Shown: positions 1-56,562 of the stretch, piece by piece
Position numbering within the stretch: the stretch's first letter is position 1
Layout of the letters: each line of letters begins with the position of its first letter
Assembly: GCA_963575745.1 (NCBI GenBank)
Contig: CAUYUJ010000086.1
Coordinates: 62,001 to 118,562 of the forward strand
Direction of reading: 5' to 3'
Length of the DNA stretch: 56,562 nucleotides
Origin: Prorocentrum cordatum
Lineage: Eukaryota
Program-made: the position numbers and the translations under genes
The notes under the pieces: generated by a model
The model's database searches: none
Seen by the model: the letters and a program-made list of their open reading frames with translations, nothing else
Told to the model about the DNA's origin: nothing

Positions 1-639
1 TACATAAGAGGTTGTAAGGCTCGCTGCGCTTCGCCTTGTAATATTGATCCTAGCACCTACATGTTTGATTGACTCTGCGGTAAACATATTGATGTAGCCC
101 CAGCGCTGCTACGACCCTTCCCGAACGTGATGTTGGAGAGGCTAACCTGGCGCAGCCCCGATTGGCAACAGACCCGACTTGTTCCGTCCAAACCGAACGC
201 CAGGTTCGGCACTTGCCCAGCACGAAGGGACGGCAGCTGCGGTCGCCAGTTGTCTTGCGCCGGAGGTGGCGCTCGCAAAAGACGGATGTAGCCGAGGCTC
301 AAATGAGAGTATCAGTCTCACGCACGGATGCGGCCGGCGTTGCGGCGGTAGCACAAATCTGGAAACGGATGCGGCTGGCGCTTGGACGGAGCACCATTCT
401 CCCGTGAGGGCCGTGGGAACCGTGCGAGTGGAGCGGCATCACAATAGTCAATCAGGGGTGTGGCTGGCGCTGCGGAATGAGTGCCGCGTTCCATGAAGGA
501 TTTGGCCAGCGCACAGACGGCAGCATGTCCCAGACAGGGGTGTGGCCAGCGCTCGGGCGAGAGCGCCAATCCCATGCAGGAATGGGGCTTGTGCGCGACC
601 GGCAGCATCATCTGCAATGAGGGCTGTGGCCTCTTGAAG

Positions 640-1290
640 CCTTGGGAAGCTTTCTGGGAGTCTTTTGGAAGCATTCTGGAAACTCTGGGGGCCTCTTGGG
701 CTTTCTTGGGGTCCTTTTGGGGCTCTTTTGGGCCGGCTGTGGGCCCTCTTGGGCGGACCTGGGGAGCTGGGGCCGGTTTGGAGCCCTCTGGGGGTCCTCT
801 TTGGCCGTCCAGGGGGCCTCCTATGCCTCTCTTGGAGCTCCCTTGGGGCCCCTGCGGGACCCTCTGGGGCCCCTCTTGGCCGTCTTGGGACTCTCTTGGG
901 CCGTCTCAGAGCCCTCTTGGGCTGTCTTGGGGCTCTCTTGATGGCCTCTTGGGCTGTCTTGGGGCGATCTCGGGGGCCTCTTGGCCAATCTTGGACGCTG
1001 TCAGAGCCGGAGAAGCGAATATGCTAAAAATGCACGTTTCCCGCACGGAATTTGATGATTGTTGCCTCTTGGGGGCCTTCGGGGGCCTTCGGGGGCCTCT
1101 TGGGCTGTTTTCAAGTCTCTCTGGTCGTGAAGAAGCCGTCTTGGGCTCTCTCTCGGAGCGCTCTCGGGCCGTCTTGGGGCGATCTCGGGCCTTTCTGAGG
1201 GCGTCAGGGAAGTGCCTTTCGCCGTCTGGGGAGCCCGATGTAAGCCCCGCTGAACGCATTGTGGAGCTCTCTTGGGGGCCTGTTCGGCCA
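640..1290 (+). repeat. Dispersed low-complexity repeat built of CTCTTGGG/GGGCC units, copy 1
   Basis: Dense CTCTTGG(G) units around an AT-richer core (gaagcgaatatgctaaaaatgcacg, ~1010). Related copies at ~10640-11260 (inverted) and ~21280-21890. Boundaries approximate. Confidence 0.7.
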
Positions 1291-1384
1291 TCAGGGGGGG
1301 CTGAAGGCGTATGCCTCCCCCCCTCGGGGTGGGGGTGACGGTGATATGCAGGGTTTTTCATCAAATTTTCATCGGTCGAATATG

Positions 1385-1495
1385 TACATTTGTGTATATG
1401 TATACATATATTTATGTATATATATATATATATGTATATGTATATATATATATATGTGTGTATGTAAGTGTGTGTGTATATATATATATATATAT
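1385..1495. repeat. (TA)n/(TG)n microsatellite
   Basis: Directly visible. Confidence 0.95.
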
Positions 1496-2136
1496 TAAGC
1501 ATGTCGTGGTGCATCAGACGAGGCACGAGTGAATGTAACGTACAGCGCGCTCAGGACGGGAGCGCTTGAGGCGCTGCTGTTATGTATCGTGGCCGAGCCA
1601 ATCGGGCTCGCAGCGGGATGCCAACGATTAGACGAGCACGGAGTTGTTTGCGCCCCCTGCTGTTGCGCCTCGGCAGCTTCGCCTTCGGTCCGCTGCCTCG
1701 GCAGTCCGCGTCGCATCTCCCAGAGCGCCCGCGCCTGCGGCCCGTCAGGCCGTGAACCATCATATCCCCATCCGATGCTTGGGGAGACCCTCGGGTTCAC
1801 ACAGCTCCAAGCCAGTCGGTGGATGCGGACCAGGTCCATGGGGTGTGTACCAGAGGGACCTGCGGGCTTGAGCGAGGGCAGGCTTCTTGCGCCCGACCTC
1901 GTGGGACGGGGCGCTTTGTCCGTGCACGCCTCCCCGCTGGCCGAGCGGCCTCTCCAGGTTGGGATGGATGCCATTTCCGTCGGGCACCGTGGCACCTCTC
2001 TTGGTGCACCGTCGGCGTCGAGGAGCCTTGGCCCGCTGGTTCGGTAGCAAATCGTGTTAGCCTTGCATGTCCTCGTCATTTCCGTCTTTAGAGCGCATTC
2101 GTGTGCGCCAGGGCGTGGTCATCGATGAGAAATCGC

Positions 2137-2216
2137 CGATTCAGCGTCGACTCGGCACCGATTTAGCGTCGATTAGCGTCGCTTCAGCGTCGTCGATCGT
2201 CGATTAGCGTCGACTC
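2137..2216. repeat. Short degenerate tandem repeat (T)TAGCGTCGA
   Basis: About 5-6 copies of agcgtcga-like ~10-mers. Confidence 0.7.
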
Positions 2217-4094
2217 GCCAGAGCCAGCAGGATGGTATGGTATAGGCTCCCGTGAGTTGCCGCTGAACGTTCTGGACGCAGTGGTGGCGCCAAGAATCGG
2301 GGGGTGGACAGACCTCCTACCCTGACACGTCGATGAAGGAATTGGCCGTTTTCGTTTCGCGAGAGGGCGTCGCGGCCGTCATCTTTTGCGGGTCCAGGTC
2401 CGTCGGTTTCGGCCCCAGGCAGTTTTCACTAAGGGGAGGTCTACTAGAGGGAGGTTTGTCCACCGCCGAAAGAAGCCCTGGCCCGCTGGGGGGGGGGACG
2501 GCCCGAGGGCCCGAGGGTGCGAGGAGTTACTGCGCATCCTTGATTTTCTTCCTCCTCCACCTCCTCCTCCTCCCCATCCCCTCCTCCTCCTGCTCCTGCT
2601 CCTGCTCCTCCTCTTCCTCCTCCTCCTCCTCCTTCTCCTCCTCCCGCCTGACGCCCGGGGGGGGGCCGCAGCCGCTGGGCTCAAGGGCCGCCCCTGGGGC
2701 GGCCCCCGCCGGAGCCCGCGGCCGCTCCGCCAATCGAAGAACCCAGATCGGAGGGCACCGACTGCTGGACGAAGTCTACGGTAGGGATGGGCACTCGACC
2801 TTTCTGAGGGTACCCTGACTTTCTGCTCCCCCTCCTCCTCCTCCTCGTCCTCCTCCTCCTCCTCGTCCTCCTCCTCCTCTCCTCCTCCTCTTCTCCTCTT
2901 ACGCCTACTCTTCCTCCCTCCTCCCCCCTCCCCACTCCCCCTCTCCCTGCTCCCTCCCCCCTCCTCCTCCGATTTCTTGCAACCTTGACTCCCGGGTCCA
3001 TCCTTCACCGCTTTCGACGGCCAGCCCCGCTCGAGAAGCCTTGGCATTGGCGTCCGAGGGGCCTGCCTCCCCGTCGTGCATCCTTGCCGTCACTCCTGAC
3101 GGTGCGCGCCCACAAACCGGCCCTGTCCGGGCCGATCTTGAGCCCAAGACCGCCGTGCACGCCTTCCTGCCCCGGCCCGGAGCGCGCACCCCCGGTCCCC
3201 GGGGCCCTCCAGCACGGTGTGGCGACCGCGTCGCGTAGTCGCGTAGTGAGTAAGTCGGGGTTCGGGGTCACCACGCGGTCTTGGGACTCGGAGCGTTCTC
3301 CGAGGACGCCTCGGGCGGCAGGGGGCCTGCCGGGTCCCTGGTCTGTGCTGTGTGACGGGCCACGCGGTGAGGCAGTTGGGGCTCCGAGGGCACCACGCGG
3401 TCCCTCGTCACAAGGTTTGGGCCCCGGAGGAGAAGTAGGAGGAGGAGGAGGAGGAGGAGGAGGAGGAGGAGGAGGAGGAGGAGGAGGAGGAGGAGGAGGA
3501 GGAGGATGCAGAGGACCAGTGTAAACCCAAGACTCATCAACGATGTTATAATAAACCCTCCCTCCAAGTTCCATCTTCACGGGCCCCTACATATGTTTGT
3601 TTTCACTGAAGGAAGTACCCCGTTGGAAGACAACCGTTTGAAAATGCTGGACTGTGCCAGAATATCATTCCTGGGACTTCAACGCCGCGAATCACCGTCA
3701 CTGTTGCGTCTGAACGATCTCGAATCGTGCCAGAGCGCCATTCTTGAGATGTCAATACGGCGAATCGACGTGACTGTTGCACCCTGTCATTCTTGTACCG
3801 TGCCAACACACCCTGTCTGGGACGTCCACCATGTGAACCCTTGGGGCTGTTGCAAACTCTTGCAACGAACGTGCGCGGTGCTAAGGAGATAGCCATATTG
3901 TGAAAAGGAACCGCCATTCATCTGTGGAACTCTTGCGAACTTTGGAGACGAATGTGCGCAGCGCTAAGGTGAGAGCCATATATTTTGAAAGCGACCGGCC
4001 TCCACCCGTGCAGCTCTTGAAATCTTTACGCTTCAGGATCTGCGATGGTGAAGAAGTCTAAGGCGAAAAGTAGATTGGAGACTGGACGAGGAGG

Positions 4095-8725
<4,631 letters not shown>

Positions 8726-8825
8726 NNNNNNNNNNNNNNNNNNNNNNNNNNNNNNNNNNNNNNNNNNNNNNNNNNNNNNNNNNNNNNNNNNNNNNNNNNN
8801 NNNNNNNNNNNNNNNNNNNNNNNNN
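8726..8825. other. Assembly gap (100 N)
   Basis: Run of N. Confidence 1.
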
Positions 8826-9715
8826 GGTGCTTCGTGGCTGGGCGGGGCAACCGCGACCCCAGTCTCGTCCGGCGGAGCACCAGCGAAGGAGAAACTGGAC
8901 AACTTCGAATTTCATCGGTCCGTGAGGGCTCGGGGCGCCGTCCGGGGCCTGGGGGCGGAGCAGGGGGCGGGGGGCGGCCAGGGGCCCCTGCGGGGCGCCG
9001 AGATTCTTCGCCTGACGAGACGATTCGGGCCGATGTAAACGTCGAAGTTGACTGGTGCACTCAGGAGTTTTTTCCTGCGGGAGCAAGTCGGAGTGCCTCC
9101 TGCTGGTGGGGAGATCCAACGTCCTCGACACTCTCCCCGGCGGCGACTACGCCGATGGCTTCGAGCGCAGCGTCGACCTGCTGCTGCGCTTCTTGTCCGA
9201 CAAGTCGGCGGGGGACGCGGCGCTCTTAGATGAGATCATCTATGCCAACTTCCGCGGGTTCGGCGGGCTGGGCAACGACGCCGACGGAGGGGTGTCAGGG
9301 TTCGTCGCGAAGAACGTGGTGTATCGATCAGGGCGTGCGTAACATTCTGCATAGTCTCGGCGCCTCTCGCTCCCACGCTTCGCGGTTTTGCTCGGGCCCC
9401 AACCCGTGCAAATTGGCGTGCGTCTATCACCGGTCAGCGCGTGTGGCCAGGGACGGGCACGCGGCCATGTACGCCGCCATGAAGATCCGGCTGGAGGATG
9501 TGCGCCTGCGGTACGGCGACGCTGCTGCCTGCCTGGCCGACGTCGACTTCATGGTTCCCCAAGACAACTCATGCAAGCTCGTGGAGGTTTTGCAAACGAG
9601 CACGACGGGAAACCTCTGCGGCAAGGGGCGCGGCAGCGCGCTGTTGGCGCACGGCGTGGAGAAGAGGGCGGCGGCCCCTGCTGGCGACTCGGGCGACGAG
9701 AGCGAGCCGCGTTGA
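8826..9715 (+). pseudogene. Frameshifted coding remnant, possibly a degenerate paralogue of the 30598-31728 aGPT-Pplase-like gene
   Basis: Protein-like sequence continues across several + frames (ORFs 8834..9229, 9055..9342, 9230..9715). Motifs GFVAKNVV, SGPNP and QDNSCKL are colinear with KFLGKNAF, MGPGA and QFVYCEI of the 30598 gene. Weak, by-eye match. Confidence 0.35.
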
Positions 9716-10104
9716 GGGTCCTTCAGAAAGCCAGCTCCTTGCTCCCATCTTTTCCGCCGCGCCATTCCCCGCGCCTCCGGATTGGTTCGCCCGCGTGGAT
9801 CCCTAGCAACCCTTCCCGCACTGCGGCTGCGCAGTCAACGTTTCACATTGCCCTTCCCACTGCGACGAATGGAGTCGGCGCAGCGCCATGCGTGGCTGTG
9901 GCGCCAATGCGTTGCAAGCAGCGTATCAGAGGTGGGGGAGAGAGACCGCAGTGGAACAGAGAGCGCCCCGCCGGGTAGTCGGTTTCGGTTTTGGTTCGAG
10001 TCGCGCGCGCGGGTGAGGCGGCGCTGTTCGGGGCCCAGCCATTGTAGAAGCCACAAAGAGCCCAAAGGGCCGCCGGGCCTTGCCCCCGGCCGCGGGTGGC
10101 CCCC

Positions 10105-10475
10105 CTGGTTGCCCCGCTGGTTGCCCCGATGGTTGTCCTGGAGGTTTTCCTGGTGTTTGTCTTGATGATTGGATTGGTGGTTGCCCTGATGGCTGTCTTC
10201 ATGGTTGGCCTGCGGTGGTCCCGGTGGTTGTCCTGAAGATTGTCCTGATGGTTGTCCTGTTGGTTGTCCTGGTGGTTGTGGTGATGGTTGTTCTAATGGT
10301 TGTCCTGATGGGTGTCCTGACAGTTGCCCTGACTGTTGCCCTGATGGTTTCCCTGATGATTCTCCTGGTGGTCCACGTGGTCGTCCTCGCGAATGGCCAC
10401 GCGGTGTCCCCGCGTTTGATTCTCGCGGTTGTCCCAATGGTTGGCCTGTTGCCTGTTCTGATGATTGTCCTGATG
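10105..10475. repeat. 12-bp minisatellite, consensus GGTTGTCCTGAT
   Basis: Roughly 25-30 degenerate copies visible. Confidence 0.9.
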
Positions 10476-10639
10476 CGAGCGACACAAGAAAGTTGAAGAA
10501 ATAATCAAATAACTCAGAGCCATCGCAAATCGACCGACCCCCCCTTTCCCGAATCTCCCTTATCACCCGTGGGGTGGTCCCATCGGCACATTATGTCGGA
10601 GTGTTGGGCCCCCTCCCGCGCTAACCGCGTGTACCCTCT

Positions 10640-11260
10640 GGGCTCCAGGGCCGGTTCTCGGCCTTTTGGGGGGCTCTGTCGCCCACGAGAGCGCTCCAAG
10701 AGGACTCGCGATTGCTTCCAGACGGCCCCGGACGCCTCCAAAACGGCCCAAGAGCGCCCCCCCAATAGCGCTCCAAGGGGGTTCAAGATGGCCTGAAAAC
10801 GGCCCAGGTCGCAGCCAAGAGGCCCCATGACGGCATCAACAGGGCGTCCACGTCTCCCGTGGGAGACAAACAATATTGAGTTCCATTAAGGGCCCCGTCG
10901 AGTTTTGCATGTTCGCTTTTATTGTTCCCCAGGCGCCCCAAACAGCCCAAGAGGATCCCAGAGGCGCTTCCGGACAGACCACGCAAGTTGGAAAAGGGCG
11001 CAAGACGGCGCCAGGATGGCCCAAGAACGGCCCAGACAGCCCCCAGAAGGTTACAAGAGGTCCCCACGAGAGCCCCAGAGGTGTCCAACTTGCGGGAAGC
11101 TCCAACGGCAATCGCCCTCAGGCGGCATCCTCCCAGGTGGTTCAGAGGGGCCCAAGATTGCTGAAGAGGAGCTCCAAAAGGCCCGGGACTTCGCCTATGA
11201 CGGCCCCTGTCGGCGCCCAAAGGACTCCCCCAAGAGGGCCCCAAGCCGCAGCCATCGCCA
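10640..11260 (-). repeat. CTCTTGGG-family dispersed repeat, inverted copy
   Basis: CCCAAGA/CCAAGAG units. The reverse complement of the core (aaagcgaacatgcaaaa) resembles ~1010-1030. Confidence 0.55.
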
Positions 11261-11389
11261 AAATCTGGCTCCATGACGCAAGCCCAGAGTCACACTTGCA
11301 CAATCAGGGCACTGCGGATCCTCAGAAACGGTTCTGGGGACCCCAGTTTCATGCACAGCGCGTTTGGACCACTTGAAATTACAGGTCCT

Positions 11390-14062
11390 CGGGCCGACGG
11401 AGGAAGAGGAGGAGAAGGAGGAGGAGGAGGGAGAGGAAGAGGAGGAGGATATGGAACAGGAGGAGGAGGAGGAGGAGGATATGGAGCAGGATGAGATCGA
11501 GGACGACGAGGAGGAGGAGGAGGAGGAGGAGGAGGAGGAGGAGGAGGACGAGGGTGGTGATGGCACAGGAGAGCGGGTTGTATTAAAGGAGGAGGGTCGG
11601 AGGAACGAGGAAAGACAAACAACCATAAGTTTTGGGGTTCACTTTGATGTCGGGGGAAGTGGTTTGCATAAAAACGTGGTGCTGGTTTCATTCGGGGTGG
11701 TTGGCTCTGTACAAACATGTTGCCGTAGAGGGAGTTACTTGGATGTCTGGGGGGTCATAAGGACGTAAGGACGTTGTGCTGGTTTTATTCGCGGTCGTTA
11801 TCTGGCACCCCGGGCGAAGCCGATGGAAGAGGAGGAGGAGGAGGAGGAGGAGGAGGAGGAGGAGGAGGAGGAGTGTGATGAGGAAAGGGGGGGAGTGAAG
11901 GACGCCGTTCTGGTTTACTTCAGAGTTCGATTCCTTGCTGGTTGACTTAGTTTTCTCACTGACGTCGTGCTGGTTTTATTCGTGGGTGGTGTTTACTGGG
12001 CAGCCATGCATACGTAGAGGGGAATCAGAGGCTTACTGCTTTGACGTTACGGGTGGAGGCGAGGTGGGAGGGGAAGGAGGAGGAGGAGGAGGAGGAGGTG
12101 GAGGAGGAGGAGGAAGATCGAGGCGCGATGAGGAGGGTGGTGATGGTACGGGAGAGCGGGGGGTATGATGGGAGGAGGGTCGGAGGAACGGGAAAAGACA
12201 AATAACCATGGTGGGGGTCATAGGGAGGGCGTTCTGGTTGTGTTCGGTGTTCACTTTGATGTCGGGGGAATTGGTTTGCATAAAGGCGTCGTGCTGGTTT
12301 TATCCGGGTTGGTTGCCCCTATGCACCTATGCTGCCGTAGAGGAGTTTACTTGGATGTCGGACGGGCCTGGTTTTCCTAAGGACGTTGTGATGGTTTTAC
12401 TCAGGGTCGTGTTCTGGCACCCCGGGCGAAGGTGAGGGAAGAGGAGGAGGGTCATGAGTACACGGGGGGAGTGAAGGACGCAGTTCTGGTTTAATTCAGG
12501 TTTCATTTCCGTGTCAGCTGACTTGGTTTTCTTAATGACGTCGTGCTGGTTTTATTCGTGGGTGGTGTTTCTCGGGCAGCTTTGCAGACGTAGAGGGGAA
12601 TTAGGGGGTCTACTTCTGTGTCATTTCGGGGGGACGCGAAGGGGGAGGAGGAGGAGGAGGACAAGGAGGAGCGAAGCGCGACGAGGAGGGTGGTGATGGT
12701 ACAGGAGTCGGGCGGGTACGATGGGAGGAGGGTCGAAGGAACGAGGAGAGACACATAGCCATAGGCCCGTGGTTGCTTGAGGAGATCGTTCTTGTTGTAT
12801 TCTTGTTTTTTTTTGGTGTCGGGAGAATTGGTTTTCATAAAAGGCGTCGTGTTGGTTTTATTCGGGGTGGCCACTCCTAAACACGTATGCTGGCGTAAAG
12901 GGATGCACCTGGATGTCAGGGGGATTTGGTTTTCACAATGACGTCGTGCTGGTTTTATTTGGGGTCGTTTTCTGGCACCCTGGGCGACGCCGACGGAGGA
13001 GGAGAAGGAGGGTGAGGCAGAGACGGGAGGAGGAGGGTACCTCATCTTGCTCGTGCATTGTGCCGCAGGAAGCGTTCGCGACTTGTTACTGGGTGAAGAG
13101 GGAAAAGGGGGAGGAGGAGGAGGAGGAGGAGCAGCAGGAGGAGGAGGAGGAGGAGGACGACCAGGAGGAGGACGAGGAGGGGAGCACCAACAGCAATTGG
13201 AGGGCGTGGTTCAATGACGTTTTCCTGGTTCTGATTCGGGTTTACCTTCGATGGTGAGGGGATTGGTTTTCATAAGGACGTCGTGCTGGTTTTATTCGGG
13301 GGTGGGGTGGCGGTTATGCCAAGGGTGCCATGCTGTCGTAATTGGGAGGGGGGGGGTCGCATAGCTTGGCATTCCATTGCTTCGCACAGCATAGCATAGT
13401 AGCATCGTGTATCACAGCGTCTCTTATCATTGCATATTGTAGCGTAGCGTAGGTCAGCACGGCACGGCATAGCATAGCGTAGTGTAGCATCGCGTAGCAC
13501 GGCATAGCATAGCATGGCATAGGATGGCATATCGTAGCAATCATAGCGAGGCAGAGCAGCGCACGGCACATCATTACACAGACGCCGACGGAGGAGGAGA
13601 AGGGGGGGTGAGGCAGAGACGCGAGGAGGAGGGTACCTCATCTTGTTCGTGCATTGTGCCGCAGGAAGCGTTCGCGACATGTTACTGGGTAAAGAGGGAA
13701 AAGGGGGAGGAGGAGGAGGAGGAGGAGGAGGAGCAGGAGGAGGAGGAGGAGGAGGACGACCAGGAGGAGGACGAGGAGGGGAGCACCAACAGCAATTGGA
13801 GGGCGTGGTTCAATGACGTTGTCCTGGTTCTGATTCGGGTTTACCTTCGATGGTGAGGGGATTGGTTTCATAAGGACGTCGTGCTGGTTTTATTCGGGGG
13901 TGGGGGTGGCGGTTATGCCAAGGCTGCCATGCTGTCGTAATTGGGAGGGAGGGGTCGCATAGCTAGGCATTCCATTGCTTCGCACAGCATAGCATACTAG
14001 CATCGTGTATCACAGCGTCTCTTATCATTGCATATTGTCGCGTAGCGTAGGTCAGCACGGCA
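11390..14062. repeat. Composite tandem repeat (CGTCGTGCTGGTTTTATTCG motif, GAG tracts, TAGCA pentamers) including a ~480-bp direct duplication
   Basis: The motif recurs more than 10 times. 12986-~13463 is nearly identical to 13581-14062. Confidence 0.85.
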
Positions 14063-14184
14063 ACAGCCAACAGGCACCCAAAAGGCTTCCAGGACGTCTC
14101 CAATATGCGCGGAGATGCCACTAGGAGGCGCACAAGAGAGCCAACCCTGCCTCCAAGACGCCTCCGAGAAGGCTTTCGGGCCCT

Positions 14185-14220
14185 CCATTTTGGCTCAAGC
14201 TCAAGCCGTTTGAGCTGAAG
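14185..14220 (+). other. Relict dinoflagellate spliced leader with a degenerate tandem second copy
   Basis: CCATTTTGGCTCAAG at 14185-14199 is the 3' 15 nt of DinoSL (DCCGTAGCCATTTTGGCTCAAG). ccgtttgagctgaag at 14206-14220 matches 11/15. The first copy ends 108 nt upstream of the ATG at 14308. Confidence 0.85.
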
Positions 14221-14307
14221 CATACAAGCGGATCTCGGTGCACTCCGGCATCGCACGTACACATCGCCAGACCTCTTGCTCTGAGGCGAGCCGCCGCTCG
14301 TTCCAGG

Positions 14308-17300
14308 ATGCGTTGGGCCAAACACATCGCAATCATGCTTTCCATATTCAGTCACGCGGGCTCGCTGCAGCTGAACGCTGACGACAAGAGCGGCGATGCC
14401 GACGGCAAGGGGGCCGAGCGGACCAACGCCTCTACTTTTCCATTAATCTCCCCAGTGATCTACCCCTTCGATCCGAATAATCTCGAAGATCGCTACATAC
14501 TACCAGCCCAGCAGAACATCGTAGACCTGGGCTACGGAGGAAGCTGTGAGCGCGGGTGGTACGACGTCCAGGGGCAGGGCATCTGCAACGACTATTGCAG
14601 GTGGGTTGGAAATTGTGGATGTGGAGGCAGCTGCTCAAGGTTCGACTGCGCGCTCGCAGGGTCGAGCAGCATCTACACGGGAAACGACTATGGGTGGGCG
14701 AGAGGGAGCCAATGCCCGCATCAGGGTGCTGAGACGAGAGTGCTTACCGTGACTGGGCAAGTCGGTCCAAGCAGCGCTATGTTGTCCCAGTACAATAATG
14801 TCCGTGCAGTCCTGCACCGAAGCGATTTCACTTTGTGGATTTTCGCTGTCTACCATGGGGGCTACACCAAGATGGTTGGTGTAACCATAGTGAACGGAGT
14901 TGAAACAGGTTCGCGATCTGCCCGATATGTGTCAGGGTATCACAGCCTGACGCGTGCATCAATCAGCAGTCTCTGGGACAGTGGTACTACAATGGCATAT
15001 TCATGTGGAGAAGGATACTGCCTCCACTACGTGCACATTGACCCGTCGGCAGCATGGACGCTCACGCAAGCCGTGCGAGTGGGCAACACGATCCGAAAAA
15101 TATCCAGTGGGTCGGCGTACGATGCCTCGGCGAGTGCGCACGGCATTGTAAGCGTAAGCATCCAGGCTGAAGAGACATGGGCACACAAACGGGTTGGTCT
15201 CACCGCTGATCTGACAGACAATTCGAAATACCCGAATGGAGCATATATAGGCCTTTTCCCAGCAGGGCGAGTCTACATACCTGGTAGAGCCGACAGCACA
15301 TACACGACGCATGATGTGTTCAGGTTTCAGTGGGAGGCGAACATGATTGTCGTGTACAAAAACGGTGTGAGGCTCCATTCTTGGTCGGTGGCAAGCCCCC
15401 CAAGGGGTGTGCTGTTGTATTTCTACGAGTACGGCGCGTCATTGCAGGTGTTTACTTCGCCGGTGTCCCTTTGGCAGCCAGACAACACGTGGTACGTCGT
15501 CGACGGCTCAACGGTGACAAGGAGTGCGGCTTCATCATGGCTCTGGAGGACCATAGCGTTTGGCCCATGGATAGAGTCAGGGACTTACACGGCATCGTTT
15601 GCATATGTCGCGTCGTCCCATGGCTGTACTCAATCGCCAGGCTGCAGTGTAGCATTCGGTGTCGTATTCGAAGGGTACGATCTTGGACAGAGCGGATGCT
15701 ACCACAGCAGCGTTGATGGGTACAATTGCCAATCTGGTCGAGGTCTCCAACTTCTAGGCAACAAGTGGGGTCAAAGTAGTTGGCAGGGTTGTTCAAATCA
15801 CGGTATTCAAGTTGGTGATGTGATCCGTGTGCAGATCGACATGTCCCTCGCAACAATGACCGTTGCCGTCAACGGTGTAAATTGCCCACCGTTCCAATCA
15901 CTTCCAAGTCAAGTTCGACTAGCGGTATCCACAGAAAGGGATGGAGACATTGTCGCTGCATTGCTGACATCATCGATCTCCACGACGCCCAGCCCCACGG
16001 CCAGCCCTACGGCCAGCCCGACGGCCAGCCCGTCGGCCAGTCCGACGGCCAGCCCGACGGCCAGCCCCACGGCCAGCCCTACGGCCAGCCCGACGGCCAG
16101 CCCCACGGCCAACCCAACGCCAAGCCCCACGCCCAACCCGACGCCCAGCCCCACGCCCACTCCGACGCCCAGCCCCACGCCCAACCCGACGCGCTACCCG
16201 ACGCCCTACCCGACGCCCAACCCGACGCGCTACCCGACGCCCTACCCGACGCCCTACCCGACGCCCAACCCGACGCGCTACCCGACGCCCTACCCGACGC
16301 CCTACCCGACGCGCTACCCGACGCCCTACCCGACGCCCTACCCGACGCCCAACCCGACGCGCTACCCGACGCCCTACCCGACGCCCAAACCAACTGCCAG
16401 CCCGACAGCCAGCCCAACGGCAAGCCCAACTGCCAGCCCGACGGCCAGCCCGACGGCCATTCCGACGGCCAGCCCGACCCCCGCCCCGACGGCCCCCCCA
16501 GCGGTGTACGGTGAGCTCTCTGCAACGGTGCTCGACCCAGAAGAGTTTGTGGCAAATTGTACAAATAACCCGGATATTCAAGCATCGATTGCGACCTACC
16601 TCGATGGTGAACTTGGTAGCACCGTCGACCCTCAGGCCATCAATGTGTTCTGCAAATTGGTTGATGGCAACGTCACCCTTGGGTACGAGGTCGAAGCCAG
16701 CTCGTTTGACGATACTCTTCAAGATATAGGAGCAGCTCTAGCAGGCATTGTAGCGGGGGGTGTTGGGGCTGCGCTGTTGTCGCTTAGCGGTGCGATGTTT
16801 GCAGGTGCAGCACCTGCGCTTGGGGGACTTGGAAGCCTGTTTGGCCAATTCTTTCAGGGGAATAGTCCTCCTGCTCCAAGCCCCCCCTCTTATGCGCCGC
16901 GACGGAGACGTTCGACGCCGAGACGGAGACGTTCGACGCCGAGCCCCACGGCCAGCCCAACTGCCAGTCCGACGCGCAACCCAACGCGCAGTCCGACGGC
17001 TAGCCCGACGGCCAGCCCGACGGCCAGCCCGACTGCTAGCCCCACGGCCGGCCCAACTGCCAGCCCGACAGCCAGCCCGACGGCCAGCCCCACGGCCAGC
17101 CCTACGGCCAGCCCTACGGCCAGCCCAACTGCCAGCCCGACAGCCAGCCCAACGGCAAGCCCAACTGCCAGCCCGACGGCCAGCCCGACGGCCAGCCCAA
17201 CTGCTAGCCCGACAGCCAGTCCGACGCCCAGACCCACGCCCCACCCGACGCGCTTCCCGACGCGCAGCCCCACGCCCCACCCGACGCGCTTCCCGACGCG

Positions 17301-19227
17301 CTACCCGACGCCCTCGACGCCCAACCCGACGCGCTACCCGACGCCCTACCCGACGCCCTACCCGACGCGCTACCCGACGCCCTACCCGACGCCCTACCCG
17401 ACGCGCTACCCGACGCCCTACCCGACGCCCTACCCGACGCCCAACCCGACGCGCTACCCGACAGCCAGTCCGACGGCCAGCCCTACGGCCAGCCCGACGG
17501 CCAGCCCGACTGCTAGCCCCACGGCCGGCCCAACTGCCAGCCCGACAGCCAGCCCGACGGCCAGCCCCACGGCCAGCCCTACGGCCAGCCCTACGGCCAG
17601 CCCGACGGCCAGCCCGTCGGCCAGTCCGACGGCCAGCCCGACGGCCAGCCCGACAGCCAGCCCAACTGCTGGCCCGACGCCAAGCCCGACGGTCTGCACA
17701 ACGGTTCAAGGTGGTTTTGCCCTCACCGTCCCCGACCCCGAAGAATTTGCAGAGAATTGTTCCAACGGTACAGACGTGCGAGTTGCTCTAGAAACGTCAA
17801 TCGCGACAATTTTCAATGGCACCGTCACCCCTGAGGACGTCTCGGTGTTTTGCGTCTTCGGGCAGCGTGTCGACGAGCACCGTACCAGCAACGTCACCAT
17901 TCAGTACGACATCGCCGCGCCTGTCGGACTCGTCGACTCGATTCGGGACAGCGCAGAAGTGCTTTTGGGCCCCCAGGCTTCCAGTCAGGGCTTGGCCAGA
18001 CTCGTCACCATCATCAGCGACGAGCTGTCCAGCACTGCGCCTGCCGCGGCCAGCAATGCCCCCACGGAGGCGTTCGGAGGCTCGGAAGAGATTGCGGTCG
18101 ATCACGCCGGAAATTGCACATCAAGCCCTGCAGCGAGCCCCGCGGCTGGCCCCACGGCCAGTCCGACGGCCAGCCCGACGCCCACGCCGACCCCCGCCCC
18201 GACGGCCCCCCCGATGGTCCAGGGCGAGTTCGCTGTGACGGTGCCCGACCCCGAGAAGTTTGCGTCAGATTGTTCCAGCAGCGCAGACATGCGGGAGGCT
18301 CTTCAATCATCGATCGCGAGTTACATGAACGGTACCGTAGCCCCTGAAGACGTCGCGGTGTTCTGCAGCATTGACAGTGGTAGCCGTCTTGACGCCACCG
18401 TCGAGTACGAGGCCACGCGCCGCTCGCTGGCCGGCAACGTCACCATCGACTACCGCATTGTCGTGCTGGAAGAGACGGCCCATTCGGTTCAGGACAGCGC
18501 GACAGAGCTGTTGAGCTCCCAGGCTTCTGGTCAAGACCTGGCCAGGCTTGCTGCCCTTATCAGCAGCGCGCTCTCCGCCACTGCGCCCGGCGCGTCCGGC
18601 AACGCTCCCCTGCAAGCCATCGGAGGCCCGGCGGCCCTAGCCGTCATCTCAACGCAGCCACCGACGCCGCGTCCGACGCCTCTCTCGACGCCGGGCCCCA
18701 CGGCTTCCCCGGGGCCCGTTCCACCGTTGGCTGTCTCCAGCGGCGCCATGACTGCCACAGGGGACCCACACCTACGAAACATCTACGGCGAGCGTTTCGA
18801 CCTGAGGAGGCCTGGCAAGCACACACTGGTCAACATTCCAAAGGGGGAGCGCGCTGAGAGAGCCCTGCTTCATGTAGAGGCTGAAGCGGTGCAAATGGGT
18901 ATGCAGTGCGCAGACTTGTACTTCCGAGAATTGAACATGACAGGGGTGTGGGTAGAGGCTACGTGGTCTGGCGGTCTTCACTTTCACGCCCTGGATGTGA
19001 GCTACGGAACATCGAAGTGGAAACATGTTGGGAAGGTAGATGTAAAGGTGGCTCATGGGCGCACGAGGGAGGGGATCCAGTACCTGAATGTTTACATCAA
19101 GCATCTCGACCGTGCTGGGTTTGCGGTAGGGGGTTTATTGGGTGAAGATGATCATACGCAGGCGACAATGGCTTCCCGTGCATGTGTTCAGCGTCACAGC
19201 GTGTCCCTTCTTGACTTCAGTCGTTGA
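14308..19227 (+). CDS. Secreted/cell-surface mucin-like protein (1639 aa): signal peptide, Cys-rich module, SPRY/B30.2-like domain, PTAS/PTPY repeats, three related spacer domains, C-terminal GDPH (vWD-like) domain
   Basis: Uninterrupted ORF with a hydrophobic N-terminus (MRWAKHIAIMLSIFSHAGSL). SPRY-like segment VAFGVV...GDVIRVQIDMSLATMTVAVNG. Long PT repeats. The DPEEF/DPEKF...C module occurs three times. ATGDPHLRNIYGERFDL near the C-terminus. Confidence 0.85.
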   Translation: MRWAKHIAIMLSIFSHAGSLQLNADDKSGDADGKGAERTNASTFPLISPVIYPFDPNNLEDRYILPAQQNIVDLGYGGSCERGWYDVQGQGICNDYCRWVGNCGCGGSCSRFDCALAGSSSIYTGNDYGWARGSQCPHQGAETRVLTVTGQVGPSSAMLSQYNNVRAVLHRSDFTLWIFAVYHGGYTKMVGVTIVNGVETGSRSARYVSGYHSLTRASISSLWDSGTTMAYSCGEGYCLHYVHIDPSAAWTLTQAVRVGNTIRKISSGSAYDASASAHGIVSVSIQAEETWAHKRVGLTADLTDNSKYPNGAYIGLFPAGRVYIPGRADSTYTTHDVFRFQWEANMIVVYKNGVRLHSWSVASPPRGVLLYFYEYGASLQVFTSPVSLWQPDNTWYVVDGSTVTRSAASSWLWRTIAFGPWIESGTYTASFAYVASSHGCTQSPGCSVAFGVVFEGYDLGQSGCYHSSVDGYNCQSGRGLQLLGNKWGQSSWQGCSNHGIQVGDVIRVQIDMSLATMTVAVNGVNCPPFQSLPSQVRLAVSTERDGDIVAALLTSSISTTPSPTASPTASPTASPSASPTASPTASPTASPTASPTASPTANPTPSPTPNPTPSPTPTPTPSPTPNPTRYPTPYPTPNPTRYPTPYPTPYPTPNPTRYPTPYPTPYPTRYPTPYPTPYPTPNPTRYPTPYPTPKPTASPTASPTASPTASPTASPTAIPTASPTPAPTAPPAVYGELSATVLDPEEFVANCTNNPDIQASIATYLDGELGSTVDPQAINVFCKLVDGNVTLGYEVEASSFDDTLQDIGAALAGIVAGGVGAALLSLSGAMFAGAAPALGGLGSLFGQFFQGNSPPAPSPPSYAPRRRRSTPRRRRSTPSPTASPTASPTRNPTRSPTASPTASPTASPTASPTAGPTASPTASPTASPTASPTASPTASPTASPTASPTASPTASPTASPTASPTASPTASPTPRPTPHPTRFPTRSPTPHPTRFPTRYPTPSTPNPTRYPTPYPTPYPTRYPTPYPTPYPTRYPTPYPTPYPTPNPTRYPTASPTASPTASPTASPTASPTAGPTASPTASPTASPTASPTASPTASPTASPSASPTASPTASPTASPTAGPTPSPTVCTTVQGGFALTVPDPEEFAENCSNGTDVRVALETSIATIFNGTVTPEDVSVFCVFGQRVDEHRTSNVTIQYDIAAPVGLVDSIRDSAEVLLGPQASSQGLARLVTIISDELSSTAPAAASNAPTEAFGGSEEIAVDHAGNCTSSPAASPAAGPTASPTASPTPTPTPAPTAPPMVQGEFAVTVPDPEKFASDCSSSADMREALQSSIASYMNGTVAPEDVAVFCSIDSGSRLDATVEYEATRRSLAGNVTIDYRIVVLEETAHSVQDSATELLSSQASGQDLARLAALISSALSATAPGASGNAPLQAIGGPAALAVISTQPPTPRPTPLSTPGPTASPGPVPPLAVSSGAMTATGDPHLRNIYGERFDLRRPGKHTLVNIPKGERAERALLHVEAEAVQMGMQCADLYFRELNMTGVWVEATWSGGLHFHALDVSYGTSKWKHVGKVDVKVAHGRTREGIQYLNVYIKHLDRAGFAVGGLLGEDDHTQATMASRACVQRHSVSLLDFSR

Positions 19228-19659
19228 GTGGGCAGTGCTTGCGCAGCCGCTGAATGGCAATTGCGCCTGCGAAAGAGGATGCAGCCAGACTCTAGGACTT
19301 GGAGCTGGGCTCATGGATCCTAGGCTTTAAGTCCACCGTAAGCGTGAGACGCGCCAAGCTGCGCAGGCGCTCATTACCCAGATGCATGGGCTCGTTCCAC
19401 GATTGTTGAGTGTGGGGGCCGAACGGTCTTACAGAGGACGGAGGATAGGAGGAGGGAACTGAGCTCGTTCAGTCTACTGGTTGCCCCTTGCCTGCCAGCG
19501 TGCCCTGGTCCAACGTGTTCGTCTGGACGTCTCAGGAGCGGTGACTGCTTTTGCCTTTTGCTGGAAGACGCACGAAAAAAAAAAGGTACCTACGATTCCA
19601 GACCGTGCTCCCGAACAGCCCGCCAAGAAGCCCCAGGAGACACGGGTGGCCTTTTCTCA

Positions 19660-20670
19660 AACGTTGTATCCTCAATCCTGGGGCTTCTCAGGGAGGTTCT
19701 CTTCTGCGCGTCGTTGTCCCCGGCTTACACCTCATCCCAATTCCGGGGGAGCTCCTCTCAAGCTTTTCATCCTAAGTATTTGCGCTCACTTGGAACCGCG
19801 TCATAAGTCCTTGAGCTTCTCTTTGAGTTTTGTTTATGTCCTTAGGCCCCTCTCGAACACCTTATCCTACGATCTTGGCCCACTGTCAGTTTGCTTGTTC
19901 CTATTATTGTCCGAGGGCTCCTCTCAAATAATCCTTCATGCTAAGTCAATGCACCTCTCCAGGAAGCCCGCTCCTTCGTTCTGCAGCCCGTGTCGGACAC
20001 CTGACCCTAAGGCCTCGTGCCGCTGTCGAACACATCCTGCGTCATGGGGTTTCGCTTAAACATATGTCCCGAAGTCCTCTCTCCGACGCTCCCCGCGGCC
20101 CCTGTCGCAAGCCTTCCCCGAAGTCTCTGTGGCCTCCGTCGAACACCTTGGCATAAGTCCTTGGGCTCCTCTTTTAGGTCCTGCAGCCCCTAGTGGGAAC
20201 TTTATTATCCCAAGTCCGTGGGCCTTGTCGAACATCTTGTCATTGTCCTTGGGCTCCTCCTGTCGAACACCTGATCCTGAGCCCATTGGCCCCAGTCGCA
20301 GCCTTCCCAGGAGTCCTTGGGCTTCATTTCCCAAGTCCTCGCGCCCCTGTCGAACACCTTATCTTAGTTCTGCGGGCTCCTCTCACGCACCTTGTCTTAA
20401 TTCCTTCGGCGTCTCCGGGAGGCCCTGTCGTACGTCCTGCGGCCCTTGTGGGAAACCTCATCCTGAGGGCACTTGTCCTTGCCGAAAACCTCATCCTAAG
20501 TCCTTGGGCTCCTGCCAAAAGCCCTATCCTCTGTCCTCGGGCTCCTTCAGGAGTGCCTCTCCTACGGTGTGCGGTTTCTTCTGGAAACCTCGAATCCTTG
20601 GGCCCGTGTCGAACGTTTTTTCTTGGTATACCACAACGCCACATTCTAAGTCTTTGGGCTCCTCCAGGAG
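19660..20670. repeat. Degenerate ~35-bp tandem repeat (GTCGAACACCTT..ATCCTAAGTCCTTGGGC)
   Basis: Recurring gtcgaacac / atcctaagtcc / ttgggctcc motifs. Confidence 0.7.
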
Positions 20671-21279
20671 GCCTTCGGCAACTGAAGACAGCCTCCGAAT
20701 CGCTCCCAACACGTTCTCGAATGCTCTCAGACAGCTCACGAGGCGGTTCAAACGGTCGAAGAGGATTCCAAGATGCCCCCGGAGCGCTCCAAGAGGATCT
20801 CCAAGAGAGCCCCGGGGAGCCAACACCGTCGCATTCCATTCGCAATCGTAACCGCAACCCCCGGCATACAGGAAAAACGCATCCCCCCTTAACCTTTGTA
20901 TCTCTTTCTCCATGGGGCTGCACGCGGTTCAATTGCCGCAGTAGGCGGGCAGGCCGCAGTGTATTGTCCATTCCAAAGTTCCTATCGTGTCTCTGACCTT
21001 CCTTTTATGCGTCGGGCCACGAGTCATCCTTCTTATAAGTTGATGAGAATGTCTCAGGGGTAATGCACTGTTTCGAAGATTGCGAAGGCCTTACGGCCGT
21101 TGCCGCCGACCCTGAATATGACGAAAGACAACACGAGGGGGGGGGGCACGAGGAGGAGGAGGAGGAGGAGGAGGCGGAAGGGAGTAGGAGGAGGAAGGGT
21201 GAAGGGGGAGGAGGAGGAGGCCTTATGGATGTTGGGTGGGATCTCGTGGTTGACCTCTCGGGGGCGTCTGGAAGGCAAC

Positions 21280-21890
21280 TTGAAGCCTCTTGGGGGCCGT
21301 TGTGGGGCCTCTTCGGGCCTCTTTTGGGCCTCTTGGGGCTTCCGGAGGCAGTCTTCGGCGCATCTTGGGGGCGTCTTGGCGCCGCTTGGGGGCCTCTTGG
21401 GGCCTTTTGGGGGCCTCTTGGGGCTTCCCGGGGGCCTCTTAGGGCGGAAGTCTCGAATTCTCGGTTCCTCGTCCCCCTCTTGGCCGTTTCTTGGGCCCGT
21501 CTTGGGGCCCTATTGGGCGCCTCTTGGGCGCCTCTTGGGCTGTCCTGGGACCTTCTTGGGCCGTCTTGGGGCCCTCTTGTAGGCCTCTTGGTGCGCTCTT
21601 GGGGGCCTCTTGGGGGCCTCTTGGGCCGTCTTGGAGTGTCGGGAAGCCGAAAAGGCGAGAAGGCCAAAATTATTCAAAAACCGATGTAAAATTGACGATT
21701 TTGGCTCCTGGGGCCCTCTTGGGAGTGCTCTTGGGGCTCTCTTGGAGCGTCTTGAGGGCCTCTTGGGCCGTCTTCGGGCCGTCTTGGGCGTCTTGGGGCG
21801 ATCGTCTTCGAGTCGAGGCCCTCTTGTACCCTTTTGGGGGTGTCTTCTGGCGCTCTTGGCTCGTCTTGAAGCTTTTCTGAGCTCCGGGAC
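21280..21890 (+). repeat. CTCTTGGG-family dispersed repeat, copy 3
   Basis: Same units as 640-1290, with an AT-rich core ending ttgacgattttggctcctgggccctcttggg. Confidence 0.7.
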
Positions 21891-21937
21891 CCCCCGGGGA
21901 GGATGCGGCGACCCCCCCCGGCGACCCCCCCCCCTCA

Positions 21938-22010
21938 CCCGTGAAAGGCCTCATCCCAGACCATTCGGCCTAGGAGCTCCATCTAGGCCACCTAGAGATC
22001 TAAAGATCTA
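21938..22010 (+). repeat. Left terminal inverted repeat (imperfect)
   Basis: cccgtgaaaggcctcatcccagaccattcggcctaggagctccatctaggccacctagagatctaaagatcta aligns with the reverse complement of 32289-32363, including an exact 13-mer ctaggccacctag. Confidence 0.6.
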
Positions 22011-22089
22011 GGTGGCCTGAATGCGCATCCAATCAACGTCGAAGGGTAGGCTCGAAGCAAACTAAACTACATACCCTCGTGCTCAATAT

Positions 22090-22350
22090 CAGCTTTCTCG
22101 ATCCCGAAAGACCCTAGGGGCAAAGCTCATGTTTGTGTTTGTCTTGTTCTGGGCAAGATCATTGGGTCTTCCCTGTGATAAGTTTGTGGTTCCACCGGCT
22201 TCGCGGATTAATCGTAATGGCCGCATGTCGGGTCTCGAGAAACATTTAGCTGCACAGAAGCACCAAAAAGGCTTTTGCCCACTACCAGGTTTCTGGCACT
22301 CAAAAAGCTTTAGTGGGCAAGAGATGTTTTTCGGTTGTTTTGGGGGTCGC
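22090..22350 (+). repeat. Diverged copy (~1.3 units) of the ~191-bp hairpin-containing repeat of 29620-30430, same orientation
   Basis: gtcgggtctcgagaaacatt...ttttgcccactaccaggtttctggcactcaaaaagctttagtgggcaagag matches the array unit. Confidence 0.8.
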
Positions 22351-22767
22351 CGGGACCGCCACAAGAACATTCCAACGTATGAAGATCTGGGTGCTTACCT
22401 TTATGGCATACTGGGGTACGCATCCGAGCTTCACCACTGACCACGGGCATTGTGCAAAACTTCTGGTAATAACAATGAGAAGTACGACATTCCCGATGCA
22501 TGGTTTCATTTTCTTTCGCAGCCCCAGTCGTACAACCTGACTGTACTAAGATAGTAAATGATACCTGCGGTGGCCGTGCAAAATGCTAGCGGTCGAGCAG
22601 AGTGATCATAAATCACCGTGCTCTCCTTATCACGTCCAGTCTTACTGTCTCCCGACTGAACAGTGCAGTCACAGAGGCGTGCGGCGGCGATGCCTAATAG
22701 CGGCGCAAGAGCAGGGCAATCTTACGGCGCTTCGTGCCTCGAAGCGCAAGATTCAGGGAACCGCGCC

Positions 22768-25380
22768 TCAGGCCTGGATCCCCGCGACCTCCTCGACCAC
22801 GGCGTGTACGGTGGAGGGTGCGGACTTCCTCGTCGACGTCGCCCTCTTCCTGTGCCCCCACGGCTTCTTCTTTGCAGGCATAGCCTTGCTCCACGCGGCT
22901 GCCCTCTTGTTTTTTCCCTCTTTCTGTTTCGCGGCCAAGCCGACGTCCACCTTGACGAGGGACTTCCTGAGTGCGCCGCGGTTGGGCCCATTTCCGTTGG
23001 GCACAGAACCGCTCGGGCCATCCTCTCCGATAGGCAGCGATCCGTCTGGCCCGATGCCGTCCCTGAGACCGCCAGCAGCGATCTGGCCGGCCAACATCTC
23101 TGCGAGCCGCAAGGGCGGAAGCCGCGTGCCGAGCGACTCGTGCTGGGCGGCATGGACGAGCATGCGGTAGAGGGCGTAGACCTCCTTGAGCACGTGGACG
23201 CGGTCTTCGTGCTGCTGCCACACGCACCACGCCCAGCGCTTCATGTTCCTTTGCTCGGCCTCGTTCTGGGGCGTGCCCTGGACGACCAATTGCCCGCGAG
23301 AGAGCTGGGCGAACACCGAATTGTTGCGCAAGTAGTAGTAGTTCTTCGTGGAGCTCGCGCTCTCCAAAACTTTTCGGAGCGGCACGCCTTTGGAATTCTT
23401 CCTGTCCATGATCTTCTCGTGCTTCTGGACTATGCGCCTCAACTCGGCCACGTACTCCGCGTGCGAGACGAAAGGCTCGTTGCAGAAATCCGCCCAGTCC
23501 TTGTCGGCACGCTCGCGCGCGGGCTGCGCGTCACCCCAGACCACCTCGGGCATCGGGAGGCCATGGTAGATCTCCCTCGTCAAGTACTCCTCGGGCACGC
23601 CGAGAGGACGGGAAAACTTCCTCGTGAGCTGCAGCAGCTCAAATGAGCAAGCCGTCCTCTTCCCGTCCGTGCACTGCTCGGCCCGCAAGGCAATGTGCAG
23701 TCTGTCCTGTGCCACGCCGAGACACCTCGGCAGATGCTCCAACATCTTCTCGCTCGGGGCGTCGGAGTAAAGCATCCGCACCTGCTCGACCGCAGCGGGG
23801 GTCAGCCGCTCCCTGACCGCTGCACCGAAGCTCTCCGTGCTCTCATCGGGCTGGACGCTGAATCCAGGGCAAGCTCCTGTCATCCCCATCAGAGTGTTGC
23901 CGACGTAGATCCCGCCTTTCTTCTGGTCCATTTTCTTCTGGCCGATGACCGAGAACAAGAACTTGAAGGTGCCATCGTGGGTCAGTGCCGTGAACTCGCC
24001 GCGGGCCACTTCCTCGCCCATGAGCCGTCGCACCGACAGCTGCGCCAGGCCGTCGGGGCGGCGGAACACGTGGTCCATGATCTCCCGCAAGAGCTGGGGG
24101 CGGCAGGCCAGGAAAGGCGACGTGCTTTCGCGGGACCACTGCCTGTGGAGATGGCCCATCACGCCATTCATCGCCCCGTGCGAGACCAAGGCCAGGCTGA
24201 TCAGGGAATCCTCGAAGCCTTTGGTGTACGAGATCTTGGCGTTAATGCGGACGCAGTCAATGCACTTGGCGCGCAACCAGTACCGCGGGCCCGCCTCTGT
24301 GAAGACGAAGACGAGGTGGGCTTCGTTGGAGTGGCGCGCAGCCTCCAGCGCTTCCGCTGGAGCGTCGCGATTCCATTCTCGAAGCAGACCGGCAGCGCGG
24401 GCCAGGTAGCCGCCGTCTTTCTGAGCCGCGCGGTTCAACACCGAGCAGACGCGGTCGAACCTGCACAGCGACATAGCGACCTTGAAGAGGGCATCGTCCT
24501 CCCGAGACGCGACGAACTTCGGCGGCCTGTGGTGCTTCTGGTGCTCGATGAGGTGCTCGCGGCGGCTGAACGATCGCCAAGGGCACAGGAGACAGCGGCA
24601 TTGAACGCGGGATCGACATCCACCGACCTCGACCTGGTAGTCCGCGGCCTCCTTTCCAAGCACGTTGCAGAACATCTCCATGCATGAGGGCTCGTCGGGT
24701 TCGTCGGCGTCCTCCTCGCAGTCGGACGGCAACCCCACGTCGACTCCGCCTGGTTCTGCGGCGGCGATCGGCAGCTGCACATCGACTGGCGGACTCGCAG
24801 AGGCGCCTGCTTGCAGGTCCATCAAAGCATCCGTGGAGCGGGCCATGCTGCCGCTAATGCGGAAGAGCACGGCCAGGCTTTTATCGGCCGCGCCCCCGAT
24901 CGCCCTGCAAAATTCGACCGCGCTAACCCTGCACTTGGACCGCCGTTCCTCGTGACCACAATGGGTGCCGATCAGATCGAACGTCTGCTCTGGTCCGTTC
25001 TCCCCCTGAACCACTGCCGACGCGCGGAGAAGCACGCAATGAGCCTCCCCGCCAGGCTCGCTGTGCAAGAGGTAGTCGCCTGCATCCAGGGCGCGGCCCG
25101 ATGCGAGCTGGAAGAGCACGTCCAGGACGCAGGCGCCGTGGAGCCTGATCTCGAAGTGCTGGGCGACCTCGCGATAGGAGCGCGAGTTTGCCTCTGGGGC
25201 TGGAAGGGGTGGCTTGCCGCGCCCGCAGGATGCGACCACTGCGGCCTGGATGCAATTGCCATCGGTGAAGTACGACGCCATCTGGTCGGGGCCCCCAGGC
25301 CCGTCGTCGACGGGCAGCTGCTGTCCGCTCGCCGCAAGTGTCTCAAGCAACGAGCGCTCCTTCTTCGCAGCGAGGTGCAT
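22768..25380 (-). CDS. C-terminal part of the fusion protein: OTU-like papain domain, C2H2 zinc finger, Mutator/MULE-like DDE transposase
   Basis: OTU-like: DGNCIQAAV (25252-25263) and AHCVLL (~25040). Finger: CLLCPW...HQKHH (~24530-24595). Transposase: THDGTFK (D1, 23962-23976), YSD (D2, ~23761), QDRLH (D/CxxH, ~23700), TPQNEAEQRNMK (E, ~23260), in MULE order. Confidence 0.7.
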   Translation of the reverse strand: MHLAAKKERSLLETLAASGQQLPVDDGPGGPDQMASYFTDGNCIQAAVVASCGRGKPPLPAPEANSRSYREVAQHFEIRLHGACVLDVLFQLASGRALDAGDYLLHSEPGGEAHCVLLRASAVVQGENGPEQTFDLIGTHCGHEERRSKCRVSAVEFCRAIGGAADKSLAVLFRISGSMARSTDALMDLQAGASASPPVDVQLPIAAAEPGGVDVGLPSDCEEDADEPDEPSCMEMFCNVLGKEAADYQVEVGGCRSRVQCRCLLCPWRSFSRREHLIEHQKHHRPPKFVASREDDALFKVAMSLCRFDRVCSVLNRAAQKDGGYLARAAGLLREWNRDAPAEALEAARHSNEAHLVFVFTEAGPRYWLRAKCIDCVRINAKISYTKGFEDSLISLALVSHGAMNGVMGHLHRQWSRESTSPFLACRPQLLREIMDHVFRRPDGLAQLSVRRLMGEEVARGEFTALTHDGTFKFLFSVIGQKKMDQKKGGIYVGNTLMGMTGACPGFSVQPDESTESFGAAVRERLTPAAVEQVRMLYSDAPSEKMLEHLPRCLGVAQDRLHIALRAEQCTDGKRTACSFELLQLTRKFSRPLGVPEEYLTREIYHGLPMPEVVWGDAQPARERADKDWADFCNEPFVSHAEYVAELRRIVQKHEKIMDRKNSKGVPLRKVLESASSTKNYYYLRNNSVFAQLSRGQLVVQGTPQNEAEQRNMKRWAWCVWQQHEDRVHVLKEVYALYRMLVHAAQHESLGTRLPPLRLAEMLAGQIAAGGLRDGIGPDGSLPIGEDGPSGSVPNGNGPNRGALRKSLVKVDVGLAAKQKEGKNKRAAAWSKAMPAKKKPWGHRKRATSTRKSAPSTVHAVVEEVAGIQA

Positions 25381-26100
25381 CTAGTAACCCGTCGCCTTGT
25401 GGACGTAGTTCTCAGCATCGGTGATGAAAGCGTGCGCGTCATCGAGCACGCCGACGTTCACCCCGATGCCGTCGAACTCCCAAGCGAGGTGGGACACCGC
25501 GCTGCCCCGCTTCTCCTGAACGAACTACACCAACGCCTCGGTGCAGGCGTCCTCCGCCCCTTCGAGGAGCCTCGACACGCACGTGAGCTCGGGGTTGTCC
25601 CTCTCGTCCTCGACGGCGGCCTTGAAAACGTCGGGCAGTGCAGACGATGCCGCCCAGCGGAGCACTCTCGCGTCCCGCCCCATGGCCTGGTACTGGTCGC
25701 CTGCATTCTTTTTGCCAAACAGGACGCTGAGCGCCAGGGTCTTCTTGGCGTCGATGTCGGGCCATGCGGCAACGGCCTCGATGGCGCGCCCTTGCTCCGA
25801 GGAGTGGCCGTTCAGATTTATCTTCATGCGCTTCATGACCTGGGGCGCGAGGGTCAGGAAACATTTGCGCCAGTCCAACTTCACGACGTCTGGCTGCACA
25901 ATAGTCTGGATCTGCTTGCTCAGGCTCTGCGACGCCGTGCCCTCTGCGCGTCTCCTGCTGCGCACGCGCAAGTCCCCGATGGCTGGGAAGTGGTACTTGA
26001 CCTGGAGAGCCCCATCGCCGCCCTCACGTTCCTCGAGCAACTGGTTAGCCGCCGCCCAGGTTGACTTGAGCGACTGCTCGTGTCGCGACCTCGCCTGAAA
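25381..26100 (-). pseudogene. TVpol / family-A-like polymerase domain, in frame with both neighbours and interrupted by TAG stops
   Basis: RRRAEGTASQSLSKQIQ (R..A.G.S.Q-like); KLDWRKCF (motif A Asp); AKKTLALSVLFG (motif B K...[YF]G); SRLLEGAED; LAWEFDGIGV (motif C hFDG, ~25478-25489). In-frame TAGs at 25525-25527 and 25381-25383. Confidence 0.65.
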
Positions 26101-27249
26101 TTATTCCAGGTCATCTTGCGAAGACCTGCTTTGCTTTCTGACGCCCGCCGCCCCTGCTTGCGCTGCCTCAAGATGCTTGATCAGCGCATGGTGGTTGCGC
26201 TTCCTCTCCGGGCACCTCGCGTAGTCCTTCAGGCGGTCCAAATTGAATTTCTCGGGGAAGACGGCCCCGATGGGAATCGCGAGGTTGTCAATGTCCGGGA
26301 ACAGTGCGCTGAGGTCGGCGTCGGCGCACAAGGCTGGATAGTAGTAGGGGACCTTGCGGCCCCATTGTCGCACTACGGGTTTCCACATGGCCGCGGCCTT
26401 CATGCGGTCCCAGGCATCCTTCGTGTCAGACTGCCGCCCCCCCTTGATGCAAGCCCCCGCCTTCGCGCGCTCTCGCTGGCTGTCCGTCATGCAGGTGTCC
26501 TCGTCGAGATGCATGACGGCAAGGAGCGTGGAAGCCCGAGAGAGTGGATCCGACGCGGCGTCCGCCTGGTCGCCGTGGCCACGAAGCCCGCCAGCCAGGC
26601 CAGCTCCGTCGCGGCCGTCCGACGCCCTGATGTCGTTCAGGAACTCTTCGTTCATTGCAGCGCGCGCTGGTGAGGGATTGTCCAGCTTGTCGTAGGCCGC
26701 GGACGCCGAGTACTTCTCGACGAGAGGCAGGATGCCTCGGGTCATGTGGATGAAGCCCGCCACGCCAGATGAGGCCCAGTCCTCCAGTTCGGGGTCAGCC
26801 AAGAAGAGGCCATGTTCAACCGAGACCAAGGCCGTGTTGCGAGCGAAGTCGCCCTCGAAGGCGATCAGCAGCAGACGGCGCCGCCAGGCGTGAAGCGCAT
26901 CATCGTCGCACTCGATGCGGAAAGCGTGATTCAACTCGATGACGAAGTCCGCGAACGTCCACGCGTAATGGCGCTCGTCCTCTGATTTCCCATGATTCTC
27001 ACGAACGAGCAGCTCTGCCCTGGCGAACAAATTCTTAGCCACGACCTCCTGGATCTTCTCGCCCTTCTGCACCTCCTGGAAGATGACGGCCATGGCGCCG
27101 ATGAGACGCTTTGCGGAGACCTGGAACTCCCTGTCTCTGGTGAGGAGGTACGTGCTGGCAAACTGCACCATGGTCTCGCCGAGCGCAGCCAAGGTCAGCT
27201 TCGACCGCAGCGACTTCCCGTTGCCACCTGAGGGAGGCGACCACATGAT
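26101..27249 (-). CDS. D5-family superfamily-3 helicase ATPase domain (start of exon 2 of the fusion)
   Basis: Walker A GGNGKS, Walker B AVIFQE, motif C VIELN, arginine finger WRRRLLLIAF. Ends at an in-frame TAA (26101-26103), beyond which the same frame continues. Confidence 0.8.
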   Translation of the reverse strand: MMWSPPSGGNGKSLRSKLTLAALGETMVQFASTYLLTRDREFQVSAKRLIGAMAVIFQEVQKGEKIQEVVAKNLFARAELLVRENHGKSEDERHYAWTFADFVIELNHAFRIECDDDALHAWRRRLLLIAFEGDFARNTALVSVEHGLFLADPELEDWASSGVAGFIHMTRGILPLVEKYSASAAYDKLDNPSPARAAMNEEFLNDIRASDGRDGAGLAGGLRGHGDQADAASDPLSRASTLLAVMHLDEDTCMTDSQRERAKAGACIKGGRQSDTKDAWDRMKAAAMWKPVVRQWGRKVPYYYPALCADADLSALFPDIDNLAIPIGAVFPEKFNLDRLKDYARCPERKRNHHALIKHLEAAQAGAAGVRKQSRSSQDDLE

Positions 27250-28432
27250 CTATGCGGTATATGCAACCCATGCGATGTATGCGACCTATGCGATCTATGC
27301 GATCTATGCGATCTATGCGATCTATGCGACCTATGCGATCTACGCGATCTATGCGACCTAGGCGATCTATGCGACCTAGGTCGCCATCTGGGCGATCTTT
27401 GCGACCTATGCGATCTATGCGGTCTATGCGACCTATGCGACCTATGCTAGCTATGCGACCTAGGTCGCCACCTGTGCGACCTATGCGATCTATGCGACCT
27501 ATGCGATCTAAGCAATCTATGCAATCTGTGCGACCTAGGTCGCCACCTGTGCGATCTTTGCGACCTATGCGATCTATGCGATCTATGCGATCTAGGTCGC
27601 CGCCTGTGCGATCTATGCGACCTATGCGATCTATGCGTTCTATGCGACCTAGGTCGCCGCCTGTGCGATCTATGCGACCTATGCGATCTATGCGATCTAT
27701 GCGACCTAGGTCTCCCCCCCCCCCCCCCCCCCCAAAAAAACAAAAAATTGGGCCTAGGTTCGCATAGATCGCTGTTCGACATAGGTCGCAATAGGTGTAC
27801 GCCTAGTCGCCATTAGATCGGCATAGATCGCATAGGTCGCAAAGGTGCCGACTAGGTCGCCCACCATGCGACCTATGCGATCTATGCGATCCTATGCGAC
27901 TAGGTCGCCGCCTGGCGTCTATGCGATTCATTGCGATCTATGCGACCTCGCCCAGAGCGACTAGTCGCAGAGCATGGGCGAGATCGCCAATAGGTGGAAT
28001 AGATCGCACAGGCGGCGACCTAGGTCGCATAGATCGCATAGACCGCATAGGTCGCATAGATCGCACAGGCGGCGACCTAGGCGACCTAGGTCGCATAGAT
28101 CGCATAGATCGCATAGATCGCATAGATCGCATAGGTCGCATAGGTCGCATAGGTCGCATAGGTCGCATAGATCGCATAGGTCGCATAGGTGGCGACATAG
28201 GCCGCATAGATCGCATAGATCGCATAGGTCACATAGATCGCATAGGTCGCATAGATCGCATAGGTCGCATAGATCGCATAGACCGCATAGATCGCATAGA
28301 TCGCACAGGTGGCGACCTAGATCGCATAGATCGCATAGATCGCATAGATCGCATATCTAGGCCCCCCAGGCGCCCTAGATCCCCAGATCGCTGGATCGCG
28401 GTCCTGAGCGCCTTGCCTTTTCCCTTCCGAAC
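27250..28432 (-). other. Predicted 1,183-nt phase-0 GT-AG intron filled with an inverted (fold-back) 9-bp minisatellite
   Basis: Donor CGG|GTTCGG at 28432 and acceptor CATAG|ATC at 27250. Splicing gives HKRQPPRVR-IMWSPPSGGNGKS in frame. TATGCGATC/TATGCGACC arrays at 27250-27710 face their reverse complements at 27980-28355. Confidence 0.7.
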
Positions 28433-29452
28433 CCGCACGCGAGGTGGCTGCCGCTTGTGCATGAGGGCCAGCGCCTCGCCAAGGACTTCGATCTCCTTTG
28501 GTTCGACGTCGTCCCCGTACAGGGTGGCCATCATGAGGTCGTACCTGTCCACGTCGGCCGCGGGCGGCTTGTACTTGATGGATAAGTCCATGTGCGCGTA
28601 GCAGTTGACCTCGGGGGCTTTCTTGATCTCCCTTGCTGCCTGGCCAGGCTGGATCTTCAAGCACTTGTCCTTGAACGCCAACGTGGGCTCCGCTTGCTTC
28701 GGCTGGTCGCACCACTTGCAGACTGTCTTGAGGATGTTGACGTTGTTCCCAGTAGTGAGAAACCTGTTCAAACTTTCCCGGAGCATCTTGCGCGCGATCG
28801 AGAAGCTCTCATCGGGGTCGTCGTCCACGTCGGCCTGCGTCGCCGCGGCAGGGCTCGTGTAGTCAAGGAGCCACCCCTCGTCCCAAGACGGTCGCTTCAC
28901 GTTTTTGTCCTTGCTCATGCGAAGGAGGATCGCGTCCGCTCGGTTCACCGCGTGCTCCAGGCGTAGGGCCTGCTGGACGTTCATCGCGGCGGTGTACCGA
29001 AATGCTCCGTTGTGGTACCGATGCGCCTGCCCGTCATGCGCGCGCCACGGGCTCCTCGGCCCGCCGAAGACAGCCATGAACACGCGCAGGAGGAAGAGGT
29101 CGTGGACGCGGGCGCCGCCCCGTTCCATCTCGTCGACCTGGGTCTTCACGACGCATAGCTCGTCATACTTGTCCCCGAGGCGCTCCGCGTTTTTTTCCAC
29201 CAGCTTCTTCACGGCAGCGTGCGTCTTCGCGACCTGATCGTTCAACGACATATTGTCGTCGCCCATGTCGACGTCGTCGGCCACCGCCGTGAAGCGGCCC
29301 GCGAAAGCGCTTGAACTTCGGCCGAACTTCTGGAAGACGCTCTCCTTGTACTTGCCCGGAGAGAACACTGCGGATGAAGTGGGCGCGGGAGTCGACCGCG
29401 GGCTCGGCCGCGGGCTGCGGCTCCGACCCCGATCTCCCTCGTCCCAGGACAT
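28433..29452 (-). CDS. Exon 1 of the fusion: RS-rich N-terminus and D5_N-like domain
   Basis: Likely ATG at 29452 (MSWDEGDRGRSRSP). EPTLAFKDKCLKIQPGQAAREIKKAPEVNCY resembles the D5_N pattern LAF.NG..DL.TG..R...P..Y and directly precedes the SF3 Walker A after splicing. Confidence 0.65.
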
Positions 29453-29619
29453 CCCCGAACGCGTTCTAGCTGGCACCGCGAGCGGCGGGCGCTCGCTCTC
29501 CCTCCCCGAAGGGCGCGACGAGCACGCTCTGGGGCCACTCTGCCGTCGAGCCGCAGCGGTTGCAGTGATGGTAGCGACGATGACGATGATATAGGAGCAT
29601 CTCGGGGGCCGCGGCCGTC

Positions 29620-30430
29620 TGTCGGGCCTCGAACAATCAAAAGACACGCAAACCAAACAGAAACGCTCTTGCCCACTATCAGGTTTCTGACCCCGAAAAA
29701 GGCTTAGTGGGCAAGACCGTTTTTTGGGTGTTTGTGGGCTGGGCCCCTGGGCTTTCTTTCGGCAAAGTTATTGTTTGCTATGGTCGCGCTAATTAATCGC
29801 CGCGGCAGTCAATCGGGCCTCGAGAAACATTGGGCGCGGCCAAAACAAGCCGAAACGCTCTTGCCCACTATCAGGTTTCTGACACCAAAAAAGACTTAGT
29901 GGGCAAGAGCGTTTTTTGGGTGTTTTTGGGCTGGGCCCCTGGGCTTTCTTTCGGCAAAGTTATTGTTTGCTATGGTCGTGCTACTTAATCGCCGCATCAG
30001 GTTTCTGACCCCAAAAAAGACTTAGTGGGCAAGAGCGTTTTTTTGGGTGTTTTTGGGCTGGGCCCCTGGGCTTTCTTTCGGCCAAGTTATTGTTTGCTAT
30101 GATCGTGCTACTTAATCGCCGCGGCAGTCAGTCGGGCCTCGACTGACATTGGGCGATGCCAAAACGAGCCAAAACGCTCTTACCCACTATCAAGTTTCCG
30201 ACCCCAAAAAAGCCCTAGTGGGCAAGAGCGTTTTTTTGTGCTCTTGGGCAGGGCCCCATAAGCTTTATCCTCGCAAAGTCGTCGTTTTCTGTGGCCGCGA
30301 TAATCAATCGCAACGGCCGTCAGTCGGGCCTCGAAGGACACTGGTAAAAACCCAAACACTCCGAAACGCTTTTGCCTGCTACCAGGTTTCTGGCCCCCCA
30401 AAAGCTATAGCGGGCAGGAATTGTTTTTCT
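29620..30430. repeat. ~191-bp tandem array (4-5 units, one internally deleted); each unit has an 18-bp inverted repeat
   Basis: tcgggcctcga at 29622, 29813, 30132 and 30324. Internal AAACGCTCTTGCCCACTA-N26-TAGTGGGCAAGAGCGTTT, perfect in unit 2. Confidence 0.9.
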
Positions 30431-30597
30431 GCGTGCAAAGCACTCTCATGCGAAGAAGGATCGCTCCCGCCAGGGCCACTCCGCCCTCCAGGCGCAGCGG
30501 CTGCTTGACAGACATCGCTGGACGTTCATCGTGGCGGTGCGCTTCCAAGCTCCATCGTGGTACCGATGCGCCTGCCCGCCATGTGCGCGCCACGAGC

Positions 30598-31728
30598 TCA
30601 GTCGTCGTTGTCGCTCCCGTGGTCGCCGTCCTCGGCGTCGCTGCCAGCCGCATTGCCCGCGTCGCCGCGCAGCTTGCGCAGGCGCCAGTACCGCTTGTGG
30701 AGGTTGTAGTGGAACGTGACGACCTTGGCTATCTCGCAGTACACGAACTGCAAGCCCGTGTCAGACATACCAAGAATGTGTTCCACGGCTTCGCATAGCT
30801 CCCTAGCCAGGGCCCGCTTCGCGCCGCGTGTCTTCTTGACCAACGCCTGGAGAGACTGCAAATCTTTCCGGAACAAGCGGCGCAGCTTTTGCATATTAGC
30901 GTGGGAGTCGTCGAACTGCTGCAACACATCCCCGAGCTGCGTGCTGCCCGTCCCGCTCTGCTTCCATGTCCCGTTGATGATGTTGACGCCCGCCAAGGCG
31001 CCGGGCCCCATGAGCGACCCGTGTTGCGAGCACCACCCGGGGCGGCGATAGTTGTTCGCGTAGGACTGCTCCAACAAGGAAAAGGCGTTCTTGCCCAAGA
31101 ACTTGCCGCACGCTCTTACAAGGTCTAATGACACTTCCAGGCGCGATGCGTTGTCAAAATTGATATCACCACTCAACTTGTCTCTGATTCTGTGCATGCG
31201 CTTGTTCGCCAGATCACGTTTGGTCCACGAATTGAACGCCTGCCGGTTGAAGGCGCCGGTGAAAAGCTCTTCGGGGTCAATATTGTTCACTAAAGTATGA
31301 GCAGCTTCCCAAAACTGATCGCCTGTCCAACCGTCGCCCGGCAGTTTCTTTAACAATTCCTTCAGAAAGACACGGACGTTGATCGTGGCACACACTGCGG
31401 CGGCCATCCGTCGTTCGAATGACTTCGCCCTGACTTTGTCTATGATGCGGAGACAGAGGACCGTCTGAGGGTCTGTGTATTCCTCGTTTATCTTGCAGTT
31501 CGTAAGGATTGCAGCTGCGGACCTGCGAACCCTTACATCGTGAGCCTCACCCTGCTGATTCATAACATGATATTTCACATACACATCTTGCAACAGATTG
31601 TGTTCTTCCAGGCTATCATAATACGCTGCTTGGGCGCGGCGGCCGCTTACCTCTTGCAGCGCCACAGAATGCCTGGCAGCAAACAGTCGCGCCACACCGA
31701 GAATCCCTGAACAGCGAAAGGTCGACAT
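30598..31728 (-). CDS. aGPT-Pplase / amino acid:DNA transferase-like (HhH-glycosylase-related, 5hmU-modification family) protein, 376 aa
   Basis: First ATG after the relict SL is at 31728. Colinear motifs NCKINEEYTDPQT, ELFTGAF, CGKFLGKN, MGPGALAGVNII and QFVYCEIAK recall the family pattern N..R..D..T / FTGAY / G.F / GPGA..G / Q..LCE..K. Confidence 0.55.
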   Translation of the reverse strand: MSTFRCSGILGVARLFAARHSVALQEVSGRRAQAAYYDSLEEHNLLQDVYVKYHVMNQQGEAHDVRVRRSAAAILTNCKINEEYTDPQTVLCLRIIDKVRAKSFERRMAAAVCATINVRVFLKELLKKLPGDGWTGDQFWEAAHTLVNNIDPEELFTGAFNRQAFNSWTKRDLANKRMHRIRDKLSGDINFDNASRLEVSLDLVRACGKFLGKNAFSLLEQSYANNYRRPGWCSQHGSLMGPGALAGVNIINGTWKQSGTGSTQLGDVLQQFDDSHANMQKLRRLFRKDLQSLQALVKKTRGAKRALARELCEAVEHILGMSDTGLQFVYCEIAKVVTFHYNLHKRYWRLRKLRGDAGNAAGSDAEDGDHGSDNDD

Positions 31729-31782
31729 GGCGCACCACTTGCAAAATGTATCGAGGATGTTGTTCCCAGTAGTAAGAAACCG

Positions 31783-31804
31783 CTTGAGCCAAAATGGAGA
31801 CGGA
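31783..31804 (-). other. Relict full-length dinoflagellate spliced leader
   Basis: Minus strand TCCGTCTCCATTTTGGCTCAAG matches DCCGTAGCCATTTTGGCTCAAG at 20/22, 54 nt upstream of the ATG at 31728. Confidence 0.9.
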
Positions 31805-32288
31805 GGTAACGATGATGACGACGATGCTGGCAAGCATACAGTCGAAGTTGATTGGACAGGACACCCGAGAGGACACAAGACTCTTCCGAGGACAACGCGG
31901 CCCTGAACAACCAGAAGACGCGCAGAGGACGTGGGACGGGATAGACAGGACACAAGGGCACCCTTCATCTGGCAGGGTCGACCTACTAATAAAATCCGAC
32001 TGTAACGCATCGGGCTTCAGAGCGGCACAGAGGAGCCCGGCAGATCTTCAAAGTGGCCCACACATCTAAGCAACCCCAGGTCTTGATGTCCCAAGAATGC
32101 TCCTACTCCTCCGATGTCATCGTCGTCGTCGTCTTCCTCCTCCTATTCCTCCTCCTTCCCTTCCTCCTCCGACTAACCCACCCTCCTCCCCCACCTAATC
32201 CACCTCCTCCTTCCCATCCTTTTCCTCCTCCTCCTCCTCCTCCTCCTCCCTCCTTCTCCTCTCCCTCTCCCCCCCCCCCCAGATAACA

Positions 32289-32363
32289 TAGATCCCTGGA
32301 TCGCCTAGGTGGCCTAGGCGGATCTCATTGGCCAAATGGTCCGGGATCAAGGTTCCATACGGG
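32289..32363 (-). repeat. Right terminal inverted repeat (imperfect)
   Basis: The reverse complement aligns to 21938-22010. Confidence 0.6.
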
Positions 32364-32371
32364 GACCTGTC

Positions 32372-34310
32372 ACGCCCCATTTTGGGGCCGGCCCTCCCTC
32401 CGCTCCAACCACTCCGCCCTCGCGGAGCGCCGGGGGGGGGAGGGGGGAGGGGGGAAGGGGGGCGCGCGGACGGCGGCACCACACCGCGCGCGAACGCGCA
32501 CACGCACATGCGCAGACGAACACAGACGCAGGATAGCAAACAGGCAGTCACACAAGCAAGCACACGCACATAGGCACGCACACACGGAGACACACAGACT
32601 AATACACAAGAGTACACACGTACGCCAGCTTGTTCCACACACATGCGCACATACACACACATACACACACACACGCACACACACACACACATCCACACGC
32701 GAACGTCCACACACACGCGCAAACGCGAACACACAAACACACATACATACACAAGAACACACATACGCCAGCATGCTCCACACACACACGCACAAATACA
32801 CACACACGCACACAGACACACATCCACACGCAAAGGTCAAAACACACGCGCAAACGCGCACACACAAACACACAACATATCACACACGCACACACGGACA
32901 CGCACACGCACGCGGATCACAAGAGCACATACACACACGGGGGGCACGGGGCGCCCCCGCCCTCCCCGCCGGCGCTCCAGAGGGGGGAGGCACCGCCCCA
33001 TTCTGTGGCCCGCCCTTCCTCCACTCCAACCACTCCGCCCTCGCGGAGCGCCCGAGGGGGACGAGGGGGGAGGAGGGGGCGCGCGGACGGCGGCACATGC
33101 GCAGACGAACACAGACGCAGGATAGCAAAGAACCAATCACACACGCATGCACACGCGCATAAGCACGCACACGCGTACACACACGGACAAACTCAAATCC
33201 ATACATACACAAGAGCACGCACGTACGCCAGCATGCTCCACACACACGCACACATACACACATACACACACGAGCGCACACACGTCCACACGCAAACGCA
33301 CACACACTCACACACACACACACGCGCATGTGCACCCAGACACACGCAGGGGCACACACACACACACACATACGGGACACACGCGCCCCCCCCCCACCCA
33401 CCCACCCACCCACCCCCACACACACACACATACACACACACGCACAAGCGCACACACAGACGCAATGGCGAACACCCACGGATAACCACGCACAGACGAC
33501 AACGTGGTGACTGACTCATTCCCCGACTGGTCAGCGCACTCTTCCACCGCGCCCCCAAGCCCCCCCCGCGCGCCCCCGCCCTCCCCGCCGGCGCTCCGGA
33601 GGGGGGAGGCACCGCCCCATTTTGGGGCCGGCCCTCCCTCCACTCCAGCCACTCCGCCCTCGCGGAGCGCCGGGGAGAGGGGTGGAGGGGGAGAGGGGGG
33701 GGGCAGGAAGGGGCGGGGGTGCCAGCGCCATGCGCCCACACACACACACACGCACGCACACGGGCACACACGCACTTTTCCTCAGGGAGCGCGCAGTGTC
33801 GCACACGTACGCAAGCAGGCTCCACACACACGCACACACACACACACACACATCCACACGCAAAGGTCGACACCCACGCGCAAACGCGCAAACACAAACA
33901 CACACCACATATCACACACACACACCGCGGACACACACACAAACACGCAAACACACCAGACAAACACAAACACACTGACACACACACAGATACACACACA
34001 CGCTCGAGCACACTCACATCCACACGCGCCCACTCTTACACACACACGAACAGACACGCGCACAAAAAGAGATACAAACAGAGATGCATACAGACACACA
34101 GACAAACACACACACACATACCCACGGACACACAGACAGACACACAGACAGACACACAAACAGAGCCACAAACACACAGACACAAAGACACCCACACACA
34201 CACTTACACACACGCCAGCAGACACACAGGCAAACACAAACACACGCCAGCGCACACACACTCACGCACTGACAAAACATCCTCATGCACACAGGCACAC
34301 AAGAACAAAC
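32372..34310. repeat. (CA)n-rich tract with three copies of a GC-rich ~100-bp unit
   Basis: ccccatt..ggcc..ccctcc.ctcca.ccactccgccctcgcggagcgcc at ~32375, ~32996 and ~33615, separated by CA microsatellite. Confidence 0.85.
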
Positions 34311-34741
34311 ATGCAAGACGGACGCGCCTACAGGGCGCCCGTGCCAACCTCCAGTGGCAGCCCAAGCGCCCGGTGCGCTTGAACGGCAGAGCTCTGTCAA
34401 CGGCACACCCAGGGCCGGCGAGCGCCGCTGCACACGAGGCGCAGCTCTCAGAGAGCCGCGTCCGACACCGCCACGATCGGTGGCTCGTCATCTCCGCCCC
34501 CGCGCAGGCGGCGCAACGTCTGTCGCAGCCTCTCCTCAGCCCACCTGCCAATTCCGACGGGCACGCCCTCCCGACGCGCCACGAAAGCTCCAACGACTTC
34601 GCCGATCAAGTCCTGCCGCGGGTTGTGCTCGGCGATGGCCAGGCGCTGCCGCCTCTCATCAGGATCCTCCTGCCGCGCGCGATCCTCCGCAGCAGCGGCA
34701 GCGATATCCCGCGTGCTCGCGCGGCTGCCACGCTCCCCGCG

Positions 34742-36058
34742 CTATTCGCCCGACGACAGGGCCGAAGCCGCACTGGGCGCGCCAGCCCCTCCAGCACCGT
34801 CGCCGCCCCCTGTCGGCGCCCTCGCGGCGACGCCATCGCTGGCGGGCACCTGGGCGGATCGCCCCTCCGCGGGCCCCCCCGCGGGCGCGCCACTCGCGCC
34901 AGCCTCGGCCGCGGGCGCCGCGCGCGGGGCCTTGCCTGCATGCCCTCCCCCCGGAGCCGCCTCTGCACGCGCCGCCCCCCCCCGCCCGCTTCCGCTGGCA
35001 GACCCAGCACCGGCTCGCGTGACGACCGCGGCCCGCCCCGCGCCCTCGCCAGTCGCGCCAGCCTCAGCCGCGGGCGCCGCACGCGGGGCCTTGCCTGCGT
35101 TCTTCTCCTTGAACACCTTCAACTTTCCCTCCGGGATGGGCCCGTCCACACGCCCATGCCAACCATCCTTGTGCTGCTGCTTGAAATTCTGCCCGCACAG
35201 ATCCCCGCATCCCTGCTTTGGCGCGCTCCGGCATTGCCCGCCAGCTCCGTCCGCCCAGGTACGAGCCATGCACTTCGCGGTGTCAATGTTTTCTGGCGTA
35301 AAGCGACGCCATTCGTCCCCCGCGAGCGACGCCCCCGCGCCTGGCTGGACTCCAGCAGGAGACGGGTCCGCGGACGGAACGCCAGCGGCCCTGCCAGCGT
35401 CGTCGTCCTCGTCGCCCGTGCTGCCCAGAGCCGGCGGGGACAGCCCGCGCTTCTTGCCCCTGCGCAATGGCTGCTGCGGCTGCCCCGAAGCGCCGGGGTC
35501 CCCGTCGCCAGCGCCAGGATCCCCGCCACCCGCCCGACGCCGCTTGCCCGGTGGCTCGCTCCCCGACGCCTGCTGCCCGGCGGGCGCACTCGGCGGCGCA
35601 GACGGCGCGGCAGGGGCGCTGGAAGCAGCGCCGCCGCCGCCATCGCCGCTCCCCGCAGACCCCGCCGCGCGCCCGCCTGCATGCCCGAGAGGCGCAGTCG
35701 GCGGAGCCGGCGGCGCCCCAGAGGGTCCCGCTCCACCGCTGCCGCTGGCGCCCCCCGGAGACCCCGCCGCCGCGCGCCCGCCGCCTCCGCCCCGCGGACC
35801 CGCCCTGCGCACATACGCAAACACATAGGCGACAACGTGCACCTGGTGGTCTCTGGCAATCTGCGCCCAAGTCCTGGGCTGAACAGCTTCGTCGTCGAAT
35901 TTGGCGTATTCGTTCACACCCACGGCTGCACACGCATAATAATGGCCGCTCTTCGCGCTTTCGCCCTGATGCACAACGACCCCAGAGAAATCGTACTCGC
36001 ACTCGGCATCCACAGGCCGCAGAATCTGAGGAAAGCGCACAGGGCGTCTGTCGTACAC
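34742..36058 (-). CDS. Polyprotein C-terminal piece: USP His-box, Cys/His finger, Ala/Gly-rich tail
   Basis: YDFSGVVVHQGESAKSGHYYA...FDDEAV (USP His box). CMARTW...GQC...C module. Joins the upstream ORF by adding one G at ~36058 (GAG GTG TAC). Confidence 0.8.
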   Translation of the reverse strand: MYDRRPVRFPQILRPVDAECEYDFSGVVVHQGESAKSGHYYACAAVGVNEYAKFDDEAVQPRTWAQIARDHQVHVVAYVFAYVRRAGPRGGGGGRAAAGSPGGASGSGGAGPSGAPPAPPTAPLGHAGGRAAGSAGSGDGGGGAASSAPAAPSAPPSAPAGQQASGSEPPGKRRRAGGGDPGAGDGDPGASGQPQQPLRRGKKRGLSPPALGSTGDEDDDAGRAAGVPSADPSPAGVQPGAGASLAGDEWRRFTPENIDTAKCMARTWADGAGGQCRSAPKQGCGDLCGQNFKQQHKDGWHGRVDGPIPEGKLKVFKEKNAGKAPRAAPAAEAGATGEGAGRAAVVTRAGAGSASGSGRGGAARAEAAPGGGHAGKAPRAAPAAEAGASGAPAGGPAEGRSAQVPASDGVAARAPTGGGDGAGGAGAPSAASALSSGE

Positions 36059-39000
36059 TCGCTCCGATCAGCGCGCGTGACCACCCGCTCCACGGTCACG
36101 AAGAGCACCGGCGGCGATCGCTCCCAGCGATTGCCCGTATACACCCTGATGCCATGACAGACCCCGGCCGCCTCCCTCTGCGCACGACTGAGGTGTGCGT
36201 GCGCCGGACATCCTTGACCTGGCCCGCCAATATGCCTCAATTCCAGTCGGATCAAATCCTCCAGATCGCAGGCCCCCCGGTGGTCGGGGCCGAGCAATTC
36301 GGAAGGGACCAGCTTCAAGCGCGAATCAATCACCCCCGTGTCCGAACTTGCCCGGCACACGTCGCATCGCCTCCGCTGCCGCAACGCAATGCCGCAAACG
36401 TGCTGCTGGAGCGCAGTGCGCGCACCGTGATGCGGTGTCGGTACCTGATATCCAGCCTCGGTGACAGCACGAAGGGCGGCCAGGAAGAACTCTGACGCGT
36501 CGCATTGCTTCGGTCTCCCTTGCTGATCGAATTCTGTGAATTCTCGCTGACCGAAAAGCCCCGCGCGCGCGGCAGTAGCGAGCGGCGCGACGGCGTCGAC
36601 CCCCACGCCCTGGACAGAGAGAGCCGCGGCCTGAGCTCCGAGCGCACACACCGGGCAAGTTTCTGTGTTCAAAGGGCAATTCTGGCCGTGCTCGTGGAGA
36701 AGCCGACGGAAGGGAGCCAGGCGCAGCAGCACCTGCGCGACTGCGCTCACGAAGCAAGTATTGCCGAGGTTTGCGATGCCCACGCCAGAGCCGTGGCCGC
36801 AGTGCCACTGCAGCTCCCTGGTGACATCCTCCTGGGACACGCCGTAGGCTGCCATGCACAGATCCCGGTCCAGCGGGAGCAGCTCTGGCGGCTCTGCACC
36901 ATCGCCAACAGTCGCCGCCGTGCGAAACATGTCCCCCCAAAGATCCCTCGGCACTACGGCGCCCCTACCAGCGCCGCGGCCGCCACCCGCGCGCCCGCGC
37001 CCCCGCGAAACAGCGCTCCCCGTCGACGATGCCGCCGCCGCATCTCCGGTCCCCGTCGCGTCGCCGCCGCGGCCGCGGCCCCTGCCCCGCCCCGCAGGCC
37101 CAGCGTCCGGCGCAATGTATGCCGGCGGCACCGTCAGAGCCTGGCCCGGGCGCAGCGCGTGCGAGGGCAGAGGCGTATGCACAGACGCCGCAGGGGCCGC
37201 CTCCCCGTCCGAAGGAGCTGATCCGTCGTCGTCGTCGTCGTCGCCCGCCCCCTCACCGACGCCCGCCGAGCTCCCCGCGTCACGAGACGGGCCCAGCGGC
37301 GACGGCGGCGGCACCGGCGGCGGCGCGGGCGCCGAGCTCGACTCCTGGGCGCCCCGTGCGGCGGGCCCATCCCCCACGTCCCAGCCGTAATCCTGCGCCC
37401 ATTGCTTCGCGATTACGAAACTCTCCCCCATCTTTTTCTCAAAGCGTTGGACCCCTTCGCGGACGTACTGCGGCGGGCCCCGCTGCAGGATGTCCCAGGG
37501 CGGCAGGTTGTAGACGAGCACGCGGTGGGCCACGCGAACGCGACTGAGCATGACGTACAGGTGCAGCCACCAGTCATCGGCGCCCATGTTCATGGGCTTC
37601 TGGAGCACCATGGTGGCCGCATCCATACCCAGGCCCTGCGCAGTCTGCACGGTGCGAACTTTCTCTGGCAGCAACGGGATCTGGTACCTCGTAACCTTCA
37701 CCTTCCGAAGCTTTCGCTCGCCATCGTCGTCGTAGTGATGATTCCACTCCCAGGACGCCCTGTGCGGCGCGATCTGCACGACCCCTTGCCCGAACCCAAA
37801 GTCCTTCTTGAGGCCATCAAACTCGACGAGGACACCGCGCGGCAAACGCTTGCATCGATAATAACCGAGCCGGTGGGCGTCGTGAAGCTTCTTTTCGCGC
37901 CAATCCGCGTCCGGCGTCTCGAACTCCTGCGGGTGGAACCTCACGTCCTTGACTACCCCCACGGCGTCCTGCACGATCTGGTGCTTCGCCGACAACTTCA
38001 CGTTCAGCCGCACACGCATGCCGATGTACAGCGGGCACATGCCGATGAGGTGACCAGTGTTGTTCACGTTCGGCACCTGCAGCATGGCCTTGTAATGCTC
38101 CTCAACGAAGTCCCTGTTTGGAGGCAGGTCCACGGCCTGCACGTACAGCAGCATCTGCCCTTTATCCCTGGCCTCTCGCACGGCCCGATACTGCATCTGC
38201 CTGTGCACGGCCTCCCAGGCGATGCCCATCTCGAACCCGTCCTTGACATGGGGGTCCTGCAGCCGCTTGTCGTTCTTACCGGGTCGGACCACCCACCCTT
38301 GCACCACCATTTTCTGCTCGGCCGTAAACTTCTTGCCCTGCCTCATGGTCTTCAAGAACCCGGGCATGAAGGGGCAGGGCGCGTGCGGAGTAACGAGACG
38401 GTCCTTGAAGCGGTGCGTCTCGTACAGAAACATGGCGTGGGTGACACCGTCCAGGAACATGGACTGCCCATTGCGGACGTGAATCGGCGCCTCGGGCGAC
38501 TCACGCTGCAGCAAGGAAGACCTTCTGCCCTTGCCGCTCACCGGCCCCAGCTGATAAAAATCCCCCAGGAACATGACAATCGGAACCTTCCCGAACATGT
38601 GCCCCCGCGCCATGTACAGGTTCACATCGCAATTATACTTAGCCTTACGGGCTTTGCACATGCGAAACGATGCAGCGCCGAGAAGCTGGGGCGGCACCAT
38701 GGACACCTCCTCCACGATGACGGCCTTGAGGTCGTTCATGCGGTCCACGATGTCATCGACTTTCTGCCCCGAGAGCCTAGCGATGGTCATGGCCTGCTGG
38801 CCGCTCAGCCCGAAGCCGCTGTGGATCGTCTCCCCCCCGATGACGCGCGCAGCGCTGTTCGACGAGGCCACGGCGATCTCCGATCCCGCGCCGAACACCT
38901 CGTTGAGCAGACGTCGCAGCAGTTTCACCACCTCCGTCTTCCCCGTCCCGCCCTCCCCGTGCAGCAGGAGAGCCATCTGCTCCACCGGCTTGGGGCTTTT

Positions 39001-42000
39001 TCCGCTGTCCACATCTTGCTGGTATGCCACGATGGCCTCCACCTGGCCCACGACCAGGGCGACCACCGCCTTCTGCTCCTTATTGAACGTCACGGGGTTG
39101 TCCGCCCTGGTCGCCCACTCGTTAAACAGCCCCTCCGCGATGTCGCGCGCCCGCCGCGGAGGCTCCGCGTCGCCGGCAACCGCGGGCGGCGGCGGCCGAC
39201 CAGGCACGAGCACGGCAGGCGCCGAACCCGCGAGGCCGCTCCGCCCGTCGCCATCCCCAGGCAAGCCCTCAGCTCCCTTTTTCCTGTATCGGAACGCCTC
39301 CTTCTGCTGTGCTTTGCCCTCCTCGAACTGAGAGTCGCCCAAGTCGAGACCGCAGAAGCCCGTCTGCGTTCCAGTACTCGCGGCAGCAGGCTGAGGCTTA
39401 TGGTCTTTCGCATAGCCCTCAAGGAAGATATTCTTATAGACCAAGCTTTGCGACGACCCACGAATCTGCTCCAACTGGGCCACCGCGGGCACCTGGCTAT
39501 CCGGCACGGCGAACGCGGGCATCTGTCGGTGCGCCGCCCACGCTTCGTCCGCCTCGCCCTCGTCCACCTCCTGAGCCAAACCGTCAGGCGCTCCGCCGCC
39601 GGCGCCCGCCCCCTCCTCCTCGTCCGCCTCCCCGGCAGGCCGATTCCCCACTGCCTGCAGCTCAGCAGACTCCTCGAAATCCTTGGCCTCCGGACGGATC
39701 TTGATTCGCGGCCGCCCTTTCGCCTCCGCCTCCACGTCGAGGTTCGTCGCGACCTGGACGGTCCAGCGTGCCATGAACTCGGCGGCGCTGGGTTGCTGTG
39801 CAAAATGGCCCGGGCCCTCCTCTGAGCCGCGTTTCAGATCAATGTCCTCGATCGTGAACCACTTTCCAGCTCGCCGCTCGCACTCCTCGTACTGCCTGGA
39901 CAACGCCACCTGCTTCGCCCACCACTCCTCCCAGGCAGGCCGATGCTTCCCGACCGCGTTGACACCGGCCCTGTAGGGCGCCCAGGCCGCAGCCCCCTTC
40001 TCAGCCGGCTGCAACGGACGGAAAATCACAGACTTGAACAGCGCGTTCACCTCTGGGTCTTTCTCCTTCGAAGGCATCGTGAAGCCGAAGAACTTGGGCA
40101 CCCTGAACGGCGCGCCGACGCGGAGCTTCTGCACTCGGGAGGCGGCGGCCGGGTGCGTGTCCGCGAACGCGTACGTCTCGAAGTCCTGCGGGTCGAAGTG
40201 GAGCGGGTTGGCCTGCGCGGTGTACACGTACATGGCGTAATGGTACATGCCCATGGACTTCAGGGGCTCCCTGTCGCCGCGATGCAGCCAGTCCATCTTC
40301 ATGTCGTGGTCCAGCCGCGCGCTGTATTCGACACCCTGCTGCTGCTCCTGCTCGGGCTGCCCCCCCCCAGCAGCACCGGCAGCCGCGCCCTCCCCGACAA
40401 CGCCGTCGACGACACGGGCGTGCAGCGTTGCGCGCGCCTCGTCCAGCGCATCCATGACACCGCCGCCCCCCTCGCCGTCCACTTCTCCCGCGGCCGGCTG
40501 GTCCACCTCGATGTGGTCTGCGCGCGGGTCGGTCCAGAAGTCGTCCTTTTTCTGATGAACGGCGGAGCTTGCCTGGAACGCCAGCGCCACGATCCCCTTG
40601 CAATACAGAGTCCAGGTGTCATGGGAGCAATAGCACTCGTGGCCATACTGCATCTGGAACATCATCTCGGGCAGCTTCTTCAGGAGCGCCCGGTGCGAGC
40701 TGGTCGTGAGCTTGATGACAGTTCGCCTGGCAGAGTCGAGCACTCCGCCCCAGCCGCTGCGACGAGCGGCAGCAGCGGCCCGGGCCCCGTCGACGTCCTC
40801 CTCGCCCTCCGCCTCCGCCGCCTCATCCGCCTCCCGCTCCGCCTTCTGCTGGAGTCGGAGCCACTCCAACCCGGTGCTCTGCGCGTGCAGCACTCCGAGG
40901 TCTCCCGCGATCGGCCCCGCCTTGGTCGTGTAGTCCGTCTGGTAGTGCGCCATATTGATGGCGTCCATGAACACGGCCTCCAGCGAGTGCAACACGTGCT
41001 CCCGCAGGCTGCCGGGCGGACCGCTGCCGCTCGCGCCAGCAGCTGCGGCGGCGGCGGGCGACGCGGGCGCGCTCGATGCAGGGCTGCCAGACGCCGCCGC
41101 GCGCGACGCGGCGCGGCCTGGCGCCCGCGACCTCGGCTCTGTCTCGACGGCTGATTCTGGCAGCTCGCGCTCCGCGCGCCGGTCGCTGTAGTAGCCCAGG
41201 CCCTGCTCCCCCTTCTTGAACACGAACCCGGGCCGGCTGCCGTCGTAACACGAAGCCGCGCTGAACCCAGCGATGTCCTCGAATTCCGGCGTCGGCGGAG
41301 GCGGCGGATCCAAGCCATACGCATCGGCCAAATCCCACGGCTCGTCATCCTCTTCTCTGAAGCCCCAGATATCCCCCGCGTTCGGATCGTCCATCGTGGT
41401 CGGCGCCCCGCCGAGCAAACCTCCTCCCCTGGGCAGGCCGAGGCGGCGCCCCACGGGCACGCGCCCGCCCCCCGCCGCAGCCGCGCGCGCCGCCCCCTCG
41501 GCCGCCCCGCCCCCGCCCTGCGCTGCGGCCGACGCCCCGGAACCCGTGGAACCTCCGCTCTGCCCAGTGCCCTCGTCGCAACCGGTGCCGCCAGTCCCGG
41601 CGCCAGCCAGCGCGTCCGATGCCTCGCCGACAGGCTCGGCGAACGCACCGGGCTCCGGAGGCGGCGGCACAACAGGGTCGCTGGCGGGCGCGCCCCCGAC
41701 GCTGTCGTCGCCCGGCAGGTCGAGCACCACGCGGTCCAGGCACTGGACGTCCAGGTTGCTCCGCAGACACACCTGGCCCACAGGGTTCGTGCTCCCGTGG
41801 TACGGGTGGTACCGCACCACGTCGACGCGACCAGCTCTGCCGTACCGGTTGCAGCGGTGCGGCCACGGGCCGTAGCCTTCAGCCGGAACGTCGTCCAGAT
41901 CCAGGCGCTCGCCAGGAGGGTTCCACTCCCCCTCCTCCAACGGACCGCACGCGTACTGAACCTTCGCATCTTCCGGAAGCACCAAATCCTTCCCCTTGCG

Positions 42001-43338
42001 CAGGCGCCGCCAGACGAAGGCGGCGGCAGGACGCTTCCTGGACGGGTGGCTGTAGACCGCAGTCTCGTACTCGTGGTAGAAGCCGAGCCGGCACACCTTG
42101 CAGTGCTGAGGCACATCGTCGTTCGTCTTGTGCTTCCAGCACGTGGGACCGCACCTGTGCAGGTGGCCACGGATGATACACTTGCGCGCGTCCCGCGCGA
42201 AGCAGCGCGCCCAGGTCCGCGCCTCATCCCCCGGGCACTCAGCAAAGTGCATGGCCGCGGCGCCGTCCGCGCGCACCACGCGGTACGCAGGCTTGCGGCG
42301 GTACTGCGGCTGCAGCGTCACGTGCGCACCCGTGAGAGGCTCTCCAAATACCGCCGGGTACTGTGCCCGCTGCTCATGGGGATCGGGCTCTGGATCTGCC
42401 AGCGGCGCGAACGGGCGCTGCCGGAGCGGACCCTCTATTGCGGGCTGCTGCTCCAGCATCGCCCGCTCCTCCACGAGATCGACGTTCATCATGGCCGCAA
42501 CCTGATTCCGCAGCTCTTCTGTGGACAGTTGGTTGTCAGCACGGACGGAGCGGCGGCCCTCTTCGTACGCCCTCTTGCACAACTTCCCGAGCTGACGACG
42601 CGAGGCGCCAGCGATGGTATCGTACTTCAATTGGAGGTCGCTCTCCTCTCGCTTCCCGTCCGCGAACGCGAGACGTCGATCCCGCGGGCCGAGCGGAAGC
42701 GGCGGCAGACGGTCCGGCCCGTCCAAGCCCAGCTGCCGGCCCACCTCCTCCGCCGCGTCGAACTGCACGCTGCCGACCCTGGCGAGCACGGCCTCCCTCC
42801 ACCTCCTCAGACGCTCCTCGAGGCCTTCGACGTCCCCCGCGCGCAGCTTCGCGAGGAACGCGCCGGTCATCGGGTGCAGGCGCCACAGGTGGATGTGCGG
42901 ATGGATGCCGCCGCGCCCCTGCGACTCCACGGGTCCGAAGAACGCGCGGACGAGCCCGAACGCTCCACACGCCCCCGTGGCGGCCACGCCGTCGGAGACG
43001 CCCGTGGCCCCGCGCTGCCGCGTGACGCCGACGACATGCTCCAGGAACAGTTCCAGCATGAGGTTCGTGACCATGGCCTGCGACACCGGGTCAGCGGCCA
43101 CCCGCCGCAGCATGTCCCGCGTTGAGGGCATCACGGGAGCAGTCTCCTCCAGCAGCCGCCATCGCTGTACGGAGGCGCCCTCGTACATCAGGGACACCAT
43201 CAGGTTCCGAGTGTCCGCGATGTTCGGCGTCGTGAACACCAGGGGAGGCCCGAAGAGCCGGGTGTAGCTGGTACTGATGTGCCGCAGCGTGGTCCGGTGC
43301 GCGTCGGACCCGACGACATCACGGTTGCTGAGCAGCAT
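35914..43338 (-). CDS. Helitron Rep (HUH endonuclease) + Pif1 helicase + USP Cys-box
   Basis: Rep: LVFTTPN, ESQGRGGIHPHIHLW (42883-42927), HRCGPTC..CRLGF, NLDVQ, YQTDYTTK. Pif1: GEGGTGKT (38935-38958), GETIHS, EEVSM, GDFYQLGPV, RYQIPL..TVQTAQG, YVMLSR. USP: GIANLGNTCF, QCDASEF. Confidence 0.92.
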   Translation of the reverse strand: MLLSNRDVVGSDAHRTTLRHISTSYTRLFGPPLVFTTPNIADTRNLMVSLMYEGASVQRWRLLEETAPVMPSTRDMLRRVAADPVSQAMVTNLMLELFLEHVVGVTRQRGATGVSDGVAATGACGAFGLVRAFFGPVESQGRGGIHPHIHLWRLHPMTGAFLAKLRAGDVEGLEERLRRWREAVLARVGSVQFDAAEEVGRQLGLDGPDRLPPLPLGPRDRRLAFADGKREESDLQLKYDTIAGASRRQLGKLCKRAYEEGRRSVRADNQLSTEELRNQVAAMMNVDLVEERAMLEQQPAIEGPLRQRPFAPLADPEPDPHEQRAQYPAVFGEPLTGAHVTLQPQYRRKPAYRVVRADGAAAMHFAECPGDEARTWARCFARDARKCIIRGHLHRCGPTCWKHKTNDDVPQHCKVCRLGFYHEYETAVYSHPSRKRPAAAFVWRRLRKGKDLVLPEDAKVQYACGPLEEGEWNPPGERLDLDDVPAEGYGPWPHRCNRYGRAGRVDVVRYHPYHGSTNPVGQVCLRSNLDVQCLDRVVLDLPGDDSVGGAPASDPVVPPPPEPGAFAEPVGEASDALAGAGTGGTGCDEGTGQSGGSTGSGASAAAQGGGGAAEGAARAAAAGGGRVPVGRRLGLPRGGGLLGGAPTTMDDPNAGDIWGFREEDDEPWDLADAYGLDPPPPPTPEFEDIAGFSAASCYDGSRPGFVFKKGEQGLGYYSDRRAERELPESAVETEPRSRAPGRAASRAAASGSPASSAPASPAAAAAAGASGSGPPGSLREHVLHSLEAVFMDAINMAHYQTDYTTKAGPIAGDLGVLHAQSTGLEWLRLQQKAEREADEAAEAEGEEDVDGARAAAAARRSGWGGVLDSARRTVIKLTTSSHRALLKKLPEMMFQMQYGHECYCSHDTWTLYCKGIVALAFQASSAVHQKKDDFWTDPRADHIEVDQPAAGEVDGEGGGGVMDALDEARATLHARVVDGVVGEGAAAGAAGGGQPEQEQQQGVEYSARLDHDMKMDWLHRGDREPLKSMGMYHYAMYVYTAQANPLHFDPQDFETYAFADTHPAAASRVQKLRVGAPFRVPKFFGFTMPSKEKDPEVNALFKSVIFRPLQPAEKGAAAWAPYRAGVNAVGKHRPAWEEWWAKQVALSRQYEECERRAGKWFTIEDIDLKRGSEEGPGHFAQQPSAAEFMARWTVQVATNLDVEAEAKGRPRIKIRPEAKDFEESAELQAVGNRPAGEADEEEGAGAGGGAPDGLAQEVDEGEADEAWAAHRQMPAFAVPDSQVPAVAQLEQIRGSSQSLVYKNIFLEGYAKDHKPQPAAASTGTQTGFCGLDLGDSQFEEGKAQQKEAFRYRKKGAEGLPGDGDGRSGLAGSAPAVLVPGRPPPPAVAGDAEPPRRARDIAEGLFNEWATRADNPVTFNKEQKAVVALVVGQVEAIVAYQQDVDSGKSPKPVEQMALLLHGEGGTGKTEVVKLLRRLLNEVFGAGSEIAVASSNSAARVIGGETIHSGFGLSGQQAMTIARLSGQKVDDIVDRMNDLKAVIVEEVSMVPPQLLGAASFRMCKARKAKYNCDVNLYMARGHMFGKVPIVMFLGDFYQLGPVSGKGRRSSLLQRESPEAPIHVRNGQSMFLDGVTHAMFLYETHRFKDRLVTPHAPCPFMPGFLKTMRQGKKFTAEQKMVVQGWVVRPGKNDKRLQDPHVKDGFEMGIAWEAVHRQMQYRAVREARDKGQMLLYVQAVDLPPNRDFVEEHYKAMLQVPNVNNTGHLIGMCPLYIGMRVRLNVKLSAKHQIVQDAVGVVKDVRFHPQEFETPDADWREKKLHDAHRLGYYRCKRLPRGVLVEFDGLKKDFGFGQGVVQIAPHRASWEWNHHYDDDGERKLRKVKVTRYQIPLLPEKVRTVQTAQGLGMDAATMVLQKPMNMGADDWWLHLYVMLSRVRVAHRVLVYNLPPWDILQRGPPQYVREGVQRFEKKMGESFVIAKQWAQDYGWDVGDGPAARGAQESSSAPAPPPVPPPSPLGPSRDAGSSAGVGEGAGDDDDDDGSAPSDGEAAPAASVHTPLPSHALRPGQALTVPPAYIAPDAGPAGRGRGRGRGGDATGTGDAAAASSTGSAVSRGRGRAGGGRGAGRGAVVPRDLWGDMFRTAATVGDGAEPPELLPLDRDLCMAAYGVSQEDVTRELQWHCGHGSGVGIANLGNTCFVSAVAQVLLRLAPFRRLLHEHGQNCPLNTETCPVCALGAQAAALSVQGVGVDAVAPLATAARAGLFGQREFTEFDQQGRPKQCDASEFFLAALRAVTEAGYQVPTPHHGARTALQQHVCGIALRQRRRCDVCRASSDTGVIDSRLKLVPSELLGPDHRGACDLEDLIRLELRHIGGPGQGCPAHAHLSRAQREAAGVCHGIRVYTGNRWERSPPVLFVTVERVVTRADRSECTTDALCAFLRFCGLWMPSASTISLGSLCIRAKARRAAIIMRVQPWV

Positions 43339-43371
43339 GCTGCGCAGCGCGCTCTTGACGTTCCGGGGCAG

Positions 43372-43565
43372 CCCTCGAGGCCCAGGGCCTGCTTGATGCC
43401 CGCCCCCCTGCCGAGCACGGCCACGACCTGCGCCAGATCCTCCGGCGTCAGTGCGGCGAGGTCCGCGATGCTTTCCCCCAGACGCTGCTTGCGCACGAAT
43501 AACCTAGCCGACTGAATGATAGCCTTTCTGCGCCAGAGGCAATACTGGGCCGTGAGCAGGTTGCG
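43372..43565 (-). CDS. Bridging segment between two frameshifts of the Helitron polyprotein
   Basis: RNLLTAQYCLWRRKAIIQSARLFVRKQRLGESIADL...LEG links RWRRH (upstream ORF) to LPRNVKSALRSMLLSN (downstream ORF). Confidence 0.75.
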
Positions 43566-46500
43566 TGGCGACGCCAGCGCGGCACGGGCGACTCAGACGC
43601 GGCGGGCGCCCGCGCAGCGTCGGGCGCGGGCGCCCGCGCAGCGTCGGGCGCCGAGACGTCGTCGGGGACCTCGTACTCGAGCTCCTCGCGAGCCATGAGG
43701 CACCTGCACCACTCGTCGTACGTCAACTTCGCCTCCCTGTCGAGTCCGAAGACGCCGTCGCCGTAGGGAAACGCGACGGGGTCGAAAGCACTCCAGAAAC
43801 CGGGGGAGAACATGCTGACAGGCTCGGTTCCAGTGGGCACGACGACCCGCACCGCGCGCCTCGCCCCCCCGCCCTCAGCGCCCCCGGCCGGCGCGCCGCC
43901 GCCGCCGCCGCCGCCACCGGCCGCGCGTTTCCCGGCGACTCCCGGAGGAGGCCGCGTGGCCTGAATCTTCTGCTCCGTCTGCTCCAGCTTCTTCGTGAGC
44001 GCCTCCTTGTTGCAGTTGGTGAGCGCCTTCGCAGCCTTGTGGGCCTCTTTCGCGGCTTCCGCCAAGCGCAGGTCGGAATCTCGGTCCTGGAAATTCTCCA
44101 TGTCGTCGAACTGCCGCGTCAGTGCCTCCACACGCCGCTTCTCGCGCGCAATCACCTCCGCCTTCTGGAGGCTGAGGTGCACGGTCTGCCACTGCTTGTC
44201 CAGATCGGCCAGCATGTCGGCGTCCGCGACGGCGGCGCAGTACTCGCCCTCCTCGACACCCTCGCCGCCCTCTCCCTCACCAGCCTCGCCCTCGTCGCCC
44301 TCTGAATCCTCCCCGCCAGCGCCAGCCGCGTCCTCACCGGTGGGATCCCCGCACCCGCCCCCTGCCTCGCCCCCGCCGTCAGCCGCCGCGTTCGCTTCGC
44401 CCTCCGCGCTCGCTGCGCCTGCACTCGTCCGCTTCGGCGGGGCCGAGCCCGCGCCGGGCTGCACGGCATCGGCCGGGCCCTCCTGGCGAGCGTCGCCGCC
44501 CTTACCCCCCACGGCCACGCACGCCGCGAGACAGCGAGGCAGGCCCAGGAGCGAGGAGCCGTCGCCATCGCCGTCGCCCTCGGGGTCCGCAAAGTTTTGC
44601 GCGGCCTCTTCGTCCCACCGCACCGCGGCGTACTGCTCGTTCGTGTCGCGGAGGTACTCGTAAGCGCGCTTGAAATCGGCGAGGGGCACGCCGAGCTCCT
44701 CCAATAGCGCCTTCTGCAGGGTGGCGGGGTCGGACCCCGCGAAGACAATCTGCACGAACTCGACGAGGTCGCTCTCCCGCGGCGGCAGCGACAGCACCTG
44801 CCGGCCGCCGTCCGCCTGCGGGAACGCCACGAAGTTCCCCACGTACGCCTTGATCTTCTGGTCGATCGGAGCCCACTCACCAGAGTCGGCCTTGCAGTTG
44901 AACCGCCGCACGATGCCCCGCGCGATGGGCAGCAGAAGCTTCGCGCCCAGCGTGAGATTCCGCAGCGGCGGTGGCAGCCGACCGATCCAGAGATCGTTGG
45001 CCAGCGCGCAGGGCGGCATCGTGGGCAACCTCTTGGAGAGCGCGCCGTGACACCCTGCGCAGATGGGCACCTTCTGCTTCGCGTCGGCCACGAGCACCCC
45101 GTCTGACTCGCGCCTGTCAATCTTGAAGCACTTCTTGTGCAAGAGCCACAGCTTCCCGTCTGGGCCAGGGTCGCGCACTGCGGACGCCTCCAGCTCCTCG
45201 AGGGGGATGCCGCCCGGGCGCTCGACGCCGTTGGGGCCCTCGCGCACGAAGCGCCACCGGGCGTGGTACCGTGCCGGGTCCAGCAGCGCGTGGGCGCGCT
45301 GCCGCTGCGTCAGGCGCATGGCCTGCGCCTGCGCGCCCGCGGCCTCGGATGCCTCTCCCCTCGCCGCCTCGAGCTCGGCGCGCGCGGGCGGCTTCGGCAC
45401 CTGGTCGCAGAGCAGCGAACGCTCCCCGGCGCCGTCCGGCTGCTGCCAGAAGTGCACGCGCTGCAGCTCGTCCGCCCAGTGGAGACGAGCGCAGACGCAG
45501 CACGCGACCCTCGAGCGCACGGCGCGGCGACTCTGCCCGGGCTCGGGCCCCTCGACGTCCGACGCCGCCGGCGCAGCGCCCAGCGCGTCCAAGTCCACGG
45601 GCGGCATGTCCACGCCCGCGGGCGGCACGGCCCCGTCCGCGCCTGGCGGCTTCCACCAGGCGCGCGGCGCGTCCGGCGCGGCAGCGGCGGCGGCGGCCTC
45701 CCCCGAATCGGCGGGCGCTGCGCAGGCCGGCCAGTCGTGAGACCCCGTGACGAGGTGCTCAGAGAAGGCCTCCACGCACTGCCGCCACTCCTGGGGCCTC
45801 ACGGGCCGCACGTCGTCGTCCTGCTGGGGCCACTGCTCGGCCAGGTAGAACAAGCGCTTCCTATACTCCGGCCACCCGTGGTGCTTTTCGTGCACGTGCG
45901 TCATGAAGCCGGCATGCGTGGCGAAGTTCTTGTCGCAGAGGCGGCACGGGAACGGCGGGAGAGCCTCCGGGGCCTCTTTAAATGCCCGCAGAGGACGGCG
46001 CTCGCCACACGGGAGGGCCACATACTCGGGCTGGAGCCTGGGCACGCGCGCCTTGCGAGCGGCAGCGATGGCCGGGGTCGGCGCGGGCGGGGCGCCGCCG
46101 GCATCCGTCTCGCGCTTCCGCGCCTCCTTCACGGCCAAGCCATACCGTTCCGGGCACTCGCGCGTCAGGGAACTGTGGCGCTGGTCCGGGTCCCACTCCC
46201 CAAAAGGTCGCTGCTCGGGTCTGCCGTGGCTCCCACAGAACTGCCCTTCGCCTTTGCAAGAATGCCGGCACTGCCCGAGCACGTGCACGCCCCGGTGCGG
46301 GTGCCAGACGCGCGCGACGCACCTGCCAGCGACGCACGGCGCGGGGTCCAGGAGCCAGGCCGGCAAGGTGCCCTCCTCGCTCACGTGGGGGTCATCCAGA
46401 GCCACGTTCACCTCCACGTCCCCTGCCTTCACTGTCTTCCCTCTGAGACGCTCCTCCTCTTCCTTCCGCAGCCGCTCCTGCTGCAACCGCTCCTGGTCCC

Positions 46501-49500
46501 TTCTCGCCGCCCCGCGAGTCCGCGGCCCTGGGCCCTCGGGGGCTTGCCTCTTGGGTCCGCCGCCGAGCAGCCGACCCGCGCCCCCGCCCGCGCCCCCGTC
46601 GCCGTCGCCGCCCGCGCCACCGTCGCCCGGCCCCTGCGCACCAGAGCCCGACCCCGACGCTGGTCCACCGTTCGCACCGCTGCCCGAAGAGGACCCGCCG
46701 CCGCCGCCGCCGCCGCCCCCGGAAGAGTCGTCGCCGCCGCCCCCTCCTCCCACCACCTCATCCCCGCACCCCGCCAGCCGCAGCCATTGGCTGCATGTCC
46801 GGTCCAACCAGATGCGCACGAATTCCTGCGAATACTTCGTCGCCACCCTTGCAACACCCCGCGCGAGCTTCGCTTCCTTGAAATCGGGCTCCCCGCGCCG
46901 ATCGGCGAACGCGTCCGGCCAGACACCGCCGTGACGGGCACGGAAATCGTCGAGGGCAATCAGAACGTCCTTATCATTCTTTGCGGCCGCGTCGTCCTTC
47001 TCCACCGCGGCGAGCAACGCGGGATCCCTCTCGAGCGCAGCGAGCAGGCGCTGCTGGTCCAGGTCCCAGTGCCCCGCGGCGAGGTTCCACGTCAAGCCCA
47101 CGCCCGCCCGCTCCCGGCGCACGAAAGCCGCCACCTGCCGCGCCGCCTGAGGCTTCAGCTTGAGGAGCTGCTGCCAGACGGGCCACTCGGGGATCGCCTG
47201 CGGCTTCAGGTCCGCCAAGTACACGGGCGGCTTCAGGTCGCCACTCGGGGACCGCCGCGCGCCCTCGGCGGCCTCCACCCTGTACATTATGTCGCGGTCG
47301 CCCTCGAGCTGCTGCAAGCGCGCGGCCAGGGCGTCGCCCATGCGAGCGACGCCGCCGCGCGCGCGGCACCAGGCCCGCAACAGCCAGAGCTCCGCGGGCA
47401 CGTCGCCCGGCTCGCCCGTGTAGTAGCCGCGCCGCCCCTGGGGGAACGTGTCGGCGGCGAAACCCGACTCCACGGCCTCGGAGAAGAACGCACGGCCAGG
47501 GCCGGCCCACGCTTTCGGGATACCGAAGACGCGCGGCCAGGGCGCCAGCCTGCTCCCGTCGGGCCCCGCGCGCTGGTACCACGGCTCCAGAGCGTGTCGC
47601 TGGTCCAGCTGCACGCTCGCTTCGCAGTTGTCCTGGTGGAAGCACTCGTCCTCCAGCAGCAGACCACGGAACTCAGCGAATCCGTTCTCCCCCCCCGCCG
47701 CGCACCGGGCCGCCTGCGCGCGCTTCCTGGCGCGGGCGCGCTCCGCCTCCACCGCCTCGCGCTTCATCACCGCCTGGCTAGGCAGCTTCTTCGGCGCGAA
47801 ATGCAACCTCTTACACCAACCATCGACCTCTCCGTCGGTCAGCTCCCGCGCGCTCTCGAAATCCTGCTGGCACTTGTAGCAGAGGAAATCAGAGGGCAGG
47901 CGCAAGAGCACGCTGCCGTGCACCGGGGCGCCAGGAGCGCCGTCCAGCCGCGCCTGCTCTGCGTACCGCGCCTGGCGCGTCGCCTCGCGCACCTCCCCCG
48001 GCCTCCAGACCTCGCCCTCGGCGGCGTCCAGCGACGGCAGCAGCGGCGCGCGGACCGGCCCCGGCTTGCCGTCGTCGCGGAGCGGCGCGCGCCAGCGCAG
48101 CGGCTCGCGACGGCAGCAGACCCAGACCTCGCGCTCCACGCCCTCCTGTTCGAGCCGTTGGAGCAGGCGCTGCCACTGCTCCCAGGGCTCCCGCACGTCC
48201 GAATTGGGCACGGGCGTGCGGCGCAGCAGCTCGGGGTCGGCCCTGCGCAGGCGCCGGATCGCCTGCGACCGCGCCACGTTGTCCTGCGCCGTGGCCGCGT
48301 CGAGCCCCAGGGCGACGTCCCGCAGCCGCTCCAGCTCCGCCACCTGCCGCTGCAGCTCCGCGTCCGGGGCCTCCCCCGCGAAGAACCTGGGCGCGACGGG
48401 CACATACGACAGCATGCAGGTCGCCAGCACGTACCGCACGAAATCCTCGTGCTCCTCGTCGATGCCCGTGGGGAGCTCCTCCTCGTCCGCCATGCCCCGC
48501 GGCTCCTCCTCCGCGTCCGCCATCTCTGCGTCCCCCTCCTCCTGCTCCCTCCGCTCCTCGTCGCCCTGCTCCTGCTCCTGCTCCCCCTGCTCCTGCTCCT
48601 CCTCTTCCTGCTCCTCTTCCTCCTGCTCCTCTTCTTCCTCCTCCTCCTCATCCTCCTCCCCGAGCGCCTCGCGGCGCGGCTCTTCGGCCGCCGGGGCGGC
48701 CAAGGCTTCGCGGACCCGCCTGTCTTTGGCCAGGGCAACGAAGACGTCGAGCCCGAGCGCGGCGCCCTGCAGCGCGTCCACGTGCTCCAGCAGGGCGGCC
48801 ACGAGCGCGGTCTTCACCCGCCGAGCCAGCGCCCTGTCTGCCCTCTGGAACCTAGCGAACATATCCGGCGTGACCTCCGCGCGCCGCTCCTCCGCGAGGC
48901 AGTCGGCCGGGTCCTCCTCTTCCTGCTCCTCCTCCTCCTCGCCGAATGCCTCCTCCTCCTCCTCGGCCGCGCGCCGCAGCAGCTCCAGCCGCTGCGCCTC
49001 GAGCGCCCGCGCCTCCGCCTCCCTGCTCTCGGCATCGCGCCGCGCGGCGGCCGCCTGCGCGTACTTCTGCCGCAGCGCGTCGAAGGTCGCGGGCGCGTTG
49101 AAGGACGCCGCGCGGCCCTTCCGCTCGTGGTTCGCGATGAAGTTCGCCAGCCTGCGCTCCTCGTCATCCTCCGCCTTCTCCACCGGCATCCTCTGGTTCT
49201 TCTCGCACCACGCCTCCAGCGCCTGGACCTGGATGAGATCCGCGTCCAGCGCCGCCTCCAACTGCGCTCGCCAGTGCTCGTCCAGGCCCTGGCGGCCGTG
49301 CGCGCGCACGTTGCCGATCCACATCGCGAGCAGACGCTCCCGCGCATCGTCGTCATGACCGCCGCTCCTGGGCGCGCGCCCGTGTGTCTCCACGAAAAGC
49401 TTTACCTCGAGCACACGCTGCTGCGCCGTCCGCCGCTGCCACATGCCCCTGTTCACCAAACGATCGAACCTCTCCTGGTTGTCATCATCCAGCTTGTTCT

Positions 49501-51460
49501 GGCCAGTGGTGACATTGTGGATCCACTTCGCGAGCTTCTTCTCCTCCTCGTCCTCTGCCCCCTGCTTCGGCAGCTCGTCGAGCACCTCCACGTGCTCCTC
49601 GATGCGGTCCAGCATCGCGCGGGCGCGCGCGCGCCTCTCCTCCCGCCGGTCCACGAGCCCGTCGAACCGCGCGCGCCGCTCGGGGGTCAGCACATGCTGT
49701 CCATCGCACACGTGATGGACCCACTGTCCAAGCGCGGACTCCTTCTGCGCTGGAACGCAGCCGTGCTCGTCCACGTGCCTCGCCAGCTCGCCCAGCATCT
49801 CCTCGGAATGGTCCCGCGATCGCGCCTCCGCGCCAGCATGCCGCACACCGCTCATGTCGATGCCCAGGTGCGCCGCGAGCGCGGCCCTGTACACCTCAAT
49901 GTCCAATCGCTTGCGCTCCGAGCCAACCCAGCGCCGCGAGGACGGCACTCCAGCCTCGCGGTCGCCCCGCAATCGCGCAGCCAACTTTTCCAATTCAGCG
50001 AAACTCATCCGGGCCAACGCCGCCGCGTCCACTCCGTCGCGCGCGCTCCCGCGAGCGCCCTGCACCCCTGCGGCACCCTGCTCCACGCGGCGCTTCGGCG
50101 CCCCGCCCCGCAGCGCGCCGCGCCCCGCAGCCGCGCGCGGTGACCGCGAAACCGAGCTCGAACGCCCGTGAGCGACGACGCGACACCACGGCGCGCTCTC
50201 GGCTCCCCCCCACTCCACGTCACCAGAACCCACCGACTCCTCCACCGCGCACACGTGGCCACCGTCGAGCCACAGCAGAGCACCGGCGCAGAAGCCCGCC
50301 GCGTGCCCCAGCGCCCACGCCACACGCCCTCCCTCCTGCGCTCCGAACGCTTCCACAGATTCCGCAGAGAACACGCGCACATGCAGGAAGCGGGAGCGCA
50401 AGTGCTGGACGACGACCTCAAGATTCCAGCGCTCCACCAGCGACCCACAGGCGCCCGAACCCTCGTGGTTCTGACACGCGCGACCGAAATGCCCCGCGGC
50501 GTCCCCCCCCACGAGCTCAGCCACTGCGCTCTGCAGGCACTTCCCACGCCACTCGACGGGAGAACTAGCGCGCGCGCGGCGGTTCCCCCGCCCGCGTCCG
50601 CCGCGCGGCCGTGGGCGCGGTGGGCGAGCGGCACCGAATGCACCAACAGACATGGGCACGGCGCCGTCCTGCGTCGCCCCGCTGAACCCCGCCGGACACG
50701 CTCCGAGAGCGATCATGGCGCAGGCAGCGCGCACGGCCAGGTCCCCAACGAAAACCTTGGACTCCCGCGCAGCCCGGCACTTCGCCCCGCCGATGCCGAC
50801 GCCCGGCGAGAACCGGCGCGCACAGACGCGGCGGCCGCCGCACGTCCGTGCCGAGAGCCCGTAGAGCACGCAGCAGAACCACCTGGCGGTGACGACCGCG
50901 GCCTCACGATCGGCCTGCTCGGGCGCGTCTGGGAGCTCCCGCGCGAACACATCTCGCTGCCGCCACCAGCGCGCCGCCGCGACCTTCCTCGTCATCACTA
51001 CTCTGCCGTCTTCCTGGGGCGGGCACACGCCGAGAGCGACGAGAACGCAGGCTGCGCGCAGGGCCGCGTCACCCACGGTCCACGACGACGCGTCGGGCGC
51101 AGGCGCGGCGGCGGCGCGGGGCGCGCGCGCCTTCGGCTGCTCCGAGTCGACGGCACGGGCCGCGCGCGCGATCAGAAACTGCTCCACGCGCCCGTTCTTG
51201 CAAGCCGCCCCCCGCGCGGTGCGCCCAGACGAGACCCGCCTCTGGCGACGCGTCGCGCTGCAGTAAGCGGGGCACGACGGGGAGCAGCACGCGGCGTGCA
51301 ATCTGCTCGTTCCGCTCGGCCGCCGCCTCCGTCCGCCGCGCCCACTCCGCCTCCCGCCGCGCGCACCGAACCCGCCGGCACGACGCGCGGCGCGCTTTCC
51401 GGAGCGATTTCTGCTCGCGCTCCGCCGCCTCCAGCGCAGAATCATCGACGACCTCCTCAT
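43448..51460 (-). CDS. Helitron polyprotein N-terminal part: papain-like Cys/His module, helicase-associated (HA)-like repeats, acidic tracts, C2H2 finger, DUF6570-like region
   Basis: About four HA-like repeats, e.g. ELARHVDEHGCVP..ESALGQWV (~49100-49810). CRLCDKNF..HVHEKH (~45890-45950). CAGC..MPPCALANDLWIGRLP (~44960-45060). FDPVAFPYGDG (~43760-43790). True start uncertain: the overlapping frame 51069..51497 looks more protein-like. Confidence 0.8.
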   Translation of the reverse strand: MRRSSMILRWRRRSASRNRSGKRAARRAGGFGARGGRRSGRGGRRRRPSGTSRLHAACCSPSCPAYCSATRRQRRVSSGRTARGAACKNGRVEQFLIARAARAVDSEQPKARAPRAAAAPAPDASSWTVGDAALRAACVLVALGVCPPQEDGRVVMTRKVAAARWWRQRDVFARELPDAPEQADREAAVVTARWFCCVLYGLSARTCGGRRVCARRFSPGVGIGGAKCRAARESKVFVGDLAVRAACAMIALGACPAGFSGATQDGAVPMSVGAFGAARPPRPRPRGGRGRGNRRARASSPVEWRGKCLQSAVAELVGGDAAGHFGRACQNHEGSGACGSLVERWNLEVVVQHLRSRFLHVRVFSAESVEAFGAQEGGRVAWALGHAAGFCAGALLWLDGGHVCAVEESVGSGDVEWGGAESAPWCRVVAHGRSSSVSRSPRAAAGRGALRGGAPKRRVEQGAAGVQGARGSARDGVDAAALARMSFAELEKLAARLRGDREAGVPSSRRWVGSERKRLDIEVYRAALAAHLGIDMSGVRHAGAEARSRDHSEEMLGELARHVDEHGCVPAQKESALGQWVHHVCDGQHVLTPERRARFDGLVDRREERRARARAMLDRIEEHVEVLDELPKQGAEDEEEKKLAKWIHNVTTGQNKLDDDNQERFDRLVNRGMWQRRTAQQRVLEVKLFVETHGRAPRSGGHDDDARERLLAMWIGNVRAHGRQGLDEHWRAQLEAALDADLIQVQALEAWCEKNQRMPVEKAEDDEERRLANFIANHERKGRAASFNAPATFDALRQKYAQAAAARRDAESREAEARALEAQRLELLRRAAEEEEEAFGEEEEEQEEEDPADCLAEERRAEVTPDMFARFQRADRALARRVKTALVAALLEHVDALQGAALGLDVFVALAKDRRVREALAAPAAEEPRREALGEEDEEEEEEEEQEEEEQEEEEQEQGEQEQEQGDEERREQEEGDAEMADAEEEPRGMADEEELPTGIDEEHEDFVRYVLATCMLSYVPVAPRFFAGEAPDAELQRQVAELERLRDVALGLDAATAQDNVARSQAIRRLRRADPELLRRTPVPNSDVREPWEQWQRLLQRLEQEGVEREVWVCCRREPLRWRAPLRDDGKPGPVRAPLLPSLDAAEGEVWRPGEVREATRQARYAEQARLDGAPGAPVHGSVLLRLPSDFLCYKCQQDFESARELTDGEVDGWCKRLHFAPKKLPSQAVMKREAVEAERARARKRAQAARCAAGGENGFAEFRGLLLEDECFHQDNCEASVQLDQRHALEPWYQRAGPDGSRLAPWPRVFGIPKAWAGPGRAFFSEAVESGFAADTFPQGRRGYYTGEPGDVPAELWLLRAWCRARGGVARMGDALAARLQQLEGDRDIMYRVEAAEGARRSPSGDLKPPVYLADLKPQAIPEWPVWQQLLKLKPQAARQVAAFVRRERAGVGLTWNLAAGHWDLDQQRLLAALERDPALLAAVEKDDAAAKNDKDVLIALDDFRARHGGVWPDAFADRRGEPDFKEAKLARGVARVATKYSQEFVRIWLDRTCSQWLRLAGCGDEVVGGGGGGDDSSGGGGGGGGGSSSGSGANGGPASGSGSGAQGPGDGGAGGDGDGGAGGGAGRLLGGGPKRQAPEGPGPRTRGAARRDQERLQQERLRKEEEERLRGKTVKAGDVEVNVALDDPHVSEEGTLPAWLLDPAPCVAGRCVARVWHPHRGVHVLGQCRHSCKGEGQFCGSHGRPEQRPFGEWDPDQRHSSLTRECPERYGLAVKEARKRETDAGGAPPAPTPAIAAARKARVPRLQPEYVALPCGERRPLRAFKEAPEALPPFPCRLCDKNFATHAGFMTHVHEKHHGWPEYRKRLFYLAEQWPQQDDDVRPVRPQEWRQCVEAFSEHLVTGSHDWPACAAPADSGEAAAAAAAPDAPRAWWKPPGADGAVPPAGVDMPPVDLDALGAAPAASDVEGPEPGQSRRAVRSRVACCVCARLHWADELQRVHFWQQPDGAGERSLLCDQVPKPPARAELEAARGEASEAAGAQAQAMRLTQRQRAHALLDPARYHARWRFVREGPNGVERPGGIPLEELEASAVRDPGPDGKLWLLHKKCFKIDRRESDGVLVADAKQKVPICAGCHGALSKRLPTMPPCALANDLWIGRLPPPLRNLTLGAKLLLPIARGIVRRFNCKADSGEWAPIDQKIKAYVGNFVAFPQADGGRQVLSLPPRESDLVEFVQIVFAGSDPATLQKALLEELGVPLADFKRAYEYLRDTNEQYAAVRWDEEAAQNFADPEGDGDGDGSSLLGLPRCLAACVAVGGKGGDARQEGPADAVQPGAGSAPPKRTSAGAASAEGEANAAADGGGEAGGGCGDPTGEDAAGAGGEDSEGDEGEAGEGEGGEGVEEGEYCAAVADADMLADLDKQWQTVHLSLQKAEVIAREKRRVEALTRQFDDMENFQDRDSDLRLAEAAKEAHKAAKALTNCNKEALTKKLEQTEQKIQATRPPPGVAGKRAAGGGGGGGGAPAGGAEGGGARRAVRVVVPTGTEPVSMFSPGFWSAFDPVAFPYGDGVFGLDREAKLTYDEWCRCLMAREELEYEVPDDVSAPDAARAPAPDAARAPAASESPVPRWRRHATCSRPSIASGAERLSFSRLGYSCASSVWGKASRTSPH

Positions 51461-51621
51461 GAATCACGGCGTGCTCTGCGAGCAAACAATCCTGCACCCG
51501 GTCGTCCCATGCTCGCGACTTCCGGGCCGGCGCCGAGCGCTCCGCGCACCGCCCCTGCGAACCGCGGCCGCCCCCCGCCCGGGCCCGGAAGCGGGTCCGG
51601 CCCCGGTTCCCCGTCGTCGCA

Positions 51622-51624
<3 letters not shown>

Positions 51625-51666
<42 letters not shown>

Positions 51667-51912
51667 CGGTCCGCCCTCCCTCCTCCCCCTCCTCCTCCTC
51701 CTCCTCCTTCGCTTCCCTCCTCCTCCTCCTCCTCCTCCTCCTCCTCCTCCTCCTGCTCCTCCTCCTCCTCCTCCTCCTCCTCCTCTTCCTGCCTCCTCCC
51801 CTCCTCCTCCTCCTCCTCCTCCTCCTCCGCCTCCTCCTCCTCCTCCTCCTCCTCCTCTTCCTCCTCCTCCTCCTACTCCTACTCCTCCTCCTCCTCCTCC
51901 TCCTCCTCCTCC
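51625..51912. repeat. (GTC)n and (CTC)n microsatellites
   Basis: Directly visible. The (CTC)n tract is mirrored by (GAG)n at 56493-56562. Confidence 0.95.
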
Positions 51913-51965
51913 TGCTGAGCTAAAGCCATGGCTATTGCGGAAGCTCGGACAGGGACGCGGCAGAT

Positions 51966-51998
<33 letters not shown>

Positions 51999-54033
51999 GT
52001 CGCTGGCTGCGAAAGCGGAAATTTCGCTGGCGTGCACACGCTCATAAAAATCATCGCCTCCCAACCGGTTTTTGGCGCCTCCTCGGAGCCGTTTTGAACG
52101 CACTCCGGAACGATTTTCAATGCCGCCGCCGCCCGGGACCGAGACTTCCCTTTTCCTCACGTCAACGCACGCAGGAACAGAAAACTCGCGCGGAAAATCT
52201 ACATCACTGTCCACCCTCTCACAACCCGGTTTTCCAGGAAACCGCACGCCAATCTGACACGAAAATTCTTGCGAAAATTTCGCGAGCGTTTCCCCCTCGA
52301 AGCGCCCGTTTCCAGAAAGCTCCGTCTCGCAGAAACCCTGCCCCGAGCAGGGGAACGCCCGCGAGAAATTCGCGAGCGTTTCCCTCTCCCAGCGGGCATT
52401 TTCAAAGAAATTGAAGCCGCCCCGGGGACTGCGCGTTGGACGGGAAAACGCTCGCGGAAAATTCGCGAGCATTTCCCCCTCCCACCGCGCAACCCCCTGC
52501 GTCCTGAACCCCGCCCCTGCCCCGAGCCCCGGCCCCTGGGTCCCCGGCCCCGGCCCCTGGGTCCCCAGCCGCAGCCCGGCCCCCGCCCCCGGCCCCCCCC
52601 CCGGCCCCGCCCCCGCCCCCAAACCCAAAAAACCATGTCCTGCCCGGAGGGCGCTCAAGCTGAAATGAGACTGGGGGGTGCCCAGTCTCACCGGCAGTTC
52701 ACCAAGTACTACCTCATTCCCCGTCACACCCCCGGGGCGGCTGGGGGAAAACCCAGCCGTCGGGGAGGGAAGTATGCTCCTAGAGCCTGCGCCTAGCGCC
52801 CCCCTGCCAAGGGGATGGCAGGGGTGAAGACGACGGTCTCCCATGGGATTGGGAAGGACCGCCGTCCCCGGGGGGAAAGGACGGCCGCCTTGGGGGCGAC
52901 CGTCCAATCCAGTGTGTGCGCGTGCGTGCGCGTGCGTGTGTGTGTGTGTGTGTGTGTGTGGCGCGCGTGTGTGCGCGCCGCGGCCGCCCAAGCGCCGGCG
53001 CCCGCCCGCCCGGCCCCCCCGGCCCCGCGCGCGCGCGGGGGTCCCGGGGGCGGCCGCGCGGGGCGGGGCGCGGCGCTGGCGGCGCGGGGCGTTCGTCGTC
53101 GCCGTCGTCGCTGCCGCCGTCCCTCTCCCCCGTTCTCTCTTTCTCTCTTCTCTGTCCTGTGCTCTCTCTCTCTCCCTCTCTTTCTCTCTCTCTCTCTTTC
53201 TCTCTCTCCCGCTTTTCTCTTCTTGTTGCCTTCCTCCCGTGTTCTCCTTCCTTCTCCTTCTTGCTCTCTGCTGTTTCTGTTCCTTCTCTTCCTTTCCTTC
53301 CGTCCGCGTTTTTCTTTTAGGCGTCTTTTTTCCCGGGATTGGGGTGGGGTGGATCCAGACGAGGCCCCAAAGGCCTCTTCTGGAACCCCCCGGGCGTCCG
53401 CCCGGGGCTTTTTTCCCCTAGGGGGAAGAGGTTTCCCGCGAATTCGGAAGCCTCTCCCCCCGCCCCCTGCTCGGAAAGCGGTTTCCAGCAGTGCCGGAAG
53501 CCGCTTTCCCCCCTGGAGCAGTTTAACGACCTGCTCAGGTCGGAGCCTTTTAACGCCCTGCTCAGGGTCCCGCTCCCTGGGCCGCGCGGGTGTCAACCCC
53601 GGGTCTTCCTCCGGAGGCCGCGCGCGCCCAGGGTCTCGCTCCCTGGGCCGCTCACGCGCGCGGTTTACGCGTGTGGGGCGGCTTCACGCATGCGGTTTGG
53701 CGTGCGTGGAGACGCTGGAAACCAGGCGTGACGGAGCTTTGCGGACGCTGGAAACGCTCCCTGATACGCTTGCACGCTTTCCTGCACGCGTGCAGGCACG
53801 CTTGCACGCGTGCCTGGGGCGTTCCTGAGACGCTGCCAGCGACGCTTGCACGCGTGCCTGCACGCGTGCAGGCACGCGTGGACGCGAGCCTGGAGCGCTC
53901 CCGGACCCGCTGCCGGGACCGGCAGCTTGCTGGAAAGATCGTGGCGCGGCGGAGGTGGGCGTGTGCTCCTCACCACCCACCGCCGGCTTCTTATCTGAAA
54001 CCCTCAGCTCTCCAAGGAGCTAGCCGGGAACTT
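51850..54033 (+). repeat. Left arm of the long inverted repeat
   Basis: 51913 ctgctgagctaaagccatggctattgcggaa... is the reverse complement of 56461-56491 (one mismatch). Colinear similarity continues to ~54033 versus 54437. Confidence 0.92.
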
Positions 54034-54374
54034 GTAGGCGTCCAAAACCCGGATAGCGAAGCCAAGCGCGGAACGCCGCACGGGAACCTCTGCCAGGCCG
54101 CCTGAAACGATGCGCGGAGCGTTTGAAACCTCCTAGGAGACGCTTGCAGGGGCGCCGTTTACGATGCGTGGAGCCCTGCAAAGCGCGCAAGGAAGATCTG
54201 CCTAGGAGCCTGGAAGAACTGCCGAAGCTCTTCCGAAGCTCTGCCGAAGCGCTTCGCGCACCCTGGAGCCACGCGTATTGGGAAACGCTACGAAGCCACG
54301 CTCCCGGACACGCTGCGAACTCCGGCAAGCCGCTGCGACGAGCGTGGACCGCCGTGGAGGAGCTCCTGGCGGGC

Positions 54375-54497
54375 ACCACCACCGTCCGGCTTCTAATCTT
54401 AAACCCTTAGCTCTCCAAGGAGCTATCCGGGAAAAAGTTCCCGGATAGCTCCTTGGAGAGCTGAGGGTTTCAGATAAGAAGCCGGCGGTGGGTGGTG
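54375..54497. other. Central ~60-bp-stem hairpin with a 4-nt loop (AAAG, 54434-54437)
   Basis: agctctccaaggagctatccgggaa-aaag-ttcccggatagctccttggagagct is a perfect 25-bp stem, extended with mismatches. Confidence 0.9.
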
Positions 54498-56404
54498 AGG
54501 GAGACACGCCCACCTCCGCCGGTCCACGATCGTCGCAGCAGCTTGCCGGAGCCTGCTGCGTGTCCGGGAGCGCTCCAGGCACGCGTGCACGCGTGCTTCC
54601 ACGCGTGCAGGCACGCGTGCAAGCGTCGCTGGCAGCGCTTCAGGAGACCTCGCCAGAGCTCCGTAACGCGAGCTTTCCAGCGTCTTCACGCACGGTAAAC
54701 CGCGTGCGTGAGGCCGCCCCCGCACGCGTAAACCGCGTGCGTAAGCTGCGTGAGCGGCCTCTGGAGCAGGACCTCGGGCGCGCGCGGCCCCGGGGCGAGG
54801 ACCCGGGGTTCGCGCGCGCGCGGCCTGGGGGGGATACCCCCGGGGCGCGCGTTGGCCGCCCTGAGCAGGGCGTTAAAAGGCTCCGACCTGAGCAGGTCGT
54901 TAAACTGCTCCAGAGGGGGAAGGGGCTTCCGGCACTGCTGGAAACCCCTTCCCCAGACAGGGGGCGGGGGGAGGCTTCCGAATCCGCGGGAAACCTCTCC
55001 CCCCTGGGGGGAAAGAGCCCCGGGCGAACGCCCGGGGGGTTCCAGAAGGGGCCTTCGGGGGCCTCTTCCGGATCCACCCCGCCCCACCCCCCGGAAAAAA
55101 AAAAAACACGCTCAAAAGAAAATCGCGGACGGAAAGAAGGGGAAGAGAGGAAGAAGGAAGCAGCAGAGGAAAGAGGGGGAAGAAGGAGAGCACAACAGGA
55201 AGGGAAGGAGAGCAAGCGGGAGAGGGAGAGAGCAGGACAGGGGAACAGAGAAAGAAGAAAACGGGGAGAGAGGAGGGACGGCAGCGGCGGCGACGACGAC
55301 GACGAACGCCCCGCGCCGCCGGCTCGCCAGCGCCGCGCCCCGCCCCGCGCGGCCGCCCCGGGACCCCCGCGCGCGCGCGGGGCCGGGGGGGCCGGGCGGG
55401 CGGGCGCCGGCGCTTGGGCGGCCGCGGCGCGCACACACGCGCGCCACACACACACACACACACACACACGCACGCGCACGCACGCGCACACACTGGATTG
55501 GACGGTCGCCCCCAAGGCGGCCGTCCTTTCCCCCGGGGACGGCGGTCCTTCCCAATCCCATGGGAGACCGTCGTCTTCACCCCTGCCATCCCCTTGGCAG
55601 GGGGGCGCTAGGCGCAGGCTCTAGGAGCATACTTCCCTCCCCGACGGCTGGGTTTTCCCCCAGCCGGCCCGGGGGTGTGACGGGGAATGAGGTAGTACTT
55701 GGTGAACTGCCGGTGAGACTGGGCACTCCCCAGTCTCATTTCAGCCTGAGCGCCCTCCGGGCAGGACATGGTTTTTTGGGTTTGGGGGCGGGGGCGGGGC
55801 CGGGGGGGGGGCCGGGGGCGGGGGCCGGGCCGGGGCTGGGGACCCAGGGGCCGGGGCCGGGGACCCAGGGGCCGGGGCTCGGGACAGGGGCGGGGTTCAG
55901 GACGCAGGGGGCTGCGCGGTGGGAGGGGGAAATGCTCGCGAATTTTCCGCGAGCGTTTTCCCGTCCAACGCGCAGTCTCCGGGGCGGCTTCAATTTCTTT
56001 GAAAATGCCCGCTGGGAGGGGGAAACGCTCGCGAATTTGTCGCGGGCGTTCCCCTGCTTGGGGCAGGGTTTCTGCGAGACGGAGCTTCCTGGAAACGGGC
56101 GCTTGGAGGGGGAAACGCTCGCGAAATTTTCGCAAGAATTTTCGTGCCAGATTGGCGTGCGGTTTCCTGGAAAACCGGGTGTGAGAGAGTGGACAGTGAT
56201 GCAGATTTTCCGCGCGAGTTTTCTGTTCCTGCGTGCGTTGACGTGAGGAAAAGGGAAGTCTCGGTCCCGGGCGGCGGCGGCATTGAAAATCGTTCCGGAG
56301 TGCGTTCAAAACGGCTCCGAGGAGGCGCCAACAACCGGTTGGGAGGCGATGATTTTTATGAGCGTGTGCTCGCCAGCGAAATTTCCGCTTTCGCAGCCAG
56401 CGAC

Positions 56405-56437
<33 letters not shown>

Positions 56438-56562
56438 ATCTGCCGCGTCCCTGTCCGAGCTTCCGCAATAGCCTTGGCTTTAGCTCAGCAGCAGGAGGAG
56501 GAGGAGGAGGAGGAGGAGGAGGAGGAGGAGGAAGAAGAGGAAGAGGAGGAGGAGGAGGAGAG
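54437..56562 (-). repeat. Right arm of the long inverted repeat (runs off the window)
   Basis: Reverse complement of the left arm with scattered substitutions and a diverged CT-rich segment. Confidence 0.92.

What the first reader, a model, noticed from the sequence alone, without database searches (positions are those of the whole stretch)
41407..50113. Repeated ubiquitin-like LxGG-[AG]P sites suggest virus-style self-processing of the Helitron polyprotein
Seen: LRGG-APKRR (50102-50113), LLGG-GPKRQ (46559-46570) and LLGG-APTT (41407-41418), each at the end of a Gly/Ala-rich linker. A CLQSAV...GGHVCAV Cys/His pair (50537 and 50255) lies just before the first site, and a USP sits at the C-terminus. 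Known: deubiquitinases and coronavirus PLpro cleave after LxGG. Inference: the element's own protease(s) cut the polyprotein into modules, two of which would start with a basic NLS-like PKR. Caveat: Gly-rich, GC-rich sequence raises the chance rate of such motifs.
Basis: inference. Interest (0 to 1): 0.72.

Follow-up and report, generated by a model that had tools for sequence, protein, structure and literature searches.

The report
Ubiquitin-tail motifs in giant Helitron protein
A huge jumping-gene protein from a marine microbe carries short motifs that look like the tail of ubiquitin; distant relatives keep two of them, so the protein's own ubiquitin-cutting enzyme may use them to cut it into pieces, but no cutting has been shown.

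Summary
They lie in one roughly 5,300-residue Helitron-like polyprotein of the HLE2 type, with DUF6570, Rep, Pif1 helicase and USP. This copy changes frame three times. Within the window alone, LxGG is not enriched: 6 found, 4.8 expected. Relatives change the picture. At site 3, L.GG occurs in 10 of 15 lineages that are only 31-67% identical to each other, against 2.45 expected; [LIVM].GG occurs in 13 of 15. At site 2, L.GG occurs in 7 of 11 linkers. The residue after GG is always small. The helicase-USP control linker has the motif in 0 of 7. Site 1 is not kept in its one clear homologue. All 11 lineages whose C-terminus is available carry a USP. Site 3 is not a module boundary: by motif spacing it lies inside Rep, between the HUH and the two-tyrosine motifs. 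Cleavage is plausible but untested, and the fold and complex tools never accepted a job. USP-carrying HLE2 elements are in print; I found no report of self-processing.

The parts
43448..51463 (-). Polyprotein reading frame, segment A (stop-to-stop ORF, 2671 aa, P0001): N-terminal Cys/His domain, HA repeats, sites 1 and 2, WRC-like zinc domain, C2H2 finger, DUF6570
35914..43503 (-). Polyprotein reading frame, segment B (2529 aa, P0002): Rep, site 3, Pif1 helicase, first part of the USP
34742..36067 (-). Polyprotein reading frame, segment C (441 aa, P0010): USP His box, then a second WRC-like Cys domain (35186-35272)
43369..43562 (-). Short stretch read in a third frame (RNLLTAQYCLWRRK...GAGIKQALG, which matches the homologues). 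It is bounded by two single-base frame changes. Contigs of other runs carry one extra base at 43369 and at 43561/43562.
   Evidence: (P0003 430-527 hits 43562-43275)
36055..36055 (-). Frame change inside the USP. Contigs of runs X2 and X4 carry an extra C behind this position.
50234..50566 (-). N-terminal Cys/His domain (Cys codon 50537-50539, His codon 50255-50257). Homologous to P0063 residues about 100-250. OTU-like by a weak lead only.
   Evidence: no match
50102..50113 (-). Site 1: LRGG, followed by APKRR
   Evidence: not LxGG in P0063
49658..49804 (-). HA (helicase-associated) domain repeat in the module between sites 1 and 2
   Evidence: PF03457, E 1.5e-6
46559..46570 (-). Site 2: LLGG, followed by GPKRQ, at the end of a 58%-Gly linker
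44603..45022 (-). DUF6570, which the HELIANO paper calls the marker of HLE2 elements
   Evidence: E 1.4e-18
42883..43362 (-). Rep N-terminal part (Pfam Helitron_like_N), ending at the HUH motif GGIHPHIHLW (42883-42912)
41743..41766 (-). Conserved LRSNLDVQ motif, the last conserved Rep block before the variable linker
41386..41418 (-). Site 3: LLGG (41407-41418), followed by APTTMDD. Family-wide motif: hydrophobic-x-G-G-small, then a hydrophobic residue plus an acidic pair within a few residues.
40921..40947 (-). HYQTDYTTK: two invariant tyrosines three residues apart, taken as the Rep catalytic Tyr motif
   Evidence: (Y825 and Y829 invariant in A1)
38509..38973 (-). Pif1-like helicase core (Walker A at 38935-38958)
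35819..36783 (-). USP (peptidase C19) domain: Cys box LGNTCFVSAVAQ at 36733-36768, His box SGHYYA at 35933-35950. Split by the frame change near 36055.

Best explanation
The window holds one copy, with three frame changes, of a giant Helitron-like element of the HLE2 group. Its relatives encode single open frames of 3,200 to more than 4,500 residues. The order is: accessory modules, DUF6570, Rep, Pif1 helicase, USP-type deubiquitinase. This motif copies the LRGG tail of ubiquitin and sits in otherwise fast-drifting, low-complexity linkers. My best reading is that these motifs are recognition and cleavage sites for the element's own C-terminal USP, acting in cis or in trans. Cutting would give three pieces. 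The first is an N-terminal accessory module. The second is a middle piece with zinc fingers, DUF6570 and the HUH half of Rep. The third is a C-terminal piece that begins with an acidic tail and carries the catalytic tyrosines, the helicase and the USP. Because site 3 lies inside Rep, such a cut would regulate the transposase (license it or switch it off) and would not simply separate modules. Shown here: the motifs, their conservation, the lineage-specific shared variants, and the catalytic motifs of the USP. Inferred: that any peptide bond is cut, by which enzyme, and with what effect.
For: Site 3, the linker between the RxNxDVQ block and the Tyr motif: L.GG is in 10 of 15 lineages against 2.45 expected (Poisson-binomial tail 4.7e-6), [LM].GG in 11 of 15, and [LIVM].GG in 13 of 15 (9.7e-6) (sequences). 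The 15 lineages are 31-67% identical pairwise in the 165 residues before the linker and have end branches of 0.18-1.09 changes per site. Linker lengths run from 80 to 462 residues. In an unbiased count of all 1710 X.YZ patterns present in these linkers, L.GG is the only one found in a majority and ranks second by Poisson tail. GG is invariant in alignment A1. Site 2: L.GG in 7 of 11 linkers against 2.14 expected (4.2e-4), and [LIVM].GG in 9 of 11 (6.3e-4). The residue after GG is G, A, S, T or M in 30 of 33 matches against 12.9 expected; the other 3 are register-shifted copies of the same sites. Variants are shared within a lineage: the window has L[LR]GG[AG]P three times (0.11 expected, 0 of 1500 shuffles), and P0177 has VVGG four times (0.19-0.23 expected, 0 of 1500), three of them in linkers and followed by G, A or S. 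Control linker between helicase and USP: [LIVM].GG in 0 of 7 (1.7 expected). A USP is present in 11 of 11 lineages whose C-terminus is available; all 9 placed in the alignment show a Cys box and a His box, and P0004 (cut short after the Cys box) and P0019 were not aligned. Its nearest solved relatives are USP36 (E 8e-18) and USP2. Precedents in print: SARS-CoV PLpro cuts its polyprotein at LXGG (passage); USP1 cuts itself at an internal Gly-Gly (passage); viral DUBs often process polyproteins at di-glycine sites (passage).
Against: There is no direct evidence of cleavage. The complex and fold predictions that could have borne on it were never accepted. In the window alone LxGG is at chance level. 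The residue four before the cut is not invariant: Pro in P0019 (PRGG), Asp in L006 (DLGG), Val in P0177 and L009, Cys or Val in L015. The USP is of the cellular type; from recall, such enzymes mainly grip the folded body of ubiquitin and cut bare LRGG peptides poorly. No ubiquitin-like fold was found before any site (Pfam). Site 3 lies between HUH and the catalytic tyrosines, so a cut would split the nuclease active site. At site 3 the conserved unit extends past GG to a hydrophobic residue plus an acidic pair (11 of 15; pattern chosen after seeing the data), which a protease site alone does not explain. Site 1 is not kept in P0063. The lineages share ancestry, so the tests show conservation, not repeated independent origin.
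Confidence: 0.4

Rival explanations
1. The motifs are conserved short linear motifs that are never cut. One version is a Gly-Gly hinge with a hydrophobic anchor and, at site 3, an acidic-hydrophobic docking motif for a host or element partner. Another version is a pseudo-substrate that parks in the USP cleft and tethers or inhibits it.
For: At site 3 the best-kept unit is GG followed within 0-7 residues by a hydrophobic residue and [DN][DE] (11 of 15 against 1.33 expected; pattern chosen after seeing the data), which is more than a protease site needs. The residue four before GG varies. The site lies just before the catalytic tyrosines, where a flexible tether makes mechanical sense and a cut looks risky. 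No such motif lies between helicase and USP.
Against: Sites 2 and 3 share only the hydrophobic-x-GG-small core, while their downstream contexts differ: basic after site 2 in 6 of 11 linkers as I read them, acidic after site 3. Within a lineage the core is shared between sites (window and P0177), as expected when one enzyme reads all of them. The always-small residue after GG fits a protease pocket, although runs of Gly would give the same result.
Confidence: 0.28
2. The sites are cut, but not by the C-terminal USP. Host deubiquitinases could do it. Alternatively, in lineages that have it, the N-terminal Cys/His (OTU-like) domain could act as a leader protease at site 1.
For: Site 1 lies 48 residues after the His of the N-terminal domain. 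From recall, that is the layout of viral leader proteases. The Atlas feature search, restricted to named clusters, puts P0063 residues 95-250 nearest to OTU clusters (scores 0.82-0.83). OTU domains upstream of RepHel in Helitron-like elements are in print (passage).
Against: Atlas scores below 0.9 count as a lead only. Pfam, NCBIfam, PDB sequence and PDB profile searches found nothing. The domain was seen only in the window and in P0063 and is absent from the N-terminus of P0183, whereas sites 2 and 3 are family-wide. P0063 lacks LxGG after the domain.
Confidence: 0.1
3. The motifs have no function. They are by-products of Gly-rich, GC-rich linkers, kept by descent or by composition.
For: Window alone: L.GG 6 against 4.83 expected. 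In the window's own linkers the chance of at least one [LM].GG is 0.42 for site 3 and 0.60 for site 2. GG alone is present in 10 of 10 site-2 linkers, with 8.3 expected. Site 1 has no conserved counterpart.
Against: Low-Gly lineages keep the motif too: for L011 (4% Gly) the chance is 0.047, and for P0004 it is 0.069. The family-wide tails are 4.7e-6 for site 3 and 4.2e-4 for site 2. The control linker has none. The tree spans long branches.
Confidence: 0.08

Closest known systems
Coronavirus papain-like protease (PLpro, nsp3) and its LXGG polyprotein sites
   Same: A protease with deubiquitinase activity (the USP fold is from recall) sits inside the polyprotein it would process. Several sites copy the ubiquitin tail LXGG. 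PLpro cuts at three such sites (passage of PMC13067793).
   Different: This USP is a cellular-type USP (nearest solved relatives USP36 and USP2), not a PLpro. It has no site between itself and the helicase, so it would not release itself. One site lies inside an enzyme domain. The carrier is a DNA transposon, not an RNA virus. Cleavage is unproven.
Human USP1 autocleavage at an internal Gly-Gly (residues 670-671)
   Same: A cellular USP cuts its own chain after an internal ubiquitin-like di-glycine, with regulatory effect (introduction passage of PMC8975806).
   Different: USP1 has a single site inside its own domain, and the cut leads to its degradation. Here there are several sites more than 1,000 residues upstream, in other modules.
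HLE2 (Helitron2/Helentron group) elements that carry a UCH domain (HELIANO survey, PMC11417382)
   Same: DUF6570 as the HLE2 marker, and a UCH domain stably included downstream of RepHel (passages). The window's element has both.
   Different: The survey found UCH enriched in HLE2 subgroups c and d, which come mostly from lungfish and axolotl. It names DUF6570, Herpes_Helicase, Herpes_teg_N and UvrD_c_2 as sharing RepHel's frame and places the other 17 added domains in separate ORFs, and it did not study function. Here the USP is in the same open frame as RepHel in protein records of 5 lineages (P0003, P0004, P0005, P0007, P0177). The hosts look like marine plankton. Motif conservation is new.
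Helentron-encoded VTD and OTU deubiquitinases (PMC9741609)
   Same: Rolling-circle transposons that encode deubiquitinases within the RepHel frame. The zebrafish VTD domains were shown to be active on ubiquitin (passages).
   Different: A different protease class. The authors propose protection from proteasomal degradation. I saw no self-processing claim in the passages read.
Adenovirus protease and African swine fever virus pS273R (Gly-Gly-X maturation sites)
   Same: The consensus (M/L/I)-x-G-G followed by any residue resembles the motif found here.
   Different: Those enzymes belong to clan CE (Ulp1-like). No such domain was found here by Pfam.

Membership tests
Helitron-like element, HLE2 group | Rep nuclease with an HUH motif | tested here: met
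   Pfam Helitron_like_N E 2.3e-9. H-x-H is invariant in 8 of 8 sequences of A1.
Helitron-like element, HLE2 group | Two catalytic tyrosines (Y-x3-Y) downstream of HUH | tested here: inconclusive
   An invariant Y-x3-Y (HYxxDYxTK) is present, as in Helraiser Y727/Y731. It lies 481-1048 residues after HUH, against 132 in Helraiser. No fold could be made to confirm that it belongs to the same domain.
Helitron-like element, HLE2 group | Pif1-type SF1 helicase after Rep | tested here: met
   Pfam PIF1 E 2.5e-14. PDB hits to Pif1 for P0004.
Helitron-like element, HLE2 group | DUF6570 (HLE2 marker according to HELIANO) | tested here: met
   PF20209 E 1.4e-18; passage.
Helitron-like element, HLE2 group | Element termini, hairpin and target site; mobility | not tested
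   Ends not mapped. Only a large palindrome upstream of the ORF was seen. Near-identical DNA occurs in runs of 13 studies.
USP / UCH deubiquitinase (peptidase C19) | Cys box, His box and acidic residue in order; Pfam UCH above cutoff | tested here: met
   UCH 43.7 bits plus 33.1 bits, cutoff 23.9. Motifs aligned. USP36 E 8e-18 for the L008 relative. In the window copy the domain is split by a frame change.
USP / UCH deubiquitinase (peptidase C19) | Hydrolysis of ubiquitin conjugates | not testable with these tools
   Needs an enzyme assay.
Self-processing polyprotein of the PLpro type | Protease encoded in the same open frame as its substrates | tested here: met
   Protein records of 5 lineages (P0003, P0004, P0005, P0007, P0177) carry Rep, helicase and USP in one chain. 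The window shows the same order across three frames.
Self-processing polyprotein of the PLpro type | Ubiquitin-tail-like sites conserved among relatives | tested here: met
   Site 3: L.GG in 10 of 15 and [LIVM].GG in 13 of 15. Site 2: 7 of 11 and 9 of 11. Site 1 is not conserved.
Self-processing polyprotein of the PLpro type | Sites lie at boundaries between functional units, including around the protease | tested here: not met
   Site 3 lies inside Rep. No site between helicase and USP in 0 of 7 linkers. Site 2 does lie between modules.
Self-processing polyprotein of the PLpro type | Cleavage demonstrated | not testable with these tools
   No experiment was possible. Complex prediction never accepted the job.
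OTU deubiquitinase (N-terminal Cys/His domain) | Match to the OTU family by sequence or fold | tested here: inconclusive
   No Pfam, NCBIfam or PDB match. Atlas named-cluster lead to OTU at 0.82-0.83 for P0063. The Atlas search with the window's own domain gave unnamed clusters. The resemblance of the Cys and His motifs to OTU motifs is from recall.

The most novel reading that the evidence does not exclude
A DNA transposon matures its own polyprotein of more than 5,000 residues the way a coronavirus does. Its built-in USP deubiquitinase cuts at ubiquitin-tail-like hydrophobic-x-GG sites. One cut falls between the HUH metal site and the catalytic tyrosines of the rolling-circle nuclease, so proteolysis would license or shut off transposition.
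Probability: 0.33. Interest if true: 0.85.

Novelty: new variant of a known kind. Interest (0 to 1): 0.62.

Why it matters
Helitron-like elements are known to carry deubiquitinase domains (OTU, VTD, UCH). Their role is unknown, and the only proposal I saw in print is protection from degradation. A conserved ubiquitin-tail motif inside the transposase's own linkers gives a concrete and cheap test: do these enzymes act on the element's own protein? If they do, it would be the first DNA transposon of this class processed like a viral polyprotein. It would also be a case of a cellular-type USP reading linear LxGG sites, and a new way to control a rolling-circle nuclease. The element is widespread in marine plankton data: near-identical DNA occurs in runs of 13 studies, and contigs from RNA libraries match it.

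Tried and rejected
1. Whole-genome search: no genome is held for this window.
2. A second copy of the element inside the window: none found by tblastn.
3. Protein search with P0001 residues 300-1700: no hit, probably because poly-Glu words swamped it. The N-terminal 816 residues found one protein, P0160, which starts after site 1. Site 1 therefore rests on P0063 and, loosely, on P0183.
4. Viral-contig scan with alignment A1: no relative.
5. PDB sequence search with the Rep region found no Helraiser match. P0004 matched only Pif1-type helicases.
6. N-terminal domain: nothing in Pfam, NCBIfam, PDB sequence or PDB profile searches. The first Atlas search gave only unnamed clusters.
7. Does loss of the motif go with loss of the USP? 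The test is not informative, because all 11 lineages with a C-terminus have a USP.
There is therefore no fold of the Rep region or of the N-terminal domain.
9. Complex prediction (USP of P0005 plus its 40-residue site-3 peptide) was never queued. No result exists either way.
10. Earlier notes of this scan: none on this genome or this sequence. Notes found by words concern giant viruses and bacterial operons and did not change my reading.
11. Rows left out of the site-3 count: L002 (identical to P0006); L007 (near-identical to L006); P0008 and P0009 (same 90% clusters as P0175 and P0177); L003, L005, L010, L012-L014 and L016-L018 (they do not reach the linker); L015 (read only afterwards: CVGGG then TT).
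12. Rows left out of the site-2 count: P0051, P0086, P0127 and P0148, which end inside the linker. P0148 ends in ...GGRLLG.
Full report
**What is there.**
The minus strand of 34.7-51.5 kb holds two very long stop-free frames: 43448-51463 (2671 aa, P0001) and 35914-43503 (2529 aa, P0002). Pfam finds the following, in order:
- an HA domain
- DUF6570 (E 1.4e-18)
- Helitron_like_N (E 2.3e-9)
- PIF1 (E 2.5e-14)
- UCH (E 3.3e-11)

The USP His box and a second WRC-like Cys domain lie in a third piece, 34742-36067 (P0010; UCH E 5.6e-8). Between P0001 and P0002, a short stretch in yet another frame matches the homologues. So this copy changes frame three times.

Contigs of other public runs carry one extra base at or beside each of these three places: 36055, 43369 and 43561/43562, the last also in a contig from an RNA library. 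Versions with an open frame therefore exist. Sequence that shares half or more of the sampled words occurs in 14 listed runs. In all, 20 runs from 13 studies hold at least part of it, 6 of them on record as RNA. No second copy lies in the window.

**The observation.**
- LRGG then APKRR at 50102-50113
- LLGG then GPKRQ at 46559-46570
- LLGG then APTT at 41407-41418

The Cys and His codons are also at the stated places. Sites 2 and 3 end Gly/Ala-rich stretches (G+A 0.68 and 0.58 in the 60 residues upstream). Site 1 does so only weakly (0.33, against 0.24 overall).

L.GG occurs 6 times against 4.83 expected, and L.GG[GAS] 3 times against 1.85. Only the full pattern L.GG[AG]P stands out (3 against 0.11; 0 of 1500 shuffles), and that pattern was read off these data.

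**Relatives.**
The searches returned the following:
- A word-indexed search with the Rep region found 7 proteins of 1,890-3,641 aa. Together they show the window's domain set (DUF6570, Helitron_like_N, PIF1, UCH), and 3 of them carry all four.
- The exhaustive search with P0001 residues 1250-2449 found 427 proteins at E up to 0.001.
- Cluster look-ups gave longer versions, up to 4,575 aa.
- One metagenome scan gave 18 loci.

Many of these proteins fill their contigs (for example 3,641 aa on 11,168 nt), so the giant single frame is real in several lineages. All 11 lineages whose C-terminus is available have a USP, and all 9 of them placed in the alignment show a Cys box and a His box. The nearest solved relatives are USP36 and USP2, which are ordinary cellular USPs.

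**Site 3.**
The motif lies in the variable linker (80-462 residues) between the conserved RxNxDVQ block and HYxxDYxTK. I compared 15 lineages. They are 31-67% identical pairwise in the flank before the linker and are separated by long branches (L001 was left out of the tree, and P0087 was added as a distant outgroup).

| Pattern | Lineages with it | Expected | Tail |
|---|---|---|---|
| L.GG | 10 of 15 | 2.45 | 4.7e-6 |
| [LM].GG | 11 of 15 | 2.97 | 2.9e-6 |
| [LIVM].GG | 13 of 15 | 5.14 | 9.7e-6 |

(All.) The departures:
- The two lineages without [LIVM].GG are P0019 (PRGG) and L006 (DLGG).
- P0177 and L009 have Val at that position.
- L015, read afterwards and not counted, has CVGGG.
- Each departure sits next to an LxGG-bearing sister in the tree.

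Of all 1710 gapped patterns present in these linkers, L.GG is the only one found in a majority. Two lineages (L008 and P0008) have the segment duplicated, and GG is kept in both copies of each. The conserved unit extends further: GG is followed within a few residues by a hydrophobic residue and an acidic pair in 11 of 15 lineages (pattern chosen after seeing the data).

**Site 2.**
This site lies in the linker between a conserved domain that ends in xWLxLA and the WRC-like zinc domain. L.GG is in 7 of 11 linkers (2.14 expected, tail 4.2e-4), and [LIVM].GG in 9 of 11. The two linkers without it are P0183 (CAGG) and P0154 (WSGG). A basic cluster follows in 6 of the 11 linkers (window, P0037, P0004, P0175, P0062, P0006) and an acidic stretch in 3 (P0183, P0177, P0019), as I read the printed linkers.

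**Site 1.**
Only P0063 clearly shares the N-terminal Cys/His domain (33% identity over 463 aligned residues). After that domain it has VAG followed by ARTKRRRR, and PGG followed by AED, not LxGG. P0183 has LLGG followed by GKR at a loosely similar place, but it lacks the domain. Site 1 therefore remains unsupported.

**Features that point to one reader of all sites.**
- The residue after GG is G, A, S, T or M in 30 of 33 matches against 12.9 expected. The other three are register-shifted duplicates.
- Within a lineage the sites look alike. The window has L[LR]GG[AG]P three times. P0177 has VVGG four times (0.2 expected), three of them in linkers and followed by G, A or S.
- The helicase-USP linker, used as a control, has the motif in 0 of 7.

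**Where site 3 sits.**
The H-x-H of the HUH motif and a Y-x3-Y are invariant in the alignment. The linker lies between them, just before the tyrosines. In Helraiser the HUH histidines (H593, H595) and the tyrosines (Y727, Y731) are 132 residues apart (passage). Here they are 481-1048 residues apart. So a cut at site 3 would separate the HUH half of Rep from the tyrosines, the helicase and the USP.

**Reading.**
The conserved core copies the ubiquitin tail, and the only protease common to all lineages is a USP. My best explanation (0.4) is recognition and cleavage by that USP. The main rival (0.28) is an uncut linear motif: a hinge, a docking motif or a pseudo-substrate. Weaker rivals are cleavage by another protease (0.1) and no function (0.08 for sites 2 and 3; much higher for site 1 alone).

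Points against cleavage:
- No experiment exists.
- The residue four before the cut is not invariant.
- The USP is of the cellular type.
- The site lies inside Rep.
- An acidic motif extends the conserved unit at site 3.
- No site would release the protease itself.

**Comparison with print.**
- UCH domains in HLE2 elements, and DUF6570 as the HLE2 marker, are reported in the HELIANO survey, which did not study function (PMC11417382; passages).
- Helentron VTD domains are active deubiquitinases. The authors propose that they protect proteins needed for transposition from degradation. They also note that viral DUBs often process polyproteins at di-glycine sites (PMC9741609; passages).
- PLpro cuts at LXGG (PMC13067793; passage).
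- USP1 cuts itself at an internal Gly-Gly (PMC8975806; passage).
- Three full-text searches listed no paper that proposes self-processing of a Helitron protein. I saw only listings and passages, and no supplements.

**Verdict.**
Two of the three sites are conserved ubiquitin-tail-like motifs, and cleavage is a good but untested hypothesis.

Noticed in passing
window 51843-56560: There is a large palindrome just upstream of the polyprotein start: 51843 to about 54230 is repeated in inverted order at about 54240-56560 (arms of 654 nt at 98%, 390 nt at 96%, 183 nt at 99%). By symmetry, a second head-to-head copy of the ORF would begin just past the window end.
   Followed up: no
window 36055, 43369, 43561-43562: Contigs of other public runs carry a one-base insertion at or beside each of the window's three frame changes; at 43561 this includes a contig from an RNA library. 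The window's breaks are therefore specific to this copy or are assembly errors.
   Followed up: partly
window 4140-8825: A 4.6-kb imperfect (ATG)n-like trinucleotide array (about 1,500 units, 72% match, strong GC skew) runs into a 100-N gap at 8726-8825.
   Followed up: no
window 41182-41235; L004: A small motif inside the site-3 linker, RPGFVFKKGEQGLGYYSD, recurs in L004 as RPGCVFKLGARGLGYYTD. Its function is unknown.
   Followed up: no
window 46226-46321 and 35186-35272: A WRC-like Cys-rich domain (CxARxW...GQC...) occurs twice in this polyprotein, once before DUF6570 and once after the USP. P0003 and P0005 have it after the USP. The modules are shuffled between lineages.
   Followed up: no
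P0175, P0008, L011 (site-3 linker): One lineage has an ASCH domain inserted in the site-3 linker, downstream of its LxGG (Pfam). P0019 carries eight DUF4116 repeats upstream of DUF6570. L006 and L009 carry TPR repeats.
   Followed up: partly
P0063 C-terminus: The 1,280-residue record P0063 ends 14 residues after its site-2 LRGG, on a 4,364-nt contig. In that lineage the N-terminal module may be a separate gene product that ends near the site. I could not check whether the end is a true stop.
   Followed up: no
window 45107-50143 (+): A 1,678-codon stop-free frame lies antisense to the polyprotein. I take it to be a by-product of the 70% G+C coding sequence, not a gene.
   Followed up: no
window 27247-27708 and 28021-28355; 51679-51913: Two arrays of a 9-nt repeat lie in opposite orientation (GATCTATGC and TAGATCGCA). 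A (CCT)78 array lies just upstream of the polyprotein frame.
   Followed up: no
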